Shown: one piece after another, positions 1 to 64,000 of the stretch
Layout of the letters: each line of letters begins with the position of its first letter
How positions within the stretch are numbered: position 1 is the stretch's first letter
NCBI GenBank assembly: GCA_040390125.1
Contig: JAZJYZ010000001.1
Span: forward strand, 70,428 to 134,427
DNA: 64,000 nt
Reading direction: 5' to 3'
DNA from: Patescibacteria group bacterium
Lineage (GTDB): Bacteria; Patescibacteriota; Minisyncoccia; Phycocordibacterales; Phycocordibacteraceae
Made by a program: the position numbers and the translations under genes
The notes under the pieces: model-generated
Told to the model about the DNA's origin: nothing
Database searches by the model: none
What the model saw: the letters and a program-made list of their open reading frames with translations, nothing else

Positions 1-274
1 GAAATGGGAGCCAAAGTGGTATTCCGAAGAACGATGGCTCTGCATAACTCCAAGCACCTGCTCTGATCGCAAGTATTTCAGTTGCTGGTCCAAAAACAAA
101 ACCGAACGAATAGAGAGCAACAAGTCGCTTGCTTTTCATGTAGTACGCATAGAACACCGAAGATAGAAAGAGAGAGATGCTCAGTAGTACCTCTGCGTGC
201 CAGAAGAAGAACACAAGGAGTGCAGTCCCAACGGCAAACAGAGTTGCTATCAGCAAGTTCAATAAAACTTTCAT
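1..274 (-). CDS. Partial (5' portion) hydrophobic membrane protein; the gene runs off the window start
   Basis: Reverse-strand ATG at 272-274 opens a stop-free frame (MKVLLNLLIATLFAVGTALLVFFFWHAEVLL...) to position 1. It is absent from the ORF track because there is no in-window stop. Strongly hydrophobic. Confidence 0.4.
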   Translation of the reverse strand, partial: MKVLLNLLIATLFAVGTALLVFFFWHAEVLLSISLFLSSVFYAYYMKSKRLVALYSFGFVFGPATEILAIRAGAWSYAEPSFFGIPLWLPF

Positions 275-365
275 GGGAAGCACAATATCACACGAGACAA
301 GTGGGCGATGCAGGACTTAATCAGGATTTTGCATAAAAAAGCATGTGGTGTACTCTAAATAATCT

Positions 366-441
366 GCGCGGTTAGCTCAGTTGGTAGAGCATCTCATTTA
401 CACTGAGAGGGTCGTAGGTTCGAGCCCTACACCGCGCACCA
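366..441 (+). tRNA. tRNA-Val (anticodon TAC)
   Basis: Cloverleaf read by eye. Acceptor GCGCGGT/ACCGCGC, D-arm GCTC...GAGC, anticodon stem TCTCA/TGAGA with loop TTTACAC, T-arm GTAGG-TTCGAGC-CCTAC, discriminator A. CCA is encoded. Confidence 0.85.
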
Positions 442-627
442 GAAGCAAATTTCTTGCTACTATCTTAGAGATATGAGTTTTATAAAAACACTATGATTCA
501 CAATCGCTACACGAAAAGCTGGTCTGGTTTTAACTAAGAAATTCCTTCCGACGCCTGGAAAGCGTGTCGGAGTTTTCTTATTCTCCCCGCTATACACTAT
601 TCACTGTCCACTAATCACTACTCATCT

Positions 628-1290
628 ATGATCCAACTCAGCGAATCATCATTCAAAAAACTGCTCCTTGCCCTTGCCATCTATCTCGCATCTCTTTTTG
701 CGGCAAACACTTTGGGTCTAAAGATTATGCCGTTTCTGTTTGGCACCGGTCTCTCTGTCGCTGTATTCTCATTCCCCATTGTGTTTCTCATGACAGACGT
801 CATCGGCGAAGTATATGGAAAACGCATCGCAAAATTCTTCGTTCTTGCTGGATTTATCGCCACTGCCCTATTCATTGCATATTCCTTCATTTCAATTGCC
901 ATGCCGTGGTCTGAGCGAGGCTTGTGGGTAAGCGAGAGCTACAATCAGGTCTTTGGCATTTCAGTGAGAATGGCAATCGCATCATTGGTCGCATTCGCCA
1001 TTGCGCAATATCAAGACGTCATATCGTTTTTCTTCTTCAAAAAGCTCTTGGGAAAATCTGGCTTTTGGCTTCGCTCAACACTCTCGAACATCTGGTCACA
1101 GTTCCTCGACACAGTAATCTTCATGGTGATCGCATTTGCGGGAGTGTATTCAACGTCAACACTCATAGGCATCATGTTTAGCTGGTGGCTCTACAAGGTT
1201 GCGATGGGCTTCCTCTATACTCCCCTTTCCTATCTCGCAATACGCCTACTCAAAGACAAGAATGAAATCAAAGAGCCAGCCTCTGTCTAA
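628..1290 (+). CDS. Queuosine-precursor transporter-like membrane protein (YhhQ/VUT family)
   Basis: 220 aa polytopic membrane protein. The motif TDVIGEVYGKRIA resembles the VUT/YhhQ signature. Family recognised by eye only. Confidence 0.45.
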   Translation: MIQLSESSFKKLLLALAIYLASLFAANTLGLKIMPFLFGTGLSVAVFSFPIVFLMTDVIGEVYGKRIAKFFVLAGFIATALFIAYSFISIAMPWSERGLWVSESYNQVFGISVRMAIASLVAFAIAQYQDVISFFFFKKLLGKSGFWLRSTLSNIWSQFLDTVIFMVIAFAGVYSTSTLIGIMFSWWLYKVAMGFLYTPLSYLAIRLLKDKNEIKEPASV

Positions 1291-1795
1291 AACACACTTC
1301 GTTGCCTATGTTGCGACATCCATAGATGGACGTATTTCACTTGAAAAAAGAAAGCTTCCTGATTGGACGAGCAAGGAGGATTGGAAATTCTTTCAGCGTG
1401 AACTCGCGAAAGCGGATGCCGTAGTGACAGGAAGAAACACATACCTATCTGCTGAGGGTCGCCTTAAAAAGCGTACGACTTTTGTATTGTCGAGCAGAGT
1501 AAAAAATACTCTCAAAAAAGGCACAGTGACCTTCATCAATCCAGCACACCAGAACCTTAAAAAACTCTTTTCAGAATATAAAACCGTCGCCATAGTTGGA
1601 GGTGCACGAGTGTATCAAGCAATGCTCGACAACAATCTACTCCATGATCTCTATGTAACTATTGAACCATTAGTGTTCGGGAGAGGAACCCCAATGTTTT
1701 CTGATGGACTACAAACAAAACGGTTTGAACTTGTCTCGGTAAAAAAACTAAACACGAAGAGCACTATTCTTCTTCACTACCGCATTAAAAAGTAA
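1262..1795 (+). CDS. RibD C-terminal domain / dihydrofolate-reductase-like reductase
   Basis: The motif YVATSIDGRIS...DW(T)S.ED...F..L...DAVVTGRNTY is typical of the RibD_C/DHFR-like family. I chose the internal Met start (MKSKSQ..) because the longer ORF (1199) overlaps the upstream gene. Confidence 0.55.
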   Translation: MKSKSQPLSKTHFVAYVATSIDGRISLEKRKLPDWTSKEDWKFFQRELAKADAVVTGRNTYLSAEGRLKKRTTFVLSSRVKNTLKKGTVTFINPAHQNLKKLFSEYKTVAIVGGARVYQAMLDNNLLHDLYVTIEPLVFGRGTPMFSDGLQTKRFELVSVKKLNTKSTILLHYRIKK

Positions 1796-1883
1796 GCTCT
1801 CATGACTACATTCGTTAAAACTAATCAATATAGTATAAAGTAACGACCGTTACTTTATACTATACTGCCACCCTATATACAGT

Positions 1884-2606
1884 ATGAATGTACGGGCAAT
1901 CAAAACACGTATTTTCAAACAAGAAGAAAACCTCTCGATGTTCATTGAGGAGCATATAAAAAAAATCCCTGACGGTTCAATTCTCCTCATCGCCTCAAAA
2001 ATCGTCGCCCTCTCCGAAGGCCAATTTGTGCAACCTCCGGAGGTTGCACAAATTGGAAAAGATTCTGTCGGCTCTCTGATAAGGAAAGAAAGTACGTGGG
2101 CAGTTCAGTCAGAGGGCGTATGGCTCACTGAGAAAGACGGAATGATCATGGCGAATGCTGGCATTGATAAGTCGAATGCAAACGGAGGCATCGTACTTCT
2201 CCCGAAAGACAGTTTTGCCTCAGCCGCACGCTTGCGAAAAGTTCTGCAAAAGAAATACCGAATAAAAAACCTCGGCATCGTGATTACCGACAGTGCACTC
2301 ATGCCCTTGCGTGCGGGTGTAGTGGGAGTAGCACTTGGCTATGCCGGCTTTACGGGAGTGCGTGACTACCGAGGGAAGAAGGATATTGTTGGACGAAAGA
2401 TGAAAATCTCTAGAACAAATATTGCCGACAGCATTGCAACCGCTGGAACTTTGATTATGGGGGAAGGAGCAGAACAACAACCAGTTGCTCTTATTACTGA
2501 TGCTCCTGTTGAGTTTGTAGAGAAAATAAATAAAAAAGAATTGAAAATTAACCCCAAAGAGGATATTTTCTGGCCGTTGTTGAAACGGGTCAGACGCACG
2601 AAATAG
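1884..2606 (+). CDS. CofE-like (F420-0:gamma-glutamyl ligase family) protein
   Basis: 240 aa. The motif ANAGIDKSNANGGIVLLPKDSFASAARL matches the CofE/F420-ligase fold signature. Confidence 0.5.
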   Translation: MNVRAIKTRIFKQEENLSMFIEEHIKKIPDGSILLIASKIVALSEGQFVQPPEVAQIGKDSVGSLIRKESTWAVQSEGVWLTEKDGMIMANAGIDKSNANGGIVLLPKDSFASAARLRKVLQKKYRIKNLGIVITDSALMPLRAGVVGVALGYAGFTGVRDYRGKKDIVGRKMKISRTNIADSIATAGTLIMGEGAEQQPVALITDAPVEFVEKINKKELKINPKEDIFWPLLKRVRRTK

Positions 2607-2628
2607 GCTTGGTATAATTGCTATATAT

Positions 2629-3018
2629 ATGGAGCTTACCGTCTTGTTGAGCAGAGTATTCGGTGTGTACCTGCTTATTATGGCAGTGGCAATATTCACG
2701 CGTCGAAAAGCACTAATGGTGAGCGTAGAGGCGATGTTTAAAGAGCAATTTGCACAGCTTGTGGCTGCGATGATTTCAATTCTTGGAGGTCTAATTTTTA
2801 TAAACATATATCAGGATTGGTCGTCAGTGCCGGCCGGGATTATCTCGACAATCGCCTGGCTGATTCTTATAAAGGGACTCTTGTACGCTTTCTTGCCTGA
2901 GGTCCGCCTTGCAGAGTTCACCAAGCTGTTCACGGAACGAGGGTGGTACACGATGGATGGGCTTTTGGCACTTAGTATCGGTATATATCTGACTGGTTTC
3001 GGATACGGACTCTGGTAA
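2629..3018 (+). CDS. Small membrane protein (3-4 TM), hypothetical
   Basis: 129 aa with hydrophobic segments. No recognisable motif. Confidence 0.4.
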   Translation: MELTVLLSRVFGVYLLIMAVAIFTRRKALMVSVEAMFKEQFAQLVAAMISILGGLIFINIYQDWSSVPAGIISTIAWLILIKGLLYAFLPEVRLAEFTKLFTERGWYTMDGLLALSIGIYLTGFGYGLW

Positions 3019-3254
3019 AAGATTCAAGTCGGTGCCCAGCCTCTCGGCACGATTTTCTAATCGCCTGCAGGAATCTCTCCTTACAGGAGCTGTACACCTC
3101 ATTCAGCAGAATGACTCTTGGAGCACGTGGATTTTTTCTTTCGGGAACTCAGAAAAAATGCACGCAGGATCTTCGATTCCTGCACGGATGTCTCCCAGAC
3201 ATCCTAGGGGGCACCAACAAAAATCGCCGCTCATGCGGCTGGTTTTTGTTTCTG

Positions 3255-3326
3255 TGCCCCCTGCAGGAATCGAACCTACATCGACGGCTTAGAAGTCCGC
3301 AGCTCTATCCATTGAGCTAAGGGGGC
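3255..3326 (-). tRNA. tRNA-Arg (anticodon TCT)
   Basis: The reverse complement reads GCCCCCT-TA-GCTC..GAGC-T-GCGGA-CTTCTAA-GCCGT-CGAT-GTAGG-TTCGATT-CCTGC-AGGGGGC-A. The anticodon loop is CTTCTAA. There is one 31-39 mismatch. No CCA is encoded. Confidence 0.8.
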
Positions 3327-3358
3327 GAGTACCGGGGCAATGATACCTCAATAACGGC

Positions 3359-3679
3359 TTATTTTCGAGCTGGAACGATGAGAGCAGGGTCAACAATTGG
3401 CAAAGGAAGTTCGGAGTTTGCATCATACATGGCCTTGCGGATGCGGTAAGAGGTAAGCACGGAGTCAATTTCATCTGACGTTACCACTTGTGCTGGGAAT
3501 GATGCGACATTCGCATTCACTATCAATCCCGATTGAATACCGAAAAAAATGTACCCTGCGTACGCTATGAAAAAAAGAAATGGCACCAATGCGATCACGA
3601 GCACAAGAAACCAATGACGCTCGGGGTTCGGTTGCATACTTGATGCAAAAAAGTGACCAATGTTTCTGATTTGATTCAT
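3359..3679 (-). CDS. Small membrane protein, last gene of the pilM-N-O operon, hypothetical
   Basis: 106 aa with one TM. It overlaps the upstream gene's stop by 4 nt, suggesting translational coupling. Confidence 0.4.
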   Translation of the reverse strand: MNQIRNIGHFFASSMQPNPERHWFLVLVIALVPFLFFIAYAGYIFFGIQSGLIVNANVASFPAQVVTSDEIDSVLTSYRIRKAMYDANSELPLPIVDPALIVPARK

Positions 3680-4197
3680 AGCGTGGGTGATTTTTCTTTT
3701 ATAAAATCAATCACGAAAGTTCCAAACCAGAGATGATTATCTGAAACTTGGAATGACATAGTGACGAGTCGAGATGCCTCTGGCAATGTCTCAAGCGCTG
3801 ATGCGAAGCGAACGAGGTCTCCCAGTGAACCTTGAGCGGAGAGCGTCACTCGTACCGGCTCATGATAGGTAAGCGTCGTAGACAACACTGAAACCGATCC
3901 GATTGTCGTTTTCACGTTTTCACGTTTTGCTGTAGCTTCAACCGCCTCGATAATACGCAATGAATTACTATCAGAAACTACAAACGTAGCTAGCTCTTCT
4001 CGACGTGAAGTTGTTTCAGCGAGTATGGTACCTGCACGTCGCAGAGCAAGATCCCGAGTATCGGTAGAGAAAGATACCTCCTTTGCTTTTGCAATTGTCG
4101 CAACAAATCCAGAAATGCGAACGTGGACAAACACGTACCCGGAAGTAGCTACACACAACAACAAGATTCCTAATAATAATGTGGTGACTTTTTTCAT
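3676..4197 (-). CDS. pilO: Type IV pilus assembly protein, PilO-like
   Basis: 173 aa with an N-terminal TM. It sits directly downstream of a PilN-like gene with a 4-nt overlap. The call is from position and architecture, not a motif. Confidence 0.4.
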   Translation of the reverse strand: MKKVTTLLLGILLLCVATSGYVFVHVRISGFVATIAKAKEVSFSTDTRDLALRRAGTILAETTSRREELATFVVSDSNSLRIIEAVEATAKRENVKTTIGSVSVLSTTLTYHEPVRVTLSAQGSLGDLVRFASALETLPEASRLVTMSFQVSDNHLWFGTFVIDFIKEKSPTL

Positions 4198-4769
4198 GGT
4201 GCGTTCACGTCAAAGGTAAATGGTATTGAAAAATCTATATCGACTCCGGTTGCAAGATCTGAAACTGGCACCACTGCTCCCTCGAACATACGCTCACTTT
4301 CGAGCTTCTTTCCAAAATTAATCAACGCAAGACGTGTGTTTGCCTTTCCGGAGACGGTTACCTTTCCAACACCGGAGCTCGTTACAACAAGAGATATTGC
4401 ATTAACGTGTATGTCATCCGCTACCCCTGCAGTAATGCGTGAAAGTACCAGAGCAGTCGCTTGATCCCCCTGATACTCTTTCAGAACAGAAATACGTTCT
4501 TTCAAGAGTGAAATTTGCTGAACAGTGCCTGAAGATTGGTAGAGCTTTACGCTCTCGGCGGACGACTCCATGGCACGAACAGCAATACCCGCTTCGCTTT
4601 CTGCGAGGAAATACGACGGCATAAGGAGTGCAATACCGACAATACAAACACCCACGAGCAAGAACACAAAAAGACTCGCAAGCGCTGTGTAGTAACGAAC
4701 ACGAAGATTCATCTGCTCCTTTGGAGGAAGAAGGTTCACTCCGATAGAAATTTTGGAATTGTTTTTCAT
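4194..4769 (-). CDS. pilN: Type IV pilus assembly protein PilN
   Basis: 191 aa. N-terminal VNLLPPKEQ (the INLLP motif), followed by a TM segment. Confidence 0.55.
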   Translation of the reverse strand: MKNNSKISIGVNLLPPKEQMNLRVRYYTALASLFVFLLVGVCIVGIALLMPSYFLAESEAGIAVRAMESSAESVKLYQSSGTVQQISLLKERISVLKEYQGDQATALVLSRITAGVADDIHVNAISLVVTSSGVGKVTVSGKANTRLALINFGKKLESERMFEGAVVPVSDLATGVDIDFSIPFTFDVNAP

Positions 4770-4829
4770 GATAGAAACGTCAAGAAATCGTGATGGACGA
4801 TAGTGTATGTAGTTTTTTTCTAACGGAGC

Positions 4830-5927
4830 TCACCATAGTACTTGGCGGTTTCCACGAAGTGCGAGACCGATTGCGGTTGCGTATTCCAACGATTCAGAAA
4901 ATTCCATCGGCGGTACGTAGCTATCGAGTGGGAAAGCATTCGTCCATACGTCTGCAATCGTCACAGGCACATTCAAAAATGTCTCAAGATATTCAGCGAT
5001 GCCACGTAAATTTGTACCGCCCCCCGAGAGGATCACCTTCTCTACAGGGAGTCTGGTTACATCGTCTGCAGATGGCGCATTCCAGTAGGAAAAATGTTTC
5101 ACTATTTCATCTTTCATAACTGACACTGTCGTCATGAGTGTTTCTACTAAGTCGGCATTTTGTGTACTCATCACAAAACCTTTTTCATTTTTCATCTTCT
5201 CGGCATCTACGCCAGAGATGCTGAATTTTTTCATGATGACACCCGTGAGTGCTTCGCTCCCCATGTCTACACTTGCCGTGAACGACACAACGCCTGCGTC
5301 CGCAATAGCAATGCGCGTGGAGTATCTCCCCAGGTCAATAATCATGATGGTGCGTGACAAATCCTCCGCACGTAACACTGAGCGAGCGAGTGCTTGTGAC
5401 TCCACTTCTATGGCACGAAGTATCACACCTGCAGATCGGAAGACAGAGGAATATTCTTCTATCATACGCTTCGCATATGCTGTGACGGATACAATGGTGC
5501 CGGCCTGGATACGCCGTACAATCTCGAAGTCAAAAAGCACCTCTCCTGGCGGCAGTGGCACATGAGCCTCGAGTCCAGATTCAACCCCGGCACGAAGATT
5601 TGTCACATTCTCTGGTATAAGCGCCTGGTAAAGATAGGCTTTTTGTTCGGGAATACTTGCCATTGCGTTTCGCACATGATGGCGAAGCCGATAGGAACGC
5701 AGAACATCAATAACTTTTTCTGGCTGTTCGATCTCACCCTCAACAACAATATCTTTTTGAAGCGGTGTTTCTTCACATGTTCGAACCTCTAAGCCAAGTG
5801 CGGTTGATTTCAAAGAAACACATTTTATAGAATTACTAGAAATATCAACCCCCGCAGCCGGCATGGCAATTACTGAGGGAGGTGGAAACATCGCAAGTAT
5901 GCGTTTCTGAAATGACATGCTTCTCAT
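4830..5927 (-). CDS. pilM: Type IV pilus assembly protein PilM (actin-like ATPase fold)
   Basis: 365 aa. The motif GVDISSNSIKCVSL resembles the PilM phosphate-1 motif, and the size and position upstream of pilN fit. Confidence 0.65.
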   Translation of the reverse strand: MRSMSFQKRILAMFPPPSVIAMPAAGVDISSNSIKCVSLKSTALGLEVRTCEETPLQKDIVVEGEIEQPEKVIDVLRSYRLRHHVRNAMASIPEQKAYLYQALIPENVTNLRAGVESGLEAHVPLPPGEVLFDFEIVRRIQAGTIVSVTAYAKRMIEEYSSVFRSAGVILRAIEVESQALARSVLRAEDLSRTIMIIDLGRYSTRIAIADAGVVSFTASVDMGSEALTGVIMKKFSISGVDAEKMKNEKGFVMSTQNADLVETLMTTVSVMKDEIVKHFSYWNAPSADDVTRLPVEKVILSGGGTNLRGIAEYLETFLNVPVTIADVWTNAFPLDSYVPPMEFSESLEYATAIGLALRGNRQVLW

Positions 5928-6028
5928 TATAAGCCCTCAATATCTCTGTACTCTATAGAGTCCCTCAAAAAAGAAGACACTAATTCCTCTCGATGGAGCA
6001 AAGTGCGGACTACACGGCAGTCCAAAAA

Positions 6029-6355
6029 TTAACGTATGCGACTTCCTGGATCAACAAACCTTGTTGGCGATAAAAGTGCAAACGTACTCCCCTCACCAAC
6101 AGCAAGAAGCATTCCATTGGAAACTTGTCCTCGAATTACACGTGGTTCAAGATTGGTGATGAAAGGAAACTGTCTACCTACAAGATCAGCCGGCGAAACA
6201 TATTCCGCAATACCGGAAAGAATTTGTCGCGGAGTCTCTTCCCCGAAATCAACTTCAAGTCGAAGGAGCTTGTCAGTATCAGGTACGTGTTCTGCAGAGC
6301 GGATGGTTCCAATCTGAATTTCAGCACGCTTAAAATCATCTAGTGAAAGAGACAT
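6029..6355 (-). CDS. tRNA-binding domain protein (CsaA/Trbp111-like)
   Basis: 108 aa with the signature of the MetRS-C/EMAP-like tRNA-binding fold (...GEGSTFALLSP...). Confidence 0.5.
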   Translation of the reverse strand: MSLSLDDFKRAEIQIGTIRSAEHVPDTDKLLRLEVDFGEETPRQILSGIAEYVSPADLVGRQFPFITNLEPRVIRGQVSNGMLLAVGEGSTFALLSPTRFVDPGSRIR

Positions 6356-6358
6356 AGA

Positions 6359-6745
6359 TTATTTTTTAGTTCGCTCTATGAAACTATTAAGAATTATAGC
6401 TGCTGCCTTTGCATCTACAAACTTATCGTCCGTGTCACGCCTCGCTTCAACGGAACTATAAAATTCAGGCTCATAGAAAATCTGCATCGCTGTCGCTCGC
6501 TCAAGATCCGCAACAAATTGCCGAGTATGTTTCATAACCGAGTTATCATTTCCGTCTTTATCCTTAGACTCCCCCACGACAATCTGTGCAACGTGTTCAG
6601 TTTTAATGAGCTCTGCCAACGTTGGTATAAGCGTGCGGTCAGTTGGAAAAATAGCTTTTGCAAAAGCAACAGAACCGGACTCGTCCGAAACTGCAACGCC
6701 AACGCGTTTTGTGCCATAGTCGATACCTAAAAGTTTGGAACCCAT
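6359..6745 (-). CDS. ruvX: Holliday-junction resolvase-like RuvX/YqgF
   Basis: 128 aa with N-terminal LGIDYGTKRVGVAVSD, the canonical YqgF motif. Confidence 0.8.
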   Translation of the reverse strand: MGSKLLGIDYGTKRVGVAVSDESGSVAFAKAIFPTDRTLIPTLAELIKTEHVAQIVVGESKDKDGNDNSVMKHTRQFVADLERATAMQIFYEPEFYSSVEARRDTDDKFVDAKAAAIILNSFIERTKK

Positions 6746-6868
6746 TATAAAAATAATTACGGAAGCTCTTCTTCAATAGTGGTTATTTTGAAATGGGATC
6801 CTTACACACTACTACTCTGTCCAGTATAGCGTGTTGCGAGTTCTAAGCGAGCACGCTAGGATGACGGT

Positions 6869-7153
6869 ATGTTTGGTTTTAACGTTGCGGGCTTTAATCT
6901 ATGGATTATTTTGTTGATCCTATGGACTTTGCCCTGGAAAGGCTACGCTCTTTGGCTTTCTGCAAGAAACAATCAGCCCCGCTGGTTTATCGCACTACTA
7001 CTACTCAACACTGTTGCAATTCTTGAAATAATCTATATCTTCGCTATAGGCCGTAAGGTCACAAAAAATCCAAACATTCAAGCAAACAAGGGGAAAGTAA
7101 CAGAATACAGCAAGCACGAAACAGTTCGAGTATATTCAGACTCTGAAAAATAA
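6869..7153 (+). CDS. Small membrane protein, hypothetical
   Basis: 94 aa with two hydrophobic helices. Confidence 0.35.
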   Translation: MFGFNVAGFNLWIILLILWTLPWKGYALWLSARNNQPRWFIALLLLNTVAILEIIYIFAIGRKVTKNPNIQANKGKVTEYSKHETVRVYSDSEK

Positions 7154-7210
7154 AAGTTCGACTAAGTCATGGTCTGACGTTCCATAAAAAATATCTGGTA
7201 TAGTGGTTGA

Positions 7211-7687
7211 GTGCGTGAGTACAAAAGAAAACCTAACACAAAATGTTCAACCTGTGACAGGCCAATCTACAGGCGCCCTGTTGAGCTCCAACGGGGGGCC
7301 GTATTCTGTAGCTCCATATGCTACGGAAAAGCTAACAGAAAAGAAAGGCCGTGTGTCATATGCAACAACCCTATCTTAGCAAGAGCTAACAAAAAAACGT
7401 GTAGCAGGGGTTGTGCAAATAAAAACCGAGCAGGTATCAAATACGGCACCAAGAGGCCTTATGACAAGGTAAGGAACGAAAGAACCATTAAGCTACGGGT
7501 ACTGGAAATCCGTGGAGCAAAATGTGAGCGATGCGAATATAGTAAAAAGCAAATTTTGCACGTACACCATAAGGACAGGAACCATAATAACAACGAACTT
7601 CGGAACCTAGAATTGATCTGCCCAAATTGCCACTACGAAGAACACTATTTAGAGAAAAGCTGGCTAAATGATACAGTGGGTCACTAA
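7211..7687 (+). CDS. HNH endonuclease-family zinc-finger protein
   Basis: 158 aa. The C-terminal HVHHKDRNHNNNELRNLELICPNCH is the HNH motif. There are multiple N-terminal CxxC pairs. The stop lies 1 nt before tRNA-Ser. Confidence 0.65.
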   Translation: MREYKRKPNTKCSTCDRPIYRRPVELQRGAVFCSSICYGKANRKERPCVICNNPILARANKKTCSRGCANKNRAGIKYGTKRPYDKVRNERTIKLRVLEIRGAKCERCEYSKKQILHVHHKDRNHNNNELRNLELICPNCHYEEHYLEKSWLNDTVGH

Positions 7688-7688
7688 C

Positions 7689-7775
7689 GGAGAGGTGGCA
7701 GAGTGGTCTAACGCACCGCACTTGAAATGCGGCGACCCTTAACGGGGTCCGAGAGTTCGAATCTCTCCCTCTCCG
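7689..7775 (+). tRNA. tRNA-Ser (anticodon TGA)
   Basis: Acceptor GGAGAGG/CCTCTCC, anticodon stem CCGCA/TGCGG with loop CTTGAAA, long variable arm, T-arm GAGAG-TTCGAAT-CTCTC. 87 nt. Confidence 0.85.
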
Positions 7776-7854
7776 CACGTTCGTTTTTTTTGAGCAATCG
7801 TTTACCGTTGAACTGGTAAACATAAGACTACATAATCAGACAAAAAATAACTAA

Positions 7855-8700
7855 ATGAAAATCCTTACTGCAAATATAGGGATGGGTATGCCCGGTATGC
7901 GGAGTGCTACAACAAGCCTCCGCATTCTTGTTGGCTTCCACGGATGGAGCGTTCTCCCTTTTATTATCTTCGGAGGAAGGCTCGGATGGCTCTTTCGTTA
8001 CAGTGTCTATGCGGATAGTAAACGAGAACGATGGCTCGGTAGCAAAAGTACACTTACGCCGACACTTGATCTTATAGAGAAAGAACAGCCTGATGTAGTG
8101 ATCCTCAACGAAGTGGTGTACGAAATCCATAAAGAAAGCCTGGAGACAGCACTGGAGCGACTTGGATTTCCACACATTGCGTGGGGTCGAAGTCTGCATC
8201 ACCCAGGAGCAACTATGTCGACTGTGACCGCGTCTAAGTTGCCATGTCTTTCTGATGGATTCACTCCTGAAATTCTTCAGCTTCCACAAATTTCCGGAGG
8301 TGCAGGGATAAGCGGTGTGCGTTTAGCACACCTGCCAGTAACCATTGTTGGTTTTCATTTAACGCTGGGGCTGCGCAAACTTTTCCAGAGACAGCTTGCT
8401 GATCTCGTGAAACTTGCTGAAGCTGAAAGAGCTGAAGGAAGAACAATGCTCTTGGCGGGAGATTTCAACGCACGAGCAAAAATAATAGGAAAACAAAAAG
8501 CGTTTGCAAAACTCCAAATGACATCAGTAACACGCCAGGTTACCTCTCCCTTAGGACTTCCGAAACAATTCCAACGAGATTTGGACCATATTTTTATCCC
8601 AACAAACTGGCACATTCAAGAAACAAAATATGCAGCATTCGGTTCAGATCACTCAGCAGTCATTGCAACGGTCACTCCACCGGTAGAATCAGATCAATAG
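7855..8700 (+). CDS. Endonuclease/exonuclease/phosphatase (EEP) family protein
   Basis: 281 aa with DVVILNEV, LAGDFNA and GSDHSAV motifs. Confidence 0.6.
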   Translation: MKILTANIGMGMPGMRSATTSLRILVGFHGWSVLPFIIFGGRLGWLFRYSVYADSKRERWLGSKSTLTPTLDLIEKEQPDVVILNEVVYEIHKESLETALERLGFPHIAWGRSLHHPGATMSTVTASKLPCLSDGFTPEILQLPQISGGAGISGVRLAHLPVTIVGFHLTLGLRKLFQRQLADLVKLAEAERAEGRTMLLAGDFNARAKIIGKQKAFAKLQMTSVTRQVTSPLGLPKQFQRDLDHIFIPTNWHIQETKYAAFGSDHSAVIATVTPPVESDQ

Positions 8701-8720
8701 AGAGCGGTATAATTTCATAC

Positions 8721-9665
8721 GTGCCCAAAAACACGATACCACTGAGTAGCGGAGCACTAATGCCAGCCTTAGGCTTAGGTACTTGGAAATCCCCTGCAGA
8801 TATTGTGGGTCAGGCAGTTGAATATGCTCTTACTGAAGGTGGGTACCGACACATCGACTGTGCAGCAATCTACCAGAACGAGAAAGAAATAGGACGTGCC
8901 TTTAAAAAAGTATTCGAAGGAGGCGCCGTGAAGCGTTCTGACGTTTTTATCACGAGCAAATTATGGAATTCGGCTCATAGAAAAAATGAAGTTCGAATAG
9001 CGTGTGAAAAAACATTGTACGATTTGAATTTAAAATATTTGGATCTCTACCTTGTGCATTGGGGTATTGCTACTCCATCACACTGGGCTATACCAACTAA
9101 CGGTGGGCCAGAAGCTGAGTACGATGAACATGGAGTCTTACTACTGGAAAAAATTCCAATTCGAGAAACATGGGAAGCAATGGAGGATTTGGTGCATGCG
9201 GGTCTGGTGAAAGCGATCGGCGTTGCGAACTTCACTGCACCAATGCTCATTGATATTCTCACCTATGCAACGATACCTCCTGCCATAAACCAGATAGAGC
9301 TTCATCCGTATCTTCAACAATCTCGACTTGTTGAGTTCTGCCAGCAAAAAAACATTGCGGTTACCGCATATTCCCCCCTTGGCTCTCCTGGGAATTACAC
9401 GAAATCAAATGTGCTAGAAGATGCATTGATCACAGAAATTGCAGAGACTCACAAAAAGTCCCCTGCCCAAGTATTAATCCGCTTCGCACTCGAGAGAAAC
9501 ACCATTGTTATTCCAAAAAGCACCTCCCCCGAAAGAATTAAAGAAAATATAGATGTGTTTGATTTTGAACTATCAGACCCTGAAATGGCAAAGCTCCGAG
9601 CACTAGAGCAGGGGCTTCGTTTTGTTGATCCATATGAATGGGGTAAAGTGCCGTATTTCGACTGA
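8721..9665 (+). CDS. Aldo/keto reductase
   Basis: 314 aa with PALGLGTWKS, YRHIDCAAIYQNE and IPKS motifs. Confidence 0.8.
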   Translation: MPKNTIPLSSGALMPALGLGTWKSPADIVGQAVEYALTEGGYRHIDCAAIYQNEKEIGRAFKKVFEGGAVKRSDVFITSKLWNSAHRKNEVRIACEKTLYDLNLKYLDLYLVHWGIATPSHWAIPTNGGPEAEYDEHGVLLLEKIPIRETWEAMEDLVHAGLVKAIGVANFTAPMLIDILTYATIPPAINQIELHPYLQQSRLVEFCQQKNIAVTAYSPLGSPGNYTKSNVLEDALITEIAETHKKSPAQVLIRFALERNTIVIPKSTSPERIKENIDVFDFELSDPEMAKLRALEQGLRFVDPYEWGKVPYFD

Positions 9666-9680
9666 ATCAATACAACGTAC

Positions 9681-10811
9681 ATGAAGCTGATTACGGTCAA
9701 CATTGAAGGCGACAAACACTTGGAACGTGTACTAGCTTTTTTAGAACGTGAACATGCGGACGTGATATGCATGCAAGAGCTTTTTGTAACAGATGCCGTG
9801 TTTTTTTCAGAGCGACTGAATATGCAGTATGCATACTCCCCTATGCTTTACGCAAAACGTAAAAAGTCTGATCTCGAAACAGGCGAAGAATTAGGTATAG
9901 GAATTTTTTCACACACTCCTTTAACCGATGTGAAATCACAAAACTATTGGTCACCGAGCGACACACTAGAACAATTTGACAGTACCGATGTGCACACCAA
10001 GCGTAAAACTGAAAGACATGTCCTTTTGTCAGGGAACATAGACATAGCCGGGGAACTATTTACAATTGCAACAACACATTTCACCTGGACGCCAAACGGA
10101 CTGCCTGACCACTATCAAGAAACTGACGCTGAAGCACTGCTTTCTCTTCTCTCTAGAATGCCCGAGGTAATTGTATGTGGAGATTTCAATATTCCTCGTG
10201 GACACAATAACCTATACAAAAAAATCACTACGATCTATAAGGATGCAATACCCACTTCATACATTTCGAGCTTAGACCTTACCTTGCATCGTGCGGGGAA
10301 AGACCCGATAGAAGCGACGAATTTGGCAAAGTTCATGGTCGATTACATTTTCCTTTCAAAGAAGTATGAGGCAACAGAAGTACGCCTTGAGGGAAACATC
10401 AGCGATCACATGGCAGTGATAGGAACTATACATGTGCTACACCCGGGTGTAGCACATGTAACGAAATATGCAGGGACAGTAGCACGAGGAGAAAGCACGG
10501 GAACACGACTCGGCTTCCCTACCGCAAACATTCCCCTTCAAGATGCGAAACTAACGGGCATCTACGCTGGCACAGTCATCGTTCAGGGCACTTCCTATCA
10601 GGCGGGTATATACGCAAACCAGCATCGACACATTCTTGAAGCACATGTATTGGATTTTTCGGGAGATCTGTATGGAAAAACAATCACGATTACTCTCGAT
10701 AAAAAAATCCGTGATGACAAAGAGTTCGCCTCTTTCTCAAACGAAGCAGAGCTCTCAAAGACGATTGCGGACGACATCAGACAGGTTCGTGAATATTTCA
10801 ATAAATCCTAA
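9681..10811 (+). CDS. Fusion protein: N-terminal EEP domain plus C-terminal riboflavin-kinase domain
   Basis: Residues 1-250 carry EEP motifs (ICMQELF, VCGDFNIP, SDHMAV). Residues 255-376 carry the RibF-C/riboflavin-kinase signature (GESTGTRLGFPTANIPL...LEAHVLDFSGDLYGK). Confidence 0.6.
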   Translation: MKLITVNIEGDKHLERVLAFLEREHADVICMQELFVTDAVFFSERLNMQYAYSPMLYAKRKKSDLETGEELGIGIFSHTPLTDVKSQNYWSPSDTLEQFDSTDVHTKRKTERHVLLSGNIDIAGELFTIATTHFTWTPNGLPDHYQETDAEALLSLLSRMPEVIVCGDFNIPRGHNNLYKKITTIYKDAIPTSYISSLDLTLHRAGKDPIEATNLAKFMVDYIFLSKKYEATEVRLEGNISDHMAVIGTIHVLHPGVAHVTKYAGTVARGESTGTRLGFPTANIPLQDAKLTGIYAGTVIVQGTSYQAGIYANQHRHILEAHVLDFSGDLYGKTITITLDKKIRDDKEFASFSNEAELSKTIADDIRQVREYFNKS

Positions 10812-10831
10812 TTACACGGTATCCTGAATCA

Positions 10832-11755
10832 ATGAATTTCTTTAAAAAATACGCTCCGTTTCTTGTCCTTTTTGCGGCGATGCTTTGGGCAACAGATGCA
10901 CCTTTCCGTATCCATTTAACCGAAGGTCTTTCAAGTAATTTTATTGTTCTTGGTGAGCACTTCATCGCCATACTATTTGTATTACCTATACTCCTTCTCA
11001 ATTTCAGAGAACTAAAAAAATTAAAACTAAAAGAGTGGTTAGCGGTTCTCTTCATTGCTATTGGCGGAAGTGCCCTTGCATCCATTGCGTTTACCCAAGC
11101 ATTCCATTACCTCAACCCATCGGTTGCAATTCTCTTACAGAAACTTCAACCATTCATGGTGATTGGTTTAGCGGCAGTCGTTTTGAAAGAAACACTGGGC
11201 AAGCGTTTTTGGCTTTTCGCTCTGGTCTCAATCGTGGGTGCATACCTCATCTCATTCCCTAATCTTATTCCGCAAACGTATCCCGGTGAGACATTTAATG
11301 CGAACCTGCTTGGCGTAGGACTCGCACTCATCGCTGCATTCTTCTGGGGTGCATCGACGGTGTTTGGTAAGGTGGTGCTGAATAAAACAAACTTTAAAGT
11401 TATGACGTCGCTCCGGTTTTGCGTTGCGTTTGTGTTTCTTGTTTTCTTGAACCTATTCCAACACTCGTTCCCCGAATGGAGCACCGTTACATCAACTGAC
11501 TATCTCTTCATATTCATAATCGGCATCACCTCAGGAGTGGTCTCACTCTTCATCTACTACAAAGGGCTTGAGAACACGAGTGCATCAGTTGCGACAATGG
11601 CGGAACTCGGCTTCCCTCTTGGGGCAGTTGTCGTGAACTGGATATTCCTAGGCGCCATTCTTCTCCCGATGCAAATCTTTGGCATGGCAATTCTACTGTT
11701 GGGTGTATACGGACTTGCGAAATACAACCGGGCATCTGAAGTGGCTAGCGTTTAG
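10832..11755 (+). CDS. EamA/DMT-family transporter
   Basis: 307 aa with about 10 TM helices and an EamA-like duplicated architecture. Confidence 0.6.
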   Translation: MNFFKKYAPFLVLFAAMLWATDAPFRIHLTEGLSSNFIVLGEHFIAILFVLPILLLNFRELKKLKLKEWLAVLFIAIGGSALASIAFTQAFHYLNPSVAILLQKLQPFMVIGLAAVVLKETLGKRFWLFALVSIVGAYLISFPNLIPQTYPGETFNANLLGVGLALIAAFFWGASTVFGKVVLNKTNFKVMTSLRFCVAFVFLVFLNLFQHSFPEWSTVTSTDYLFIFIIGITSGVVSLFIYYKGLENTSASVATMAELGFPLGAVVVNWIFLGAILLPMQIFGMAILLLGVYGLAKYNRASEVASV

Positions 11756-11799
11756 GGTTTAGTGCTCAGGGAACTCCCCTAAACGCTAAACGCTGTTCA

Positions 11800-12501
11800 C
11801 TAACCCCTGCGCTCTATCTCCTCAATCGATTTGTTGCGGTGCATGATTTCATCATTTCTCACTGACCTGAAGAATTCGTATTGATTCGGGGCCTCTCTAC
11901 CGTACCACTCAAGATATTTACTCACCATCGGTTTCTTTTTTAATTCTTCGCCGTTCGCTTCAAGAAAGCGAGAATACTGCTCAAATGCATGAGACTCAAA
12001 AAGATAGTTGAGCTCCAGTGCATTTCGTGGATTAAAAACATACAACCAGTAGGCCGCCCAAAAATAGAAGAAAGCAAAAAGCATCGGTATGACAGTGTGC
12101 ACAAGCACGTTGTCTTTCTGTTCAGCCTTGGCAAGCGCTGAAATTACTACAACATGCATTGTTTCGTTGTCTGTTGCTAAGCGAGCAAATTGCGAGAGTT
12201 TTGCAAGTCGCATAGCTTTACTCTCATTTTGATAAAACATTGTGAGAAAAGTAAATGCAGCAGAGTCCCATGAATGGTATGGGACGCGCGCAATCACTTC
12301 CACTGCTCTGAATTTCAAATATGAAGGTGCCTTGCCGTATACGGTATTCCCGCACCACACGAGCATGTGACCAAGAATACGTGGAAGTAAGTGGGGCTTG
12401 TAGTCATCGTATGGCTTTTTATATTCTTCGAGGGTGGTGGGATCATTGAGTGAAGCATTTAAAGCCTCAAGTTCTTCGTGCGTCTGCTCCATGCCGTACA
12501 T
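11800..12501 (-). CDS. Alternative oxidase (di-iron carboxylate quinol oxidase, AOX/PTOX family)
   Basis: 233 aa with four di-iron-binding-like motifs: AVEVIARVP, NETMHVVV, LFESHAFEQY and RNDEIMHRN. Confidence 0.6.
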   Translation of the reverse strand: MYGMEQTHEELEALNASLNDPTTLEEYKKPYDDYKPHLLPRILGHMLVWCGNTVYGKAPSYLKFRAVEVIARVPYHSWDSAAFTFLTMFYQNESKAMRLAKLSQFARLATDNETMHVVVISALAKAEQKDNVLVHTVIPMLFAFFYFWAAYWLYVFNPRNALELNYLFESHAFEQYSRFLEANGEELKKKPMVSKYLEWYGREAPNQYEFFRSVRNDEIMHRNKSIEEIERRG

Positions 12502-12568
12502 TGTAAACCAGTTCTTTTAAAGGAACGAGTGCCCTGTATGGTCTCAAAATGAGGTTATACTAAGCGGA

Positions 12569-13030
12569 ATGGAAAAACAGATACTCGCAAGCTGGCAAGC
12601 TCGGGAATATGAGTTTCGCCCTAAAGAACAGCAATGGTATTGGATAGTAGGTATTGTTGCGGTGGGTGCAGCTGTTGCAGCATTCATTCTCACTGATTAT
12701 CTTTTTTCTTTCATCGCAATCATAAGTGGGTTTGCCATCATGCTCGTTGGTTCAAAAAAACCTCAACGCCACAAGTATAGTCTTACGGAGCGAGGATTCT
12801 ACATTGGCACACACCTCATCCCCTATTCCCAAATGACAAAATTCGCCATCCGTGAAGACGAACCTAGGAAACTGAGTATTGAAACAAAGGGACTCACGGG
12901 AACCCTCAGTGCCCCGCTTGGAGACACGGACCATCGTGCAATTCGCACTGAACTCAAAAATAGGAACATCGAGGAAGTAGAGTCACTTGATTCATTTATA
13001 GATCAAGTAGTGAGGGGGATGGGACTTTGA
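12569..13030 (+). CDS. Membrane protein, hypothetical
   Basis: 153 aa with two N-terminal TM helices. Confidence 0.4.
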   Translation: MEKQILASWQAREYEFRPKEQQWYWIVGIVAVGAAVAAFILTDYLFSFIAIISGFAIMLVGSKKPQRHKYSLTERGFYIGTHLIPYSQMTKFAIREDEPRKLSIETKGLTGTLSAPLGDTDHRAIRTELKNRNIEEVESLDSFIDQVVRGMGL

Positions 13031-13234
13031 ACTAGGCGATGCCCCATCGGATCCGCAGGGATCATTTAGTGTTTAGGGGATAGGGTCTAGAGAAAACACA
13101 TAGGACAGTGTTTTTTCGGGGTTTTGTGCTAAATTTGAACGACTGTTCGTAGGCAACTGCTCCCGTAAGCGAAGCTTTCGGGGGCTCGCTCGAAGAGTAT
13201 GAAAATGCTAGCATTTTCATGTTCCTTCTCTCTC

Positions 13235-13306
13235 GCTCCCGTCGTTCAATGGATAGGACATATCCTTGCGGAGGATACGATGTGGGTTCGATTCCTGCCG
13301 GGAGCA
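13235..13306 (+). tRNA. tRNA-Arg (anticodon GCG as read)
   Basis: GCTCCCG-TC-GTTC..GGAC-A-TATCC-TTGCGGA-GGATA-CGAT-GTGGG-TTCGATT-CCTGC-CGGGAGC-A. The anticodon loop TTGCGGA gives GCG, which is unusual because bacteria typically use ACG. No CCA is encoded. Confidence 0.75.
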
Positions 13307-13310
13307 CAGG

Positions 13311-13347
13311 TATAGAAAAAGTCGGGATTACTCCCGACTTTTTCTAT
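13311..13347. terminator. Bidirectional rho-independent terminator hairpin
   Basis: agaaaaa-GTCGGGA-ttac-TCCCGAC-tttttct, directly after the tRNA-Arg. Confidence 0.6.
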
Positions 13348-13356
13348 ACTCTAAAT

Positions 13357-13510
13357 GTGCTCCCGGCAGGAATCGAACTGCGGGCCGCAGGGAGCGATGA
13401 GCGACCGTAGGTTTCGAGTCGTAGCAACGACGAGAGGCGATTCCTGCCGCAACTCGTGACCGATTCCTGCTGAGAGGCGATTCCTGCCAAAATGCACGAC
13501 CGATTCCTAA
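13357..13510. repeat. tRNA-Arg 3'-end fragment array: one inverted 21-nt copy plus 2 x 2 tandem T-arm-like units
   Basis: 13357-13377 gtgctcccggcaggaatcgaa is the exact reverse complement of the 3' end of the tRNA at 13235-13306. 13431-13510 holds [gaggcgattcctgcc-N9-gaccgattcctg] twice. Confidence 0.7.
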
Positions 13511-13511
13511 T

Positions 13512-13550
13512 AAAAAAATAAAACCTCGCAAATGGCGAGGTTTTATTTTT
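13512..13550. terminator. Rho-independent terminator (hairpin CCTCGC-aaatg-GCGAGG between A and T runs)
   Basis: aaaaaaataaaaCCTCGCaaatgGCGAGGttttattttt. It sits downstream of the minus-strand small gene at 13569-13745. Confidence 0.55.
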
Positions 13551-13568
13551 AGAAAATCTTAATCCCCC

Positions 13569-13745
13569 CTACTCAGCGTTAGCCGCATCTATTTCTTGTC
13601 CGCAAAACTCATTGCCACAGATACCAGTCTTTCGATCCTTCAAACCTACATGGCAAATTCCACACCTTACCCCCGTTTCTCTCGAAACTGAAGTTCCACC
13701 AATGAGGCCTCTTTCAAGAGCACTCCATCTATCTGCACTAGACAT
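13569..13745 (-). CDS. Small zinc-ribbon-like protein (58 aa), not in the ORF track
   Basis: Reverse strand reads MSSADRWSALERGLIGGTSVSRETGVRCGICHVGLKDRKTGICGNEFCGQEIDAANAE. It has CxxC...CxxxxC pairs and lies between rpsT and a terminator. Confidence 0.35.
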   Translation of the reverse strand: MSSADRWSALERGLIGGTSVSRETGVRCGICHVGLKDRKTGICGNEFCGQEIDAANAE

Positions 13746-13758
13746 AATTCTACGAAAT

Positions 13759-14022
13759 TTATTTCCCTGACTTCTTCAAAAGTGCAGAAAGACGAGCTTT
13801 CTTGCGGGAGGCAGTGTTCTTTTTGATAACCCCACGCTTTGCTGCCTTATCTATAACGCTATATGCCTTTGCGAGCTCAATCATCTGTTCCTTTCTGTCT
13901 TTACCAACGAATGAACGTGCTACTTTGACGCCCTCTGCCATAGCTCGCTTCCGACGGATATTGAAAACACGCTTACGTAGCGACGCACGATGTGCCTTTT
14001 TTGCTCCCTTTGTTATTGCCAT
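13759..14022 (-). CDS. rpsT: 30S ribosomal protein S20
   Basis: 87 aa, basic, with MAITKGAKKAHRASLKRRV... the typical S20 N-terminus. Confidence 0.85.
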   Translation of the reverse strand: MAITKGAKKAHRASLRKRVFNIRRKRAMAEGVKVARSFVGKDRKEQMIELAKAYSVIDKAAKRGVIKKNTASRKKARLSALLKKSGK

Positions 14023-14112
14023 AGTGTTCGCAGGCTACCATGAGTGGATTCAAGATTCAAGATTCACGAGCTAAAACTGTCCACTGTACACTCTTCGCTG
14101 TACACTATTCTC

Positions 14113-14685
14113 ATGATTGGCTCTTTAGACGGCACTGTGCGGGGGATAATCCGTGACAGCATCATTCTTGAAATAAACGGGGTTGGCTACCGTGTGGCGG
14201 TACCAATACCAACGCTCACAGGCGCAAAAGAAAACGACCATCTGTTCCTCTGGACACATATGGCAGTGCGGGAAACTGCCCAAGATCTCTACGGATTTGA
14301 AACACAAAACGAATTGTCGTGGTTTGAGCTACTCCTCAGTGTTTCGGGTATAGGCCCTAAATCAGCACTGAACATCATGAATACGGTTGATACTAAATCT
14401 TTAGAAAGTGCGATTGGTAGAAATGATGCAGGTATGCTCTCAAAATCGTTTGGAATCGGAAAGAAAACTGCAGAAAAAATAGTACTGGAACTTCGAGAGA
14501 AGGTTGGCTCCATTCAAGACAAAGGAACCGAAAGCGGGTCTGATGGTGATGTGGTTGATGCACTCGTAGGCTTGGGATATTCACTTCGTGAAGCTAGGGA
14601 CGCCGTACATGCGGTTTCCAAAGATCTGGTAACGCCGGAAGCACGCTTACGCGGTGCAATTCGCATTGCATCACGCTCTCGCTAA
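14113..14685 (+). CDS. ruvA: Holliday-junction DNA helicase RuvA
   Basis: MIGSLDGTVRGI...INGVGYRV...VRETAQDLYGF...LLSVSGIGPKSALNIM...GIGKKTAEKIVLEL are the canonical RuvA domain I/II/HhH motifs. I chose the internal Met start. Confidence 0.85.
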   Translation: MIGSLDGTVRGIIRDSIILEINGVGYRVAVPIPTLTGAKENDHLFLWTHMAVRETAQDLYGFETQNELSWFELLLSVSGIGPKSALNIMNTVDTKSLESAIGRNDAGMLSKSFGIGKKTAEKIVLELREKVGSIQDKGTESGSDGDVVDALVGLGYSLREARDAVHAVSKDLVTPEARLRGAIRIASRSR

Positions 14686-14690
14686 CACCC

Positions 14691-15968
14691 ATGCACAATT
14701 TGCTGAAAAAAGTTCTCCAAACACTCATTCCTCCATTTATATTTTCTCGCTTACTTGCGACGTATCATTTTCTGTTTGCATGGGGGGCAACAATACGTTA
14801 CGGATTCCCCTCTCGAAAACTTTTCGTCATTGGTGTTACTGGCACTAAAGGAAAATCGTCCGTTTCTGAAATGATGAATGCGATTCTTGAGGAAGCCGGA
14901 TACCGCACTGCACTTGCAAATACCATTCGTTTTAAGATAGATAAAAATTCAAAACCAAATCTCTTTAAAATGACCATGCCGGGACGAGGATTTCTTCAGA
15001 AATTCTTAAGGGAAGCGAAAAATAAAGACTGCACGCACGTGGTGTTAGAAATCACCTCCGAGGGTGCCAGGCAATTCAGGCACCAAGGCATTGACCTTAA
15101 TGCACTCATCTTCACCAATATTGCGCCTGAACATATTGAATCGCATGGCTCATTTGAAGCATACAAGCAAGCGAAGTTGGCTATCGGCATGTCACTCGTG
15201 CACTCACCAAAACGTCCACGCATCGTAGTAGCAAACGCCGAAGACGAAGTTGGAAAAAAATTCCTTACACTGCCCGTCGAGCACGTGCTCCCTTTTCATC
15301 TTGATGATGCGAAACCATATGAAACCAGAACAAATAAAATCTCAATGACATTCGATGGAGTTACCTTCGATATGCCGTTTCCAGGAATCTTCACCATTTT
15401 AAATGCACTTGCGGTAAGTACCCTTGCTCGAGCTCTGAACATCAACGCCGAAACAATAGGCCACGCTCTTCAGCATATACAGCCTATCCGTGGGCGAGTT
15501 GAGAGAATAGAATGCGGACAAACATTCACAGCAGTCGTGGACTATGCACACACCACAGATTCCCTCAAAGCGCTCTACGGTGCATTCCCTCAAACACGAA
15601 AAATTTGCGTGCTTGGAAATACTGGCGGTGGCAGAGACAGCTGGAAACGTAAAGAAATGGGTGCTATCGCAGATCAACTATGCGACACAGTGATTCTCAC
15701 CGATGAAGACCCGTACGATGAGAACCCGACGGATATCGTCAGAGCTATGGCCGAAGGAATGTCACGACCACCTCTCATAATTATGGATCGACGAGAGGCA
15801 ATTGCACATGCGCTAAAAGAAGCCCGCAAAGGAGATGCGGTATTGATTACTGGCAAAGGGACAGACCCATACATAATGGGACCACAAGGGACTAAAACAC
15901 CTTGGTCAGACTCCAGTGTGGTTCGGGAAGAACTTGAAAAGTTACTGCATGAAGAAGACTCAGATTAA
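14691..15968 (+). CDS. Mur ligase family protein (MurE/MurF-like, with a reduced N-terminal domain)
   Basis: 425 aa with P-loop GVTGTKGKSS, TNIAPEHIESHGSFEAY (Mur central domain) and DYAHTTDSLKAL (C-terminal domain). Only about 48 aa precede the P-loop. Confidence 0.6.
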   Translation: MHNLLKKVLQTLIPPFIFSRLLATYHFLFAWGATIRYGFPSRKLFVIGVTGTKGKSSVSEMMNAILEEAGYRTALANTIRFKIDKNSKPNLFKMTMPGRGFLQKFLREAKNKDCTHVVLEITSEGARQFRHQGIDLNALIFTNIAPEHIESHGSFEAYKQAKLAIGMSLVHSPKRPRIVVANAEDEVGKKFLTLPVEHVLPFHLDDAKPYETRTNKISMTFDGVTFDMPFPGIFTILNALAVSTLARALNINAETIGHALQHIQPIRGRVERIECGQTFTAVVDYAHTTDSLKALYGAFPQTRKICVLGNTGGGRDSWKRKEMGAIADQLCDTVILTDEDPYDENPTDIVRAMAEGMSRPPLIIMDRREAIAHALKEARKGDAVLITGKGTDPYIMGPQGTKTPWSDSSVVREELEKLLHEEDSD

Positions 15969-15998
15969 AAACAAGTAGTATCATTACATTAAATTTAT

Positions 15999-16982
15999 AT
16001 GGGGAACGCAAAGAGTGACTTCATGATTGTAATCTTGCTTGTGATAGCACTCGGCATTGCGTGGGTGATGACTGGTGGCCCAAGTAATCCTATGACACAT
16101 CAAGGCGGGCTTTTCAGTGCCCCATGGCCCTTAGGAGACGGAGGAAACGCATACACAGTGCCAACTATTCCCTTGGAATCAGGTAGTGTGTCTTCAAACA
16201 ACGAAGTAGCCCCAACAGCTCCAACAAACTCAACCACAAAATCAAAAACAACCGTTTTTGATTACTTTTTTGGATACCGTCCTGGTGTGGGCGCCGTAGC
16301 AGATCCGAGTGCTTCACCCTATGCATCGTATGTGCGACTAGAAAGAGGTAATGCAGAGAATACAGACCCCAAAAAAGAATACGTGACCATCCGCACGTCA
16401 GGCTCTCTCCAAAACAGCGTGACGATTACCGGCTGGGCACTGCAGAGCACGACAAACAACCTGCATGTCGTCATAGGTTCTGCAGCACAAATTCCATCCT
16501 TGGGTGGTCTAAACACCGACACACCAATCACACTCGGTTCAGACAGCGTTGTCTCCATAACAACAGGTCGCTCCCCAAATGGCGCATCGTTTCGCTTAAA
16601 TATGTGCACTGGGTATTTTGAGCAGTTCCAAGATTTTTCACCATCACTTCCGCAAGAATGCCCGAGACCCCGAGATGAAATGTATCTTTTTCCTGAAAAA
16701 ACCGCAGGCAATGCAGAGTGTGAAAACTTCATCAACACGCTCAACCAATGCACACTTACAGTTACAGAAATCCCTGGAAAAATTGGCAACTCCTGCCAAG
16801 ATTTCGTACTCACTAACCTCTCCTATAACGGATGCATCGCGAAGCACAGGAATGACCCCGACTTCTATCACAATGAATGGCGTGTCTTTTTAGGGCGTGA
16901 CCAAGAACTTTGGAATAATAGCCACGACCGCATTCTCCTTCTTGATGAAAATGGGAAATTAGTGTCGGTAGTGAGTTACTGA
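15999..16982 (+). CDS. Secreted/membrane-anchored protein with a Cys-rich C-terminal domain, hypothetical
   Basis: 327 aa with an N-terminal TM/signal. The C-terminus has 8 Cys (CTGYFEQ...ECPRP...AECENF...NQCT...NSCQDF...NGC). Confidence 0.45.
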   Translation: MGNAKSDFMIVILLVIALGIAWVMTGGPSNPMTHQGGLFSAPWPLGDGGNAYTVPTIPLESGSVSSNNEVAPTAPTNSTTKSKTTVFDYFFGYRPGVGAVADPSASPYASYVRLERGNAENTDPKKEYVTIRTSGSLQNSVTITGWALQSTTNNLHVVIGSAAQIPSLGGLNTDTPITLGSDSVVSITTGRSPNGASFRLNMCTGYFEQFQDFSPSLPQECPRPRDEMYLFPEKTAGNAECENFINTLNQCTLTVTEIPGKIGNSCQDFVLTNLSYNGCIAKHRNDPDFYHNEWRVFLGRDQELWNNSHDRILLLDENGKLVSVVSY

Positions 16983-16986
16983 TTTT

Positions 16987-17256
16987 CTACTTCTTCTTTG
17001 TGGTTGGAGGTACAGTCACATCATTGGGGTGCACCGACATCAGCCCTTTACCTTTTTCACCGTCCTTACGCTGAATACGCACGTACCCGTCATGAGCTCG
17101 GGCTTTGATGATGTAACGATGCCCATGCATTTCTACTATACGCCCAACACGTAATTTTTTAGACCTCCAAATTTCGAACATCCTCTTTCTAAAAAGATTA
17201 GCCGCATGTCGCATCTCAGCAACAAGATTAGAACCTATACCATGACGATTCTCCAT
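16987..17256 (-). CDS. Small basic protein, hypothetical
   Basis: 89 aa with no recognisable motif. Confidence 0.35.
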   Translation of the reverse strand: MENRHGIGSNLVAEMRHAANLFRKRMFEIWRSKKLRVGRIVEMHGHRYIIKARAHDGYVRIQRKDGEKGKGLMSVHPNDVTVPPTTKKK

Positions 17257-17277
17257 AATTCGTAGGAGTCTAATTGT

Positions 17278-17781
17278 TTACCTGTCTCTTGTCAAAGATT
17301 CTGATGCTTTAAAAAGAATAATGCCTGCCGCCACAGAAACATTGAGTGACTCCTTCTTTCCTCGCATAGGAATTTCCACGATCTCATCGCACACACGAAG
17401 TAAGGCGGATGACACACCCAAGACTTCATTTCCCAAAATCAATGCGGTTGGAAATTTTGGCTGCCACTTTGTATAAGAAACAGCACTCCGTGCTTGCTCG
17501 ACTGCAACCACTCTCACGCCTTCTTTCTTTAGTCGTTTTATGAGTGCTGATGCACTTTTGCACGACTCCCATGCAATCACCTGTTCAGCACCAAGCGCCG
17601 TCTTTGCTATCTTGCCGTCAGCTCTTCCAAAACGATCCAACGGTGCGGGTGTGTAGCCAGTTAAATATATCTTCCCTACCCCAACTGCATCTGCAGTGCG
17701 AAAAACAGAGCCTACGTTTTGAGCACTCCTAATATTGTGGAGAATAACGGAAAGAGTTGGAGAGCTTGAGTTCACAGACAT
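17278..17781 (-). CDS. SpoU/TrmH-family RNA 2'-O-methyltransferase
   Basis: 167 aa with LHNIRSAQNVGSVFRTADA and LILGNEVLGVS...ESLNVSVAAGIILF, the SPOUT motifs. Confidence 0.75.
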   Translation of the reverse strand: MSVNSSSPTLSVILHNIRSAQNVGSVFRTADAVGVGKIYLTGYTPAPLDRFGRADGKIAKTALGAEQVIAWESCKSASALIKRLKKEGVRVVAVEQARSAVSYTKWQPKFPTALILGNEVLGVSSALLRVCDEIVEIPMRGKKESLNVSVAAGIILFKASESLTRDR

Positions 17782-17828
17782 ACCGTAGCATTTTGAAGCT
17801 TATCGCTCCATGTGCTACCATTTTGCGA

Positions 17829-18176
17829 ATGGAAAGCTTATTCCCCTCACTCTTTACGTTTACTTTTTTTGCACCACTCATTCTACGAATTGCGATTGCA
17901 TTTGTATTCTTCGAAGCAGCTCGTGGCACTTGGAAGCAACAGAAGTCAGGCAAGGTGGCATCTTTCACCTCCGGCATCCTAGGCATTGCGCTTATGCTTG
18001 GTGCGTTTACCCAGCTCGCTGCAATATTAGGAATTGCAAAAATTATTCTTCTCACTTCTCAGAGACGAGTTCCTTCTATCTTTCATCGTAGAGCATTTGC
18101 ACTTCTCGTTATTGCCATACTACTCTCGCTCATTTTGACCGGCCCTGGAGCAATAGCGATTGATTTGCCGTATTAG
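17829..18176 (+). CDS. DoxX-like small membrane protein
   Basis: The APLILRIAIAFVFFEAARGTWKQ pattern and about 4 TM helices fit. I chose the internal Met because the longer ORF overlaps the convergent methyltransferase gene. Confidence 0.4.
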   Translation: MESLFPSLFTFTFFAPLILRIAIAFVFFEAARGTWKQQKSGKVASFTSGILGIALMLGAFTQLAAILGIAKIILLTSQRRVPSIFHRRAFALLVIAILLSLILTGPGAIAIDLPY

Positions 18177-18243
18177 GACTCTCACGCTCGACTTTTGAAG
18201 AGTGAATTGCTTTTTCTATTTTAAGGATTATTCTTGACCGGGT

Positions 18244-18420
18244 ATGGGACCTGGACATAAAGAAAAATCTGGACCTTCGGGCGACAGTCCGGCCACTGAA
18301 GAATTCCCGACTAAAATTCCTGGTGAGGGCCCTGGCCATGAAAATATTGATTGGAATCTACGTGCGGCGCTGCGGGCGCAAGAAAGGTTTGAGGAAGAGG
18401 GTGAGTTTGATGACGATTAA
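18244..18420 (+). CDS. Small acidic protein (58 aa), hypothetical, not in the ORF track
   Basis: MGPGHKEKSGPSGDSPATEEFPTKIPGEGPGHENIDWNLRAALRAQERFEEEGEFDDD. An AGGA-like motif lies about 15 nt upstream. Confidence 0.3.
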   Translation: MGPGHKEKSGPSGDSPATEEFPTKIPGEGPGHENIDWNLRAALRAQERFEEEGEFDDD

Positions 18421-18562
18421 CCATACCGGGGCTCGGCTACAACTCTCGGCTCACCCATGTTCACCTCGGTCGCAGCCCCAGCTCACGGTTTTTTGAAACC
18501 AAAAAACATCGTTCCGCTTTTCGAGCCCAGGACGCATGCAAACTATTGCATGCTCGGTCGCA

Positions 18563-18596
18563 CAGCAAAAACAGCACTTTCGTGCTGTTTTTAAAA
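18563..18596 (-). terminator. Rho-independent terminator downstream of tRNA-Lys
   Basis: aaaaACAGCACtttcGTGCTGTttttt hairpin flanked by A and T runs. Confidence 0.55.
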
Positions 18597-18600
18597 GCTG

Positions 18601-18673
<73 letters not shown>

Positions 18674-18893
18674 AAGCGAGAAGGAAAGTGTCTGCGGAGC
18701 AGTGTTTTTGCGAGGAAGAGGCAAAGGAAAGTCTTGCTTTCATTTTGACTCGACGAAACAAAAACAAGAGCGTCAGCGAACTTTCTTCGAGTGACCCGCC
18801 CGAAAGGTTCCCTTACGGGCGGGTGTTTCTTCTCCTAGTGTCCACCCGAAAGCAAAGCTTTGGGGCGAATTCGTGGATTATGCTCTAAAAATC

Positions 18894-19586
18894 TTATTTT
18901 TTCAACAAGAACGCCTCGAGTAAGTCCCCCAAATTCCCCCCACCCATACGAGACCGGTGCACTATTGCGACAAGCTCTCGAGAGATTTCTTCACATCCCG
19001 CCTCCCCTAAACGGGCTCCCGCTTTTTTTGCTTTTGAATATACAAATGGTTTTAGCCCTGCCTCTTCTGCTGTTTTTGATTTAGACGCAACAACCATCGC
19101 ACGTGCCTGCCACATCAAAATTCCGTGAATTTCTTCAGGTTGAGATCCTGCCTCAATAAGCCTACGGTACGTTATCCAAGAGCCTTTCCTGTCACCTGTC
19201 GCAAACGAATCGGTTAATGCAAATGCACTCAGTGGTGGTGCTTCATTTTTTTCTTTTACATCAAAGTGTTCTATCTCTGCACTCTTGGGGATTGCCTTAA
19301 GAATGAGGGCTGAAAGTGCAAGTTCAACAACAATAACAAGAGCATCTCCTTCTGCTAAATCTTTTCCATGCTCAGTGAGTAACACTTTCCCATCTGCATC
19401 CTCGAGAGGCCTGTCTAGAAGAAGGGTCGTTTTTGGAACAAAGAGACCTCTAGCACTCAAGTATCCAAGCGCATTGAAAAACGGTTCGCCTCCTTCACCA
19501 AACCGCACAACCTCGGAGCCTTCTGCAAGCTTCGCTGCTCGCACTTTTGCTTTTGGTATGTCAGAACCTATAAGTAAATAAAGCAT
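18894..19586 (-). CDS. Hypothetical protein; possible DNA polymerase III delta (HolA)-like, short
   Basis: 230 aa. The N-terminal LYLLIGSD and a mid-region helical segment weakly resemble HolA. It is adjacent to polA. Confidence 0.3.
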   Translation of the reverse strand: MLYLLIGSDIPKAKVRAAKLAEGSEVVRFGEGGEPFFNALGYLSARGLFVPKTTLLLDRPLEDADGKVLLTEHGKDLAEGDALVIVVELALSALILKAIPKSAEIEHFDVKEKNEAPPLSAFALTDSFATGDRKGSWITYRRLIEAGSQPEEIHGILMWQARAMVVASKSKTAEEAGLKPFVYSKAKKAGARLGEAGCEEISRELVAIVHRSRMGGGNLGDLLEAFLLKK

Positions 19587-19611
19587 GATGATGTTCCCTA
19601 AACGCTAAACC

Positions 19612-22077
19612 CTATTCACTAAATGTTCCCTCCGGAACCGACGAGGCGTCGCCTAGTTTAGACATTTCCCCCCAATTAGCTCCGACGGAAGAAGAGGAAA
19701 GAATGGGAACGCCTTTTGTTTTCTCAGGCGGGACTATTCCCTGCATATGCTCAAGGATTTTTGGGGCAAGCTCTTTTACTTTTTCTTTTCGTATTTCGAA
19801 AATAAGCTCATCGTGCACCTGGAGAATGAGGTGGGCATCTCCTTTGTATTCTCTCTGCAAAAGAGCATCGATTTCAATCATGGCGAGCTTGATGATGTCA
19901 GCTTGGGTGCCCTGCATCGGTGCGTTCAGTGCCTGTCGCTCTGCCTCGGCGCGCACGAAGGGCAATTTTGAACGAAGCCCCAGGAAAAAACGTTTCCTGC
20001 CGAAAAGTGTTTTCGTATAGCCGAGCCTGGACGCATCCGCTTTCACTGAAGTTAGATACTCTGCAAGACCTGCAAAGTTTGCAAAGTAGTCAGTGAGGTA
20101 TGCCTGTGCTTCGCTACGCTCAACTTTTTGTGCTCCAGTATCGAGGTTCATCTTGAGCGCATTGACTCCCATGCCATAGAGAATGCCGAAGTTAATAACC
20201 TTTGCCCTGCGACGCATCTCCGCATCAACTTCCTCGGGTGGAACTTTAAAAACGGCGGCGGCGACCGCACGGTGTACGTCCTCTCCACGCTTAAAAATAT
20301 CAATGAGCTTTTCATCACCCGAGAGAAATGCTGCAATGCGCAATTCTATTTGCGAATAGTCGAATGCTGCGAGCACAAAGCCTGGAGTAGCAACAAACGC
20401 ATTGCGGATACGTCGGCCAAGTTCGGTCTTAACAGGAATATTTTGCAAACCCGGGTCCTTTGAAGCCATGCGACCAGTTGCAGCGCCGGTCTGAATAAAC
20501 GTCGTGTGCAGACGACTTTCCTCGTCCAAGAGAGGCGGAATGGCGTCAATGTAGGTACCTAACAGCTTGGAGAGACTGCGATACGCAAGAATGTCATCGA
20601 TAATAGGATGTGCGTCTTTTAATTTTACTAGCTCGGATTCTTTAGTTGAGAGTTGGCCAGTTGCTGTCTTTTTTTGGCGTTTACCCTCTATGCCAATGCC
20701 AAGTTTAGTAAAAAGAATATCCCCTAGTTGCTTTGGTGAACTTATATTAAATTCTGTCCCCGCATGGGCATGTATTTTTTTCTCGAGCTTCGCAAGTTCT
20801 TTTGTATATTGATGCGATAGGTCTTTTAAATACGGCGCATCAATCAATACGCCACGTTTATTCATAGCCTCAACGACAGGAATGAGTGGTTTTTCAATGT
20901 TTTCAAAAACCCATGTTAATTCTTCCTTTTCCACCAGGATTTTGAGCTTCGCATGTGCCTCAGCAATACTGGCTGATTTTGTGTTCGCAAGCACGTCGTC
21001 GAGCGTCGGATTCGTAATCTCTGACTGGGTGAGCCAAAGCATGACTGCAGATTCAGCGAGAAGCGCTGAATCTGCAGAGTTTAGAGTACTGAGTCCAGAG
21101 TTCTGAGTTTCAGTAGTAACTTTGGACTCTGGACTCAGTACTCTCGACTCAGAACTGCCCGCCAAAGCACTCATTCTCGGCACAAGAGAACGGAACCCCA
21201 GATCGGTAAAAAGAGCCGTAGCGTTTGCAACATCAAGAGTGTCTCTAAATGTCTTTTCAGGTTCTTTAAAAACAATTGGTGCGTCGGTGCGTATCGTTGC
21301 CAAAACCTTTGAAAATTCAGCTTCATCTTCGTGCTCCCGAAGTAAATTTACGTTCCTCTCTGAAAACCCCGCCTCTTTCCACCTGTCCGTCGTCCACTGC
21401 GCACTGTGCACTGCTTTATATACCCCTTCCATTGAGTCAAATGCCTGCAAAAGCTTGGTTGCAGTTTTCTCACCAATACCAGGAATTCCTATGATGTTGT
21501 CAGATGGATCACCTGCAAATCCTTTGTAATCAGGAATGCGAACAGGTAGAAACCCGTATCTCGCAAGCACTGCTTTCTCATCGTAGAGAATAGTATCTTG
21601 AATACCTTTGCGAAGCGTAAATACTCGAACTTTTTCATCGTCAACCAACTGCAATGTATCCATGTCGCCGGACGCAATGATGACATTAAAGTTTTTTTTC
21701 GCACTCGTGGCTATCGTGCCAATAATATCGTCGGCTTCAAAGCCTGGCATTTCATAGATAGGAATACTGAACGCCGACAAAATGTCCCTTGAGCGATTAA
21801 TTTGCGTTATGAGAGAATCATCGATTTGTGGACGTTTCGCTTTGTACTCTTTATATACCTCGTGACGATGCGTTGGCCCTGGCAGGTCATACGCGGCAAC
21901 TACGTGGTCGGGCTTTAAATCCTTGATGATTTTTATGAGCATCGCTGCAAGTCCGTACACAGCATTCACTGGCTCCCCTGACGGCGAGTACATCTCCGGT
22001 AGTGCATGGTAGGCGCGATGGATAATCGCATGGGTATCAAGGAGGATGAGCGTCTCTTTTGCTTTTTTTGCACTCAT
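19612..22077 (-). CDS. polA: DNA polymerase I (5'-3' exonuclease plus polymerase domains, no recognisable 3'-5' exo domain)
   Basis: 821 aa. N-terminal DTHAIIHRAYHA (FEN/5'-exo). Motif B RRRAKVINFGILYGMG and motif C LQVHDELIFE are present. Confidence 0.9.
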   Translation of the reverse strand: MSAKKAKETLILLDTHAIIHRAYHALPEMYSPSGEPVNAVYGLAAMLIKIIKDLKPDHVVAAYDLPGPTHRHEVYKEYKAKRPQIDDSLITQINRSRDILSAFSIPIYEMPGFEADDIIGTIATSAKKNFNVIIASGDMDTLQLVDDEKVRVFTLRKGIQDTILYDEKAVLARYGFLPVRIPDYKGFAGDPSDNIIGIPGIGEKTATKLLQAFDSMEGVYKAVHSAQWTTDRWKEAGFSERNVNLLREHEDEAEFSKVLATIRTDAPIVFKEPEKTFRDTLDVANATALFTDLGFRSLVPRMSALAGSSESRVLSPESKVTTETQNSGLSTLNSADSALLAESAVMLWLTQSEITNPTLDDVLANTKSASIAEAHAKLKILVEKEELTWVFENIEKPLIPVVEAMNKRGVLIDAPYLKDLSHQYTKELAKLEKKIHAHAGTEFNISSPKQLGDILFTKLGIGIEGKRQKKTATGQLSTKESELVKLKDAHPIIDDILAYRSLSKLLGTYIDAIPPLLDEESRLHTTFIQTGAATGRMASKDPGLQNIPVKTELGRRIRNAFVATPGFVLAAFDYSQIELRIAAFLSGDEKLIDIFKRGEDVHRAVAAAVFKVPPEEVDAEMRRRAKVINFGILYGMGVNALKMNLDTGAQKVERSEAQAYLTDYFANFAGLAEYLTSVKADASRLGYTKTLFGRKRFFLGLRSKLPFVRAEAERQALNAPMQGTQADIIKLAMIEIDALLQREYKGDAHLILQVHDELIFEIRKEKVKELAPKILEHMQGIVPPEKTKGVPILSSSSVGANWGEMSKLGDASSVPEGTFSE

Positions 22078-22511
22078 ACGATCCTCTCTCTAAGCTCCCG
22101 TTCGTTTTCAGATAAGACTTCGAAATCAAGACAATGAAGCCCTGGTTGCATCCCACCGGGCACCCGCTCAGGCCACTCTACAAGAATGAGATTCTCGGGC
22201 TCTCCTATGTACTCTTTCCATCCGACAGTGTCGGTGTCGGCACTCTCTAGACGATACGCATCAACGTGTACTAATTTCTTGAAGGGAGGATGTGGAATGG
22301 GCATAGGATATACCTGAACAATTGGGAATGTCGGGCTCGTTACTGCAGATTCAATACCTAGTGCCTTAGCCACTTCTTTGGTAAAAGCAGTCTTCCCCGC
22401 ACCAAGCTCCCCACATAAGCCCACAATGTACGCCCCCTGCCTATGGTGTTTCGGCAAACCCTCCACAAACTTTCTGGCATATTCTGGCAGTTCTTCCAAC
22501 GTCACTTTCAT
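22074..22511 (-). CDS. tsaE: tRNA threonylcarbamoyladenosine biosynthesis protein TsaE
   Basis: 145 aa with GELGAGKTAFTKEVAKALG...SPTFPIV...HVDAYRL. Confidence 0.8.
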   Translation of the reverse strand: MKVTLEELPEYARKFVEGLPKHHRQGAYIVGLCGELGAGKTAFTKEVAKALGIESAVTSPTFPIVQVYPMPIPHPPFKKLVHVDAYRLESADTDTVGWKEYIGEPENLILVEWPERVPGGMQPGLHCLDFEVLSENERELRERIV

Positions 22512-22608
22512 ATCTCTTATAATCAGTATAATGCCGTTTCTTGGATGTTCCCAAGCTAAAAGCTAGAAGCTAGAAGCTAGAAGCTACCTTTAAGGTACTA
22601 TTCTCTCT

Positions 22609-24282
22609 ATGGTACAAACCGACGACACTGACAACCGCCTCCGAGAGCTACAGCTCAGGGAAGAAGAAGAGCTCACACTTATGCTTTCGCATAGGTATAA
22701 GGTTCGCTATCTGGATTTGACTCGGGTCTCCATTAACACTGATGCACTTCGTCTTATTCTGGAACCTACCGCTCGGGACGCTGAAGTTGCAGCGTTCGAC
22801 ATCGTTGGTAAAAAACTTACACTCGCTGTACGCTCTCCTCAACATCCGAAGCTTCCACTACTCTTAGAAGATTTAAAAAAACTTGGATACGAAATCGAAG
22901 AGGTAATGGTGTCACGTGTATCTTTGGAGCGTGCATGGGAACACTATAAAGATCTTTCTTTCGCAGTAGAGTCAAAGCAAGGTGTGCTGGATGTTTCACC
23001 GGAGGAGTTAAAAAAGGTAATCGGGACAATACATACCATAGAAGACATACAGAAAGCTGTTGCAAGCGTGACTGAGATGAAGCGTGCGTATCGTGTATCA
23101 AAAATACTTGAAGTAGTTCTTGCTGGAGCATTTGCGGTTGAAGCCTCCGACATTCACATTGAGCCGGAACAAACTCAAGTACGCCTGAGGTATCGCCTTG
23201 ATGGTGTCTTGCACGACGTTATCAATTTCGACACAGATACATCAAATCTTCTATTGTCCCGACTAAAGCTACTCTCGGGGTTGAAGTTGAACCTTAAGAG
23301 TCGCCCACAAGACGGACGATTTAGTCTTGCAATGGAAGGCAAAGAGATAGAAATTCGCACTTCTGTGATTCCCGGTGCGTACGGAGAAACAGTGGTGATG
23401 CGTCTTTTGAACCCTGACACTATTTCCGTACCATTTGAGGCTCTCGGCATGGAACCGAAACTACGAGCGCTCGTTGAGCGTGAAATCGGTAATCCAAACG
23501 GCATGCTCTTAAACACGGGGCCAACAGGTAGTGGAAAAACAACCACGTTGTATGCGTGCATGAAAAAAATAAATTCTTCTGAAATCAAAATAATTACCAT
23601 TGAAGACCCTGTTGAATATCACGTCGACGGCCTCGTGCAAACCCAAGTGGATGAAAAAAATTACACATTCCTCCAAGGGCTACGTTCCGCCTTGCGACAA
23701 GATCCCGATGTCATCATGATTGGAGAAATTCGTGACGAGGAAGTTGCGAAAACTGCAATTGATGCTGCACTCACCGGTCACTTCGTATTCTCAACATTGC
23801 ACACAAACGATGCCGCCGGCTCATTCCCTCGCCTTGTTGATCTTGGAGTGGATGCAAAAGTGTTTGGCTCTGCAATCAACGTGGCAATGGCACAAAGATT
23901 GGTGCGAGTTTTGTGCAAGCAATGCAAGAAACAAGTTCCACTTGAAGGTAAAGATAAGGAGCACGTTGATACGGTGCTTGCGGGTCTGCGGGATAAAAGC
24001 ATCATTCCAGCTGACATCTCAAAGGTATTTGCACCAGTGGGGTGTCCTGCCTGCAACAATACTGGGTTCAAGGGTCGTATCGGTGTATTTGAAGCGGTAG
24101 TAATTGATACTGAGATGGACACACTGCTTCGCACATCCCCTTCCGAACACGACATACAGAAGCTTCAACGCACAAAAGAAATACTCACGATGGTTGAAGA
24201 CGGCATTATGAAAGTTTTGACTGGCGTCACTTCTCTCGACGAACTCAACCGAGTGGTCTTAATTGAGGAAACCCTGAAATAA
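22609..24282 (+). CDS. pilB: Type IV pilus/T2SS assembly ATPase (PilB/GspE family)
   Basis: 557 aa with Walker A GPTGSGKTTT and EDPVEY, a His box (TLHTNDAAG) and a CxxC...CxxC tetracysteine. Confidence 0.85.
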   Translation: MVQTDDTDNRLRELQLREEEELTLMLSHRYKVRYLDLTRVSINTDALRLILEPTARDAEVAAFDIVGKKLTLAVRSPQHPKLPLLLEDLKKLGYEIEEVMVSRVSLERAWEHYKDLSFAVESKQGVLDVSPEELKKVIGTIHTIEDIQKAVASVTEMKRAYRVSKILEVVLAGAFAVEASDIHIEPEQTQVRLRYRLDGVLHDVINFDTDTSNLLLSRLKLLSGLKLNLKSRPQDGRFSLAMEGKEIEIRTSVIPGAYGETVVMRLLNPDTISVPFEALGMEPKLRALVEREIGNPNGMLLNTGPTGSGKTTTLYACMKKINSSEIKIITIEDPVEYHVDGLVQTQVDEKNYTFLQGLRSALRQDPDVIMIGEIRDEEVAKTAIDAALTGHFVFSTLHTNDAAGSFPRLVDLGVDAKVFGSAINVAMAQRLVRVLCKQCKKQVPLEGKDKEHVDTVLAGLRDKSIIPADISKVFAPVGCPACNNTGFKGRIGVFEAVVIDTEMDTLLRTSPSEHDIQKLQRTKEILTMVEDGIMKVLTGVTSLDELNRVVLIEETLK

Positions 24283-24477
24283 AAAAACCGCACCCCTCTA
24301 AACAACGCTTTGCAGTGAAGGTGGAACAAGTGATGAGGAGGTCGCCAGAGTGTAGGCCGAAACCTAGAACCAGCGAATCCTTACAATGATGCCACGGCGT
24401 TGCTTAGATGGGCACGATTTCTGTACAAGAAAACCCCTTTCGGGGCTATAATACAATGCTAGCATAGGCTTTTAGAT

Positions 24478-25509
24478 ATGTCAAGGGCACAACCATTACG
24501 GAACGATTCAGAAGACGACGCACCCAAAGAGGCCGGCGAGCGTGTTTTAGATCAGACACTTCGCCCGGAAGCATGGGAAGAATATGTCGGACAGGAAAAT
24601 GTAAAAGAAAATCTACGTGTGCTCATAGCAGCAGCAAGAGAAAGAAACCACGCCCCCGAACACACACTCCTTTATGGTCCTCCTGGTCTTGGAAAAACTA
24701 CACTTGCACATTTGATGGCAAAAGAGCTCGGTGCAAACATGCGTGCAACGGCAGGTCCCGTTATAGAGCGTGTGGGTGATCTTGCTGCGATTCTTACAAA
24801 CCTCGAGCCAGGTGATGTGCTTTTTATCGACGAGATACATAGACTCAACAAAACTATTGAGGAAGTTTTGTATCCTGCAATGGAAGCAGGTAAGCTCGAC
24901 ATTATTATCGGCAAAGGCCCCTCAGCTCGCACCATAGAGCTCGCCCTCCCCTCTTTCACGCTCGTAGGCGCAACAACAAGAATTGGACTCATCTCGGCAC
25001 CACTGCGCTCACGCTTCTCAGGCGGAGTATTCCAACTTGATTTTTATTCTGAAAAAGAAATCGAGAGAATCCTTGCCCGCTCTGCACAAATTCTAGGAAT
25101 TGAAGCTGACGCAGATGCACTTCAGGAAATTGCAAAACGTTCACGTAAAACACCACGCACCGCAAACTATCTTTTAAAAAGAAGCCGTGATGTTGCACAG
25201 CTTGATAGAACGGCACTCTCAAAAGTAGCAGCAGAAAAAGCGCTCGCCATGATTGGTATTGATACTGCCGGCCTCACCCCTTCCGACAGGCGAATCCTTG
25301 AAGCCCTTATAACGAAATTCGGCGGAGGGCCCGTGGGCGTAAAGACACTCGCAGCGGCAGCAGCTGAGGACGAGCAAACAATCGAGGATGTGTATGAGCC
25401 GTACTTAATGCAAGAGGGATTCTTGGAACGCACACCTCGTGGGCGTATTGTTACTGCTAGAGCTCGAGAGCATTTAGGGAAAGGAGGTGCGCAAAAAAAA
25501 CTTATATGA
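24478..25509 (+). CDS. ruvB: Holliday-junction branch-migration helicase RuvB
   Basis: 343 aa with [19 protein letters not shown]...[14 protein letters not shown]...[10 protein letters not shown]. Confidence 0.9.
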
Positions 25510-25838
25510 GTTTACTTTCAGACAAATTAAAGGCTTGGGTAAAAAATCAGGAGGCAATTATTTGGCAAGCCCAGAAGAAAGAGCGTGGTGATGCATCACA
25601 CCTACTTGCCTACACAGTAAAACTTGGGGAAGAAGTTGGAGAACTTGCAGAACAGGTATTGGCTCGGTTTGGGTATCAAAGAAAGTCAAAAGTGCTTGCA
25701 CAAGGAGACGATGAACTTGCTGACGAATGTGCCGATGTCATTATCGTGTCACTCTTTCTCGCAGAAGCTGCGGGTATTGATGTAGAAAAAGCGCTGGAGA
25801 GAAAAATGGAGAAGCTAGAAAAACGGAACCGTGAATAA
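25506..25838 (+). CDS. MazG-like nucleotide pyrophosphohydrolase (small single-domain)
   Basis: 110 aa with the EEVGELAE...[10 protein letters not shown] pattern of the MazG/NTP-PPase fold. There is a 4-nt overlap with ruvB. Confidence 0.55.
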
Positions 25839-26033
25839 TCAATCGTCTTCCTTTATCCAGCCCAAAGCGTTTGCTACATCTCTCGGCACTATTCCAGAAC
25901 CGTTACAGGTGGAGCAACTCTCCTCTTTCATACCAGAGCGTCTTCCATAGAAGCCCGGGCGCACTTTGCTGCAACCCTCCGCCATGCAACGTAACGCTCT
26001 ATTTTCAAAACGTAAGTGAGGCTCTCCAAGCAT
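25839..26033 (-). CDS. Small zinc-ribbon-like protein with a CxxCxGxG motif, hypothetical
   Basis: 64 aa containing RCMAEGCSKV...ESCSTCNGSG. Confidence 0.3.
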   Translation of the reverse strand: MLGEPHLRFENRALRCMAEGCSKVRPGFYGRRSGMKEESCSTCNGSGIVPRDVANALGWIKEDD

Positions 26034-26572
26034 CTGAAGAAGATATCATTTTTAGGCTGACTAACTTGAGTTTTTTAGAAAAACTATTGTTTTTATCAAC
26101 CTTTGTTACATTCATAACAAAACCTCTCTACTATTTGAGATAAATCTCTGTCATTGATCAGGATTCGGTTGACGTCCTGTTCCGCCACACCAAACACAGT
26201 CCCCTCCTTTGCCGCCACACATCCAGCATTGTTCCTCCGGGAGAATGTGCGAGCGTCTTTCGTTATTCAAGAACATAAATATTTGTCCCCTCTATATTCC
26301 TGTAATGTCGACCTGTTACTTCCTGCTCAGGCTGTATTGAAGTAGGCCGTGTCTCCGACGTGTACGTCAGAGAACGTGGCCGCCCCCCTAATCGCCCGGC
26401 ATTGCTAATGAGAACATCGAGAATGGACGGTTGTTCTGATGGGTGTTCGTAGTTCATATTGTTTTTTTATTTATTACCACTACTAATATTTAAAGTGTGC
26501 CGGCATGAAGGAATAAAGTTAATTTCTTTGCGAAGGTTATTGATTTTTAACAAATTATGTTACATTTAAAAC

Positions 26573-27214
26573 ATGTTAAGTATTCCTGAAGCCGTACAGC
26601 AAGCTACGGAGAAGGATGGATTTCTTCATTTCGGACTCTCGAATGGAGTGTTAAACCTTTCTAAAACAGCACGTTTCATAAAACCGCTCATTGAGGTTCG
26701 TACGAAAAAAAGCGTGAGCGTGGCGGCTATCACTATGGCGCTTTCACGCCTTAAAACATTAAAAAAGAGAACTAATGTTCAATTGAAACAAGTAAAACTT
26801 GATTCAATAAATATCACAAAAAATCTTGCGGAAATTACATTCGAAAGAACCTCACACAATATTGCTGCACTTGAAAAAGTAGAGAAAGAAGTGCGTAGTA
26901 AGAACGGGTATATCGTCATAACGTTCGGCACTACTGAACTTACCATCATCGTCGAGGAAAATTTTCTTCCGAGTATTAAAAAAATCATGCCCGCAAGCCC
27001 GAAAGTAATACTGCCAGGACTTGTTGCCGTAGGGGCACAATTTAATGAAAATTATATTGCTCACGTCGGAATGGTATACGCACTGATACAGCAACTCACC
27101 TTTCAAAACATTAACGTAGTTGAATTCTCCTCAACATATACGGAACTCGTTTTTTACCTCAATAAGAAAGATATGAAGCTCGCATTTGATACGCTGTACG
27201 AGCAATTCATGTAA
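26573..27214 (+). CDS. Hypothetical protein
   Basis: 213 aa with no recognised motif. Confidence 0.4.
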   Translation: MLSIPEAVQQATEKDGFLHFGLSNGVLNLSKTARFIKPLIEVRTKKSVSVAAITMALSRLKTLKKRTNVQLKQVKLDSINITKNLAEITFERTSHNIAALEKVEKEVRSKNGYIVITFGTTELTIIVEENFLPSIKKIMPASPKVILPGLVAVGAQFNENYIAHVGMVYALIQQLTFQNINVVEFSSTYTELVFYLNKKDMKLAFDTLYEQFM

Positions 27215-27220
27215 ATATTC

Positions 27221-27736
27221 ATGTCCTCCCTAAAAGCTGAAAGCCAAAAGCTAAAAGCCTCTGTCATCGCTGTCGACCCTGGTTACGATCGGGTGGGCAT
27301 TGCGGTAATGGAAGGAAGCGCCCTCATTCACTCTGAATGCTTCACTCCTGAGAAGGGCGCCGTATCGTTGCGCTTAGGTGCAGTGTTTCAACACGTGAAT
27401 GCTGTTATAAAAAAATACGCCCCTGACGCACTCGCAATAGAGACTCTCTTTTTCACTAAGAACCAAAAGACCGCAATACACGTAGCTGAAGCTCGGGGCG
27501 TGATAACCCTCGCCGGGGTGGAGGCGGGCATCCCTGTGTTTGAATATTCTCCTCAAGAGGTGAAAATCGCAGTATCAGGATCAGGCAATGCAAGCAAAAA
27601 GGGCGTCATCAGAATGGTGGAGATGTTGGTGCCAATGGGTCATAAAAAGCGTCATGACGACGAATACGACGCCATAGCATTAGCTATAGCTCATCAATCG
27701 AGTGCAAAATTCAGGCAGGCTCGCAGTGGAAAATAA
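27221..27736 (+). CDS. ruvC: Crossover-junction endodeoxyribonuclease RuvC (with a short N-terminal extension)
   Basis: VIAVDPGYDRVGIAV...ALAIETLFF...AIALAIAH. The first 14 codons (MSSLKAESQKLKAS) are encoded by the aaagctgaaagc-type oligo-repeat. Confidence 0.8.
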   Translation: MSSLKAESQKLKASVIAVDPGYDRVGIAVMEGSALIHSECFTPEKGAVSLRLGAVFQHVNAVIKKYAPDALAIETLFFTKNQKTAIHVAEARGVITLAGVEAGIPVFEYSPQEVKIAVSGSGNASKKGVIRMVEMLVPMGHKKRHDDEYDAIALAIAHQSSAKFRQARSGK

Positions 27737-27741
27737 TAGAA

Positions 27742-27898
27742 CCTGTCTAGAACCTTCCCCCTGCCCAAAAAGCTCTGTTTCCGGCTACAAAACTTCGTCT
27801 CGTCCTTAACGTAATGCTATTACGTTTCGGATTCCGACTCGTTTCTCGCTCAGAAACAGAACTTTTCAGTCTGGGTACCACGAGATTCTAGACAGGTT
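27742..27898. repeat. Structured element of about 157 bp bounded by perfect 15-bp inverted repeats (agaacctgtctagaa / ttctagacaggttct) with nested internal IRs
   Basis: Seen directly in the sequence. Internal sub-hairpins: ctctgtttc...gaaacagaac and cttaacgtaatgctattacgtttcgg. Confidence 0.6.
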
Positions 27899-27994
27899 CT
27901 TACGTTTCTGGTGTTTTCCCCTACCGCCCCCTAATGCCACTTGCTAAGAAATAAAGTTTTGGTACAAATAGGGCGTTAGAAAAATATATTACGT

Positions 27995-28135
27995 ATGCTG
28001 AGCGATTCTAAGAAAAAGAAAGGTTTTGAGGACGAGGAGCTGGAAGATACGCTTGTGTCTCCTCCGGCGGAAGAAGATTTACTCGATGAGGAGGAAGAGG
28101 AAGACACCTTCGGAGACGAAGACGACATGATGTAA
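27995..28135 (+). CDS. Small highly acidic protein (46 aa), hypothetical, not in the ORF track
   Basis: MLSDSKKKKGFEDEELEDTLVSPPAEEDLLDEEEEEDTFGDEDDMM, followed immediately by a plus-strand terminator. Confidence 0.3.
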   Translation: MLSDSKKKKGFEDEELEDTLVSPPAEEDLLDEEEEEDTFGDEDDMM

Positions 28136-28142
28136 TAAAGCT

Positions 28143-28176
28143 CCGCCCGACGAGACACTCCAGGGCGGTTTTTTTA
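28143..28176 (+). terminator. Rho-independent terminator (CCGCCC...GGGCGG plus T8)
   Basis: ccgcccgacgagacactccagggcggtttttttattt. The T-run is on the plus strand only. Confidence 0.5.
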
Positions 28177-29376
28177 TTTACGACTGATCGCAGCAAACCT
28201 ATGTTTGCCTACACGAATAATCGTTCCGTTTTCGGGTTGAAAATCAATGTCTGTAATTTTCTCATCGCTTCCAACTATCCGCACCGCCCCCTCGTTTATT
28301 AACCGCCGCCATTCCGTCTTCGAAGCAATCACCCTATTTCGAACAAGCACATCAACGAGCAATTCGCTGGCCGACATTTCGTACACAGGCACACCACTTG
28401 GTGCTTCTCGTTTAGAAAAAGCCGAAGTGAAATGTTCCTCTGCCTTCTTGCTTTCCTTATCGCCGTGATACATCCGCACAATTTCTGATGCAAGTTCAAA
28501 TTTCGCATCCCGGGGACCTTTGGTGAGAATACTCTTCACTGTGTCGAGTGGTACACGTGTGCAGTGAATAAAATACGTCTCAATAAGTGGGTCAGGTATG
28601 CTCATGACTTTGCCAAACATATCTTCCGGCACATCATTGAGATTTATAGTGTTGCCCCAGCTTGAGCTCATCTTTCTACCGTCAGTTCCAGGAATAAGCT
28701 CGCTCATCAGAATATGCTGAGGAGCTTGGCCTGCTTTCCCTTGGAGCACTCTGCCTGCAAGGAGATTAAATCTCTGGTCGGTACCGCCTAACTCAACGTC
28801 CGCTTGAACCGCAACGCTGTCATACCCTTGCATGAGTGGGTACAGCACTTCACGAAGAGAAACCCGCTTCCCGTCGTCTAAGCGACGCTTAATGTTGTCG
28901 CGAGCAATGAAGTCGGATACAGAAAACGCATCTGCCTGATCGCCAATTTGCGCATAATTCAGTTTTAAAAGCCACTCAGAGTTGTGTCGCACTTCAAGTA
29001 AGTTTTTGTCGAGGATTTTCTCTGCTTGTGCAACATACTGTGCGAGGTTCTTTTCGACATCAGCTTGACTGAGCATGGGGCGTTCACTCTCTTTGTCTGA
29101 AGTGTCGCCAACAACGCCCGTTGCATCCCCTATGATGAAAACTACGGTGTGCCCTAGGTTCTGAAAATCTCTAAGTTTCAAAAGTGGTACTGCTCGGCCA
29201 ATGTGAAGATTCGGACTCGTCGGGTCTATGCCAAGCTTGATACGTAAACGCTTTCCGCTCAATAAAAGTTTCCGGAGCGATTCACCCGATGGAATAATTT
29301 CAATGACACTCCTCGTTACTAGTGTTTCTATCTTCGCAGGGTCAGTGCTCACGGGGACTTTAGATTTAAAAAACAT
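28174..29376 (-). CDS. tyrS: Tyrosyl-tRNA synthetase
   Basis: 400 aa. HIGH-region PTSPNLHIGRAVPL...GDATGVVGD, KMSKS variant GRKMSSS, and a C-terminal S4-like domain. Confidence 0.85.
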   Translation of the reverse strand: MFFKSKVPVSTDPAKIETLVTRSVIEIIPSGESLRKLLLSGKRLRIKLGIDPTSPNLHIGRAVPLLKLRDFQNLGHTVVFIIGDATGVVGDTSDKESERPMLSQADVEKNLAQYVAQAEKILDKNLLEVRHNSEWLLKLNYAQIGDQADAFSVSDFIARDNIKRRLDDGKRVSLREVLYPLMQGYDSVAVQADVELGGTDQRFNLLAGRVLQGKAGQAPQHILMSELIPGTDGRKMSSSWGNTINLNDVPEDMFGKVMSIPDPLIETYFIHCTRVPLDTVKSILTKGPRDAKFELASEIVRMYHGDKESKKAEEHFTSAFSKREAPSGVPVYEMSASELLVDVLVRNRVIASKTEWRRLINEGAVRIVGSDEKITDIDFQPENGTIIRVGKHRFAAISRK

Positions 29377-29434
29377 GAAATAACTCTAGCATGCCACCTG
29401 GCACAGAGCCTCTTCCCTTGCTACGATTCACTCT

Positions 29435-31603
29435 ATGCGGAAAAGAGGATTCATTCGTAAGCACAAACGAAACATTGCGTTAATACTAGGGGCAGGAGCA
29501 CTTTTTTCTTTTGGCGTACTCGCACTATGGGCAGTGTCTCTAAAGATTCCCGATATTACATCCTTAGAAACCCGCAAAGTTGAGCAGTCGACAAAAATTT
29601 ATGATCGCACCGGCACTGTTCTTCTGGACGACTTGAGTGAGAACATGAAACGTACCGTAGTTAAAAGCGACGAGATTTCGCCATACATAAAACAAGCAAC
29701 GGTAGCTATCGAGGACACGGAATTTTACAATCACATCGGAGTGCGGCCAATAGCATTTTTGCGAGCGGCTATTGTTAACGTACTTTCTCTCGGATTTGAA
29801 CAAGGAGGCTCAACCATCACACAACAGGTGGTCAAAAATTCGATACTCACACTCGACAAAACCATTGCCAGGAAAGTGAAGGAATGGATCTTAGCAATAA
29901 AACTTGAGCGGGTCCTCACGAAAGAGCAGATACTCGAGCTTTACCTAAACGGGAACCCCTATGGCGGACTCATTTATGGCGTTGAGGAAGCAAGTGAACA
30001 GTTTTTCAGCAAACACGCAAAAGATGTGAGCCTAGCCGAAGCCGCGTATCTCGCAGCACTACCCCAAGCTCCCACCTATTACTCACCGTACGGGAATCAC
30101 CAAGACGCCTTGGACACACGAAAAAACGTAGTGTTGTCGAGAATGAAGGAGCTCGGATTCATCACTACAGAGGAGTACGAACAGGCTAAGGCTGAAAGAG
30201 TGGCGTTTGCTCCGCAAGCAACATCTGGCATACGTGCTCCACATTTTGTTTTCTATGTCCGAGGTTTGCTCGAGCAAGAATTTGGAACAAGTGCACTCGA
30301 ACAATCCGGCTGGCGTATTATCACCACACTCGATGCCGACCTTGAAGCAAAGGCAGAGGAAATCGTTAAAAAGAGAGCTACTGAAAATGAAAAAAACTTT
30401 AATGCAGAGAATGCGAGTCTCGTTGCGATCGACCCAAAAACAGGAGACATCCTTGTAATGGCTGGCTCTCGAGACTATTTTGATCCCGAAATAAATGGTG
30501 CCTACAATATTACCCTTGCAAAACGCCAGCCTGGTTCATCATTTAAACCATTCGTATACGCAGCATCCTTTCTAAAGGGATACACACCTGACACCGTGCT
30601 CTTCGATGTGCCTACACAATTTTCAACCTCGTGCCCCCCAACAAGTCTCAGCAATACTCCCCCATGCTATGCACCACAAAACTTTGATGACAAATTCTTT
30701 GGCCCCCTAACCCTCCGCGATGCACTCGCACAATCAAGAAACATTCCCGCACTGAAAGTTCTCTATCTTGTAGGAATTAATAATGCACTATCGCTTGCAC
30801 GGTCTATGGGTATCTCAACCTTGGCGGGGGCCGACCGATACGGCCTCACATTAGTGCTCGGAGGCGGAGAAGTGACACCACTTGATATGACGAGTGCCTA
30901 CGGCGTCTTCGCAAATGAAGGTGTGCGAAACCCACATCGTGCACTACTGCGTATCGAAGATAAGGACGGAAAGGAAATAAAAACATACCCTCTATCGCCA
31001 GAGCGAGTCCTTGATCAGAATGTAGCCTTAAACATATCTGACATCCTATCTGACAACGTGGCACGCACCCCCGAGTTCGGATCAGACTCAGCACTTAACT
31101 TTCCGGGTCGCCACGTTACCGCAAAAACCGGCACAACCAACGACTATAGGGACGCCTGGATCATGGGTTATACACCAGACATTGCAGTGGGTGCGTGGGC
31201 TGGCAATAACGACAACACGCCCATGGTAAAGCGAATTGCGGGCTTCATCGTCGCACCGCTTTGGCATGAATTTTTCGAATACGCACTCACTAAGTTTCCT
31301 AATACCCCATTCCCTGAAGCACGGGCATTAGACAGTGCGAGCGATAAACCGATCTTGCGAGGAATATGGCAGGGGGGTGATGTAACCCCCGTTGATGGGG
31401 GTACTACTTCAGGGGCTGATGTAGGCAAAAACCGCATTACCGTATCGGTGCATTCCATTCTCTTCTGGTTAAATAAAGACGATCCCCGTGGAGCGCCTCC
31501 TAGTAATCCGAACGAAGACCCTCAATTTGCACGCTGGGAGTGGGGTGTTAGAAATTGGGCCACGCAACATGGACTTGTTGATGGAACCACAATCATTCAG
31601 TAG
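29435..31603 (+). CDS. Class A penicillin-binding protein (glycosyltransferase plus transpeptidase)
   Basis: 722 aa. GT51 motifs EDTEFYNHIG and GGSTITQQ. TPase motifs SSFKP, SRN and KTGTT. Confidence 0.85.
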   Translation: MRKRGFIRKHKRNIALILGAGALFSFGVLALWAVSLKIPDITSLETRKVEQSTKIYDRTGTVLLDDLSENMKRTVVKSDEISPYIKQATVAIEDTEFYNHIGVRPIAFLRAAIVNVLSLGFEQGGSTITQQVVKNSILTLDKTIARKVKEWILAIKLERVLTKEQILELYLNGNPYGGLIYGVEEASEQFFSKHAKDVSLAEAAYLAALPQAPTYYSPYGNHQDALDTRKNVVLSRMKELGFITTEEYEQAKAERVAFAPQATSGIRAPHFVFYVRGLLEQEFGTSALEQSGWRIITTLDADLEAKAEEIVKKRATENEKNFNAENASLVAIDPKTGDILVMAGSRDYFDPEINGAYNITLAKRQPGSSFKPFVYAASFLKGYTPDTVLFDVPTQFSTSCPPTSLSNTPPCYAPQNFDDKFFGPLTLRDALAQSRNIPALKVLYLVGINNALSLARSMGISTLAGADRYGLTLVLGGGEVTPLDMTSAYGVFANEGVRNPHRALLRIEDKDGKEIKTYPLSPERVLDQNVALNISDILSDNVARTPEFGSDSALNFPGRHVTAKTGTTNDYRDAWIMGYTPDIAVGAWAGNNDNTPMVKRIAGFIVAPLWHEFFEYALTKFPNTPFPEARALDSASDKPILRGIWQGGDVTPVDGGTTSGADVGKNRITVSVHSILFWLNKDDPRGAPPSNPNEDPQFARWEWGVRNWATQHGLVDGTTIIQ

Positions 31604-31605
31604 TG

Positions 31606-31700
31606 GGGGGGGCTTCCAGCTGTCAGCTTCTAGCTTTCAGCTTTCAGCTTTAATTTCAGAAAAGCTGGAAGCTGGCACCTGGAAGCTAGAAGCTAATTAG
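31606..31700. repeat. Oligo-repeat spacer forming a long imperfect hairpin (agctttcag / agctagaag words) between convergent genes; likely a bidirectional terminator
   Basis: cttccagctgtcagcttctagctttcagctttcagcttt-aatttc-agaaaagctggaagctggcacctggaagctagaagct. Confidence 0.55.
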
Positions 31701-31960
31701 CGGATATCCCTCACTATATTTCGAGCTTTAGGTATTTCTTGAAATAGCTCTGCAAGAATCGCACCCCTCGCAACTTGAATTGCACTTTTTGCAATAGAGG
31801 AACACTTAACAAACGCCACATTGTTAGAAATTGAAATATCTTCTTTTTTAACAGGTACTTTTGCAATAAAAGAAACTGAAGACGCAACGGCACGACGAAT
31901 CGCATCATCTGGCGGGGTGAGGTTCTGGAACCTGGCGAGAAAATCATTTACGAGTTTCAT
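31697..31960 (-). CDS. Small protein downstream of dnaN; possible DUF721/DciA-like
   Basis: 87 aa. The position immediately after dnaN is typical for DUF721. The family assignment is unverified. Confidence 0.3.
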   Translation of the reverse strand: MKLVNDFLARFQNLTPPDDAIRRAVASSVSFIAKVPVKKEDISISNNVAFVKCSSIAKSAIQVARGAILAELFQEIPKARNIVRDIR

Positions 31961-32025
31961 AAGGTGCTAGGTGCTAGGTGCTAGGTGCTAGCTTTAAAAG
32001 CTAGAAGCTAGTCCCTAGAACCTGA
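31961..32025. repeat. Oligo-repeat spacer ((ggtgctag)x4, agctagaag)
   Basis: aaggtgctaggtgctaggtgctaggtgctagctttaaaagctagaagctagtccctagaacc. Confidence 0.5.
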
Positions 32026-33126
32026 CTAACGATTCATCGGCATCACAAGGTAGGTGAACCCCTTTCCTTGGCTATCGGTCATAACCATTGGTTTCCCGGC
32101 GCCCGCCACAGAAAAAGTAACACTATCCCCCGCAACGATTGAGAGTGCATCAATGATGTATTTTGCATTAAAGTTTATATCGATATCCTCGCCGGTGAGC
32201 ACTGCGGGAATATGATCAACCGTCTCCCCCACTGACGCATTAACCGCACGAACCGTAAAAGTCTTCTCTGAGGGTTTAAGAGAAATGTGGACCTGATTAA
32301 ATGAGTCAGTGAATATGGATACTTTGCGAAACGCACGTATAGCATCCTCTTTGAGACAGGTTGCGGACGCAACGTAATCTCGAGGAATAATCGCATGATA
32401 GTCAGGAAAGGCACCATCAATAGTTCTTGAAGTAATGTGCCCAAAATCAGAAATAAATGAGCACTGATTATCCCCCACACGTACTTCAACCTCAGACCCA
32501 AACTCAATCGCTCGCAGGATATCAAGAACATTCCGAGCAGGAATCAATACCGAACCAAAAGAACTTTTTGTTTTGATGGGTATTTTTACCTCAGCAAGAC
32601 GAAATGAGTCGGTAGCCACCGCAACCAATTCCCCTTTTTCTAAAGTAAGAGAAATACTTGAGAGCTCAGGCTTAACGCTCGACACTGATGCAGAAAATGA
32701 AACCGACTTTAGTGCACCAATAAACTCACGGACTGGTAATACAGTAGACGTACCCACACCCTCCTTTACATACGGCAGTGTAGGAAATTCCGATGGATCG
32801 ACTAACGTAATTGATGTAGTCCCCCTATCCCCATCAATAATAAGATTATTACCTGATGTTTTTAAAATTAATTTCTGATCAGTAAGTGCTGAAACTGTTT
32901 GCGACAAGATATGTGCAGGGACAGCAATAACCCCATCCTGACTCGTCTTTGCTTTAAGTACCACCTCAACACTCAAATCAAGATTGGTGGCACGAAGAAC
33001 AGCCCTCCCACCTTCAACTACTATCAAAACACAACCAAATACTGGAAGTGAGAGACTTTTATTACTCACCTTAGAGGCAATACCAACAGCCCTCTCTAAA
33101 TTCTCTCTTAATATCTCAATTTTCAT
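32026..33126 (-). CDS. dnaN: DNA polymerase III beta sliding clamp
   Basis: 366 aa, three-domain size, with MKIEILRENLERAVGIASKVS...LPVFGCVLI. Confidence 0.85.
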   Translation of the reverse strand: MKIEILRENLERAVGIASKVSNKSLSLPVFGCVLIVVEGGRAVLRATNLDLSVEVVLKAKTSQDGVIAVPAHILSQTVSALTDQKLILKTSGNNLIIDGDRGTTSITLVDPSEFPTLPYVKEGVGTSTVLPVREFIGALKSVSFSASVSSVKPELSSISLTLEKGELVAVATDSFRLAEVKIPIKTKSSFGSVLIPARNVLDILRAIEFGSEVEVRVGDNQCSFISDFGHITSRTIDGAFPDYHAIIPRDYVASATCLKEDAIRAFRKVSIFTDSFNQVHISLKPSEKTFTVRAVNASVGETVDHIPAVLTGEDIDINFNAKYIIDALSIVAGDSVTFSVAGAGKPMVMTDSQGKGFTYLVMPMNR

Positions 33127-33358
33127 ATGTATTTATAGTTAAGAGAATATCTCTATTCTAATACACTGTGGACTGTGTGGGTAGCTTAAAAAACCTTTAA
33201 TTAAGCTGTATTTATTAATTATTTTTATGAAAAGCTGTTTATTAGCCACGTTTCTACTGTGCGTAATGTCTCTAAGTATATTTTGTGATTTTTTAGAAAA
33301 AACTCTCCACATGTTTTCCACTAACTTTTTCAAGTAGTTATTCATGTTATTTTCAACA
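33127..33358. promoter_or_regulatory. AT-rich dnaA-dnaN intergenic region; candidate oriC/DUE segment
   Basis: 232 bp, very AT-rich, with DnaA-box-like 9-mers (ctgtggact, ttttccact, tctccacat). The ORF at 33139-33345 here is judged spurious. Confidence 0.4.
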
Positions 33359-34705
33359 TCATTTCAACATCCCACGAATTTCCTCTATTTGGGTTTTTAA
33401 ATCACCATCAGTAATGATTCCTCCACGAACTTTTTCACATGCATGAATAACAGTTGTGTGATCTCGCCCACCAAAAACAGTCCCTATAGCTGGATACGAT
33501 AGATGAAAATCTTCCCGGAGTATGTACATCATTATTTGACGAGGACGAACCACCTCTCTGCGTCTTGTTTTTGCATACATACTCGCCTCATCGATGTTAT
33601 AGAATTCAGCAATTCTTGAAATAACATGCTTTACAGACACAATACGTTTAGGTCTGGCGGTATTTTTTATAAGATCTTTTATTTGATCTTCTCCTAGTAT
33701 TCCCTTGAGTTGTATTTGGCAAAGAATAGTATTTAACATACCCTCTATTTCACGGATGTTTCCTGGCACCGCCATAGAAAGGCTCTCTATAGCCGTATCT
33801 GAGAGGTTGAGGTTCATTGATTCAGCTTTCGTTTTAATGATTGCCATTCTGGACTCATGGTCAGGTTCATTTATGGCGACAGCCATCCCCGCTACAAAAC
33901 GAGACTTGAGACGTTCCGTTATGTCAGGGATGAGGTTTGGGTGTTTATCGCTTGAGCAAACGATTTGCTTGTTCGCATCGTGGAGTGTATTGAAAAGGTG
34001 GAAAAATTCTTCTTGGATCGTCCCCTTTTTCGAAAAGAACTGTATGTCGTCGATTATAAGAACGTCATACGAGCGATATTTCTCTTTAAATGAAGGGATA
34101 CTGCGGTTATTGATGGCGTTCATGAACTCAAACCCAAATCTCTCAGCAGTAAGATAGAACACTTTCTTTGATGGGTAGGCTTTTTTTATCTGATTACCCA
34201 CCGCTTGAGTGAGATGCGTTTTCCCGCGTCCTGTTTCTCCGTATACGAAGAGTGGGTTGTAGGCAATACCGGGATTTTTAACAACCACTTGACCTGCAGT
34301 GAAGGCGAGCTCATTAAAAGGCCCCACGACGAAGGTATCGAAGGTGTAGCGTGGATTAAGATTGTCTGAGCGGTTGATGTAGTAGTCGGACAAAGGAAGC
34401 TCTGATTCGGTTCGAGTTTCTACGATGACCTTTTCTGGTGCTCTTTTAGGGCTTTCTTTTGAAACGATATATTCGACGCCACGAAGTGTGTCAACAAAGC
34501 CACGGATGGTCTTTAAAACGAGTTTTCCGAAGCGTTCAGATATCCATTCTTTCGTCAGTTGGTTGGGAACCCCGACAAACACAACCCCGTCTTCTATCCG
34601 TACAATGTGAGTTTCGCCGAACCACATCTTGAAACTCGCAGGAGATATTGAAAGCTCTATGTTCGTAAGCGTATTTTCCCAGAGTTGTTTTGTGTCAAGT
34701 TCCAT
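33359..34705 (-). CDS. dnaA: Chromosomal replication initiator DnaA
   Basis: 448 aa. Walker A GETGRGKTHL, IIDDIQF, and a C-terminal DNA-binding helix (...VFGGRDHTTVIHA). Confidence 0.9.
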   Translation of the reverse strand: MELDTKQLWENTLTNIELSISPASFKMWFGETHIVRIEDGVVFVGVPNQLTKEWISERFGKLVLKTIRGFVDTLRGVEYIVSKESPKRAPEKVIVETRTESELPLSDYYINRSDNLNPRYTFDTFVVGPFNELAFTAGQVVVKNPGIAYNPLFVYGETGRGKTHLTQAVGNQIKKAYPSKKVFYLTAERFGFEFMNAINNRSIPSFKEKYRSYDVLIIDDIQFFSKKGTIQEEFFHLFNTLHDANKQIVCSSDKHPNLIPDITERLKSRFVAGMAVAINEPDHESRMAIIKTKAESMNLNLSDTAIESLSMAVPGNIREIEGMLNTILCQIQLKGILGEDQIKDLIKNTARPKRIVSVKHVISRIAEFYNIDEASMYAKTRRREVVRPRQIMMYILREDFHLSYPAIGTVFGGRDHTTVIHACEKVRGGIITDGDLKTQIEEIRGMLK

Positions 34706-34820
34706 GCAAAAGTATTGTGAGTTCAGCTATTATACCTGTGTGGAGAAAACGGCAAACTTGCGGAAAAGCCCCGCTCATGTTAATAAACTGTGAGATACTT
34801 GTGTATAACAGTTCACTTCA
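34706..34820. promoter_or_regulatory. dnaA upstream / rpmH divergent region with DnaA-box-like sites (candidate oriC part)
   Basis: tgtggagaa (34737-34745) and tgtgtataa (34800-34808) resemble TGTGGATAA. Confidence 0.4.
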
Positions 34821-34976
34821 ATGAAAAGAACATACCAACCTAAAAAAAGAAAGAGAGCTACAACCCACGGCTTCTTGGTCCGCACAGCAACTACCTCTGG
34901 CAGGAAGGTTTTGAAGAATCGTCGTCGCAAAGGCCGTGCAAAACTCACTGTTCAAAGCAAGAAAAAGGGAAAATAG
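34821..34976 (+). CDS. rpmH: 50S ribosomal protein L34
   Basis: 51 aa: [44 protein letters not shown].... It is not in the ORF track because it is under 60 aa. Confidence 0.85.
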
Positions 34977-35052
34977 TGTTTAGGGTGTAGGGAAAGAAGT
35001 TTATTTTTCATGCTTCCCTAGTGGCTATACCCTAGTGGCTACCCCCTAATCT

Positions 35053-35367
35053 ATGTTGTCGAAAAAAGAGCGCGTTTCAAGGCTCACATTCCAAAAGCGA
35101 CCTGTACGTACAGGTCGCTTTATATATGGCTCTATAAAAGGGTTTGAGGGAGATCCTGCTGGGGCCGTTGTCGTTTCAAAAAAAGTCTGCCGTACGGCTC
35201 CAGCACGAAATAAGCTTAGACGAAGGATTTACAATATTCTCCGTCCTCTCATCCGCACCAAGGCACTTCAAGGTAACGTTATCGTGTATCCAAATGCACT
35301 GGCTATGAAGGCTCCGTTTCAAGAGCTGAAGAAAGAACTGGAGAAGCGTTTAGGGGTTAGCGTTTAG
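35053..35367 (+). CDS. rnpA: RNase P protein component
   Basis: 104 aa. LSKKERV...RNKLRRRI... is basic and RnpA-like, and its position after rpmH fits. Confidence 0.75.
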   Translation: MLSKKERVSRLTFQKRPVRTGRFIYGSIKGFEGDPAGAVVVSKKVCRTAPARNKLRRRIYNILRPLIRTKALQGNVIVYPNALAMKAPFQELKKELEKRLGVSV

Positions 35368-35450
35368 GGGCTAGTGTTGACAGAAAGGTAAAAAATATAG
35401 AACCCTACTTCGCTAAACGCTAAACACTAGCCCCTAACCCCTCTCCTGCG
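35368..35450. repeat. Oligo-repeat spacer forming an inverted repeat (ggggttagcgtttaggggctagtgtt ... aacactagcccctaacccct)
   Basis: Seen directly. It contains the ctaaacgctaaac word shared with other junctions. Confidence 0.55.
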
Positions 35451-35465
35451 TTATGATGCCTTGAA

Positions 35466-36200
35466 ATGGCATCTTTTTTTCATACAGCGGTATATCAGCC
35501 AATCTATAACGCACTCGCATTCATTATAGGTATTGTGCCGGGAGGCGACATAGGTGTCGCCATTATAGTTATTACCATTTTGGTGCGTTTTGTTCTGTTC
35601 CCTCTTTCCCTTACGGCAATAAAAACGCAAATCTCGATGCGTGCCATTGAACCGCAATTGAAGGCACTGAGAGATGAGCTGAAAGATAACAAGGAAGAGC
35701 TGGCACGCCGTACCATGGCACTTTTTAAAGAAAATAATATTAATCCGTTTGCAAGCTTCCTTTTGATACTGATCCAACTTCCTATAATTATTGGCTTGTA
35801 TTTAGTGCTTCAAAGTGAGACTAAGGTCGTATCGTTTGATCCAAGCGTACTCTACTCATTTGTGCACGCCCCCGAACAAGCGTCACTCCTATTTCTTGGT
35901 CTTATGGACCTTACGGGCAAAAGTATCCTCTTGGCACTCTTGGTCGCAGTCACCCAATTCATCTATGCCCGCCTCATGACCCCCGTGGCTCCTCCAAAAA
36001 ATACTTCAGGAAAACCTGCTTCTTTTCAAGATGATTTGGCAAGGAGTATGCATCTTCAAATGAGATATGTCTTCCCTGCGGTTATTGGCTTTGTCGCATA
36101 CGCCGCATCCTCAGCCATCGCACTCTACTTCCTTGTCGGTAACCTTTTCAGTATTGGACAGGAAATACTTATACGACGTATGCATCATGGAAAAAGATAA
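35466..36200 (+). CDS. yidC: Membrane protein insertase YidC (short form)
   Basis: 244 aa with 5 TM helices and a YidC/Oxa1-like core. It sits in the conserved rnpA-yidC-jag order. Confidence 0.75.
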   Translation: MASFFHTAVYQPIYNALAFIIGIVPGGDIGVAIIVITILVRFVLFPLSLTAIKTQISMRAIEPQLKALRDELKDNKEELARRTMALFKENNINPFASFLLILIQLPIIIGLYLVLQSETKVVSFDPSVLYSFVHAPEQASLLFLGLMDLTGKSILLALLVAVTQFIYARLMTPVAPPKNTSGKPASFQDDLARSMHLQMRYVFPAVIGFVAYAASSAIALYFLVGNLFSIGQEILIRRMHHGKR

Positions 36201-36660
36201 AGTAATTGCGATAATTAAAGAACTTGTTTCAAGAATGGGCTTACACCTCAAGGATGTTCAGGTATCTGAGGTTGCGGGGCACACGCTTTTCACACTTCTT
36301 TCCGATGATTCAGGAGCTCTTATTGGTACCGGGGGAGAGACACTCCACGCCTTAAACCATATAGTCAAAAAATCGCTTGAGTCGGGGACAAAAACAGACG
36401 AGCCATTTCGTTTCGTTGTTGATGTTAATGGGTACCACCTAAAACATATCAAAATGCTTGAAGCACAAGCTCACATGCTTGCTGAGCGTGCACGCACATT
36501 CAAATACGACATCGATATGAGCCCTATGAGTCCGTACGACCGTATGATCGTTCACGCATCACTACAAGGCTCTCCAGACGTCCTTACAGAATCAAACGGC
36601 GAAGGAAAGCTTCGGCACATCGTGATCCGCTATAAGGGAGAGACTCCACCAACGGTGTAA
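36187..36660 (+). CDS. jag: Jag/KhpB-like RNA-binding protein (R3H domain)
   Basis: MEKDKVIAIIKELVSRMGL... with a C-terminal R3H-like segment. It overlaps the yidC end by 14 nt. Confidence 0.7.
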   Translation: MEKDKVIAIIKELVSRMGLHLKDVQVSEVAGHTLFTLLSDDSGALIGTGGETLHALNHIVKKSLESGTKTDEPFRFVVDVNGYHLKHIKMLEAQAHMLAERARTFKYDIDMSPMSPYDRMIVHASLQGSPDVLTESNGEGKLRHIVIRYKGETPPTV

Positions 36661-36668
36661 GTTCACTG

Positions 36669-37886
36669 CTACTCGTCTCGAGTGAGGTCGAGCGACCATA
36701 AAGTGAGGTCGTTTTTATTCATGAATGTGACGTATTTTTGATCAGGAGAAATCACTGGGTTTATTAGATCAACTGGTGTGCCTGCTATTTCTTCAAGATG
36801 TCCTAATGACTGAGCTGTGCTTTCAAGGGGACGAATAATCCATGCGGAGTCATTGCGGGCAATTTTTCCTAAGAGCCAGTCGTCAGGAAGTGCAATGCTA
36901 CCTGCCATGAGAGGATCTGAAACCCCGCAGAATACAAGAGGAGCTTCCTCGGAAATCCACGCACACTTTGTTGCAAGCGTTCCCAAAGGCGATGCATAGG
37001 TTTGTCCGGTTTTAGTATCCACCATTCCCAAAGTAGTGCGAATGCCTACACCACTGCTATAAAGCACGTAACGCCCTCCCGGGCTTGGTAGTGCGAGTAG
37101 CCCCGGTACGTCACCTATAATTTTTGTCAGAGTGCCATTGGTTTTGATTTCATATAAAAACCCAGAGATTCCGGAGGATGGTGCACTTGCTATAAAGAAA
37201 CGCTCTCCGCCAGCTAAGGGTACCCATGAGCGAATGGGAGACAATAGAACTGTTCGAGGTTTAGCTCCATCAGGTTGCATGAGCTCTATGTGTGAACCGC
37301 CCGAGGTTTCGCTCACGGTAAGCATGGTTAATCCGCTTTTTGCCACTGCAGAACGCTTGAATCCTTTGAGCGGAAGCGTATACACGGACTGCTGAGAACT
37401 TGTTGCATTTAAAACCGCGAACGCATTAACGATTGTTTCTGTGTCGGGCAATGTACGGAGTAGCAGTGTGGAATCGGTAATCGCAATCAAATCTTGTATT
37501 AGGGGGATGGTGGTGTTGGAGAGTCGTACTTCTGTGTATGAGTCTACTGGTGTTTCAAATATATGTCCCGTCGCTCTTTCCATGAAGCGAATGTGCGAAG
37601 GAGTGGTGGTACTCGCTTCCGAGGCAAACCATGATCCTGCCGTTGGGCGACTGCTCACTTGGCGGAGGCGTGTAAGTACTTTTTGTACGGAAACTTCTTC
37701 GGTGCTCCCTTCAGGTGTTTTTGTTGCAGGAGTTCCAGCTCCGAATGGGAAAAATGCACTGAAAAAATCTCTTGGTGCTGGGGTGCCGCCATTCGGTGTT
37801 TTTTGGGCAGTGAAAAAAAAGTACCCCGAAACTAAGACAATGCCGAAGAGAAAGAGAACGACAATGAGGATGAGACGTCTATTCAT
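36669..37886 (-). CDS. Secreted beta-propeller (TolB/PD40-like) protein, hypothetical
   Basis: 405 aa with an N-terminal TM/signal and PD40-like segments (SPGGRYVLYSS, SPDQKYVTFMN). Confidence 0.45.
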   Translation of the reverse strand: MNRRLILIVVLFLFGIVLVSGYFFFTAQKTPNGGTPAPRDFFSAFFPFGAGTPATKTPEGSTEEVSVQKVLTRLRQVSSRPTAGSWFASEASTTTPSHIRFMERATGHIFETPVDSYTEVRLSNTTIPLIQDLIAITDSTLLLRTLPDTETIVNAFAVLNATSSQQSVYTLPLKGFKRSAVAKSGLTMLTVSETSGGSHIELMQPDGAKPRTVLLSPIRSWVPLAGGERFFIASAPSSGISGFLYEIKTNGTLTKIIGDVPGLLALPSPGGRYVLYSSGVGIRTTLGMVDTKTGQTYASPLGTLATKCAWISEEAPLVFCGVSDPLMAGSIALPDDWLLGKIARNDSAWIIRPLESTAQSLGHLEEIAGTPVDLINPVISPDQKYVTFMNKNDLTLWSLDLTRDE

Positions 37887-37898
37887 AGAAGCTCAAAG

Positions 37899-38597
37899 TT
37901 ATTTAGGGAGGGCACAGCACTGGTACCCTTCCGCAAGAGCCGGGCAACACTGGTTGTTTATTCTGGAGTAACCGACATCCATGAGTCGTTCACACGAGGC
38001 CCCGGTGGGCACAGCTCGAGGATTCTTAAATTGCGTACACGCCACCGTTACTTCCGCAGCTTGGGACACTGTTGGAACGGTACAGATAATAACAGACTCA
38101 TTTTTTGTAGCAGTTCCACCTTGCTTTTTGCAGTCTGCTTCGCTCGTTGCAGGAATTGTCGTTCGAGCGTCACTTTCAAAACTGCCCAGCATCGTTAAAT
38201 CTTTGGTAAGTGCATCCAGGTTAAGAATATTGGGGTTAATCACGTGCAAAATTACATATGCCAAGAGAAGCAGGATAAGACCCATCGCCGCACCCTGCAG
38301 GCCCTCCATCGCAGCCTGCTTTTTACCGACGACATCTGATGCCATGTATTTGAATCCGTCGAACGTAATCATGATGACCCCAAGGATTGCCGCAATGGCA
38401 ATCGTGAGCCCAAACACCGCATTCAGGTAGCTGGTGAGCGAGGTGCTGGAATCAACGGCACCACTTCCAGTTGGGAGTGGCACTGAGACGATTGGTTGAA
38501 ACTGAAATTGCGGAGCTTTGTCTGCCGCTAGTGCAGGAGTTATTCCTCCGAGGAGTGAAGCGAAGAGAAATGCGAGGGTTATGAGTATGCGGGACAT
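37899..38597 (-). CDS. VirB2/TrbC-like pilin candidate with a Cys-rich C-terminal extension
   Basis: Signal peptide (...ITPALAADKA), then two hydrophobic helices separated by a short loop (LTIAIAAILGVIMITF / AAMGLILLLLAYVILHVI), then a tail with 8 Cys. I chose the internal Met start, which gives a 4-nt-type overlap with the upstream gene. Confidence 0.4.
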   Translation of the reverse strand: MSRILITLAFLFASLLGGITPALAADKAPQFQFQPIVSVPLPTGSGAVDSSTSLTSYLNAVFGLTIAIAAILGVIMITFDGFKYMASDVVGKKQAAMEGLQGAAMGLILLLLAYVILHVINPNILNLDALTKDLTMLGSFESDARTTIPATSEADCKKQGGTATKNESVIICTVPTVSQAAEVTVACTQFKNPRAVPTGASCERLMDVGYSRINNQCCPALAEGYQCCALPK

Positions 38598-38598
38598 A

Positions 38599-39567
38599 TT
38601 AAAATGTAAGTTGGAATGATGTGTTTGCATGTTCTAAGAATTTTTTTATGTTTTCAAAAGATACACGCACCGTGTGTGCGCCACTTCCAGTTCCAACTTT
38701 TCTAAATGTTGCACTCTGTGGCTTTGTTGGATCGACAGTAAAGGGCACCGTGTCGAGAGTCCATGTGTATGATACGTCACCGGTGTTCTCTATGGAAAGA
38801 GGGTACGCAACAAATGATACTTCGTCTCCAGTTAGTGGAAACAATGCTGTGTGTGCCTTATCAAATCGCACGCCAAGTAGTGGCGCATCCTCGTATATAA
38901 CCAGAGATGGCGTTTGAGGCTGCACCGTGAGCGACTGCTCGCCAGCAATGGAGCCGTCTTGCGTGCTCACCACAACGGAGACAGTGAATGCGCCTCCGAA
39001 GCTGGGGGCTGTGACCACCGCACTCCATTTACCGTACCCAGATTGCTTTTGCAAAGGTACGTTATTTACTTTCCATGAATATACCAATGCGTTTGAAGGG
39101 GCCTCAGCTCCGTTTATTACCAAATGCGGTATAGCCATGAGTGTAACGGAACTGTGACCATTGGGGAGTGGGCGTCCGATGTAAAGAGCTGGCGTGTATG
39201 TGTTCCCTTCCCAGAGGATATCGACTGACGCTGGTCGAATAATGGTTATGCCGTCCGCTCGAGCGGAGTTGTTTTCGACCGCAATAACACGAATGGTTTC
39301 CGTCGTGCCCAAGCCATCGAGAATAATGGCAATTGAGGTGTGGTCAATTCCTTGGTCAACAACCTCACCGTTCAGACTCCATACGTATGCGGTGGTACCT
39401 ACTTCCCTGCCTGGATCAGAGACCGTCAATGTAACCTGGCTTCCTGGTCGTGGGTGTGCAGGGTTCACCCCTATTTCGAGCTCGGAGCTGAACGTTGGCA
39501 GAATTTCCGCCGAAGCGAAGACTGGAGCCAGGAATAGTAAAGAAAGCGCAAATGTCGCCCGAAGCAT
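38599..39567 (-). CDS. Secreted beta-rich protein, hypothetical (T4SS-like cluster)
   Basis: 322 aa with an N-terminal signal peptide (MLRATFALSLLFLAPVFASA). Confidence 0.45.
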   Translation of the reverse strand: MLRATFALSLLFLAPVFASAEILPTFSSELEIGVNPAHPRPGSQVTLTVSDPGREVGTTAYVWSLNGEVVDQGIDHTSIAIILDGLGTTETIRVIAVENNSARADGITIIRPASVDILWEGNTYTPALYIGRPLPNGHSSVTLMAIPHLVINGAEAPSNALVYSWKVNNVPLQKQSGYGKWSAVVTAPSFGGAFTVSVVVSTQDGSIAGEQSLTVQPQTPSLVIYEDAPLLGVRFDKAHTALFPLTGDEVSFVAYPLSIENTGDVSYTWTLDTVPFTVDPTKPQSATFRKVGTGSGAHTVRVSFENIKKFLEHANTSFQLTF

Positions 39568-39574
39568 CTGTTCA

Positions 39575-39738
39575 TTATAAGGGATGGGGAAGCTTTCAGC
39601 TTTCAGCTTTCAGCTTTCAGGGGGGAAATCAGCAGGGAGGCTTCTAGCGGACAGGCGATGTTTCATCGGATCCGTAGGGATCATTTAGCGTCTAGCTTTA
39701 ACTGCAGAAGCTAGTCGCTAAACGCTAGCCGCTATCCC
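39575..39738. repeat. Oligo-repeat spacer ((agctttcag)x3, agctagtcgctaaacgctagc) plus a 32-nt motif shared with 13045-13076
   Basis: Seen directly in the sequence. Confidence 0.55.
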
Positions 39739-41550
39739 CTAGCTGTTTCCCTCTCTTTTCTCCCGTGCTATCGAAAGCAACTGGGATGGGTCTGAGGTAA
39801 TTATCTGGTCTTCTGTGTAGGAGGCGATGATTTTTATGGCTACGTGCTTAAGACCTGCGAAGAAAATACCTTCACCGACGTCAGATTCTAGAAGCAGGTA
39901 TTTCTCCTCCTCGGTTAAGTTGAAGGTTTTTTGCACGGCCTCTATGGATGTGGGTGACTGCTTGAGAAGAATCTGAATAGAAGAGTTGGTGAGCATCGGC
40001 AAACCGTAGGGAGACTTCAAGAAGTCTTCTACGTCTTGAGTAATAGTGGCGAGCCCCAGATAGTATTTTCTTCCACGTTTCGCCATACCATAGAGGAATG
40101 CAGCAGTGTCTTCAGATTTCATCATCCACCACGCCTCGTCAATGACGAGCAGACGTTTACGCAGGTCCTTCCTGACCGCATTCCAAATAAAGTGCGTAAT
40201 GATATACATCGCAATCGTTTTTAGCTCGTCTTCCATGTTTCGAACTGAAAACGCCACGAACTTTTTGTTGATGTCTACGTTTGTTGGTCGGTTAATGAAG
40301 CCAGACCACGTACCTTTTGTGTATTTTGTAACTCTCTGCACCAAGGACTCGCTTCCTTCCATGCCTGCAAGCACAAGTTCGAAGTCAGACAAAAGCGGCG
40401 GCTCCATGTTGGTGAAGTCGTTGGCACCAGTGATGTCTTTAAGTGCGTACGTTTCTGTAATGGCCCGATCAATAATTGCATCTTCTTCAGGGGTAAGACC
40501 GCCAAGCATCAACCGAAACAATCCCACTAAGTTGATTATGTTTGATCGCAAGATGTCAGCCGGCGATTCATCTTCACGTGGCACCGGCAAATCGAAAGGG
40601 TTGATGCGGTTTTCTGAAGACAGTGAAATATTGAAAAATCTTCCACCAACGGCGTTTGCCAGGTACTCGTATTCGCTTTCAGGGTCTATGACGATGACTT
40701 CAGTGTCGAACATGAGCGACCGCAATATTTCAAGCTTCGTACCATATGACTTTCCGGAGCCAGATTTCGCAAAGGTGACGGAGTTATAGTTTTCCAAGGA
40801 AAATCTGTCGAACAAGATTAACGATGAGTTGTGTCTGTTAATGCCGTACAGAATTCCCTTGTCGCTTGTGAGGTCGAATGAAATGAATGGGAAGAAGCTT
40901 GAAAGCGGAGCAGAGTTCATTTTTGAGTTAACGGCGAGCTGGTCATCCCCTATCGGTATGACGCTTCGAAATCCCTGCTCTTGCTGGAAGAGAGCTGGTT
41001 TTATGTATACGAGTTTTGCGTCAAGAATCGAACGCATTTCGGCCTCTGTTTTGTCGAGCTCATCTTGGTTCGTGCCATAAATCGATATATAAAGACCAAC
41101 ATCAAATATGCGTTCTTGTGCCTGCTGGAGTTGATCACGGAGTTGTTCAATGTCTTGGGAGGCCGTGTCGAGTATTGGGTCACGCACCATCCCCTTCTCT
41201 TGGCGTGTCATTCTTTGGCTTTGAACCTCGGCAACCTTTTTCTGTAGTTTTCGAAGGACTGCCGCAGTGTCGATTGGATGGATGAATATAGAAATATCCA
41301 AAACCCTGTCACGGTTAATGATTGGTGCAAACCATGTGCCAGACAAAAAGCGAGGATATGAAATCACGTAAAAGGTACGCACCAGCTTGTCGCCCAAGTT
41401 CATCTCACGAGGAGTAATTTTGAGAGCTGACGGTGCAATAATGTCAGCAAAGTCTAACTTCGCCGCTTCGTAAATGTCTTTTGGCAAAAACGGCGTCAGT
41501 GCGTCTTTCTTTTTTGTTCCTTTCCCAGTGAATGCGTCGAAAATTCCCAT
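39739..41550 (-). CDS. Type IV secretion/conjugation ATPase, VirB4/TraC/TrbE class (C-terminal ATPase portion)
   Basis: 603 aa with Walker A FAKSGSGKSYG, DPESEY and Walker B LLVIDEAWWMM. The overall pattern matches VirB4-family ATPases. Confidence 0.7.
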   Translation of the reverse strand: MGIFDAFTGKGTKKKDALTPFLPKDIYEAAKLDFADIIAPSALKITPREMNLGDKLVRTFYVISYPRFLSGTWFAPIINRDRVLDISIFIHPIDTAAVLRKLQKKVAEVQSQRMTRQEKGMVRDPILDTASQDIEQLRDQLQQAQERIFDVGLYISIYGTNQDELDKTEAEMRSILDAKLVYIKPALFQQEQGFRSVIPIGDDQLAVNSKMNSAPLSSFFPFISFDLTSDKGILYGINRHNSSLILFDRFSLENYNSVTFAKSGSGKSYGTKLEILRSLMFDTEVIVIDPESEYEYLANAVGGRFFNISLSSENRINPFDLPVPREDESPADILRSNIINLVGLFRLMLGGLTPEEDAIIDRAITETYALKDITGANDFTNMEPPLLSDFELVLAGMEGSESLVQRVTKYTKGTWSGFINRPTNVDINKKFVAFSVRNMEDELKTIAMYIITHFIWNAVRKDLRKRLLVIDEAWWMMKSEDTAAFLYGMAKRGRKYYLGLATITQDVEDFLKSPYGLPMLTNSSIQILLKQSPTSIEAVQKTFNLTEEEKYLLLESDVGEGIFFAGLKHVAIKIIASYTEDQIITSDPSQLLSIAREKREGNS

Positions 41551-41552
41551 AT

Positions 41553-42227
41553 TTATTGAGTTTCAGCTGGCTGTTCCATAACAATTGGTTTTTCTAATTC
41601 GCCCGGATTAAATTCCTTATACAAAAGTTCAATCACCTCTTCAGTGCCAAGGGGTACTGTTCGCACTCCCGTGCGGGCAAGTCCTTGCTCCACCGTTCCC
41701 ATTCTTTGCTCAAGTTGAGTGCGGTGCTCTTCAAATCCTATGGCCCCTTTATCTTGCCTCGCAGAAAGATCAGTTTTCCCGAAAATTTTGTTTTGCACAG
41801 TCTTTTTAATATCAAGCATTGGAGGAGCATACGGAATCACTATAAAGAAGTGCTTGCTCATGATGTTGGCACGTTCAGTGAATGTTTTTATGAATTCTAT
41901 ATATTCACGCACCTGTATTTTCATGAGCTCCTCTGTTTGTGCTTTGAGACGCTCTTCAAGGAGTGCGATATAAGGACGGATGTCCAGTTTTCGAGATTGA
42001 ATGAAAAACTGTACGCTGAAATCGAGCGAATTCATGAAGCTCTGAAATTGCGAGAGTATCGCATTCTGCTCGTCTTCGGATTTAAGTGCGAAGTTCACGG
42101 ATGACGCTAGCATCACCCCCACGAGCGTTCCGCTTTTCATTACCATCACGCCCCCACGCACTTCTTTCACCGGAACGAAGTCCTGTGCCGCTTTTGTTTT
42201 TGCTGTTTTTTCGTCTCCGCCTGCCAT
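41553..42227 (-). CDS. Protein encoded immediately upstream of VirB4 with a 4-nt overlap; possibly a separately encoded VirB4 N-terminal domain
   Basis: 224 aa. 224 + 603 is about the size of a full VirB4 (around 800 aa). ATGA overlap. Confidence 0.4.
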   Translation of the reverse strand: MAGGDEKTAKTKAAQDFVPVKEVRGGVMVMKSGTLVGVMLASSVNFALKSEDEQNAILSQFQSFMNSLDFSVQFFIQSRKLDIRPYIALLEERLKAQTEELMKIQVREYIEFIKTFTERANIMSKHFFIVIPYAPPMLDIKKTVQNKIFGKTDLSARQDKGAIGFEEHRTQLEQRMGTVEQGLARTGVRTVPLGTEEVIELLYKEFNPGELEKPIVMEQPAETQ

Positions 42228-42249
42228 AGTATTTGAAAGGTTCTAGCTT

Positions 42250-42630
42250 CTAGGTGCTAGCTTTAAGGCTAGCAATCACAGCGACAAGCATTCTTGAAAC
42301 TTCTTCGAGCATTGCCGTCGATTCATTATAGTCGATTTTTTCTCCGTATTCTAAGCGTTTAGCCATTTCCAACTGTGTTTCTAGCTCTGAAGTAGATCCT
42401 AATGCGATGTGTAAAAATTGTGCAAAATCTTTTCTGGTACCACGTGATCTACCTTCGGCTATATTGGAAGGAATAGAAACAGCACTTCTTCTCATTTGAG
42501 AAATAAGTCCAAATTTTTCTTCCGATGGAAACTTTGAAGTAAATTTGTAAATAACCATTGCTAAATCTACCCCCTTTTGCCAAACAATCAGGTCTTTATG
42601 AGAACGTATTTGAGTTTTAGTTTTTTGCAT
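42250..42630 (-). CDS. Four-helix-bundle protein ('23S rRNA intervening-sequence protein' family), paralog 1
   Basis: 126 aa with LIVWQKGVDLAMVIYKFTSKFPSEEKFGLISQMRRSAVSIPSNIAEGRSR...FLHIALGSTSELETQL, the family signature. Confidence 0.7.
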   Translation of the reverse strand: MQKTKTQIRSHKDLIVWQKGVDLAMVIYKFTSKFPSEEKFGLISQMRRSAVSIPSNIAEGRSRGTRKDFAQFLHIALGSTSELETQLEMAKRLEYGEKIDYNESTAMLEEVSRMLVAVIASLKAST

Positions 42631-42674
42631 TTGAAAGCTAGCACCTAGAACCTAGTCCCTAGCACCCCCCCCCT

Positions 42675-43112
42675 CTACTGTTGTTTCTTGTCACTATATA
42701 CACTCTCCTTTATATCCAAACTCCACGCCAGATCTTTTATCTTGTTCGAGGTTGCTGAGGGCACATATTTTGAAGGATCTTCAGCACGTATTTCTCCTGG
42801 CAGTATGATTTCGTCAGGCAGTACCGTTTTTGATTGCTTCTTTTCCCAAATGTAGAGTTTAGTGCGAAATAGGTATTGAAAACCTGCCTCAAGAGCATTG
42901 ATGAGTGGTCGGTCATTTATTTTATAGAATGCGAGTCCAGCACCTAGTGCCGCTACGGGTCCGCCTATAAGGATGGCAAGCCAATGGGGAGCAATGAGCC
43001 ACATGGCAAACAAGAACCCACCTCCTCCAATGAGATAGATGAATTGCACTGCGGTTAAGGGACCGAAGATTTTATCTTCAACTTCTACGAATTGTGGTAC
43101 TTGGAATTGCAT
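42675..43112 (-). CDS. Small membrane protein, VirB3/PrgI-like candidate
   Basis: 145 aa with 2 TM helices near the N-terminus. Its size and position upstream of VirB4 fit. Confidence 0.35.
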   Translation of the reverse strand: MQFQVPQFVEVEDKIFGPLTAVQFIYLIGGGGFLFAMWLIAPHWLAILIGGPVAALGAGLAFYKINDRPLINALEAGFQYLFRTKLYIWEKKQSKTVLPDEIILPGEIRAEDPSKYVPSATSNKIKDLAWSLDIKESVYSDKKQQ

Positions 43113-43171
43113 GGAAGTGAATAGAACAGTGAACAGAGTACAGTGTACAGTGAACAGAGAGAAAAATGGAG

Positions 43172-43564
43172 TTACGTATGTGCTTTTGTTTTCAATACTG
43201 CGATAAGTTTTGAAAGCATGAGTTTAAGTTCAAGGGTTTGTTGGCGTAAATTGACACATTCTTTATTTGAGGAAAATTTGAGTTTTTCGGCTATAACAAT
43301 TTGAGTATCTAACTCCGCAAGTGAACCAAGTGCAATGTGCAAAAACTGTATAAAGTCTTTAGTGGTATTACGTGATTTCCCTTCAGCAATATTTGATGGA
43401 ATAGAAACCGCTGACCTCCGCATCTGAGAGATAAGTCCAAATTTTTCATCGGACGGATATTTTGATGTCGCAATATATATTTTTTCTACAAGGTTGATTG
43501 ATTTCTGCCACACCAATAAATTCTCATGCGAAGCTACACGGCCACCGTTATCAGAGTCACTCAT
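43172..43564 (-). CDS. Four-helix-bundle protein ('23S rRNA intervening-sequence protein' family), paralog 2
   Basis: 130 aa with LLVWQKSINLVEKIYIATSKYPSDEKFGLISQMRRSAVSIPSNIAEGKSR...FLHIALGSLAELDTQI, over 60% identical to paralog 1. Confidence 0.7.
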   Translation of the reverse strand: MSDSDNGGRVASHENLLVWQKSINLVEKIYIATSKYPSDEKFGLISQMRRSAVSIPSNIAEGKSRNTTKDFIQFLHIALGSLAELDTQIVIAEKLKFSSNKECVNLRQQTLELKLMLSKLIAVLKTKAHT

Positions 43565-43629
43565 ATTTTCTAGCTTCTTAATTCAGCGTCTTAAAGCTGT
43601 ACACTGTTCACTAAACACTATCCCCTACC

Positions 43630-44436
43630 TCATTCCACTGGTTCTCTATACGGGTCCACTCCTCCTTTATATATTGGTTTTGCTGATGTTGGCGACGGTG
43701 GGGGCGTTGGTGCTTTTTCTGCGACCGGTGTTTCTTTTGCAGGCTGAACGCTCTCCGCAGGAGCTGGTTCAGATTTAGGGGTTGTTTCTAGCCCGAGTTT
43801 TTGTAGGGCGATGTTTGGCTGTATTGGAGAGATACGAGGTGCGCTCGAGTCAGTCTCTCTTGGTTTCAGTTCTATTGAGTTGTCATGCTCTGGTACTGGA
43901 GTTTTTTCAGCTTCAAGGAGTGCTTCTGCAAGCTCCTTGTCCGCCTCCTCTTGCAATTTTTGAGCCTCCTCTTGCTCGGCTTTTTCTAGTGCCAACAGTT
44001 CCGGGTCATCGTCTGCCAGGTACTCTATTCTTTCTCTACGTGCATTTTCGGCTATTTCTTCTGCGGTAAGTTCTCGTTCGGGTTCGGAGACTCCCTCCGC
44101 AACTTTCTTAGGTTCGAGGATACCCTCTTTGAGGCGTCTTTTTGCTTCCTTAAATAGGCGGTCATTCATGTCAGCAACGAGTTCATGCGTTATTGCGTTC
44201 GACAGCTCCGGCATCCATTGGTGCAGATTTGTTTCAAGGGCCGACTCTGCTTCCAATCCCATCAACGTGACGTTGCCAATTTCGCTTATTATCATAAGCT
44301 CCCGTAAATCCAGGTTGAACTTTTTTTGTATCCCAATATAGATATTTGTTAAGGCTTCTGTACCTAGGAAATCAGAAACCGACTCAGGTAGTTTTTTTCT
44401 CGCTTCATCTTTTTCTTCGTTGGTGTGGGGTTTCAT
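43630..44436 (-). CDS. Acidic coiled-coil protein with a Pro/Thr-rich C-terminus, hypothetical
   Basis: 268 aa. E/K-rich heptad-like region, then PAPAESVQPAKETPVAEKAPTPPPSPTSAKP. Confidence 0.45.
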   Translation of the reverse strand: MKPHTNEEKDEARKKLPESVSDFLGTEALTNIYIGIQKKFNLDLRELMIISEIGNVTLMGLEAESALETNLHQWMPELSNAITHELVADMNDRLFKEAKRRLKEGILEPKKVAEGVSEPERELTAEEIAENARRERIEYLADDDPELLALEKAEQEEAQKLQEEADKELAEALLEAEKTPVPEHDNSIELKPRETDSSAPRISPIQPNIALQKLGLETTPKSEPAPAESVQPAKETPVAEKAPTPPPSPTSAKPIYKGGVDPYREPVE

Positions 44437-44439
44437 AGG

Positions 44440-47400
44440 TTATGTGGTTGGTGGTGGCAGTAGTGTATTGAATTCATCTGAATCTACAAATTGTTGCACA
44501 TCTCTACTCAATGCAACATCAGGTCGCCTACGGAATTCTTGCAGTGTTCTTCTAATATACTGCAGTCCTGTAGTATCACCTCTGCTTTGTGCCTTGCTTA
44601 TGATTGCACGAAGTGCTGACGCCCTTGGTGCTGCAGCTACTGCGTTTGGAATAAATTCATACGGCACCTGAGCCCACTGTTCATCCGTGCGACCCTCCAT
44701 GAATTTGCGGGTACTCTCCAATACTTGCGGGGTAAAGCGTGCTGCGGGGTCGATATTTCTAAAATGATCTTCCCATGTCGTTGGTGTTACTAAGTTACCC
44801 GCAGTAGGAGTGTCTGTGGAGGTGTTTACTAAACTACTTGCTACAGGTTCAGTCCCTGTGTATGTTTGTCCAACTAAACGAGGTGCATCAATGTCACTTT
44901 GGCCTCCTGGCATTCGTGCTTGTGAGCCCGACAGTGACATATTTGCGGATGGTTCCTCGGCATCCTCTGGCTCGCTATCGGCTTCATCAGGTCCTGATAC
45001 GTTTACATCACTATTATTTGGGATGATTTGTGGTTCGTAGATTGGCTCGCTTCTGGTTATTGTTGGGGGTTCTATTGTCTGCCCACCCCCGTCCGGACTA
45101 CTACCTCCCGGGTTATTCCCGTTATCGCCCCCATCATTTCCGTCGTCTGGATCATCATCTTCGTCGTCCCCATCATCACGGTTATCATTCATAGAAGCTT
45201 GTCCAGGTACAAATTCAGTCGTGAATGGGTCAGAAGGTAGATTATTTTTCCCATACCAGTTTCTACGGATTTTGTTGATTTCTGCCAATCGCTCTTCGTT
45301 TGGCCAACCGAATTGTTTTTTGATGTCGGGGTTTGTTAGGGCATTTGCAATGAAGGTGTCGTCGCCGTGCATAAGCATATTTTCCCATACTGCCGTTTTC
45401 TCGGCTTTATCCTGTCCTGAAAAGAGTGCTGTCAATCTGTCCGCATCTTTTACACCGAATACGGTCGAGATAGTGTGCGCCTCTCTTTTACCTAAGAGAC
45501 CCATTTCGAAGTCATTTTTCCCATCATGCCATCCTGGGATACCCGTTGGATCGTTGGGGTCATACCCACCTTCAATCATTTTCATCCTGTCGAAAATGAT
45601 ATTCAAAGGATCTGAACCAACCACTCCTCTAATTGCCTCTGCTTTTTCCTGTGGCGTTTTCTTTCCTACAAGGGCCGCGGCAATTTTTTTGTCATACTCT
45701 TTTCTTGCGTCACGAATTGCTCGCATCCTTTGAGCTTCGTTTTTGATACTGCTGAGTTCTGTTTTTTTGCCGTCCGGTGATGTTAGTGTTAAATTTTTAT
45801 TTAATGTAGCTTCAGCAAAATCTCGATCTCGCTTTGCTATCTTATAAGTGCTTACAGTGACCCCAGACAATTCACCGTCACCGTAGGCCCTCTCGGCACC
45901 CTCATAGAGATCGATTGTCTTTTGTCTATCTGCCATGAGACTTGTTCGACGTTTATAACCTCTCTCGACACCGTCATATTCTACGGTGCCGCCTACCTCT
46001 GGGACCATATTCTTGTTTTTTCCAAGTCCAAGTGCTAGCAAGGCCAAGCTGTATTCGTCACGCATGTCGGTCATCGGTGAGCGTTTCATACTGCCTGCTT
46101 TTCGTTGTTCAGTGGAAGAAAGAAGTTTGTCCCGTTTGATTTCAATTGCTGCGGTACTGCTGGTGCCAAGCCATAACTCCGGCATGGCACGCAGTTGTGC
46201 ACCGGTCAGTGCATCGTGTCCAGTACCAATGTGGTCAGCTTTGATGAGTGCCTTCAGCTCGTCATTTGGGAGGTATTTTGACTGATAGTTGTACGGAACC
46301 AATATGCGCCTACCATACTCCTCGCTACCGCGGATAAGCTTGCCATCCTCTACATCTTTATTTATATCCTTAATCATGCCTACAAACTCACCTGTGCGGA
46401 GTCCCCACATTGCATCTTTGATGTCATGTCTTATGGAATGATCATCTTGGAGTGCTTTAAATTGCGGGGTTGAAAGTAGCGTTGAATACTGAAGAAGTGA
46501 TTTAGGGTCCTTGCGGTATTCACGTTTCAAGAATTCCGGAGAAAACACGTCAACAATACTTTGGGCTTCGCCTCGCAATTCACGTGATTTGAAATGGTTA
46601 TCCAAACGTTCGTAGTAGCCCCAGTCCCCGTTGCTTTCATCGGCTGCGGCACCGTTAACGCCTTTTTTCTTTTTGCCGACCCCTTGTTTGATGCGAAGTG
46701 TAATTTCGTCGTCGTTTTCCAATCTATCGAGACCGGTATCTTTGTCTTTCACCATTATTTTTGCTTTATCAAGACCACCTCGAGCTCGCAATTCTTGCAG
46801 GTTTTCCCACCGCATCTTGCCATTTTTGTCTTTCACTTTCTGAAGGCCAGTACGTGCCAACACCTCCTCGTCGGTCTCCATTTCCCCGTTCTCTTTCCTT
46901 ATTTTGTGATCACGCAGTGCTTGCCTATTCCAAAATTCGTCTTGTGTCTCCACTCTGTCTTTAGAGAGTTTTTGTCCGGTCGTTGGGTCTATCTCCCCTT
47001 TCTTAAGTGTTTTTGGTTTGAAGCCGTCATTGAATTCTCTCTGGAAGTTTCTTTGTGCTTTTTCTAGAGCTGGACGTTTATCTGCGAGTTCTTTTTTTCT
47101 CTCCTCGTCCTTTTTAATTTCGTCTATGGCGATTTCACGAGCTTCTCTTTCTTTTTTTACAGTTTCATAACCTTTGAATCCTTCGTGTTTTTTGCCGTCT
47201 GCGTCGGTGTAGGCGCCGAACTTTTTGTCTGCAAGTTTATCCAAAACCTGAGCTTTTATAACTCGATCAGCACCTGTTCTCATAAGAAATTTTCCAAGGC
47301 GTGTCTCTTTTGCTATGTATTCGTCAAATTTATATGTAGCTCTTTCAGCCACTCTCCCCACAGTATTTCGTGCTGCAACAGCTCCAATCCAACTGGTAAG

Positions 47401-48660
47401 GCCAATGTAACCGTTTGGCATCCAGTTGGTCCATTTACCCGCAGCCTTGTATACATCGCCGAGCCTTTTTGCTTGTTCACTTAAGCCTTTCGCCATTGTA
47501 AGCGACTGTTGCATAAAAACAGTCGCCACTATGAATGTCAGCATGGTGCCAAGAAGCGCCTCGAGCCCAACTGCATTCACGCTAAAGAGTGCCCCCTTAG
47601 AGCCTTCTAGAATGGTGAGTGAAATACCTACAAGAAGAAAATATACCGGGGCAAAAAATGACTGACTGAAAATATCTTCCCACCACTCCTTTGCGTATTT
47701 GTTGACACGAGGTATCGCCATTGCCGCTATGCCAACGGGCGAGGTGATTATCAAAAACACCAGTGCAACGAAGCGTCCCACGAGCAGGCCTATGACTGAT
47801 AAAAAGAGGAAAATGGTTGTACTTTCAAAACCTATGAGGAAAATATTAAAGACGAGATGGTCGAGAGTGCTTAAAACAGTGAGACCGGTGGTATTGAATA
47901 TGCCCTGCTCGGGAGAGCGGAGCTTTTGATAATCTGCAATCTGCATAAATCTGCTGGCGATGTTGCACTTGAAGAATGTTTTATCTACACATGATTCCGT
48001 GGTGATGACACTTTCATATATTTTCGTTGCAACAAAATTTGATGAATCAATGATGGCTCCGGCAAAGAAGTAGCTGAAATTGATGAGGAGTGCTCCAATG
48101 ATGAGGCGCACAAGCCACTTTTGTACGTTTATATTAGGCAGATGGAGGATCGTCCCGATGGCGGTAGCGATGAGTCCGCCAATGATGCCGATGTTTGCGA
48201 GGTCGCGCATTATCCCCCACGCAATGCGTACCCCCACAGCGTCTGAAGAAGTGACGAAACGCCCCATCTGTACGACTGTGGTATTTACAACGAAGTTCAT
48301 AAGTGAACCCACAAAAGCCAGGACGATACTCATTACTATGAGTATGATTTCGGTAAGTTGAACTAGTCCTTTTAGAAGATTGTCAAAAGGTTGCAGAAGC
48401 GTGTTTGCGATAACCATTTTTGCTCCAGAAGCAAACTTCTCCACTCCACTAGGAGAATCGTCCGAAGATGTGGGTTCCGCTGTGGTGGCAGCCGCAGAAG
48501 GTGTTGCAGGAGCTGGAGTCGTTGCTGAGGCAGGTGCAGTAGTTGCAGGAGGAGGTACAACTGTTGCCGAAAGAGCACTGAGAGGCAGGGCTCCTGCAGT
48601 AAGGAAAACGAGAACTCCAAAAAGTATTAGGAGTTTTTTCATGCCTAATAGTTCTTGCAT
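44440..48660 (-). CDS. Giant VirB6/TrbL-like polytopic membrane protein with an extension of about 1000 aa
   Basis: 1406 aa. Signal peptide plus Thr/Pro/Ala-rich linker, then about 6-8 TM helices (residues about 100-400), then a long hydrophilic K/E/D-rich region ending in an acidic low-complexity tract (DNRDDGDDEDDDPDDGNDGGDNGNN). The alternative start MKKLL at 48642 would abolish the overlap with the upstream gene. Confidence 0.5.
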   Translation of the reverse strand: MQELLGMKKLLILFGVLVFLTAGALPLSALSATVVPPPATTAPASATTPAPATPSAAATTAEPTSSDDSPSGVEKFASGAKMVIANTLLQPFDNLLKGLVQLTEIILIVMSIVLAFVGSLMNFVVNTTVVQMGRFVTSSDAVGVRIAWGIMRDLANIGIIGGLIATAIGTILHLPNINVQKWLVRLIIGALLINFSYFFAGAIIDSSNFVATKIYESVITTESCVDKTFFKCNIASRFMQIADYQKLRSPEQGIFNTTGLTVLSTLDHLVFNIFLIGFESTTIFLFLSVIGLLVGRFVALVFLIITSPVGIAAMAIPRVNKYAKEWWEDIFSQSFFAPVYFLLVGISLTILEGSKGALFSVNAVGLEALLGTMLTFIVATVFMQQSLTMAKGLSEQAKRLGDVYKAAGKWTNWMPNGYIGLTSWIGAVAARNTVGRVAERATYKFDEYIAKETRLGKFLMRTGADRVIKAQVLDKLADKKFGAYTDADGKKHEGFKGYETVKKEREAREIAIDEIKKDEERKKELADKRPALEKAQRNFQREFNDGFKPKTLKKGEIDPTTGQKLSKDRVETQDEFWNRQALRDHKIRKENGEMETDEEVLARTGLQKVKDKNGKMRWENLQELRARGGLDKAKIMVKDKDTGLDRLENDDEITLRIKQGVGKKKKGVNGAAADESNGDWGYYERLDNHFKSRELRGEAQSIVDVFSPEFLKREYRKDPKSLLQYSTLLSTPQFKALQDDHSIRHDIKDAMWGLRTGEFVGMIKDINKDVEDGKLIRGSEEYGRRILVPYNYQSKYLPNDELKALIKADHIGTGHDALTGAQLRAMPELWLGTSSTAAIEIKRDKLLSSTEQRKAGSMKRSPMTDMRDEYSLALLALGLGKNKNMVPEVGGTVEYDGVERGYKRRTSLMADRQKTIDLYEGAERAYGDGELSGVTVSTYKIAKRDRDFAEATLNKNLTLTSPDGKKTELSSIKNEAQRMRAIRDARKEYDKKIAAALVGKKTPQEKAEAIRGVVGSDPLNIIFDRMKMIEGGYDPNDPTGIPGWHDGKNDFEMGLLGKREAHTISTVFGVKDADRLTALFSGQDKAEKTAVWENMLMHGDDTFIANALTNPDIKKQFGWPNEERLAEINKIRRNWYGKNNLPSDPFTTEFVPGQASMNDNRDDGDDEDDDPDDGNDGGDNGNNPGGSSPDGGGQTIEPPTITRSEPIYEPQIIPNNSDVNVSGPDEADSEPEDAEEPSANMSLSGSQARMPGGQSDIDAPRLVGQTYTGTEPVASSLVNTSTDTPTAGNLVTPTTWEDHFRNIDPAARFTPQVLESTRKFMEGRTDEQWAQVPYEFIPNAVAAAPRASALRAIISKAQSRGDTTGLQYIRRTLQEFRRRPDVALSRDVQQFVDSDEFNTLLPPPTT

Positions 48661-50504
48661 TGATTCAGCTCTGTGTTTGCATCCTCAGTCATACCATCCA
48701 AGAGTGTTTTTGATGCGTCGCGGTCGTTGGTAAGCTGTGCCAAGTCATTTTCAGTGTGGAGAGTGCTGTACGAGCGAAGGCCATTAAACGCATCCGAAAG
48801 TGCATTAATTTCAGTGGCAGTCGTTGCACCTGCAACTTGCTCTTGCAGAGCTTCAAGTGATGCGACTGTCCCTTCTGAGTCATCAAGTGCATTCGATTCT
48901 ATCTGTATCTGGGGCTCTATAACAGTGAGAATTGTTGATGATGCCTGGTTCATCTTTAGTGTTGCACCAGAAAGATCAATACTTGTTGTCCCTCCTCTGG
49001 TGACGAGCGTTTTGTAGCAAGCCTGCACTTCGCTATATGTGTCTTTCGTGTTTTCCAAGTTCCACAGCATGTCGGCAAGGGTCACTTGATATGCGTACTC
49101 AACTTCGAGTGCATTGTTTACGCTGTTTCGAAGGCTCGTTTTCGCTGGTGTGATTGCAGAATTCTGACTCGTGCCTGCAACGGTGTCGAGATATGAGCCT
49201 TTTCCTGTAGAGCTTTTTTCTGAGAGCCCCACCAAGCCTGTTAGGCTCGTGAGAACCTGCTGGCCGATTTGTGCAAACAGAGGATCAACCAACTGGCCAA
49301 TTTGCGTTGCACGTGCCTGCTGGTCGTACCCAGCATTCACTGCTCTTTGTACTACGCTGTTGTTAATTGAGCTTGGACTTTTGATTATGAAATGTTCACA
49401 CTGGTTCAAAGGCTTTCCTTCCCCGCCTTCATCGTTGCACGTAATGGCAGGGTAGATGTCTGATGTTTTTGTTATTTCTTCTTGTACTGCTAACCTATTT
49501 GCTGTGCGTGTGTACAGCAGCGAGTTTGCAGCAGAATACGCACCGAGATCTGTGCACTGCGGATTGTATGCCATAATATCTGCAAAGTTTTCAAACGTAG
49601 TGAAATGTTTTAGGTCTACATTTTCGATTGGGCATTTCAGTGCATTTTTATTTTCAGCTTTATTTATTTCATCGAGGTATTGTTGCACTTTGTGTGGGTT
49701 GTTGACTCCACTTTCAGGCAGTTCATTTATCAGGTTTGTAAATACTGTGTTTGTCAAAGAAGCAATATCATCTCCGGGGTTTTGAGAATACCCTGGTGTG
49801 CCACCGTTTCCAGTGTTTAATTGGTTTAAGACATTCTTACTATTTTCAGCTGCGAATTGCTGGCTTACTTTACTCACCAATACGTTTTGAACGCACGTTA
49901 CTTCAAGTTGAGTGTCTTGATCGGCTTGTATCTTTTGGGTGTTTCCTTGAATTTTTTGCGTGGTGCTTCTCACTTGACTGTCGTTTACCGGAACACCCCC
50001 TAAAAACCCGCTTACAAGCCCTAAAGGTCCACTTGTAAGAGCACTTAATCCTCCACCACTAATAAGACTAGTGACAGAACTACCAATATTGCCAAGCCCG
50101 TTGCCGCTTAACAGATTTCCAGCAATATTTCCCAAAGATGAGCTTATGCTTCCACCACTACCACCAAGTAGACTAGAAATGATTTGACCGGTTTGACTAC
50201 CTCCGGTAATTGCACTAATTACCCCGCCGGTATTTCCGCTTCGAAGGCTACTGAGTGCAGAGCTCCAGTTAGCGTCTTTCACTAGGTCTTTAAAGGCAGA
50301 GCTTATTCCTCCAAGGGAACCCGATGATTTCGAATTACAATTTGCAAGTGCAGAATGAGATGAAGTATCAAGCTCTACATCCGTTGGTGCACCTGGGAGG
50401 AGATCAACATTATTTTGAACAGTTTCTGCTTGTATCACTTCCTCTGCGACCGCAGACATTGGCACAAGAGCAATTACCAGAATCATGGCTAAAATTTTTT
50501 TCAT
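48645..50504 (-). CDS. Secreted Gly/Ser-rich protein, hypothetical (possible surface or pilus-associated component)
   Basis: 619 aa with a signal peptide (MKKILAMILVIALVPMSAVA) and a GGSGGSISSSLGNIAGNLLSGNGLGN low-complexity block. Confidence 0.45.
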   Translation of the reverse strand: MKKILAMILVIALVPMSAVAEEVIQAETVQNNVDLLPGAPTDVELDTSSHSALANCNSKSSGSLGGISSAFKDLVKDANWSSALSSLRSGNTGGVISAITGGSQTGQIISSLLGGSGGSISSSLGNIAGNLLSGNGLGNIGSSVTSLISGGGLSALTSGPLGLVSGFLGGVPVNDSQVRSTTQKIQGNTQKIQADQDTQLEVTCVQNVLVSKVSQQFAAENSKNVLNQLNTGNGGTPGYSQNPGDDIASLTNTVFTNLINELPESGVNNPHKVQQYLDEINKAENKNALKCPIENVDLKHFTTFENFADIMAYNPQCTDLGAYSAANSLLYTRTANRLAVQEEITKTSDIYPAITCNDEGGEGKPLNQCEHFIIKSPSSINNSVVQRAVNAGYDQQARATQIGQLVDPLFAQIGQQVLTSLTGLVGLSEKSSTGKGSYLDTVAGTSQNSAITPAKTSLRNSVNNALEVEYAYQVTLADMLWNLENTKDTYSEVQACYKTLVTRGGTTSIDLSGATLKMNQASSTILTVIEPQIQIESNALDDSEGTVASLEALQEQVAGATTATEINALSDAFNGLRSYSTLHTENDLAQLTNDRDASKTLLDGMTEDANTELNQCKNY

Positions 50505-51253
50505 GTTTTCTTTTGGAGCGTTACGATTGCGACCGCAAGAGTATCCATGCTGTTGGTCACGTACACTTGTGCTTTGTTAAATGTGTCCACATCGGTGAGT
50601 GCTTGTATTGGATCGCCTTTCCAATTTGCCATGTTCTCAACGGCTTTTGCTAGGGCCCCAACGCTTTTTACTGCTTCGAGATGTTGTGGTGCAAGTTTTA
50701 CGGGAACCTCCATTACAAGGAGTGATGCGGCAATTCTCTTATAGAGTTCTGCCGTCTCTTGCAGTGCAGGTGTTCCGTGTATGTTGCCCGCCGTGACGCT
50801 TTCTGTGAATACGGCAACTTCATATTTTTTTACCAAAGAAGCCTGACTCATAATGACGGCAAATAGTTTGACGTAGACATCTAAAGACGCTGTGTTGCTT
50901 GCATTCAAGTCAGCGAGGTTGATGATTGGGACTATCGCAGGAGTGGTGATGTGTCGCTTTGCCAAGTCTGCCAGCATTGCGTCTCTTTCAAGGGCCGTAA
51001 ATGTGCCACTTTGAGCGAGGTCAAGGTAGTTGTTATACAAATCCGTAGAAAGCGACTCGGATGTATTGAGATTAGAAGAAGCGTTTAAGGCAGTGCTCGA
51101 CACTTTTTGCCAATCCCCCAAATTTCCTTCTCCGAGGCGTGAGGCGTCTTTTGCAGGTTGGTTTTGAAAGTAATAGAAAGAAGCACCGCCTATCATAAGT
51201 AGCGCAAATATCACTGCCAAAAAAGACCCACCCCATTTTTTTCGGGTTTCCAT
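50501..51253 (-). CDS. Bitopic membrane protein, hypothetical (VirB8-like topology?)
   Basis: One N-terminal TM (FLAVIFALLMIGGASFYYF) plus a domain of about 200 aa. I chose the internal Met (METRKKW); the longer ORF reaches 51355. Confidence 0.35.
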   Translation of the reverse strand: METRKKWGGSFLAVIFALLMIGGASFYYFQNQPAKDASRLGEGNLGDWQKVSSTALNASSNLNTSESLSTDLYNNYLDLAQSGTFTALERDAMLADLAKRHITTPAIVPIINLADLNASNTASLDVYVKLFAVIMSQASLVKKYEVAVFTESVTAGNIHGTPALQETAELYKRIAASLLVMEVPVKLAPQHLEAVKSVGALAKAVENMANWKGDPIQALTDVDTFNKAQVYVTNSMDTLAVAIVTLQKKT

Positions 51254-51338
51254 TCTACCCTCAAGTATAACCCCACGTATAAAGGACGCTTGTCCTTTAT
51301 ACGTGTGCGTGGGGATTAGGACGGGATATAGTGTACGT

Positions 51339-52223
51339 ATGATTTCACTCCGCACGAATCTAAAAACTCACCGCAGTTTCACCGCCGTTCTTTTTTTGCT
51401 CGCACTTATAGTGATACCCGTTTCTGCACTGGCAATCAGTCAAGCACCAGTGAAACAAGGCTCTTTCGGAGGCACGGTACTTCAAATTCTTCCGTGCACC
51501 AACATTTCTGGCTCTCTCATAATGGTTTCTCCCTCTGGTTTTCAGTTTGTACACCGTACCAATGTCCCAAAATTACCTTTTTTAGGGAAAATGCCAACTC
51601 TTGGACAAGAGGTTGGGGGTGTATTGCTCCCCTCTTTTGTTGAATGCACTGTGGTAGAGGCGGGTGAGTCAAAGACTTTCTTAAAACAACCTGCTCTTTA
51701 CTACTCTGCCAAGCGATCTAGCAATACAGCTACCCCACCATCTCAAGGGTCGTCCTCGGGTTCTGGCAGTTCGTTTTCATCAAGTAACCTTTCATCACTA
51801 TTCAACACGCTCAAAAACCCACTTTCCTCTCTGTTTTCTAATGGAGCTGGAAGTTTACTCTCCAATGGCATGGCGAATGTTGGTGCCCATAGTGTGCTCA
51901 CGTCCTCCGCCAGTGGCGTCGCTGCCACAAATGCTGTGGCGGGAGGATCGGGAATTACTTTGATACCGTTTGGCGGGATAGTGCTGAGTCCTCCTGTTCC
52001 TTGCACCACCCCGCCGGGGGCATATATGGTAGTTCTTGGGCCACCGAGCCCAGGTAGTTACATGTACGTTCCTGTAGTTACAAAAAGTTATTTGTACGGA
52101 CCTCCAGTTATTCCCGGTCAATGGGTTTTGGGACAAGCGGTGCCTGGGGTGTGCGTGGTAGGTACTGTACCAACTCCGGTCATGTTAATAATGACTCACG
52201 GCACAAGCCTTTTGCCAATATAA
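51339..52223 (+). CDS. Secreted Ser/Gly-rich protein, hypothetical
   Basis: Signal peptide (AVLFLLALIVIPVSALA), an SSGSGSSFSSSNLSSLF tract, and a Pro/Val-rich C-terminus. Confidence 0.4.
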   Translation: MISLRTNLKTHRSFTAVLFLLALIVIPVSALAISQAPVKQGSFGGTVLQILPCTNISGSLIMVSPSGFQFVHRTNVPKLPFLGKMPTLGQEVGGVLLPSFVECTVVEAGESKTFLKQPALYYSAKRSSNTATPPSQGSSSGSGSSFSSSNLSSLFNTLKNPLSSLFSNGAGSLLSNGMANVGAHSVLTSSASGVAATNAVAGGSGITLIPFGGIVLSPPVPCTTPPGAYMVVLGPPSPGSYMYVPVVTKSYLYGPPVIPGQWVLGQAVPGVCVVGTVPTPVMLIMTHGTSLLPI

Positions 52224-52232
52224 TTTCTCTCT

Positions 52233-53048
52233 TTATTTATTACTCGACAGTGCCTCGGTGATTTTGAGCCACATATCCAAGGGCACATCTTCTGCACGGG
52301 TGTTCTTTGTAAGTTGAAATCTCTCCCACGCTAGTTCAATAGGTACCGCAGGAAATGCTTTTTTCAAATTCCCCAACAGCGTTTTTCTCTTTTGTGCAAA
52401 GCCTGCTTTCAGGATTGAAAAAAAACGTTCCTCAGAAATAGTTTTAAAATTTTTCCCTGAAATTTCAGTGATTGCAAGAATTGCCGAATCCACAGACGGT
52501 GGTGGATTAAAGCTCCCTCTCGAAACGGTCTTCACATATTTGGGAGTACCGTACACTTTTACTGACAGCGAAAGAATACTTTCTTTTTTGTTTCTTGCGA
52601 TTCTTTCGGCAACTTCTTTTTGAACGAGGAACGCTAATGCGACCGGTTTATTTTTTGCAGAGAGTGCACTTCGCACGAGCTCTCCCGTGATGTAGTACGG
52701 AATGTTAGCAGCAATCTTGTATTCGCCTTTAGGAAAAAGTGTGTCGGGCGTGAGTTCCCTCGCATCCCCTTCGTAAATCGTAAATCGTAACTCTTTAATC
52801 TCAAGTGCGAATCTTTCACGAAGCACTTCAATCATTCCCGGATCTTTTTCAACTGCACTCACCTCTGCCCCAAGTGCCAAAATTTCTTTTGTGAGCATTC
52901 CTTTGCCCGGCCCTATCTCCAGTACTCGGTCTCCTTTTTGAATAGTTGCAGCAAGAGCTACCGCTTTTGCGATTCCAACATTGGTAAGCAAATGTTGCCC
53001 GAGCTTTGCTCCTGGGCGTTTTTTATGTGATCGAGGGGATTTCATCAC
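52233..53048 (-). CDS. rsmA: 16S rRNA (adenine1518/1519-N6)-dimethyltransferase
   Basis: 271 aa with GQHLLTNVGIAKAV...VLEIGPGKGMLT. Confidence 0.85.
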   Translation of the reverse strand: MMKSPRSHKKRPGAKLGQHLLTNVGIAKAVALAATIQKGDRVLEIGPGKGMLTKEILALGAEVSAVEKDPGMIEVLRERFALEIKELRFTIYEGDARELTPDTLFPKGEYKIAANIPYYITGELVRSALSAKNKPVALAFLVQKEVAERIARNKKESILSLSVKVYGTPKYVKTVSRGSFNPPPSVDSAILAITEISGKNFKTISEERFFSILKAGFAQKRKTLLGNLKKAFPAVPIELAWERFQLTKNTRAEDVPLDMWLKITEALSSNK

Positions 53049-54960
53049 TCCAAAAAGGAAAGGTTATCATCATTTTAAGATCGGGGTCGAGTTCGCTCAT
53101 AAATACTGAAGGAGTGTTCTCTGAACGTGTGCCAAATATTCGACGTGTTTGTGCGTATGTTGCGTACACAAGCTTTCTGGCTCGAGTGAGTGCAACGTAG
53201 AAAAGTCGTCGCTCTTCCTCAGTGTCGACGTCGTCAGAGCCGTCTCGCTCATGTGGGAAAAGTCCCTCTTCAAGGCCTGTAATAAAGACCGTATCAAATT
53301 CAAGACCTTTTGCGGCGTGTATGGTCATAAGTTTTACCCCCGACTTTTCTTCTTTCAGTTCATCTTGATCTGACTGGAGTACCGCTTCTTCTATAAGTCG
53401 TTCAATGCCAGCCCCTCCCACAAGCTCGTCATATTTTGTGGCGACGGTAATCAATTCTTTCAGGTTTTCCAAACGTTCTTTATCTTCTGCATCGCCGTGC
53501 TCGTACATATGCCACATCCCGCTCTCTTTAATGGCATATAAAACAGCGTCAGAAGTTTTTTTGTCGTTGATAGCTTTTTCTATTCGCTCTAATGTTTGGC
53601 GAAACAGATATATTTTTTCTTGAGTTTTTGCTGGGAGCGTATGCTCGGTGTGATTGATTATTTTTGCAAGACTAACTTTCCCGATACCGCGAGACGGTGT
53701 GGCGATAGCTCGCATCATGTCCCCTGCTGAATCGGGGTTGAGTGCGGCACGAATATAGGAAAGCGTGTCTTTGATTTCTTTTCGCTCAAAAAATCGAGTT
53801 CCGAGAACCTGATAGACAACTCCAGCTTTCAAATACGCTTCTTCGAGTACTCTCGATTGGAAGTTTGCTCGATACAAGACTGCAATGTTGTCAGGTTTTT
53901 CTCCTCTTTCAATCAGTCCTTTTGATTCGTTAGCCACGAAGCGTGCTTCCTGAACTTCGTCACTGAACGCACCTATTTTTATTTTTTCTCCATCTTCGTT
54001 TTTTGTGTGCAATTCTTTTTCACGGCGGTTAACATTTTTTGCAATTGCATCGTTTGCAGCGGTCAAAATAGTTTTGGTGGAGCGATAATTTTCTGTGAGC
54101 AAGATTATCTCGGCGTTTGGGAATGCAGTTTCAAAATTCATAATGTGTTCGATGGAAGCTCCTCTCCACGAGTAGATATTTTGATCCACGTCACCAACGG
54201 CAGCAATGTTGCCATGACGCTCGGCAAGGATTTTTACAATCTCATATTGAACCCGATTGGTATCCTGATATTCGTCAACGTGTACGTAGTCCCATGCGTT
54301 TTGGAAATGTTCCCGAGCAGGTGCATGGTTTTCAAGGAGCCAGTGTGCGGTAAGAAGTATGTCGTCAAAATCGAGTGCCTTCTCTTTTTTTAATAGTGCT
54401 TCGTATCGCCCCCACACTTCAGCTATCGCTTCATCTATATACGAGGAAGCATGTTCATTTTGAAATTCCTTTTGGCCTATGGCGTCCCCCTTCTTTCTTC
54501 CAATGACAGAAATCACCCGGCGTGGTTCTAGTTGTTTCGGGTCAAAACCAGCTAGAGTAATTGCCTCTCGCATGGCACGCATTGAGTCTGAGCGGTCGTA
54601 AATGGTAAACCGTGCTGGCAGTCCTACTGCCCCATGAAAAGCTTTGATTATTTCTAGAGAAAGTCGATGAAATGTACCGATGAATGGAGCGTGGCGAGGC
54701 TTGTCGTATGGAGAAAGGGTAAGGTCAGTCTTTATCAGGTGCTCAACTCGCTCTTTCATCTCCCGGGCCGCTTTATTGGTGAAGGTAACTGCAAGTATCC
54801 TCTCAGGGGGCACACCGTGCCGAATAATTTCCGCAATACGGTGGACTATAACTCGGGTTTTACCTGCCCCAGCACCTGCCAATATAAGGAGGGGGCCTTC
54901 TAGATGAGTAACTGCCTTTTTCTGGGCTTCGTTGAGGTGCTTGAGGTGATCCATCCCCAT
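53023..54960 (-). CDS. UvrD/PcrA/Rep-family DNA helicase
   Basis: 645 aa with LNEAQKKAV, Walker A AGAGAGKTRV and helicase motifs (VDEYQDTN ...). Confidence 0.85.
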   Translation of the reverse strand: MGMDHLKHLNEAQKKAVTHLEGPLLILAGAGAGKTRVIVHRIAEIIRHGVPPERILAVTFTNKAAREMKERVEHLIKTDLTLSPYDKPRHAPFIGTFHRLSLEIIKAFHGAVGLPARFTIYDRSDSMRAMREAITLAGFDPKQLEPRRVISVIGRKKGDAIGQKEFQNEHASSYIDEAIAEVWGRYEALLKKEKALDFDDILLTAHWLLENHAPAREHFQNAWDYVHVDEYQDTNRVQYEIVKILAERHGNIAAVGDVDQNIYSWRGASIEHIMNFETAFPNAEIILLTENYRSTKTILTAANDAIAKNVNRREKELHTKNEDGEKIKIGAFSDEVQEARFVANESKGLIERGEKPDNIAVLYRANFQSRVLEEAYLKAGVVYQVLGTRFFERKEIKDTLSYIRAALNPDSAGDMMRAIATPSRGIGKVSLAKIINHTEHTLPAKTQEKIYLFRQTLERIEKAINDKKTSDAVLYAIKESGMWHMYEHGDAEDKERLENLKELITVATKYDELVGGAGIERLIEEAVLQSDQDELKEEKSGVKLMTIHAAKGLEFDTVFITGLEEGLFPHERDGSDDVDTEEERRLFYVALTRARKLVYATYAQTRRIFGTRSENTPSVFMSELDPDLKMMITFPFWSDEIPSIT

Positions 54961-55180
54961 GACTATAGCAGTGCATTGTCCCTAAGTGTTTATATTCTTA
55001 TAAAATGGCTCTGTAGAGGCATATTTTTATATATACAGGAAAAAGTACCTAAAAACCATTTTCCCCGTCATTTAAAGAGGTGTTTTTCTAAAATATGGCT
55101 TAAATAAAAGGTTTTATGAATTTTTATTACTAAAAACACCCTTTGTCCAGCATATTATCCCCCTAATGAGTTTTTCATGG

Positions 55181-55208
55181 TTGACTCCAAAGTTGGTGAG
55201 GATATAGT
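55181..55208 (+). promoter_or_regulatory. Candidate sigma70-like promoter (TTGACT-16 nt-TATAGT)
   Basis: ttgactccaaagttggtgaggatatagt, upstream of the LysM/M23 gene. Confidence 0.35.
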
Positions 55209-55265
55209 GAACGTAAGGTACCGCCCATCCTCGTCTCTCGCATTGGCTCGTATCAGCCATTCTTC

Positions 55266-56408
55266 TTGGAGACTCCCGTTCGGCTATCCCTAGAGTGGGG
55301 AATACATATAGAAAAAGAAAATAATAACGCCCGTGACCTCTCTCATTCAGGTCTTCGAGCTACACAAAGGAAGTACCGTTCGGTTTTCATTGCCGTCCTC
55401 ATCTTCTTTTCATGTGTCGGAATTTTTAATGAAGCACAAGCCTTCTCTTTTTCTTCCTTGTCTAACTTCTTTTCTCCTCTTATCTCTCTTTCGGGAGATC
55501 CTGCCCCGTATTTCTCTGCTTCAAAGACTCCCGCCCTTAAGGCTGCGGTAAACGTTGACCCAAACCCAGCAAAAGGCGGTGGGGATATTAGTATTGTGGG
55601 TGGTGTGGCTCTTGTGTCGGAGGCTGGCCCCGAAGGGACACTCGCAGACATCGAGGAGCAGAAACCAGTTTCGAGCCAGATTTCAATATATGTAGTCCGG
55701 CAGGGAGATTCACTCTCCGAAATCGCAGGAATGTTTGATGTTTCTGTAAATACCATCCTTTGGGCTAACAATTTGACGAGTGCAAAATCAGTGCACCCTG
55801 GCGATACTCTAGTCATTCTTCCAGTTACAGGAGTCGAGCACACCGTTTTGAAAGGAGAGACACTCGCTGGAATTGTTAAGAAGTACAAGGGAGACATGAA
55901 AGATGTGCTGGATTTCAATAATCTTTCTTCTGGGGCATCGCTTGCAGTCGGAGACACCATTGTGATACCTGACGGGGTTGAGGCATCTGCTCCTAGTGTG
56001 TCTTCTGGTTCTTCCTCGAAGGGTAATACAAAACTCGTAAAAAGTGCCGGAGGTCCAGTTGTGGAAGGGTATTACTTGCGACCTCTCATCGGTGGTAGGA
56101 AGTCGCAGGGACTTCACGGATATAACGGTGTGGACATCAGCACTCCTGTCGGTACGCAGATATTAGCTTCATGTCCTGGTAGTGTCATGGTAAGCAGAAA
56201 CTCTGGCTGGAACGGTGGTTATGGCGACTACATAGTCATTCAGTGTTCAAACGGTACGCAAACAGTGTACGGGCATCTTTCGGAAACACTGGTGTCTGCG
56301 GGCTCGTCAGTGGTACAAGGACAAGTCATCGCTCTCTCAGGAAACACAGGGCGTTCAACAGGTGCACATCTTCACTTCGAAATTCGTGGTGCCACGAATC
56401 CTTTTTAA
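55266..56408 (+). CDS. LysM-domain M23 metallopeptidase (cell-wall hydrolase)
   Basis: 380 aa. Two LysM repeats (YVVRQGDSLSEIA..., HTVLKGETLAGIV...) plus M23 motifs HGYNGVDI ... GAHLHFE. The track start is TTG, and there is no in-frame ATG before the signal segment. Confidence 0.75.
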   Translation: METPVRLSLEWGIHIEKENNNARDLSHSGLRATQRKYRSVFIAVLIFFSCVGIFNEAQAFSFSSLSNFFSPLISLSGDPAPYFSASKTPALKAAVNVDPNPAKGGGDISIVGGVALVSEAGPEGTLADIEEQKPVSSQISIYVVRQGDSLSEIAGMFDVSVNTILWANNLTSAKSVHPGDTLVILPVTGVEHTVLKGETLAGIVKKYKGDMKDVLDFNNLSSGASLAVGDTIVIPDGVEASAPSVSSGSSSKGNTKLVKSAGGPVVEGYYLRPLIGGRKSQGLHGYNGVDISTPVGTQILASCPGSVMVSRNSGWNGGYGDYIVIQCSNGTQTVYGHLSETLVSAGSSVVQGQVIALSGNTGRSTGAHLHFEIRGATNPF

Positions 56409-56424
56409 AAATTTACGTTAGCGT

Positions 56425-57429
56425 TTAAGCAACTCGCTGGGTTTGAGCCTCATCAAAAAATTCTTCCCCGTCTTCATTTGCAGGAAGAGTGTTTTCGGTT
56501 TCAGAAATTTCTACTTCTTCTGGGTCATCCACAGGCTCTTGTCTGAATACTGGTTGTGTATTTACGAGTGTGGAACTTTCAGGTCTACTAGAGCCACTAG
56601 TATTCATTAAATTGCTAGCGACTGGTTGCCTATTTGACGCATTACTTACAAACGCTGCACTTTGAGGGTCACCGGTGTTCCCTCTATTCACCAAATCGCT
56701 GGAGCTAGTAGTCCTCTCGGAAGATTGATTGACGAGGGTGGTACCTGTCGTTTGTGGTGGCCTTGCAATTCCGTCTACATTTCTACTTTCAAGTGGAGTA
56801 TTTTCTCTACGGGAGTCCCTCGAGGCATTTTGTGGGCTGTTGTCGTTTGCACCTGCCATGTTTGAAGGATCATAATTTTGGTTTGGAGTTCCTCCATAAG
56901 AGCTCATTCCTCCGTTGTAGCCGGCAGGCATAGGGCCTTCTGCCGTTTGAGTATCTTGGAGTTCTTCACGGGCATCGTTCAGCATTTTTACGATGCTTCT
57001 TTTTTTGCGGTATGCCACGAGAACGAATATAGTTTCGAGGGGAAGCACGTTGAGGCCGGGTATGAACTCTGCCACAACAGTTGTGCTCAATCTTTTCCAT
57101 ATCCACTTTTTCCAAATGCTTTTTATCAGCATTTTTTTCCACCAATCGCCATGCCGTATGTCGTCGGCGATACACCAGAAAAATAGAACTACCCATAAGA
57201 CCACTCCTGTAACAAAAGTTAATACAATGCCGACACCGGTTAAAGTTAGGCCAATATCTAAAGCATCTTTCAATGCAGATAACCCGAAGAGGTTAAAAGG
57301 GAATTTTGGCATTTCTATAGGATCGTCCTCGAGTAGTTTTTCTTCGCTGTCTTGAAGGTCGCCACCTCCATCACGCATTGCCTTGCGTGTTTCTTCAAGA
57401 GCCGTTCCCTTTCCTTTCCAAGATGCCAT
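56425..57429 (-). CDS. Membrane protein with a long disordered C-terminal region, hypothetical
   Basis: Two TM helices, then an S/T/N/P-rich tail. I chose the internal Met (MASWKG) to avoid a 110-nt overlap with comM. Confidence 0.35.
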   Translation of the reverse strand: MASWKGKGTALEETRKAMRDGGGDLQDSEEKLLEDDPIEMPKFPFNLFGLSALKDALDIGLTLTGVGIVLTFVTGVVLWVVLFFWCIADDIRHGDWWKKMLIKSIWKKWIWKRLSTTVVAEFIPGLNVLPLETIFVLVAYRKKRSIVKMLNDAREELQDTQTAEGPMPAGYNGGMSSYGGTPNQNYDPSNMAGANDNSPQNASRDSRRENTPLESRNVDGIARPPQTTGTTLVNQSSERTTSSSDLVNRGNTGDPQSAAFVSNASNRQPVASNLMNTSGSSRPESSTLVNTQPVFRQEPVDDPEEVEISETENTLPANEDGEEFFDEAQTQRVA

Positions 57430-57457
57430 TACGCTATTGTAACTCGTTACTCTTGGC

Positions 57458-58960
57458 TTACTGTCGGGGCAGACGTGGCCGGTACTGCAAGGCTTCAAGT
57501 ACGTGAGATGAGCCAACCACTTCCTCATCCGAAAGATCTGCGATAGTTCGTGCAAGCCGAAGCACACGATGGTACGAGCGTGGTGAGAGTTTTAATGTTT
57601 TTGCAGCACCAGTTAAGGTATTTCGTGCGTCATCAGAAATATCCACCTGCTCGTCGAGAACTTTTGAGGGAAGTTCGCTGTTTGTGGTGATGTTCAGCTT
57701 AAGATTTTTTGAACGTTCAATTTGTTTTTCTCTCGCTTTCATCACACGAGCCCGCACCGTGTGAGATTTTTCAGATTCGTTTTTGCTATTCAGTTTTTCG
57801 TGCGGAACGTGCGGAGCGTCTATCCATACGTCAACCCTATCAACGATGGCACCAGAAAGTTTTTTATAAAAACGAGACGCTTCTCGGGGGTCAGCGTTAT
57901 TTCCAGGTGGGTTCATCGCAGCGACGAGCATAATGTTAGCGGGGAACGTGGTTGAACCCACGGCTCTGGAGATGGTGATGGCTCGATTCTCCAAAGGTTC
58001 TCGTAGCGCTTCAAGAGCTCGTCTATCAAATTCAGGAAATTCATCAAGGAAAAGTACACCACGATGTGCAAGTGTTATCTCCCCTGGCCTGAGTGAGTTA
58101 CCTCCACCAACGAGTGCGACATAGGAAGATGTGTGATGTGGTGCACGCACAGGTGCATAGGTAATGAGTGTTTCTTTGAGTGTTCCTGCAACTGAGTGAA
58201 TTGCGGTTACTTCCACGGCTTCTTCAAAAGATAACGGCGGGAGGATTCCTGAAAGTGCGTGTGCAAGCATGGTCTTTCCTGTGCCGGGAGGGCCAACAAA
58301 CGCAATGTTATGGCGTCCTGCAGCCGCAATTTCAAGCCCACGTTTTGCAGTTTCTTGGCCTTTTATATCTGCAATGTCTACCGACGGGAGCATACTTTCT
58401 TCCGTTTTCCCTCCGTGGTGTGGAGTTTCAGCGAGTGCTTTTCTCCCCGTTATGTGTTCAATTACTTCTTTGAGTGAGTGTGCTCCGAATACCTTAATGC
58501 CAGCGACGAGCCCTGCTTCAAGGGCGTTTTTTTCAGGGACGAATATCGTAGTAAATCCTTTTGCTTTTGCGGTGAGTGTTGCTGGCAGTATTCCTCGTAC
58601 CTCTCTGAGTGTTCCGTCGAGCGCCAATTCTCCCAAGAAAGCTATTTTTTCGGGATCAAATTTAATTTCTTCTGCAGACAACAGATACGACAATGCCATT
58701 GGTAAATCAAAAACCGCCCCCTCCTTTTTCAGTCCGGCGGGGGCGAGTGAAATAACTATTTTATGATTGAACGTCTTTGGCGACTTGAAGCCAGAGTGTT
58801 TTATTGCGGCTGAAAGGCGATCTCTCGCTTCTTCCACTGCTTTATCTGCAAGTCCGACAACTGAAAATGCATACAGCGTCCTTTCGGTGACGTCAGCTTC
58901 AATAGTTACTATCGTGGAATGTGGAAATCCTGGCTGAACGCTAAAGGTGCGTGCAAACAT
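57458..58960 (-). CDS. comM: Mg-chelatase-family AAA+ ATPase YifB/ComM
   Basis: 500 aa with IKGQETAKRGLEIAAAG.HN, GPPGTGKTMLA and VLFLDEFPEF. Confidence 0.8.
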   Translation of the reverse strand: MFARTFSVQPGFPHSTIVTIEADVTERTLYAFSVVGLADKAVEEARDRLSAAIKHSGFKSPKTFNHKIVISLAPAGLKKEGAVFDLPMALSYLLSAEEIKFDPEKIAFLGELALDGTLREVRGILPATLTAKAKGFTTIFVPEKNALEAGLVAGIKVFGAHSLKEVIEHITGRKALAETPHHGGKTEESMLPSVDIADIKGQETAKRGLEIAAAGRHNIAFVGPPGTGKTMLAHALSGILPPLSFEEAVEVTAIHSVAGTLKETLITYAPVRAPHHTSSYVALVGGGNSLRPGEITLAHRGVLFLDEFPEFDRRALEALREPLENRAITISRAVGSTTFPANIMLVAAMNPPGNNADPREASRFYKKLSGAIVDRVDVWIDAPHVPHEKLNSKNESEKSHTVRARVMKAREKQIERSKNLKLNITTNSELPSKVLDEQVDISDDARNTLTGAAKTLKLSPRSYHRVLRLARTIADLSDEEVVGSSHVLEALQYRPRLPRQ

Positions 58961-59045
58961 AACTGCGAGCAGTATATCAGCTCAGAGAATGATCAAATTT
59001 CAATTATCAATTTTCCAGTCTAATATTCCAAACCTTCCCTCATGA

Positions 59046-59073
59046 TCTGACTATACGATCAATCGTATAGTCA
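59046..59073. promoter_or_regulatory. 24-26 bp palindrome (gactatacgatcaatcgtatagtc), copy 1, in the comM upstream region
   Basis: Near-perfect dyad. The same core recurs at 59533-59560. Confidence 0.5.
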
Positions 59074-59511
59074 GGAGTCATAGTATTCACTTTGGCGAGC
59101 CCCACGCTTGAATGCATCCCATCTGCCACGTCCTAGTGGGAGCACGCCGGCTTCAAGCAGTTTTTCTAAAAGATCTAGAAATGACTCACCTTCGAATTTT
59201 TTTGAGTTGTTCTTTGCGTACCGAATGACATGTGCATAACGACCCTTCTTCATATCTCGCACAATCCGGCCAACGGTATCCGGGCTTACCTTCAGAAGTT
59301 CCTCTATTTGTGGTGCACTATATGAACGAACGAGCATCACTATGATTGCCAGTCGTTTTGCTAGCACGATACGCTCCTCTTTTCCTAAGAGTTCCTTTAT
59401 GAGGGCATATGCATCGCGTTTGGTTCGTGCGTGCACTACCGACATAAGAAAGTAATCACCAATCGTTTCCGCAGTGTTAGGAGCGAGTTTCTTTTTTGAA
59501 GTATGTGCCAT
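59071..59511 (-). CDS. TrpR/YerC/YecD-like small HTH regulator
   Basis: About 146 aa with LLKVSPDTVGRIVR, a helix-turn-helix, and overall TrpR-like family resemblance. Confidence 0.45.
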   Translation of the reverse strand: MAHTSKKKLAPNTAETIGDYFLMSVVHARTKRDAYALIKELLGKEERIVLAKRLAIIVMLVRSYSAPQIEELLKVSPDTVGRIVRDMKKGRYAHVIRYAKNNSKKFEGESFLDLLEKLLEAGVLPLGRGRWDAFKRGARQSEYYDS

Positions 59512-59532
59512 AGACACGCATACCATACCACA

Positions 59533-59560
59533 AGACTATACGATCAATCGTATAGTCTTG
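59533..59560. promoter_or_regulatory. Palindrome copy 2 (caagactatacgatcaatcgtatagtcttg), immediately upstream of the TrpR-like gene
   Basis: Seen directly. A candidate autoregulatory operator. Confidence 0.5.
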
Positions 59561-59654
59561 TGTAGTGAATATAGCTCACTAGAATCTGAATTTTCCTCGG
59601 AGCTCTGCTACGAGGTTCTTAATTTAAATGAGTGCTCCAAAAATTCGAAGGAGT

Positions 59655-60032
59655 TTATCCAACCGTTTCTCGCATGTGCTTCTTGCAGGTGGGTGCTGCA
59701 GGATTTGCTTCAAGGCGATCCATTTCAATTGCCTCTCCTGAAATTTCACACGTACCGTACGTGCCCTCTGTTATTTTCAACAGTGCGTTCACGACTTGGT
59801 TCAATCTGCCTTCGAGTTCATTGAGAGCTGCATTGTTGTCTTGCATGTCTTCAATGATGTCGGCGTTGTCATTTCGGTCAGCACCAAATTCGTCTCCCGC
59901 AGGTTTAACAGGCATCCAGTCTGAAGGGTTTGAAGGATTTCTGCTCCCAAGCTCTGAAAGCTCTGTTTCTAGGAGCACCTTCTCTTCTTCGAGCAATTTT
60001 TTAAACTTTACAGTGTCGTTTTGTGTGAGCAT
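59655..60032 (-). CDS. DksA/TraR-family C4 zinc-finger protein
   Basis: 125 aa with a coiled-coil and CEISGEAIEMDRLEANPAAPTC. Confidence 0.65.
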   Translation of the reverse strand: MLTQNDTVKFKKLLEEEKVLLETELSELGSRNPSNPSDWMPVKPAGDEFGADRNDNADIIEDMQDNNAALNELEGRLNQVVNALLKITEGTYGTCEISGEAIEMDRLEANPAAPTCKKHMRETVG

Positions 60033-60039
60033 GCGGGTA

Positions 60040-60128
60040 TCCTAACATGGCTAGCCATTAGCCACTAGAGATTAGCCAATAGGGAGGATTTGGTCAGTCT
60101 GAGTTCCCTACACCCTAGTGGCGAGTGG
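60040..60128. repeat. Oligo-repeat spacer (ctagccattagccactag ... ccctagtggcgagtggctaat)
   Basis: Same word style as 34977-35052 (cctagtggcta). Confidence 0.5.
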
Positions 60129-61484
60129 CTAATTACTCGTTTTTTGCAATGAAAGCCGGGTGATTATTTCACGGAGTGTACTTTCGTTTGTGGTTATGAG
60201 AATAAGGTCAGGTCGAAGGAAGGTGTACATAATGTGCCACGAGACTTGGCTTTCACGGATGTCGATATTTTGAATAGTGCGATCAGTAAATGTGAGGGCT
60301 GGCGGAGTGGAAGTGATGCTTGCGGGTGCAAGCGAGGAAGGTCGGAAGAAATCCCCCAAGCCCTCGTTCATTCTTGTTTCCCAAGAGAGCATCGCTTCAA
60401 AGGCGCGGTCATACGCTGAAACAGTAACTAAGAGAAATGGTTGATTGTGATCAAACGCATGTATGCCGACCATAATGCCCGTTGCATTGCGCGACAATTC
60501 GTTCGGTGAACCAAGAAGTGTAAGAATTTCTGATGCATTCAACTCACTTCCATTGCTGGCTATTACAAATTCTTCCACTTCCCCGAGATTAATAACGGCC
60601 GACTCTTTTATTTTTGCGAGCTCGGTAGAAAGCACTTCTTCCGAAGTATGTTCTACCGAGAGTGCATGGTTAGCTGGAATGAGCGATTGGCGTGGTGGAT
60701 TTATTTCTGAAGACGTGTGTAAGAAAAATGCGACACCAACACTCCCAATGCCAATCACTATCAAAAAAAGAGCTCCCACCAAAAACATGCGTCCACGATT
60801 TTTACGTCGGCCAATTGCTGCCTCGTCTTCGTATGGTCCTTCAGTCATCGTGCGTTGTTGCTCAGCACCTACAATTGCGGTGAGTGTAGTATTTCTCTTT
60901 CGAATTTCCATACTGATGTCGTTCGCATAGGTGCGAACTCGGGGGATCCCATCTCCCCCGTCCTCAGTGTGTTTGATAGATTCAATTTCTGGTGGCGGAG
61001 TTTTTTCCCTGATTGGCTGTTCTCCAATGCCAATTTCACGCTCGCTTCTTTCGGCGGGTGGGATTGAACGCACAAGCTCAGGAGCGTCCTTTGCCAGTTC
61101 TTTTTTTCCCGGTAGAGTCGAGGCGATATTTTGTGCCTCAGTGATTGCGTTTCCTATATGCAAAGAATTTTGCGCTTTTGTGAGAGGTTCTTCCAATCCA
61201 AACTTTCTTTTCAACTCCAAAGCTCCCAGTGGCAGTACTACTTTATTAGGAACTACCGGGGCTGGTTTCTCAGTATTTTTTTCAGGCCCATCAAGAAGTA
61301 CTGGTGCAATAACTGGCAACAGTTCAGGGTGGTCTGTATTTGGAGAGTCCGCACTCTTTGTAGGGGCATCAAGAAGAGGCTCTTTCTCTGGGGTTCTATT
61401 ACCAGCGGTGTCCTCCGCCTTGTTCACGTCTGTCTCCATTTCGTCTATCATTGTAACCTCCTCTCGGTGCTTCTCCTCCTCCAT
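60129..61484 (-). CDS. Membrane protein with a Pro/Glu-rich N-terminal region, hypothetical
   Basis: 451 aa with a central TM (FLVGALFLIVIGIGSVGVAFFL). Its start overlaps the pnp 3' end by up to 85 nt. Confidence 0.45.
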   Translation of the reverse strand: MEEEKHREEVTMIDEMETDVNKAEDTAGNRTPEKEPLLDAPTKSADSPNTDHPELLPVIAPVLLDGPEKNTEKPAPVVPNKVVLPLGALELKRKFGLEEPLTKAQNSLHIGNAITEAQNIASTLPGKKELAKDAPELVRSIPPAERSEREIGIGEQPIREKTPPPEIESIKHTEDGGDGIPRVRTYANDISMEIRKRNTTLTAIVGAEQQRTMTEGPYEDEAAIGRRKNRGRMFLVGALFLIVIGIGSVGVAFFLHTSSEINPPRQSLIPANHALSVEHTSEEVLSTELAKIKESAVINLGEVEEFVIASNGSELNASEILTLLGSPNELSRNATGIMVGIHAFDHNQPFLLVTVSAYDRAFEAMLSWETRMNEGLGDFFRPSSLAPASITSTPPALTFTDRTIQNIDIRESQVSWHIMYTFLRPDLILITTNESTLREIITRLSLQKTSN

Positions 61485-63612
61485 TCCCCTCGGCAGGCTT
61501 CAAGCCTTTCCTTGTAGCGAAATCAGGGTCAATCATTTTTATAGAAAGATTCACCCGTCCTTGGTCGTCAACCTCTTTCACTACTACTTTCACCACGTCA
61601 CCCACTTTAAACGCCTCATCTACTGTGGCAATTTTGAAAGGTGCTACTTCAGAGATGTGCACTAATCCTTCTGCTTTGGCGTTGAGTCGGACGAATGCTC
61701 CGAAATTCATCAATCGTGTTACTGGCCCCTCAATTACGTCGCCCGCTTTGAATACACGTGTCATGTCTCGAATTATCTGTGCCGCTTTCTCTGGCGCATC
61801 CCCCACTCCGGTGAGGAATACGGTACCGTCATCATCTATTGCGATTGAACCGACTCCTGTCTCTTCTTCAATTTTGCGAATATTTTTTCCTTGTGGTCCG
61901 ATTACCATACCAATCATGTCAGGAGGAATGGTGAGCGAAACAATTTTTGGGGCACGAGGTGAGAGGTCGCCTCGTGGCTCTGCAATAGCTCCTGCCATTG
62001 TTTCAAGAATACTGAGGCGTGCTTTTTTTGCTGCAACGAGACCTTCAGCAAGTACCGCTACAGGTACACCTTCGACTTTCACGTCGAGCTGGATTGCAGT
62101 TACTCCGTTTTTTGTACCAGCTACTTTGAAATCCATATCGCCGTGGTGATCTTCAGGCCCCTGAATATCAGTCATTATTGCGTAGCGTGTTGGGCCATCG
62201 TACATAACGCCCATCGCAATGCCAGCAACCGGAGCTGAAAGTGGAACGCCACCATCCATAAGTGCCAACGTTGATGCACACACAGAACCCATTGAAGTGG
62301 AACCATTTGATGCGAGCGCTTCTGAAACGAGGCGAATGGTGTACGGGAAAGTTTCTTTTGGAGGAATCACAGCCGAGAGTGCTTTTTCTGCGAGTGCACC
62401 ATGGCCAATCATGCGACGGTTCATGCCTCCCATGCGCCCCGTCTCACCGACTGAGAATGGAGGAAAGTTGTAGTGATGCATGAAACGCTTCTTCACTTCT
62501 TTACCCTCGATGGAGTCAATAATTTGTGAATCATCGGGTCCACCCAAGGTGAGTGCTGAGAACACGTGCGTTCCACCACGATAGAAAATCCCTGAGCCGT
62601 GGAGCATTGGAGAAAAACCACCTGCTTCTGCGAAGAGTGGACGTAGCTCATCGAGCGCTCTTCCGTCCACACGCTCTTTTTTGTCGATGGCACGATCACG
62701 CATCATTTGTGCAACTTGATCTTCAAAATATGAGTCAGCTGTTTTGACTAACTCCGGCAAGGTTTCTGCTACGGTTTTTAGAAACCGATCTTTCAACTCA
62801 GCAGAGGCTTCTTTTCCTGGAACCCCCGAGAACACTGCCTGGCTAAACTCCCCTTCTATCGTTTTAAACAGGTCAGCAATTTGAGTATTCACTACTCGTT
62901 CCGGTACTACTTTTTTCTGCTTACCCATCGCTGCAATAATTTCCTTTTGAAACGCTTGAAGTTTTTCAAGTTCTTCCACTCCTCGAGAAAGCCCTGCAAC
63001 AAGCACGTCTTCAGAAACTTCTTTTGAGCCGACCTCAATCATCGTAACGACCCCGTCTTTACCACAGACCAGCAAGTCGAGCTCTGCGTCATCCGCATTT
63101 CTCATTGCATACGTAGGGTTCACATCGAATTCCGTTGCTCCTTTTTTTCTTCCGATACGTACCGCTGACACTGGACCGTTCCATGGGATGTGAGAAACGG
63201 CGAGTGCAATTGATGCCGCATTCACTGCCAAAATATCAGGATCGTCTTCGTCGATCGAGAGCACTGTAGTTACCACCTGCACTTCTTGTCGAAGATTGTG
63301 ATCGAAAAGAGGGCGAACCGTTCTGTCGATAACCCGACCCGAAAGAATGGCATCTTCAGAAGGTCTGCCTTCTCTGCGGAGGTAGCGTGAACCCAAGATG
63401 GAGCCTGCTGCATAAAATTTTTCTTCGTACTCAACGGTGAGAGGAAAATAATCAATGTCATTTCGCTCTCGTTTGCTCATGACGGCCGTTGCAAAGACTA
63501 TCGTGTTGCCATAGCGAACCATGACACTGCCATGTGCTTGTTCTGCAAGATCAGTAAATGTTGCAGTCAGCTTTTTCCCGCCAATCTCGGTCGAGAATTC
63601 TTTTTTTTGCAT
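61399..63612 (-). CDS. pnp: Polynucleotide phosphorylase
   Basis: 737 aa with two RNase PH domains, KH and S1, and an RGG-like C-terminal tail. Confidence 0.9.
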   Translation of the reverse strand: MQKKEFSTEIGGKKLTATFTDLAEQAHGSVMVRYGNTIVFATAVMSKRERNDIDYFPLTVEYEEKFYAAGSILGSRYLRREGRPSEDAILSGRVIDRTVRPLFDHNLRQEVQVVTTVLSIDEDDPDILAVNAASIALAVSHIPWNGPVSAVRIGRKKGATEFDVNPTYAMRNADDAELDLLVCGKDGVVTMIEVGSKEVSEDVLVAGLSRGVEELEKLQAFQKEIIAAMGKQKKVVPERVVNTQIADLFKTIEGEFSQAVFSGVPGKEASAELKDRFLKTVAETLPELVKTADSYFEDQVAQMMRDRAIDKKERVDGRALDELRPLFAEAGGFSPMLHGSGIFYRGGTHVFSALTLGGPDDSQIIDSIEGKEVKKRFMHHYNFPPFSVGETGRMGGMNRRMIGHGALAEKALSAVIPPKETFPYTIRLVSEALASNGSTSMGSVCASTLALMDGGVPLSAPVAGIAMGVMYDGPTRYAIMTDIQGPEDHHGDMDFKVAGTKNGVTAIQLDVKVEGVPVAVLAEGLVAAKKARLSILETMAGAIAEPRGDLSPRAPKIVSLTIPPDMIGMVIGPQGKNIRKIEEETGVGSIAIDDDGTVFLTGVGDAPEKAAQIIRDMTRVFKAGDVIEGPVTRLMNFGAFVRLNAKAEGLVHISEVAPFKIATVDEAFKVGDVVKVVVKEVDDQGRVNLSIKMIDPDFATRKGLKPAEGNGGGEAPRGGYNDRRNGDRREQGGGHRW

Positions 63613-63790
63613 GAATGTATAACGTTATGAGATTCGCAGAATTCAGGGCGGGCTAACCCTCCTCTGTATCTGAGAACCTCGCTTTTAATAGGCTGAGTAT
63701 AGCAAAAAACGCCTTTTGTGAAAGACGTTTTTTGCGCCGTCGTTTTTAGAAAAGCTGAAAGCTGACACCTGTAAGCTGAAAGCTTCTTGT

Positions 63791-64000
63791 TTATCTCCCA
63801 TCCGTATCCGACCCAACTACCGTAGGGGCTGAGTCATCAGTGTCATCGAACTCGCCAGACTTCGGAGCTGTGCCAATTGCTTCCGCTGCCATATCAAGGA
63901 AGTTGCGGCCGTGAGGCATGAGGAATTTTTTAGGTTCTTCCGACATATCGATGAAATCGTTTGCTGACTCTATAAGTCGTGCTGAAGACGATTTACCAAA
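63791..64000 (-). CDS. Partial CDS (C-terminal 69 codons); the gene continues beyond the window end
   Basis: Stop-free reverse frame ...FGKSSSARLIESANDFIDMSEEPKKFLMPHGRNF...DGR*. It is not rpsO-like. Confidence 0.3.
   Translation of the reverse strand, partial: FGKSSSARLIESANDFIDMSEEPKKFLMPHGRNFLDMAAEAIGTAPKSGEFDDTDDSAPTVVGSDTDGR

Follow-up and report, generated by a model that had tools for sequence, protein, structure and literature searches.

A single open reading frame of a Patescibacteria group bacterium joins an EEP (endonuclease/exonuclease/phosphatase) domain to a riboflavin kinase (RFK). We analysed this gene within a stretch of 64,000 nucleotides, hereafter called the window, and consider it probable that the gene is a lineage-specific read-through fusion of two operon neighbours over a palindromic junction, in which the RFK would act together with an EamA importer and the EEP domain would keep the function of its family. 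The frame is uninterrupted, with neither a frameshift nor an internal stop, and both domains are intact; the architecture is a singleton, relatives have separate genes for the two proteins, a palindrome marks the junction, and the RFK is linked to EamA permeases. Enzymatic activity of both halves is predicted from their sequences. The NCBI record of the protein, on a contig of 748,944 bp, carries the name "MAG: riboflavin kinase [Patescibacteria group bacterium]." The positions of the gene, its parts and its neighbours are given in Table 1.

Table 1. Fused gene, its parts and its neighbours, numbered from the first letter of the window
Feature	Position	Strand	Size, accession, properties or basis
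EEP1, distantly related second EEP paralogue	7855..8700	+	Pfam
Aldo/keto reductase (DkgA-like), 15 nt upstream of fused ORF	8721..9665	+	Pfam
Fused ORF	9681..10811	+	376 aa, MES2134704.1
EEP domain, aa 1-253	9681..10439	+	Pfam, AF2, EEP fold, alignment with stand-alone EEPs
32-bp palindrome	10429..10460		Perfect, spacer-less, CCCGGG centre
Linker HPGVAHV, aa 254-260	10440..10460	+	Without counterpart in relatives
Flavokinase domain, aa 261-376, and stop codon	10461..10811	+	Pfam, NCBIfam, PDB sequence matches
EamA/DMT permease, 20 nt downstream of fused ORF	10832..11755	+	Pfam

A reading made from the letters alone (the sequence-only reading) had reported an EEP domain and a riboflavin kinase domain in one ORF, and indeed both scored above the Pfam thresholds within the one open frame. 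The C-terminal region fell into the riboflavin kinase family in the HMM search: Flavokinase (PF01687) matched aa 261 to 373 with 83.7 bits (cut-off, 19.6) over positions 5 to 124 of its 124 profile positions. The NCBIfam RibF models aligned through their C-terminal kinase third only, with aa ~260 to 375. TIGR00083 scored 75.6 (cut-off, 184.35) with its positions 172 to 290 matched, and the NF0041xx RibF models scored 46 to 70 (cut-offs, 241 to 461). The same reading had stated that the EEP domain stands where RibF has its FMN adenylyltransferase (FMNAT), ahead of the kinase, and this agrees with the restriction of the RibF matches to the kinase part. PDB sequence matches of the kinase half were the RFK modules of Thermotoga (T. 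maritima) RibF 1mrz, of 3op1 and of human RFK 1nb0. The PTAN motif (P280-T281-A282-N283, nt 10518-10529) lies within G278-F-P-T-A-N283, and Glu320 (codon at nt 10638-10640) lies within L319-E320-A-H322, the LExH motif. The P, T, N, E and H of these two motifs were invariant among 39 relatives, and within LExH we take the conserved Glu to be the catalytic base. As predicted from these motifs and matches, the kinase half is a genuine monofunctional RFK.

The EEP half was equally complete. Exo_endo_phos (PF03372) matched aa 5 to 243 with 51.6 bits (cut-off, 24.5), and aa 1 to 253 matched the stand-alone EEPs (~253 aa) of relatives from end to end. The catalytic residues N7, E33, D168, N170, D221, D242 and H243 were invariant in 30 relatives, and so was the family motif THFTWTP at aa 132 to 138. 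The C terminus in frame 0, SDHMAVIGTI, fits the family pattern SDHMAV[IV][AG]xI, and the ending VIGTI also occurs in another family member, P0038. The EEP family with the THFTWTP motif is common in Patescibacteria. An AF2 model of the EEP half reached a pLDDT of 95.7 and a pTM of 0.92, and a Foldseek search of the PDB confirmed the EEP fold with a probability of 1.0 to many EEP structures. The nearest of these, at 12 to 19% identity, were the uncharacterised structures 3g6s and 3teb as well as TDP2, nSMase, Nocturnin and ExoIII (1ako, 15% identical to the EEP half in the structural alignment); these matches to the PDB were generic for the EEP fold and gave no clue to the substrate. An identity as exodeoxyribonuclease III (Xth) was rejected, since TIGR00633 scored 36.3 (cut-off, 99.05) and TIGR00195 scored 30.1 (cut-off, 182.55). 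In the AF2 model of the full-length protein (pLDDT, 94.7; pTM, 0.78), two well-folded modules were separated by a dip in confidence at the linker, where the block of aa 251 to 260 had a pLDDT of ~77, among the lowest of the model. With the catalytic residues kept and both domains modelled as independent, well-folded units, a two-headed protein is therefore the most likely product.

The fused gene is the third in a run of four genes on the + strand, which begins with EEP1 after a tRNA (7689-7775) and continues through the aldo/keto reductase to EamA, with gaps of 20, 15 and 20 nt. The three neighbours had been named correctly from the letters, and Pfam found each of them at its place. In the relatives examined, the aldo/keto reductase is missing from the upstream slot. 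The Rfam elements near the operon were tRNAs only, and no match to the FMN riboswitch (RF00050) was found in the 64 kb. Scans of positions 7500 to 12700 for sigma-70 promoters and terminators gave signals at chance level. Neither the local HMMs nor Pfam found riboflavin biosynthesis or FMNAT-like genes in the window, with an ambiguous RibD_C/DHFR-like ORF as the sole exception; RibH and RibE were both absent from the 64 kb.

The junction of the two domains is a palindrome with two perfect arms of 16 nt and no spacer, TACATGTGCTACACCC followed directly by GGGTGTAGCACATGTA. It lies where relatives have the stop codon of the EEP gene and the start codon of the RFK gene, and it codes for the end of the EEP domain together with the entire linker. 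Indeed, HPGVAHV replaces the stop codon and the initiator Met in the protein alignment. Inside the palindrome, TAG (10450) and ATG (10456) occur out of frame, and in frame +1 it reads GTG TAG CAC ATG, which resembles the junction CTA TAA CC ATG of the related locus L001. The RNA of the junction folds into a 14-bp hairpin (-26.8 kcal/mol; z = -3.6). At the EEP-RFK junctions of the relatives, including those with a spacer, no palindrome or hairpin was found. Four spacer-less perfect palindromes are present in the window, with lengths of 36, 32, 28 and 22 bp; in composition-matched simulations the longest one was usually of 14 to 18 bp and never above 22 bp. Loci of Patescibacteria contain 1.7 to 2.3 such palindromes per 64 kb, many of which resemble bidirectional terminators. 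The 36-bp palindrome of the window lies inside an F420_ligase-like gene, and in L001 the orthologue of this gene has a nearly perfect palindrome at the corresponding position, whose arms differ in a compensatory manner. These compensatory differences indicate that the arms of that palindrome were kept matched in the lineage, either by selection on the hairpin or by template-switch correction.

A singleton architecture is also what an assembly or sequencing artefact would produce, in which case the true genome would have two separate genes. Moreover, the Logan contigs of run SRR26324623 break at the junction: one ends and the next starts exactly there, their overlap is the perfect palindrome (32 bp with flanking TA on each side), and the join from left to right comes from the MAG assembler alone. 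This break is the expected behaviour of a de Bruijn graph with k=31 that meets a palindrome of 32 bp. Polymorphism as the cause of the break was ruled out, as the two contigs part precisely at the palindrome. The Logan contigs had 0 mismatches to the window over 7705 to 10458 and 10431 to 13074, and thus two assemblers gave identical bases across the whole palindrome. A sequencing error is unlikely because the independent assembly repeats every base, although both assemblies may share the same reads. The possibility raised with the sequence-only reading that a frameshift conceals two genes was likewise not borne out, with no frameshift in the ORF and an identical Logan assembly. Furthermore, 56 of the 736 single-base changes tested restored two genes, and only the deletions at 10431 to 10434 did so and also kept the conserved EEP C terminus. 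A spurious extra base at one of these four positions would hide an EEP of 256 aa ending at TAG 10450 and overlapping an RFK from GTG 10434, but all four are non-homopolymer positions. No single substitution in a scan of all changes gave a stop between codons 253 and 261. The join also agrees with the EEP-RFK-EamA synteny in five relatives, and taken together an artefact is highly improbable.

We also considered that the single ORF effectively yields two proteins, by separate initiation of the RFK at GTG 10434 or by cleavage or pausing at the 14-bp hairpin, with little consequence for the proteome. An AGGA is located 9 nt upstream of GTG 10434; GTG 10416 and ATG 10410 are further in-frame start codons ahead of the RFK domain; the position of the strong hairpin coincides with the junction; and translational coupling would be the ancestral state. 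However, the 5' arm of the hairpin includes GTG 10434 and would occlude it. Also, ribosomes that translate the EEP part must run on into the RFK, because there is no stop codon between the two. Production of two separate proteins is thus very unlikely.

In a search of 5.8 billion clustered proteins with the whole protein, PF03372 and PF01687 were combined in the query (P0001) only, among the best 120 matches; the next 119 (≤62% identity) were stand-alone EEPs, nearly all of 240 to 270 aa. With the kinase part as the query, the best 120 matches (≤73% identity) were all stand-alone flavokinases of 106 to 160 aa. An exhaustive HMMER search of 1.84 billion representatives returned EEP-only proteins of 124 to 284 aa, matched in a single stretch, as all of its best 150 matches, and a fused relative within the EEP family would have outranked these. 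A metagenome scan with an RFK profile added little on close relatives, 66 of its 83 classified loci being ordinary RibF. The fused protein had been proposed to be a dedicated enzyme of flavin remodelling, but the data do not support such an enzyme as a conserved entity: the fusion is found in one genome, and relatives encode its parts separately.

Indeed, loci L001, L002, L083 and L084/L085 have separate genes for EEP (253 to 254 aa), RFK (118 to 120 aa) and EamA in that order, and their EEPs are 53 to 62% identical to that of the window. The downstream genes are also common to the window and these relatives (AOX-like, DUF5673, S20, RuvA and Mur ligase). At the EEP-RFK junction, the genes are 2 nt apart in L001 and 116 nt apart in L084, and they overlap by 4 nt in L002 and L083; in L003 the spacer is ~250 nt. 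In the four relatives with exact coordinates the RFK frame is +2 when counted from the EEP, and in the window both domains share frame 0. In L168, the RFK is 69% identical to that of the window and the synteny is the same (DUF5652-RFK-EamA-AOX and onward), but the EEP gene is missing. The EEP therefore occupies a variable slot, and this slot holds different genes in each relative. Among the stand-alone EEPs with the THFTWTP motif (~250 aa; P0002-P0120), aa 1 to 253 of the fused protein are an ordinary member; the others stop at ~250 to 258 aa, whereas the EEP of the window reads on.

The neighbourhood of the EEP family was counted at 80 GTDB species loci of 302 found, with flanks of up to 5 kb on each side. 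At 75 of these 80 loci, the flanks had no match to RFK, RibE, RibH or the EamA subfamily of the window. An RFK directly downstream of the EEP was found in L003 only; L035 and L079 have an RFK 1 to 2 kb upstream of the EEP, and L078 has an EamA gene directly upstream, at a contig edge. The most frequent upstream neighbour was CTP synthase (~16 of 78 loci), and the downstream neighbours were heterogeneous (GlmS-like, 4 to 5; IMPDH, 4; Ddl, 2). The survey of the fusion across genomes thus ended with a singleton, one syntenic relative without the EEP and an EEP family that mostly stands beside housekeeping genes.

The RFK, on the other hand, has recurrent partners. Stand-alone RFKs of this type are located beside riboflavin synthase and lumazine synthase in L086, L088, L089, L169 and L170, beside EamA in L086, L168, L079, the P0191 locus and clade A (the loci with the order EEP-RFK-EamA), and beside a small FMNAT-like nucleotidyltransferase in L086, L087 and the P0191 locus. 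Moreover, L091 and L101 each encode permease and kinase as one protein, with EamA at the N terminus and the flavokinase at the C terminus. In such a fusion, the permease half aligns at full length with the EamA of the window at 33% identity (E = 1e-38), and the latter is itself matched twice by PF00892 (136.9 bits). Both Pfam domains were present in 119 of the 120 best matches to L101, down to 47% identity, and these proteins are annotated merely as "EamA family transporter." Adjacency and the fusion proteins mark the EamA permease downstream as the conserved partner of the RFK. Families of riboflavin transporters have been reviewed (PMC4418817), and with RibN a riboflavin importer of the EamA type is already known (cited in PMC10557607; PMC4418817). 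The permease is therefore a candidate riboflavin importer with a putative specificity for riboflavin, and adjacency, fusions and the RibN precedent together support a unit of import by EamA and phosphorylation by RFK. This is the part of the proposed role in flavin salvage that held, with a monofunctional RFK and an EamA gene 20 nt downstream; a conserved remodelling enzyme was the part that did not.

If the EEP half acted on flavins, the protein would be a genuine bifunctional flavin enzyme, with the EEP half as a ribityl-5'-phosphate phosphatase (FMN hydrolase and/or ARPP phosphatase) or as an FAD/FMN phosphodiesterase. Such an enzyme would have the domain order of plant AtFMN/FHy, an FMN hydrolase fused to RFK (Sandoval & Roje 2005, as cited in PMC2972280 and PMC9678776). 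Unrelated folds (HAD, IMPase, histidine phosphatase) are known to supply the ARPP phosphatase, and FMN is also a substrate of many of them (PMC12051542), so one more fold at this step would have precedent. Nocturnin, which is among the structural neighbours, is an EEP enzyme that acts on a dinucleotide cofactor, NADPH. Operons of L035 and L079 end with the EEP, 5 to 8 nt after RibH (in full, G6PD-6PGD-Cyclase(PF04199)-RFK-(EamA)-RibE-RibH-EEP), and in L078 the EEP follows EamA. The loci with RFK-(EamA)-RibE-RibH-EEP (clade B) and clade A are apart in an NJ tree, at 37 to 41% identity. Since the EEP follows RibH in the riboflavin operon of clade B, a flavin substrate is possible, and this gene order weakly supports a flavin role for the EEP.

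Several observations stand against this. The fusion is a singleton, the same locus lacks the EEP in L168, and the EEP was found in 0 of 7 other contexts of stand-alone RFKs. The rarity of flavin genes around the EEP family, with CTP synthase as its commonest neighbour, also argues against a dedicated flavin enzyme. No residues marked clades A and B off from the rest of the EEP family (control clades, 0 to 6), and the window has neither RibH nor RibE. Furthermore, a cytoplasmic FMN phosphatase tethered to an RFK would run a futile cycle unless it was regulated. A bifunctional flavin enzyme is therefore unlikely. The more specific proposal that the THFTWTP EEPs as a family are ribityl-5'-phosphate phosphatases, and that the fused protein is an FMN hydrolase/RFK that converged on the plant HAD-RFK and forms a homeostasis module with EamA, is distinctly unlikely.

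The comparison with AtFHy/RFK has clear limits. Both proteins are cytosolic and have an N-terminal phosphoesterase and a C-terminal RFK in one polypeptide. However, the plant phosphatase has a HAD fold, and the N-terminal domain in the window is an EEP without a HAD match; the RFK is of the C-terminal type of bacterial RibF, unlike the plant RFK. The plant protein is conserved in land plants and green algae and both of its activities were shown, whereas the fusion in the window occurs in one genome and is known from sequence alone. Like bacterial RibF, the fused protein carries the homologous RFK module behind another catalytic domain (TIGR00083 positions 172 to 290; 1mrz, 3op1), but unlike RibF/FAD synthetase it has no N-terminal FMNAT domain and stays far below the equivalog cut-offs. 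In related Patescibacteria, what is the FMNAT part in RibF is instead a separate and small FMNAT-like gene. Another parallel is given by the EamA::Flavokinase fusions of Patescibacteria (P0388-P0507), which have the same RFK type and a permease half homologous to the permease in the window; in both cases neighbouring genes of one operon were joined. These fusions are widespread and that of EEP and RFK is a singleton, and in the window RFK and EamA are separate, 20 nt apart. The EEP-RFK protein thus joins the known multidomain RFK proteins FMNAT-RFK, HAD-RFK and EamA-RFK.

In the reading that we favour, a read-through fusion of operon neighbours, the ancestral state would have been two separate neighbouring genes, for an EEP phosphoesterase of ~253 aa and a monofunctional RFK of ~118 aa. 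The 32-bp palindrome would have replaced the former stop/start junction and would now be read through as the linker of seven residues. A palindrome-forming template-switch mutation may have made the change, in a single step or in a few, and removed stop and start together. A template-switch mechanism has been described at quasipalindromes (PMC7202029, PMC7954356), and as in those mutations a perfect spacer-less inverted repeat is located at a multi-base change; unlike in the quasipalindrome cases, no ancestral quasi-palindrome was seen in the relatives, so that this origin is inferred. Coding palindromes have also been described (PMC6649704), and like them the repeat at the junction is translated in frame over both of its arms. 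In the resulting protein, the RFK head would convert riboflavin imported by EamA to FMN with ATP and so trap the vitamin, and the EEP head is predicted to retain the Mg-dependent phosphoester hydrolysis of its family.

Most likely, tight operon packing produced the fusion of this one genome recently, as a near-neutral by-product. Counting against a mere accident is the finding that the EEP adjoins flavin genes twice, in separate clades and in gene orders that differ, which is somewhat above chance, and the pairing could be functional. Also, the overlapping stop and start codons in two relatives imply translational coupling, which likewise counts against an accident.

By itself, the EEP-RFK fusion is a curiosity of one genome without conservation. 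It is nevertheless a natural example of a multidomain protein formed from coupled neighbouring genes, and the scar of the mutation, a palindrome that contains an out-of-frame TAG...ATG, is still visible. The abundant and uncharacterised EEP family is a low-probability candidate for a phosphatase of the flavin pathway. Moreover, the analysis exposes a flavin module of bacteria with reduced genomes, which consists of a monofunctional RFK and an EamA permease, very often fused, sometimes with RibE/RibH and with a separate FMNAT-like gene. It predicts that a new riboflavin uptake-and-trap system may stand behind the annotation "EamA family transporter."

In the EEP-seeded loci (L003-L082), the only recurrent context of the family of endonuclease/exonuclease/phosphatase-fold (EEP) proteins was CTP synthase (pyrG), which was the direct upstream neighbor of EEP in about 16 of 78 loci. 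Since pyrG recurs directly upstream, a nucleotide-related role of the EEP family is hinted at. In two loci with a second flavin-context EEP clade (L035 and L079), the EEP gene is part of a tightly packed operon in which riboflavin synthesis is represented by the final two steps only, and neither RibA, RibB, nor RibD was seen in the flanks of this operon. Its riboflavin genes adjoin pentose-phosphate genes and a gene for a formamidase-like "Cyclase" protein.

The slot flanked by the DUF5652 and riboflavin kinase (RFK) genes (window 6869-9665) varies in content among the window, its close relatives L001, L002, and L084, and the syntenic locus L168. Mobile insertions are suggested, because homing-endonuclease-type genes are present there. 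Downstream, a gene for an alternative-oxidase-like di-iron protein adjoins the EamA permease gene convergently and was kept in L002, L084, L085, and L168, the syntenic relatives in which this flank was visible. Such a protein was not expected in a Patescibacteria genome presumed to be fermentative. The trio of Vut_1, RibD_C/DHFR-like, and F420_ligase-like genes was kept in part in L084 and L168.

Besides the 32-bp palindrome at the EEP-RFK junction, three further long perfect palindromes were found in the window. The 36-bp palindrome has a near-perfect, 32-bp equivalent at the matching position in the L001 orthologue of the F420_ligase-like gene, and the arms show compensatory differences. The 22-bp palindrome has a 30-bp counterpart in L002 (5668-5697), and the core AATGCTAGCATT is common to both. 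The 28-bp and 22-bp palindromes may be terminators or operators.

Features of the window and of related loci
Feature	Location	Strand	Remarks
Vut_1 vitamin-uptake-type transporter	window 628-1287		cluster 628-2603
RibD_C/DHFR-like reductase	window 1199-1792		near-equal RibD_C and DHFR scores
F420_ligase-like gene	window 1884-2603		cluster 628-2603
36-bp palindrome	window 2021-2056		coding, within F420_ligase-like ORF, aa 46-58, GQFVQPPEVAQIG
Slot: HNH endonuclease	window 7211-7687		
Slot: tRNA	window 7689-7775		
Slot: EEP1 (second EEP paralogue)	window 7855-8700		
Slot: aldo/keto reductase	window 8721-9665		
Slot: EEP1 + GIY-YIG gene	L001		
Slot: PhoD/purple-acid-phosphatase-like protein	L084		
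Slot: VKOR + DUF3750	L002		
Slot: empty	L168		
Alternative-oxidase-like protein	window 11800-12501	-	PF01786, 34.6 bits
22-bp palindrome	window 13199-13220		intergenic, ahead of tRNA 13235-13306
28-bp palindrome	window 35094-35121		RNase P protein gene, at 5' end or just upstream
G6PD-6PGD-Cyclase(PF04199)-RFK-(EamA)-riboflavin synthase-lumazine synthase-EEP-(Ddl)	L035:632-6850; L079:37-5735		
Small CTP_transf_like gene	L086:6370-6777; L087:324-830; P0191 locus, 6324-6743		135-139 aa
EamA/DMT permease with C-terminal RFK, one protein	L091:198-1487; L101:3050-4327		also P0388-P0507

Next to stand-alone RFK/EamA genes, three loci carry a small CTP_transf_like gene with a weak match to FAD_syn, which looks like RibF's FMN adenylyltransferase half encoded as a gene of its own. 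No such gene was found within the 64-kb window. Elsewhere, EamA and RFK are joined in one protein. Both domains were present in 119 of the 120 best matches (P0388-P0507), and, judged by these domain matches, the EamA::RFK architecture is conserved and common throughout Patescibacteria. These fusions are labeled "EamA family transporter" and nothing more, and no description of the fusion was found in the literature searched. The architecture is predicted to be a trap that would couple riboflavin uptake to its phosphorylation.

Follow-up and report, generated by a model that had tools for sequence, protein, structure and literature searches.

What left a series of tRNA fragments behind the tRNA-Arg(GCG) gene of this Patescibacteria contig, and do they mark a place where DNA was inserted? 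By the window we mean the whole stretch of 64,000 nucleotides that was analysed. The gene lies at 13235-13307 on the forward strand (ARAGORN call; Rfam RF00005, 56.5 bits) and has no encoded CCA, C74 alone being present 3' of the discriminator. An intact tRNA followed by a terminator had been predicted from the letters, and both are there, but the gene ends at 13307 and not at 13306. Downstream of it, a perfect palindrome on both strands (13310-13349, 18-nt arms, 4-nt loop) has an inner stem GTCGGGA/TCCCGAC, then TTTTTCT on either strand; read by eye, it is a putative bidirectional intrinsic terminator, which travels with the element described below. The same hairpin, with its TCTAAAT spacer, was also found in three related loci (L002, L003 and L202). 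The inverted copy of the tRNA 3' end is present and exact as well, but it spans 22 nt at 13357-13378 of the forward strand (the reverse complement of 13286-13307), rather than 21 nt at 13357-13377, and consists of an anti-acceptor and an anti-T-arm segment. As for the tandem T-arm fragments, the two units and four cores hold, with a period of 40 according to Tandem Repeats Finder instead of about 38. Two features had been omitted, an inverted copy of the tRNA 5' end (13426-13436) and a second terminator-like hairpin (13514-13550).

The same layout is found at tRNA-Arg(TCT) and tRNA-Lys, so that three of the five window tRNAs carry it, and also in related loci; the locus is therefore not a one-off scar. 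Our survey set consisted of 279 tRNAs, from the window and 80 related loci of Paceibacteria (candidate phyla radiation). Within 200 nt downstream, 51 of these tRNAs have an inverted match to their own 3' end that is 10 nt or longer; upstream, 2 have one. For 31 tRNAs a direct repeat comes after this inverted copy, 9-20 nt long and flush with the end of the tRNA, and 94 of the 279 carry one or more signs of an element, be it the inverted copy, the direct repeat, a match to the class B model or the class A motif. The inverted orientation, held to be atypical in the original prediction, is instead a regularly positioned part of a module that recurs after many different tRNAs, among them Lys, Ser, His, Val and Leu.

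A complete copy directly follows the last encoded base of the tRNA; counted from there through the direct repeat, it measures about 130-250 nt. Shorter, reduced forms exist too, the family as a whole ranging from about 100 to 250 nt. Its parts come in the order bidirectional terminator hairpin, anti-acceptor, usually an insert, anti-T-arm, core and direct repeat, and a second terminator is often placed 3' of the repeat. The anti-T part is antisense to the 3' strand of the T-stem and to part of the T-loop. Located exactly between the two antisense segments, the insert is usually 19-26 nt long and mostly a hairpin; it was found in 22 of 27 bipartite copies, the antisense being continuous in 4. 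Cores of about 60-190 nt, with a conserved secondary structure, belong to class A, B or C. The direct repeat reproduces the last 9-20 nt of the tRNA, most often 15-20, and ends exactly where the tRNA ends. Reduced class B copies do without the tRNA-like closing helix and use TTTTGT/ACAAAA or GCTTGTC/GACAAGC, and a few copies do not adjoin any tRNA, so that tRNA mimicry is not universal in the family.

The two other window copies are both on the minus strand. Homology and covariation place a class A element at 3064-3253, after tRNA-Arg(TCT) (3254-3326): a terminator is followed by the anti-acceptor GGTGCCCCCT, a 22-nt insert holding a hairpin (AGGATGTCTGGGAGACATCCGT), the anti-T-arm (3172-3187), the core, and the direct repeat GATTCCTGCAGG at 3064-3075. 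After tRNA-Lys (18600-18673) comes a class B element at 18432-18599 (class B model 71.2 bits, E 2.3e-17), with a terminator, a degenerate anti-acceptor TGTGCGACCGA, an inserted hairpin, the anti-T-arm (18520-18531), the core (18432-18524) and a degenerate repeat.

Set against this anatomy, the array behind tRNA-Arg(GCG) can be read piece by piece. Its antisense segment is unbroken, no hairpin being inserted, a continuity which is a class C trait. The class C core that follows (13379-13437, forward strand) contains a hairpin at 13418-13431 (GTCGT-AGCA-ACGAC) and ends in a conserved CGAGAGG. Homologous cores follow tRNA-Arg(GCG) in five genomes (L202, L002, L003, L066 and L048), and the hairpin has undergone compensatory changes, to GTTGT/ACAAC in L202 and GCAT/ATGC in L002. 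With the class B model this region gives a weak match only (13.6 bits, E 0.78). The inverted copy of the tRNA 5' end, AACGACGAGAG, complementary at 10 of 11 nt, overlaps the hairpin and the core end. Next comes a truncated direct repeat of the tRNA 3' end, CGATTCCTGCCG (13438-13449, forward strand; tRNA positions 56-67), at the place where L048 has the full-length repeat CGTTCCTGCCGGGGGCAC. It is followed at 13450-13476, on the same strand, by the right end of an older class B-type copy, CAACTCGTGAC, and then a degenerate repeat CGATTCCTGCTGAGAG; this assignment is based on the boundary motif AACTCGTGAC plus CGATTCC, common to the window, L033, L004 and L003. In L003 the same junction is present, and a class A remnant comes after it.

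The junction between the two remnants has undergone a local tandem duplication of 2 x 40 bp at 13432-13508 of the forward strand (Tandem Repeats Finder: period 40, 1.9 copies, 83% matches), which is missing from L003, L002 and L202. The four direct T-arm cores CGATTCCT(GCC) start at 13438, 13461, 13478 and 13501. With at most one mismatch, CGATTCCTGCC occurs 8 times in the window for 1.0 expected, a count reached by 0 of 100 shuffles, and two of the extra matches are those of the tRNA-Arg(TCT) locus. At the far end, inverted-repeat analysis detects a bidirectional terminator-like hairpin on both strands (13514-13550), which is common to the tRNA side and to the convergent 58-aa ORF / rpsT. Empty-site relatives have one terminator only between the tRNA and rpsT, and the distal hairpin is probably the original tRNA terminator. 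On inspection, both 13310-13349 and 13514-13550 are G+C-rich hairpins with a T run on both strands. Neither is listed by a consensus terminator scan, in our reading because the flanking A and T tracts pair and the stem outgrows the T run. The best explanation for 13357-13511 is that the newest copy is of class C, has lost the acceptor half of its repeat, and abuts the right end of the older class B-type copy, the junction having later been duplicated. The locus is an old composite copy, and no active site.

Comparison with relatives for an empty or occupied site, as had been proposed, revealed both states. Orthologous tRNA-Arg(GCG) sites are empty in L006, L008, L015, L016, L019 and L035, and the occupied ones differ from genome to genome, with a class A, B or C element. 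Copies stack in tandem (L081, L042 and L203), in line with the repeated events that had been suggested; two tandem copies are identical in L042. Replication-driven duplication from the same locus was considered and rejected, as the identical proximal and distal terminators that it predicts were found only in this L042 tandem, and loosely in L009. These empty and filled orthologous sites, together with the direct repeats, tie inserted DNA to the tRNA 3' end, and to this extent the idea of an integration scar stands.

A near-identical element was shown to sit on two different tRNAs, its acceptor-matching segments being refitted to each host. The elements of tRNA-Arg(TCT) in the window and tRNA-Arg(GCG) in L009 have a common terminator, inserted hairpin and core; the alignment, which takes in the tRNA bodies, has 84.5% identity as a whole, with a visibly closer match in the element part. 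The anti-acceptor is GGTGCCCCCT in the former and TGTGCTCTCG in the latter, and the repeats differ too, each fitting the local tRNA. Among orthologous class C copies, one anti-acceptor base distinguishes the window from L002 and L003. It is the partner of tRNA position 68, and the antisense segment follows that position (GCTCCCG in the window, GCTCTCG in L002 and L003). An element that brought its own tRNA 3' end to a different tRNA should leave a mismatched acceptor stem, a point against the entry model set out below. The repeats differ widely in length, reduced forms having 3-7 nt and the longest 20 nt, which argues against one fixed recombinase crossover point. Five copies were found in L014 (about 20 kb were sampled per genome); they have diverged with compensatory differences, identity between the His and Leu cores being 65-70% by a rough estimate by eye. 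As copies within one genome are diverged, there is no sign of recent bursts, and this divergence is as compatible with old functional RNAs kept by vertical descent as with mobile DNA.

Class A and B cores show strong base-pair covariation. A hand-picked seed alignment and a covariance model were used for class B, replacing an unreliable regular-expression extraction. Of 12 predicted class B pairs, 11 had compensatory changes, and 95.4% of cells were paired, versus 73% in shuffles and 27-38% in slid controls; the observed values were matched in 0 of 500 shuffles on any of five measures. Compensatory changes were found in 9 of 10 predicted pairs of class A. No consensus structure was derivable for class C from its six copies, one of which has a large insertion. 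The predicted class B pairs included 11 G-U versus 2 A-C. A similar count on antisense/tRNA mismatches was dropped, since the 8-10-mers with up to 2 mismatches were mostly random (51 versus 46).

Strand preference was examined as well. Class B model matches lie within 600 nt downstream of a same-strand tRNA in 72 of 79 cases, 65 of them within 150 nt. In 28 of 31 cores, folding is more stable for the tRNA-sense strand than for its complement (Wilcoxon p = 1.3e-7). The three window copies, located on one side of dnaA, lie in both orientations, each following its tRNA.

Two observations concern how such structures are read. Hairpin covariation and G-T wobbles are equally expected of a single-stranded DNA structure, and the position of the core 3' of an apparently efficient terminator counts against assuming transcription.

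Taken with slightly better than even confidence, our preferred reading is that a family of small non-coding elements resides at tRNA 3' flanks in Paceibacteria, and that the locus is a stack of partly decayed members. New copies would gain entry at the 3' end of the tRNA through recombination within the segment running from the T-loop to that end. The entering element would supply a replacement 3' end and a terminator, the old 3' end being displaced downstream as the direct repeat, and older copies would be shifted outward by new ones and then decay. The functional form is probably a read-through RNA, initiated at the tRNA promoter and of the same strand as the tRNA. In such an RNA, the 5' antisense segment could pair with the 3' direct repeat and close the core, with a helix having the sequence of the stacked acceptor and T stems of the host tRNA. 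The match between antisense and tRNA might be kept by selection for this closing helix, or by templated correction within the long palindrome.

A first alternative is that the structured cores, along with the segments copying or complementing the tRNA ends, are owned by the host, as vertically inherited trailer (and leader) RNAs within tRNA transcription units rather than mobile DNA, with a role in precursor processing, folding control or decay, for instance through alternative pairings of the acceptor strand or as an RNase III or RNase P/Z-type processing site. The deep conservation with compensatory changes speaks in its favour, and so does the divergence, by eye, of copies within a genome, which are not near-identical. 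The antisense moreover tracks the tRNA even where the acceptor half of the partner repeat is lost (window, L002 and L003), and in a read-through RNA the 3' half of the tRNA would become part of a 40-bp hairpin (z = -9.8). A further argument comes from the tRNA-Arg(GCG) leader. Read from the sequence, a 5' hairpin GCTCCCG-TAAGCGAAGCTTT-CGGGGGC (13159-13185, forward strand), about 50 nt upstream of the tRNA, reproduces the acceptor-stem sequence in its stem. It is also found upstream of tRNA-Arg(GCG) in L004, L009, L202, L002, L003, L027, L040 and L053, and its stem tracks the local acceptor sequence across relatives (CCC, CTT or CTC). However, orthologous tRNAs of many genomes have no element or another core class, copies stack and decay, one element sits on different tRNAs in different genomes, cargo genes are found between modules, and the core is located past a terminator. 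We consider a host-owned trailer unlikely.

According to a second alternative, which appears quite unlikely, the elements are DNA-level repeats like REP/BIME or integron attC, the role of the hairpins being played in single-stranded or cruciform DNA. The inverted copy would then result from quasi-palindrome extension or correction, in which a template switch at the terminator palindrome copies the constrained tRNA arm; such copying easily explains an automatic match to the neighbouring tRNA. Indeed, the tRNA end, terminator and inverted copy make up one long palindrome, unbroken in our reading across the tRNA-trailer boundary of tRNA-Lys. The inverted copy is also strictly Watson-Crick to the 3' strand and does not reproduce the G-U-containing 5' strand of the tRNA, and a position 3' of terminators is typical of REP-like repeats. 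Against it, the terminator palindrome, read by eye at empty sites (L008, L015, L016 and L019), stops short of the tRNA, which means that its extension comes with the core. An asymmetric spacer (AG versus TCTAAAT) has remained uncorrected in four genomes while the antisense follows the tRNA, and the hairpin regularly found inside the inverted copy is not predicted by simple fold-back copying. Orientation is set by the tRNA and not by the direction of replication. Finally, the conserved loops TGGGA, TGTAA and TAAT and a tandem G-A internal loop resemble motifs familiar from RNA structure.

The elements do share traits with known DNA repeats. Like MITEs and REP/BIME, they are small, non-coding, present in several copies, located 3' of terminators and endowed with mutually inverted ends. 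Unlike MITEs, however, they have as ends the 3' end of the local tRNA, so that two copies of one element can differ there; in the roughly 20 kb sampled per genome, the L014 copies are diverged and two tandem ones of L042 identical. No GTAG-type REP head turned up when the element copies were read, and the window ORFs searched include no Y1 transposase. With integron attC sites and the folded single-stranded site of the CTX phage, they have in common imperfect palindromes whose structure is kept above sequence, a folded stem that would recreate a duplex target, and array-like stacks with the newest member nearest to a fixed entry point. They differ in that the 'cassettes' would be structured non-coding cores of about 100 nt, and the target a tRNA gene end; no integron integrase was found in the window, and no R/L box consensus is obvious by eye. 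The T-loop GTTCGAA of the element misfits, by eye, the attC crossover GTTRRRY, and orientation and loop conservation point to RNA.

A third alternative, which comes closest to the scar originally proposed, is that a tyrosine-integrase island or prophage once used the 3' end of the tRNA as its integration site and has since been deleted. This would account for the direct repeats of that end, for sites being either empty or filled and for the tandem stacks, and real islands do use tRNA-Lys in this group, as seen in L058, where a 5.7-kb island contains a split serine recombinase and a diversity-generating retroelement. Like elements that target tRNAs through a tyrosine integrase, those described here use the tRNA 3'-end site, have a direct repeat running from the T-loop or T-stem to the end, leave the element-proximal tRNA intact, form tandem stacks and show both site states. 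A bounding direct repeat is found family-wide, although at the window tRNA-Arg(GCG) the repeats are truncated or degenerate. Yet the elements are only about 100-250 nt long, encode no integrase or other protein, add an inverted target copy and a covarying core, and have repeats of 3-20 nt; neither an integrase gene nor kilobase-scale cargo was found between the repeats. A Pfam search of 40 window ORFs revealed no integrase, transposase or reverse transcriptase. A search at every locus for distant copies of the last 16 nt of the tRNA detected no large bounded island, the few copies found being paralogous tRNAs or the inserts of L042 and L066. These inserts, bounded by the same repeats, are cargo-bearing versions; elements contain no ORF except for two cargo cases, a GIY-YIG gene (in L042) and a small membrane protein. 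Elements were seen in neither a free nor an excised form. The narrow size range and the conserved, covarying cores are moreover unlike the remnants of random deletions. The footprint of a conventional, integrase-borne island is thus absent, and a classical island scar, very unlikely in our eyes, is largely refuted.

Phage attachment sites as the origin of the elements were rejected as well: a scan of viral contigs with CCGGAG..CGAGNNGGGGTCG gave 120 loci, which is about chance by our estimate, and the class B model yielded 2 weak matches only on 100 of them, so that the class B motif is at chance level in viral contigs.

The least credible alternative, a decayed convergent tRNA-Arg gene sharing its terminator with the intact one, has for it the real convergent pairs of this kind in L015, L029, L039 and L052 and the inverted copies of both tRNA ends (22 nt for the 3' end, 10 of 11 nt for the 5' end), but is refuted by family-level comparison, since the interval between the fragments is not tRNA-like (no ARAGORN or Rfam call), the interior beyond the 22-nt copy is a conserved non-tRNA core homologous to those of five other genomes, the 11-nt match is made of the covarying hairpin plus the conserved CGAGAGG, which does not track the tRNA, and the layout is the same behind the Lys, Ser, His, Val and Leu tRNAs. 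A split or intron-containing tRNA on the minus strand was discarded for the lack of an ARAGORN or Rfam call and the same non-tRNA-like interior.

Returning to the element family, conservation of the array as a structure in relatives, which the original prediction had set against an insertion, was found, and inserted DNA is supported as well. Both descriptions apply, and the locus is best described as an inserted element that is also a conserved structured unit. Among the known systems that the family resembles are tRNA-like modules (the tRNA-like domain of tmRNA, the bacterial Y-RNA-like YrlA, viral 3' tRNA-like structures and mascRNA), in view of a predicted closing helix with the sequence and length of stacked acceptor and T stems and a side hairpin where the D and anticodon arms would emerge. 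The lengths expected of an acceptor/T minihelix, 7 bp stacked on 5 bp, and the position of the junction fit in 22 of 27 complete copies, discriminator and C74 being paired. Unlike in these modules, the core takes the place of a T-loop, the discriminator is base-paired, the mimic copies a particular neighbouring tRNA instead of a generic shape, and reduced copies have no mimic.

Like the primer-binding sites of retroviruses and LTR retrotransposons, the antisense segment is an 18-22-nt complement of one particular tRNA's 3' end and can change to suit a new tRNA. It is usually split by a hairpin, contrary to these sites, and no reverse transcriptase was found in the window. A primer-binding role was rejected, as in genes without an encoded CCA the complement runs into the genomic trailer and not into CCA (CACA in Arg(GCG), GCACAGC in Lys). 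An encoded CCA is not enriched at tRNAs bearing an element (11 of 94, versus 37 of 185 without).

A bolder proposal, possible though rather unlikely, is that the elements are protein-less, self-targeting RNA elements living on tRNA genes and programmable for tRNA gene ends. The 5' antisense would read the 3' end of the host tRNA, as an insertion guide or as a partner sensing or sequestering the tRNA. The 3' end of the element would impersonate a tRNA and be cut out by tRNA-processing enzymes, perhaps with CCA added, and retargeting to a new tRNA would amount to rewriting guide and repeat. A programmable system targeting tRNA ends, if real, would be of a kind not described so far.

The family itself is apparently undescribed. 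At gathering thresholds, Rfam 15 matched tRNA alone in the window and seven related loci; at permissive thresholds, applied to the locus and to complete class A and B copies, it returned sub-threshold hairpin noise and nothing credible. A literature search found no description of such tRNA-tail elements. If the elements are what they appear to be, about one third of the sampled tRNA genes of these ultra-small, host-dependent bacteria carry passenger RNAs that copy and complement the end of their host tRNA and can be refitted between tRNAs. The lineage, in which very few non-coding RNAs are known, would gain a minimum of two new classes of structured RNA (A and B), and the elements would offer a concrete system for the rewriting of target specificity without an element-encoded protein. 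Their presence would also bear on termination and processing of tRNA precursors in these bacteria, and call for caution when islands are called from tRNA-flanking repeats in metagenome-assembled genomes.

Two further points concern the tRNA-Arg(GCG) gene itself. The palindrome noticed in its leader is present, but inverted-repeat analysis makes it a perfect 22-mer at 13199-13220 of the forward strand (ATGAAAATGCT|AGCATTTTCAT), not one of 20 bp. It is retained in L202, L002 and L004 with both arms changed symmetrically, and other hairpins occupy its position in L003 and L009. Lastly, the anticodon GCG had been thought unusual for bacteria. Among the 279 tRNAs, 64 tRNA-Arg(GCG) genes were counted versus 0 tRNA-Arg(ACG), so that GCG is the rule in this lineage and no local oddity.

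The tRNA-Arg(GCG) locus proved to be a composite, decayed member of a family of small non-coding elements at tRNA 3′ ends, a family that is recurrent, oriented, covarying and insertion-polymorphic. The original prediction had described a tRNA followed by an inverted copy of its 3′ end and by tandem T-arm fragments, and this was borne out with small corrections only. The gene is real (13235-13307, plus strand; ARAGORN, and Rfam at 56.5 bits) and ends at 13307 rather than 13306; CCA is not encoded, apart from a single C 3′ of the discriminator. Directly downstream is a perfect palindrome with 18-nt arms (13310-13349), which looks like a bidirectional terminator because its inner G+C stem sits between an A run and a T run. 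This hairpin was not among the sites listed by a terminator consensus scan, which we attribute to the A and T tracts making the stem longer. Then come the exact reverse complement of the last 22 nt of the tRNA (13357-13378, one nucleotide beyond the 21 nt first seen) and a tandem repeat (13432-13508, 83% matches) holding, as predicted, two units and four direct CGATTCCT(GCC) cores, with a unit of 40 bp instead of about 38. The region ends with another terminator-like hairpin (13514-13550), common to rpsT and a convergent, Cys-rich 58-aa ORF (CGIC...CGNEFC; 13569-13745, minus strand) lying between rpsT and the element. This ORF has no Pfam match and is a called gene in the Logan contig L001. 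The surroundings are rpsT, ruvA, a Mur ligase and a SpoU methylase, at 45% G+C, a setting that pointed to a bacterium of the candidate phyla radiation. L001 (SRR26324623, 5389 nt), the sole public contig with the window's exact S20 protein, terminates within the Arg(GCG) element, consistent with assembly breakage at these repeats.

With at most one mismatch, the CGATTCCT motif occurs 8 times in the window, versus 1 expected, and none of the shuffles reached 8. Two of the extra matches pointed to tRNA-Arg(TCT) at 3254-3326, and a repeat scan drew attention to tRNA-Lys at 18600-18673, both on the minus strand; the original prediction had taken in the Arg(GCG) copy alone. Each is followed on its own strand by an element, of class A for Arg(TCT) (3064-3253) and of class B for Lys (18432-18599; 71 bits with R1, the class B covariance model), the three classes A, B and C being defined by their cores. 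The order is the same at both: tRNA, terminator, the tRNA's own 3′ end inverted (40-82 nt 3′ of the tRNA), then a direct T-arm fragment. This layout is absent from the tRNA-Val and tRNA-Ser of the window.

Related loci were collected by scanning species-representative genomes with the window's Mur ligase, which gave 80 syntenic loci (L-numbers below), most of them titled Paceibacteria, Parcubacteria or another Patescibacteria group. ARAGORN found 282 tRNAs in the window and fetched loci, 279 of them with enough flank for testing. For 51 of the 279 tRNAs, the 200 nt downstream contained an inverted copy (at least 10 nt of the last 26 nt), whereas upstream this held for 2; a few of the 51 were genuine convergent tRNA pairs. 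Once such pairs were removed, 31 tRNAs had both an inverted copy and a 9-20-nt direct repeat, stopping exactly at the tRNA end, while 17 had the inverted copy alone and 11 the repeat alone. By any criterion, 94 of the 279 tRNAs carried an element marker, and the hosts include tRNA-Arg (three anticodons), Lys, Ser, His, Val and Leu. The GCG anticodon, thought unusual at first, is no oddity here, tRNA-Arg(ACG) being absent from every locus.

A complete copy begins right after the last encoded tRNA base with the palindromic terminator, followed by an anti-acceptor segment (complementary to the acceptor 3′ strand, discriminator and C74 included), a single A, a 7-10-bp hairpin whose loop is 3-5 nt long, G or GT, an anti-T segment complementary to the 3′ strand of the T stem and to T-loop positions 54-60 (e.g. 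CCTGGGCTCGAA), the core, a direct repeat running from tRNA position ~56 or 60 through the end, and often a second terminator. The whole hairpin insert measures 19-26 nt (modes 22 and 25). In 22 of the 27 bipartite cases it lies exactly at the boundary between the anti-acceptor and anti-T segments; the antisense copy is unbroken in 4 cases, namely the class C copies at Arg(GCG) and the Val element of L056. In class A and class B alike, a small TAAT-loop hairpin, not always present, may split the direct repeat between CGAA and its T-stem portion. Pairing of the antisense segment with the direct repeat is possible on one strand; it would close the core with a helix that reproduces in sequence the acceptor and T stems of the host tRNA, stacked on each other. 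In that fold, the inserted hairpin would emerge at the position of the D and anticodon arms.

The class B core has the form AGCC-GGA-GC[hairpin]GC-GA-GGC-GG-GGTCGCG[hairpin]CGTGACC. In an alignment of 20 copies, 11 of the 12 pairs predicted by RNAalifold show compensatory changes and 95.4% of cells are paired, versus 73% in shuffles and 27-38% in slid controls; on no measure did any of 500 shuffles match the observed value. For class A (ACCTTGTG..hairpin..CACAAGGT-GTAC-TG-CTCC-TGTAA-GGAG-CGA), compensatory changes were found in 9 of 10 predicted pairs, GTAC and TGTAA being almost invariant. The class B model gave 79 matches at E < ~1e-3 in 1.34 Mb: 65 at most 150 nt downstream of a same-strand tRNA, 7 further out but within 600 nt, as second units of stacks, and 7 elsewhere. 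Of 31 cores, 28 fold better as the tRNA-sense strand than as its complement (p = 1.3e-7), and G-U outnumbered A-C in predicted class B pairs (11 versus 2). None of the class A, B and C cores matches an Rfam family, and a literature search found nothing comparable to these elements.

The antisense segment fits its local tRNA. The elements of the window's Arg(TCT) and of Arg(GCG) in L009 have in common the terminator, the 22-nt hairpin insert, the anti-T segment and the core, and align at 84.5% identity with the differing tRNA bodies included. Their anti-acceptors are respectively GGTGCCCCCT and TGTGCTCTCG, each fitting the local tRNA, and the acceptor part of the repeat differs likewise. Among orthologous class C copies, a single anti-acceptor base differs, GCTCCCG in the window versus GCTCTCG in L002 and L003, and is the partner of tRNA position 68, which varies in the same way. 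Something therefore keeps the antisense segment fitted to the adjacent tRNA, either selection for pairing or templated copying. Upstream of tRNA-Arg(GCG), a leader hairpin (GCTCCCG...CGGGGGC, 13159-13185) repeats the acceptor stem in its own stem; 3′ of it lies the palindrome noted in the original prediction, which is indeed perfect and measures 22 bp (13199-13220), not 20. Both are found 5′ of tRNA-Arg(GCG) in L004, L202 and L002; L003 and L009 keep the leader hairpin with a different second hairpin, and the former also occurs in L027, L040 and L053. Its stem tracks the local acceptor sequence (CCC, CTT or CTC), and both palindrome arms change symmetrically between loci. tRNA-Arg(GCG) thus has end-copying structures on either side.

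Comparison of the Arg(GCG) site adjoining rpsT revealed both occupied and empty states in relatives, as the original prediction had proposed to examine. Only one terminator follows the tRNA in L008, L015, L016, L019 and L035, and also in L006, where the neighbours differ; in the first four, judged by eye, the terminator stem stops short of the tRNA. Among occupied sites, those of L009, L025 and L058 have a class A element, those of L014, L026 and L039 one of class B, and those of the window, L002 and L003 one of class C; L004 and L033 carry a related class B-type right end. Repeated events, suggested at the outset, are evident in stacks at tRNA-Lys: class A then class B in L081, two identical units and a remnant in L042, and in L203 two new units between the tRNA and the counterpart of the window's tRNA-proximal unit. 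In all stacks the tRNA-proximal unit is the better preserved. Two larger inserts have the same repeats at their boundaries. In L066 (12596-13330), a ~700-nt version 3′ of tRNA-Lys contains a 129-aa ORF, apparently a membrane protein, with no Pfam match, flanked by a degenerate left module and by the right-end motif GGGGTCGCG-hairpin-TGTGAC plus repeat. In L042 (3672-4230), 3′ of tRNA-Ser, a class B unit precedes a second insert, devoid of antisense module. This insert encodes a 72-aa protein with a GIY-YIG nuclease domain, and its end is marked by a further perfect repeat (19 nt) of the tRNA end.

The Arg(GCG) element itself, which the class B model matches weakly (13.6 bits), starts with a class C unit (13357-13437), a continuous antisense copy and a core ending CGAGAGG, with homologues in L202, L002, L003, L066 and L048. 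Its hairpin at 13418-13431 has compensatory variants (GTCGT/ACGAC, GTTGT/ACAAC, GCAT/ATGC). The direct repeat is shortened to CGATTCCTGCCG (13438-13449), the full-length form being retained in L048. Joined to it are CAACTCGTGAC and CGATTCCTGCTGAGAG (13450-13476), a class B-type right-end motif with a degenerate repeat, of the kind seen in L033 and L004. This junction recurs in L003, where a class A remnant comes next; the pile-up is therefore older than the split of these lineages, and the 40-bp unit across the junction was duplicated later, in the window's lineage only.

An element of this kind may enter by recombination over the segment from T-loop to 3′ end, and would then supply a replacement tRNA 3′ end and terminator. 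Its putative function would lie in a sense RNA made by read-through, whose closing helix may imitate the host tRNA's acceptor/T stack. Difficulties for such a mechanism are the variable repeat length, and that an element with its own tRNA end must reach a different tRNA without damage. A trailer RNA owned by the host is a reasonable alternative, as is a palindromic repeat acting at the DNA level, its matching maintained by template switching. The classical island scar first proposed is unsupported: among 40 ORFs across the window, Pfam detected no integrase, transposase or reverse transcriptase, and found housekeeping genes, dnaA/dnaN and a type IV secretion-like cluster. A deleted convergent tRNA copy likewise found no support.

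Real islands likewise use tRNA-Lys, as a 5.7-kb island adjoins it in L058 (14300-20130), with a SocA/Panacea antitoxin, a serine recombinase split over two ORFs, and a diversity-generating retroelement (reverse transcriptase, bAvd and a likely variable protein). A class B core lies 3′ of the island's last terminator, closed by GCTTGTC/GACAAGC and not by tRNA sequence. Reduced class B copies 3′ of tRNA-Lys have an anti-acceptor down to GTGCG, or GTCCG where the tRNA ends ..GCGGAC, and are closed by TTTTGT/ACAAAA. What the family has in common is therefore a structured core just 3′ of a terminator, closed by pairing of the terminator 3′ flank with a downstream repeat, with the tRNA-matching helix as its most elaborate version.

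The replication origin is probably near 35 kb of the window, since dnaN and dnaA are at 32026-34705. The AT skew reverses around 36-40 kb, and the cumulative GC skew drops throughout, with no clear turning point. All three elements of the window are found on the same side of dnaA and include both orientations, each one following its own tRNA, which argues against a mechanism specific to single-stranded DNA of one replication strand. The secretion-like cluster (37899-50504) includes a type IV secretion pilin-like protein, a TraG/VirD4-type ATPase and a 1406-aa ORF; several of its ORFs have no Pfam match.

In all loci, nearly all tRNA genes lacking an encoded CCA have a C directly 3′ of the discriminator, which looks like a lineage-wide encoding of partial CCA (C74 only). 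Finally, ARAGORN reported one tRNA with anticodon UUA ('tRNA-Stop') in each of L059 (near 10115) and L072, the former with a class B core downstream, the latter with an acceptor sequence similar to tRNA-Lys; a suppressor, a recoded codon or an erroneous call could explain them.

What the first reader, a model, noticed from the sequence alone, without database searches (positions are those of the whole stretch)
22545..22600. Genome-wide style of stop-codon-rich, AGCT-containing oligo-repeat spacers at gene junctions (representative copy)
At least 15 junctions carry tandem 8-10-nt words, for example agctagaag, agctttcag, ggtgctag, ctaaacgcta, cagtgaacag and cctagtggcta. They occur at 11756-11815, 13040-13095, 19587-19620, 22545-22600, 31606-31700, 31961-32025, 34977-35052, 35368-35450, 39575-39738, 42228-42249, 42631-42674, 43113-43171, 43565-43629, 60040-60128 and 63740-63790. 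Each word embeds TAG/TAA/TGA, often in several frames. Many are arranged as inverted repeats that can fold into long hairpins, for example at 31606-31700 and 35368-35450. They sit both between convergent genes (terminator-like) and between co-directional genes. The consistent vocabulary across distant loci argues for a specific repeat family, perhaps REP/MITE-like or a terminator/insulator family, rather than chance low complexity.
Basis: seen in the sequence. Interest (0 to 1): 0.7.

Follow-up and report, generated by a model that had tools for sequence, protein, structure and literature searches.

The report
Heptamer-repeat hairpin elements at gene junctions
The "oligo-repeat spacers" are real 7-base tandem repeats (unit CTRNNNN) that fill about a quarter of the gene junctions of this Patescibacteria genome. 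[quoted passage not shown]

Summary
The repeats exist at all 15 listed sites and far exceed chance, but the period is 7 nt, not 8-10. All "words" reduce to one degenerate unit, C-T-R-N-N-N-N. Stop codons in all frames and long hairpins (5 sites, z -3.5 to -4.5) are confirmed.

The window comes from a Patescibacteria (Paceibacteria/"Kaiserbacteria"-like) chromosome near dnaA. Outgroup relatives have 0-45 nt at the same junctions. One subclade carries 55-240 nt inserts built of heptad arrays, with genome-specific "dialects" and copy-number changes.

Both PF05635 genes in the window (23S_rRNA_IVP / S23p / Avd-like) are variably present among relatives. Each is bracketed by inverted heptad arrays that close a stem around the ORF. 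That is the architecture of the S23p intervening sequence of Coxiella 23S rRNA, which has heptamer repeats and an RNase III-cut stem.

Of 30 such genes across four phyla, 27 have a flanking 7-nt array and 18 have significantly complementary flanks. In Xanthomonas the flanks are the GGGAATC repeat.

Best reading: IVS-type selfish elements, with or without the ORF, sitting in mRNA junctions. Intergenic heptamer repeats are already known; their presence in CPR and the link to the IVP gene appear new.

The parts
22550..22588 (.). Representative copy: a single direct array, CTAAAAG + CTAGAAG x3-4 (TRF: AAGCTAG x4.9, 96% matches). It lies between divergent tsaE (22074-22511, -) and pilB (22609-24282, +), between conserved -10-like boxes.
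   Evidence: It is unstructured (z +0.39). Orthologous arrays occur in L002, L004, L026 and L095; the site is absent in L001 and the outgroups.
590..624 (.). Direct array CTATACA CTATTCA CTGTCCA CTAATCA CTACTCA, upstream of the gene at 628-1290.
11740..11812 (.). ORF-less inverted pair (CGTTTAG / CTAAACG dialect) between convergent genes. The left arm overlaps the 3' end of the EamA gene.
   Evidence: Fold -30.5 kcal/mol, z -3.46.
13036..13092 (.). Nested ~35-nt two-hairpin element (GGCGATG..CATCGGATCCGCAGGGATCAT) followed by a weak array TTTAGTG TTTAGGG GATAGGG TCTAG.
19591..19620 (.). Array CTAAACG CTAAACC CTATTCA filling the polA/holA-like junction. The polA stop codon (TAG) lies inside it.
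   Evidence: C-terminal extension of PolA relative to homologues.
31613..31697 (.). ORF-less inverted pair (CAGCTTT / AAAGCTG dialect) between convergent PBP1A and orf87. It is preceded by a G8 run.
   Evidence: Fold -45.3 kcal/mol, z -4.43. The junction is -8 to 22 nt in 13 of 14 outgroups (300 nt in L007) against 82-93 nt in the subclade.
31962..32023 (.). ORF-less inverted pair, (GGTGCTA)x4 and CTAGAAG CTAGTCC CTAGAAC, between orf87 and dnaN.
   Evidence: z -3.83. The GGTGCTA copy number is 4, 4, 3 and 2 in the window, L002, L004 and L026. L003 has a different dialect and L001 has none.
34977..35050. Arrays TGTTTAG GGTGTAG GG ... CTAGTGG CTATACC CTAGTGG CTACCCC, between rpmH (about 34822-34973, read by eye from the alignment) and rnpA.
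   Evidence: (z -1.81).
35343..35443 (.). ORF-less inverted pair (CGTTTAG/GGGGCTA ... CTAAACG/CTAGCCC) between rnpA and yidC. The left arm supplies the rnpA stop codon.
   Evidence: -42.3 kcal/mol, z -4.14. The junction is 0-45 nt in outgroups.
39589..39744 (.). Composite spacer: (CTTTCAG)x4, a G6 run, a second copy of the nested ~35-nt element (39655-39690), then CTAGTCG CTAAACG CTAGCCG CTATCCC.
   Evidence: (z -4.48).
42238..42266 (.). Downstream (mRNA-sense) terminal array of the ivp1 cassette. It overlaps the ORF's last codons and stop.
   Evidence: 27-nt arm, 89% complementary to 42634-42660. The pairing closes the cassette in both the MFE and centroid folds.
42250..42630 (-). ivp1: a 126-aa PF05635 / TIGR02436 four-helix-bundle protein (23S rRNA intervening-sequence protein, Avd-like).
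   Evidence: Pfam 5e-41; NCBIfam; PDB 2GSC 7.8e-26. No IVP gene lies at this junction in L005, L015, L019 (theirs is on the other side of prgI), and L008, L012, L018, L028, L029 and L024 have none in this region.
42634..42667 (.). Upstream terminal array of the ivp1 cassette (CTAGCAC CTAGAAC CTAGTCC CTAGCAC), followed by a C9 run.
   Evidence: inverted match 17/18, p = 0 in 300 shuffles.
43120..43160 (.). Downstream terminal array of the ivp2 cassette (CTGTTCA CTGTACA CTGTACT CTGTTCA CTGTTCT on the mRNA strand).
   Evidence: (16 nt, 94% complementary to 43597-43612).
43172..43564 (-). ivp2: a 130-aa PF05635 protein. It is absent at this junction in L001, L003 and L026, and no second IVP homologue was found in L002 or L004.
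   Evidence: At this junction L001 is empty (2 nt), L003 and L026 carry an ORF-less element (143-144 nt), and the window carries the full cassette.
43597..43629 (.). Upstream terminal array of the ivp2 cassette (CTGTACA CTGTTCA CTAAACA CTATCCC on the + strand).
   Evidence: p = 0.013.
60046..60128 (.). Degenerate arrays (CTAATCT CTAGTGG CTAATGG CTAGCCA ... CTACACC CTAGTGG) between a 451-aa ORF and the dksA/traR-like gene.
   Evidence: (z -0.5).
63750..63784 (.). Direct array CTGAAAG CTGACAC CTGTAAG CTGAAAG, upstream of pnp (61399-63612).
21076..21151 (.). Inverted pair of heptad arrays inside the polA ORF. It encodes part of the hypervariable linker (about aa 309-334). A further array lies at 21385-21413.
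   Evidence: The linker is unalignable among PolA homologues.
14042..14103 (.). Arrays (GATTCAA x3; ACTGTMC) at the annotated 5' end of ruvA. The RuvA_N domain starts at aa 24, so the array is probably 5' leader.

Best explanation
The spacers are heptad-repeat arrays (unit CTRNNNN). They are the terminal repeats of intervening-sequence (IVS)-type selfish elements that have colonised gene junctions in one subclade of Paceibacteria-like Patescibacteria.

Three forms occur:
- Full elements carry a PF05635 gene (IVP/S23p, an Avd-like four-helix bundle) between two inverted arrays.
- ORF-less elements are the two arrays back to back, forming a long hairpin.
- Solo arrays are half or decayed elements.

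Shown here:
- 7-nt periodicity and the common unit.
- Insertion relative to outgroup genomes.
- Presence/absence of the IVP gene at fixed junctions.
- Inverted arrays closing a stem round each IVP ORF.
- Copy-number change, and genome-specific dialects shared between IVP flanks and ORF-less arrays.
- The same gene-plus-array arrangement in other phyla.

Inferred:
- Arrays grow and shrink by slipped-strand mispairing, and are homogenised within a genome by conversion or re-insertion.
- On transcripts, paired arrays form dsRNA that RNase III cuts, as demonstrated for the S23p IVS of Coxiella. This would segment operon mRNAs.
- The stop codon built into nearly every unit (7 = 1 mod 3, so three units stop all frames, and CTAG/CTAA do so on both strands) is what lets such inserts survive when they abut or replace ORF ends in a very compact genome.
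- The IVP protein may be the cognate binding or mobilising factor.
For: Periodicity and unit.

Lineage-specific insertion:
- pbp|orf87 is -8 to 22 nt in 13 of 14 outgroups (300 nt in L007) against 82-93 nt in the window, L002, L003, L004 and L026.
- orf87|dnaN is -1 to 28 nt in most outgroups against 55-79 nt.
- rnpA|yidC is 0-45 nt against 97-130 nt.
- In the window, junctions with arrays have a median length of 93 nt against 21.5 nt without.

IVP cassettes:
- All 12 IVP genes in the window and CPR loci have a lag-7 array on at least one flank.
- 10 of 12 have complementary flanks at p <= 0.025.
- The window arms are 27 nt at 89% and 16 nt at 94% complementary, and both close the cassette in MFE and centroid folds.
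- Loci without an IVP at that junction have 3-56 nt and no heptads.
- Empty, ORF-less and full states all occur at the one junction g268|prgI.

Dialects: L003 is CTAA-type in 16 of 21 units, including its IVP flanks. L002 and L004 are CTAG-type. L019 has CTAAGCA in both classes of array.

Slippage: GGTGCTA x4/4/3/2 at an orthologous site. The window has a homogenised array where L095 has a degenerate one.

Other phyla:
- tblastn of ivp1 against plasmids hits 38 records, about 30 of them from heterocystous cyanobacteria.
- Of 30 IVP genes, 27 have a flanking 7-nt array, 18 have inverted flanks at p <= 0.01 and 5 have direct flanks.
- Xanthomonas and Stenotrophomonas: accB-[GGGAATC-type array]-IVP-[inverse array]-accC.
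- N. edaphicum: the IVP flanks and ORF-less hairpins share the same GGGAGTA unit.

Literature:
- The Coxiella IVS has 2-3 GACAGAT heptamers just upstream of S23p, a 28-bp terminal stem, and RNase III cleavage at the first repeat (PMC4990558).
- 23S_rRNA_IVP ORFs occur in CPR rRNA insertions (PMC11270868).
- PF05635 is homologous to DGR Avd (PMC10053308; NCBIfam).
Against: - Only 4 of the roughly 23 arrays in the window touch an IVP gene. The link of the others to IVP cassettes rests on shared unit, shared dialect and the three-state junction.
- No transposase, target-site duplication or other mobility signature was found, so no spreading mechanism is known.
- Seven of the 15 folded sites are essentially unstructured (z -1.4 to +1.1), and three more are only marginal (z about -2).
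- Some IVP genes elsewhere have direct rather than inverted flanks (Pseudanabaena, PCC 7120), or none (Gemmatirosa has period 8; Calothrix 7716 has an array on one side only). IVP genes might therefore simply prefer to insert into pre-existing arrays.
- RNase III cleavage, IVP expression and IVP binding are untested here. In Coxiella, S23p seems not to be made.
- Stop-richness is not universal in other phyla's units, by my own inspection (GGGAACA and CCTCTGC, seen, contain no stop on either strand).
- Whole-genome distribution could not be examined.
Confidence: 0.6

Rival explanations
1. These are plain long simple-sequence repeats. Heptanucleotide arrays arise and turn over by replication slippage in unconstrained intergenic DNA (Mrazek-type heptamer excess), with no element behind them. 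IVP genes are independent small mobile genes that happen to land in, or prefer, such arrays.
For: - Copy-number differences at orthologous sites.
- A degenerate array in L095 where the window has a homogenised one.
- Arrays inside the unconstrained PolA linker.
- Direct rather than inverted flanks around some cyanobacterial IVP genes.
- Heptamer excess is reported for many bacteria (PMC4692102 and PMC4679880).
Against: Slippage alone does not explain:
- the invariant CT-R register across all dialects;
- the frequent precisely inverted pairs;
- insertion of 55-240 nt blocks at junctions that are about 0-45 nt in outgroups;
- genome-wide dialect sharing;
- 18 of 30 IVP genes having significantly complementary flanks.
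Confidence: 0.2
2. The arrays are primarily host-selected RNA structure elements. They would act as factor-independent terminators or 3'-exonuclease barriers that insulate and stabilise neighbouring transcripts, as REP hairpins do in E. coli.
For: - Very stable hairpins at convergent junctions and after terminal genes (31604-31700 at -45 kcal/mol; 11736-11830).
- Junction position.
- Position is conserved across species despite sequence turnover.
Against: - No T-tract; none was found by the terminator scan.
- Seven of the 15 folded sites are unstructured (z -1.4 to +1.1), and three more are only marginal.
- Arrays sit between genes of conserved operons, in divergent promoter regions and inside ORFs.
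- Outgroup relatives manage with 0-45-nt junctions.
Confidence: 0.1
3. The arrays are translational or expression control sites. Heptamer arrays just upstream of start codons would replace Shine-Dalgarno sequences and bind a regulator (as proposed for TAACTGA in Beggiatoaceae), or act as phase-variable contingency repeats (as for the hmw1A heptamers of Haemophilus).
For: - By my reading of the sequences, several arrays abut start codons with no obvious SD (orf87, g224, prgI, g322).
- The representative copy lies in the pilB/tsaE divergent promoter region.
- Copy number varies between species.
- MacGregor 2015.
Against: - By the same reading, both strand orientations occur relative to the downstream gene.
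- Arrays also lie downstream of terminal genes and at convergent junctions.
- The neighbouring genes are housekeeping (dnaN, rnpA, yidC, polA), not typical contingency genes.
Confidence: 0.07
4. Assembly, binning or vector artefact.
For: None found.
Against: Arrays lie at orthologous junctions in independent MAGs from different studies and assemblers (SCTS01, JBBAAE01, VMHB01, JAGOSG01, PFBH01, Logan SRR22388314).
Confidence: 0.01

Closest known systems
Intervening sequence (IVS) of 23S rRNA carrying the S23p/IVP ORF (Coxiella burnetii, Leptospira; PMC4990558)
   Same: - Same protein family (PF05635).
- The ORF is enclosed by terminal inverted repeats that form a stem of about 25-28 bp.
- Tandem heptamers lie immediately upstream of the start codon.
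- Heptamer copy number varies between strains.
- ORF-less versions exist in other bacteria.
   Different: - Here the elements sit between protein-coding genes of operons, not in helix 45 of 23S rRNA.
- Both arms are heptad arrays.
- There are many ORF-less copies per genome.
- RNase III processing is not shown here.
Intergenic heptanucleotide repeats: STRR of heterocystous cyanobacteria (Mazel 1990, from my own knowledge), GGGGAYT in Nostoc and GGGAATC in Xanthomonas (PMC4692102)
   Same: - 7-nt tandem units that are intergenic.
- They occur singly or as convergent inverted pairs.
- Position is conserved between species while length varies.
- Both strands are transcribed, and function is unknown.
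   Different: - A different phylum (Patescibacteria).
- A degenerate CTRNNNN unit with several dialects per genome, rather than one dominant G-rich unit.
- Stop codons in nearly every unit.
- No G-quadruplex potential for most dialects.
- The link to PF05635 genes is not made in those papers.
TAACTGA direct repeats of Beggiatoaceae, some Cyanobacteria and Bacteroidetes (PMC4679880)
   Same: - Intergenic heptamers that create stops in all three frames.
- They often overlap the upstream stop codon and abut start codons lacking an SD.
- They are found inside conserved operons.
   Different: - In Beggiatoaceae there is a single unit, almost always direct and oriented toward the start codon.
- Here both orientations and many inverted pairs occur.
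REP/REPIN elements with their RAYT gene (PMC3116915)
   Same: - Short dispersed extragenic elements acting as inverted doublets that form hairpins.
- The associated gene is itself flanked by the repeats in inverted orientation.
- The families are genome-specific.
   Different: - The arms here are tandem heptads, not a 20-40-nt palindrome.
- The associated gene is a four-helix bundle with no known catalytic activity, not a Y1 HUH transposase.
Small dispersed repeats nested in heptamer arrays of Nostoc (Elhai et al. 2008; recalled, paper not held in the library)
   Same: The ~35-nt two-hairpin element at 13036-13070 and 39655-39690 (with copies in L003) is embedded in heptad arrays.
   Different: No sequence comparison was possible. 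This is a lead only.

Membership tests
Heptanucleotide tandem repeats (STRR / long SSR class) | Tandem head-to-tail units of 7 nt | tested here: met
   TRF periods of 7 or 14. Lag 7 is the only enriched lag.
Heptanucleotide tandem repeats (STRR / long SSR class) | Strong intergenic bias and many dispersed loci | tested here: met
   14 of 21 arrays lie in the 11% of the window that is non-coding. 19 of 71 junctions carry arrays. The whole genome was not available.
Heptanucleotide tandem repeats (STRR / long SSR class) | Copy-number variation between related genomes | tested here: met
   GGTGCTA x4/4/3/2. L095 against the window.
IVS-type element encoding S23p/IVP | ORF of family PF05635 / TIGR02436 | tested here: met
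   for 2 elements. The ORF-less copies lack it by definition.
IVS-type element encoding S23p/IVP | Terminal inverted repeats forming a stem that encloses the ORF | tested here: met
   10 of 12 CPR cassettes at p <= 0.025.
IVS-type element encoding S23p/IVP | Tandem heptamers directly upstream of the ORF start | tested here: met
   Compare Coxiella GACAGAT.
IVS-type element encoding S23p/IVP | Inserted in a 23S (or 16S) rRNA helix | tested here: not met
   All copies lie between or inside protein-coding genes. There is no rRNA in the window.
IVS-type element encoding S23p/IVP | Excision from the transcript by RNase III | not testable with these tools
   Needs RNA end mapping. No rnc gene was identified among the ORFs scanned in the window.
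REP/REPIN-RAYT | Associated RAYT (IS200/IS605-like Y1 transposase) flanked by the repeats | tested here: not met
   The flanked gene is PF05635, not a transposase.
REP/REPIN-RAYT | Inverted doublets forming hairpins, dispersed extragenically | tested here: met
MITE | Terminal inverted repeats plus target-site duplication, derived from an IS with a transposase | tested here: inconclusive
   Inverted arms are present. No target-site duplication could be defined because the ends are tandem repeats, and no parent IS was seen in the window.
Rho-independent terminator | GC-rich stem-loop followed by a T-tract | tested here: not met
   None of the arrays appear among the 40 terminator-like sites in 28-46 kb.
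Known structured RNA family (Rfam) | Match above the gathering score | tested here: not met
   Only 5 tRNAs matched.

The most novel reading that the evidence does not exclude
PF05635 proteins (S23p/IVP, the stand-alone relatives of DGR Avd) are the cognate factors of heptamer-repeat elements throughout bacteria. One gene-plus-array system, analogous to RAYT/REPIN, would then underlie several phenomena so far treated separately: the STRR repeats of cyanobacteria, the GGGAATC repeats of Xanthomonas, the S23p intervening sequences of rRNA, and the junction arrays of this CPR lineage. In this reading each protein variant recognises its own heptad dialect, and the paired arrays act as RNase III-processed stems in mRNAs.
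Probability: 0.35. Interest if true: 0.85.

Novelty: new variant of a known kind. Interest (0 to 1): 0.64.

Why it matters
Intergenic heptamer repeats (described since 1990) and the S23p intervening sequences (described since 1993) are two old puzzles, and neither has an accepted origin or function. Three results here bear on them:

- The same 7-nt arrays form the inverted ends of PF05635 cassettes in four phyla.
- ORF-less hairpins of the same dialect populate the same genomes.
- Empty, ORF-less and full states occur at a single junction.

Together these give a concrete, testable model: a selfish gene-plus-repeat system that inserts a double-stranded RNA processing site into operons.

There is also a practical side. 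In Patescibacteria, where genomes are tiny and junctions normally measure 0-45 nt, the elements make up about 14% of the intergenic DNA in this window. They supply stop codons to real genes (polA, rnpA), add codons to ORFs (the PolA linker, the ruvA 5' end), and will mislead gene callers and assemblers.

Tried and rejected
- **Cyanobacterial origin.** My first guess from the heptamers was rejected by gene content and relatives.
- **Exact-protein look-up of PilB.** Not on record.
- **Metagenome scan with the 405-aa hypothetical protein,** intended to find strain-level relatives. Strain-level polymorphism could therefore not be examined; the closest relative obtained has PolA at 91% (L095).
- **Elhai 2008 (SDR paper).** Not held in the library.
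- **Rfam.** Nothing but tRNAs.
- **Terminator and promoter consensus scan.** The arrays were not detected.
- **A strict 18/21 lag threshold.** It missed the degenerate arrays, so I relaxed it to 15-16/21 with other lags as controls.
- **A fixed strand orientation relative to transcription.** Not found (my reading), which argues against a sequence-specific RNA signal.
- **G-quadruplex explanation (Rehm 2015).** From the unit sequences, it could apply only to the TTTAGGG-type dialect, not to the CTAG or CAGCTTT dialects.
- **"YAG every 7 nt" as a cross-phylum rule.** Suggestive by eye (about 12 of 15 units plus recalled STRR units), but the chance expectation is about 36% by my own estimate, and Xanthomonas and Geminocystis fail it. 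I do not claim it.
Full report
**1. The observation**

The representative site reads CCCAAGCTAAAAGCTAGAAGCTAGAAGCTAGAAGCTACC. Tandem Repeats Finder reports it as AAGCTAG x4.9 with 96% matches. Nearly all the other listed sites come out with period 7 or 14.

- Exact self-match runs occur 6 times at lag 7. They occur 0-1 times at every other lag from 2 to 21, and never in 20 dinucleotide shuffles.
- With a tolerant criterion (at least 15 of 21 positions matching) there are 21 arrays at lag 7 against 0-3 at lags 4-13. Fourteen of these lie mostly in the 11% of the window that is non-coding.

When every array is put in register, 89 units from 23 arrays share one skeleton: C (98%), T (98%), A/G (71/28%), then four variable positions. 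The different "words" (CTAGAAG, CTAGCAC, CTAAACG, CTGAAAG, CTGTTCA, CTAGTGG...) are dialects of one unit.

The stop-codon claim holds. 17 of 23 arrays carry stops in all three frames on at least one strand (shuffles: mean 2.1). 11 of 23 do so on both strands (shuffles: mean 0.05). CTAG is five-fold enriched in intergenic DNA.

Five sites are inverted pairs that fold far better than shuffles (z -3.5 to -4.5). Of the other ten, seven are essentially unstructured (z -1.4 to +1.1) and three are marginal (z about -2).

Nineteen of 71 junctions carry arrays: co-directional, convergent and divergent. Their median length is 93 nt against 21.5 nt for junctions without arrays.

**2. Where the window comes from**

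Gene content is typical of Patescibacteria:
- dnaA-dnaN and rpmH-rnpA, with a short YidC and Jag/KhpB;
- PolA lacking the 3'-5' exonuclease domain;
- PilB;
- a PrgI/VirB4/T4SS-pilin cluster.

A DnaA-based scan of species-representative genomes returned syntenic Patescibacteria MAGs, variously labelled Paceibacterota, Kaiserbacteria or UBA2163. The five closest have 96% DnaA identity but only about 75% nucleotide identity. No strain-level relative was obtainable. The closest is L095, with PolA at 91%.

**3. Comparative anatomy**

Synteny is conserved across about 20 relatives. In outgroup genomes the junctions are minimal:
- pbp|orf87: -8 to 22 nt in 13 of 14 outgroups (L007 has 300 nt)
- orf87|dnaN: -1 to 28 nt in most
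- rnpA|yidC: 0-45 nt

In the window and in L002, L003, L004 and L026 (partly L001), the same junctions hold 55-240-nt inserts made of heptad arrays, mostly as inverted pairs.

At a given junction the dialect can differ between genomes. L003 uses TTTAGGG/CGTTTAG almost everywhere, while L002 and L004 use CTAGnnn. Within a genome, dialects are shared across junctions.

Where the element is clearly orthologous, copy number varies: GGTGCTA x4, 4, 3 and 2. At the representative tsaE|pilB junction the flanks are conserved. L095 has five degenerate CTRNNNN units where the window has a homogenised array.

Arrays also occur inside ORFs where constraint is low. Examples are the hypervariable PolA linker and the 5' extension of ruvA. 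They supply the stop codons of polA, rnpA and both IVP genes.

**4. The key finding**

The two small genes at 42250-42630 and 43172-43564 belong to PF05635/TIGR02436: "23S rRNA intervening-sequence protein", a four-helix bundle related to DGR Avd (PDB 2GSC).

They are presence/absence polymorphic at fixed junctions of a conserved operon. Each is bracketed by inverted heptad arrays of its own dialect, with arms of 27 nt at 89% and 16 nt at 94% complementarity. RNA folding closes each cassette with this terminal stem in both the MFE and the centroid structure.

All 12 IVP genes found in the window and the CPR loci have a 7-nt array on at least one flank, and 10 have significantly complementary flanks. 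Loci lacking the gene at that junction have 3-56 nt and no heptads.

The g268|prgI junction shows all three states: empty (L001, 2 nt), an ORF-less composite (L003 and L026, 143-144 nt), and a full cassette (the window).

**5. Generality**

- tblastn of ivp1 against 72,556 plasmids hits 38 records, about 30 of them from heterocystous cyanobacteria. These are the classical STRR taxa.
- Inspection of 15 of these genes shows lag-7 arrays on the flanks of most. Clean inverted pairs occur in N. edaphicum (AGTAGGG/TCCCTAC), C. brevissima, Aulosira, Nostoc C052, N. punctiforme, Geminocystis, Stanieria and Azospirillum.
- Direct flanks occur in Pseudanabaena and the PCC 7120-type copies. Gemmatirosa has period 8.
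- The genes typically sit between operon partners: nrdB|nrdA, hlyD|ABC transporter, cas6|cas4.
- In Xanthomonas and Stenotrophomonas the gene lies between accB and accC. It is flanked upstream by GGGAATC GGGAGTG GAGAATC GGGAATC and downstream by the inverse. That unit is the abundant Xanthomonas heptamer, which Rehm et al. describe as frequent convergent pairs.
- Over all 30 genes, 27 have an array on at least one flank, 18 have inverted flanks at p <= 0.01, and 5 have direct flanks.
- In 50 kb of the N. edaphicum plasmid there are 10 lag-7 arrays. Besides the two flanking the IVP gene, three more carry its GGGAGTA unit: one solo array and one ORF-less hairpin.

**6. Relation to the literature**

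The Coxiella IVS paper reports several matching features:
- variation in their number among strains;
- a 28-bp terminal stem;
- RNase III cleavage at the first repeat.

23S_rRNA_IVP ORFs occur in rRNA insertions of CPR bacteria. Intergenic heptamers with stops in all frames, lying next to start codons that lack an SD, are described for Beggiatoaceae. No paper found with the searches links dispersed heptamer repeats to PF05635 genes, apart from the Coxiella description of its own IVS.

**7. Interpretation**

The most economical account is that the arrays are the ends of IVS-type selfish elements. Full elements carry the IVP gene, and ORF-less ones are hairpins. They invaded gene junctions in one CPR subclade and evolve by slippage and within-genome homogenisation.

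Two steps are inferred rather than shown. The first is RNase III processing of the paired arrays in mRNA. The second is that the unit's built-in stop codon is what makes insertion tolerable in compact operons.

Whether the IVP protein binds or mobilises the arrays is open. The main rival is plain slippage-generated SSRs that IVP genes happen to target. The invariant register, the inverted pairing, the block insertion and the dialect sharing all weigh against that rival. The direct-flank cases and the absence of any known mobility mechanism keep it alive.

**8. Verdict**

The kind of feature (intergenic heptamer repeats; S23p IVS) is known. Its occurrence in Patescibacteria, in mRNA junctions, and the cross-phylum gene-array link appear to be new.

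Noticed in passing
window 13036-13070 and 39655-39690; L003 1330-1410 (two tandem copies), with variants in L002 and L004: A ~35-nt element, GGCGATG-N4-CATCGGATCCG-N-AGGGATC-R-TTTAG, made of two small hairpins and embedded in heptad arrays. It occurs twice in the window (0 expected). The exact core is absent from the 78 loci held at the time, but diverged copies exist in L003. It recalls the small dispersed repeats nested in Nostoc heptamer arrays (recalled from memory, not checked).
   Followed up: partly
window 31606-31613 (G8), 39621-39626 (G6), 42664-42672 (C9): Homopolymer G/C runs of 6-9 nt directly abut the outer end of several arrays, next to the neighbouring gene's stop codon. L002 and L026 have the G run at the 39.6-kb junction too.
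   Followed up: no
window 22590-22608, 35451-35466, 39568-39580, and orthologous positions in relatives: Conserved -10-like motifs lie immediately upstream of, or overlapping, start codons across about 20 genomes: GGTACTATT 8-10 nt before the pilB ATG, CTACAATGCGATG before yidC, and TCATTATA at g322. They suggest very short leaders or leaderless mRNAs. The arrays sit just outside these motifs.
   Followed up: no
window 13235-13531: tRNA-Arg(GCG) is followed by a perfect 18-bp hairpin (13308-13347). After that comes an inverted copy of the tRNA 3' end (about 13358-13380) and a 40-nt-period repeat containing CGATTCCTGC four times (13432-13508). These may be scars of integration at the tRNA gene.
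   Followed up: no
window 19612-19650 and 21076-21151 (polA): PolA carries a 12-aa C-terminal extension ending at a stop inside a heptad array. Its inter-domain linker is partly encoded by an inverted pair of heptad arrays, and the linker cannot be aligned among homologues that are 91-62% identical overall.
   Followed up: partly
window 36669-51355: A conserved chromosomal gene cluster of Gram-positive T4SS type: T4SS pilin, split VirB4/TraG-like ATPase (41553-42227 and 39739-41550), PrgI, and large ORFs of 1406, 619 and 284 aa with no Pfam match. It is syntenic in all relatives, and it is where both IVP cassettes are inserted.
   Followed up: partly
L085 (Pseudanabaena plasmid) and L086 (Anabaena sp. 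90 plasmid): In two cyanobacterial plasmids the IVP gene lies immediately upstream of cas4; in Pseudanabaena cas6 lies on the other side. In Pseudanabaena it is flanked by 14 copies of AAAGCTA and about 10 of AAAGCCA in direct orientation.
   Followed up: no
L028 (complete genome UBA2163, CP174359.1), prgI|g224 junction: This outgroup genome has no heptad arrays in the 21 kb examined, but it carries a ~1-kb insertion between prgI and g224, at the position where other genomes hold the IVP cassette.
   Followed up: no
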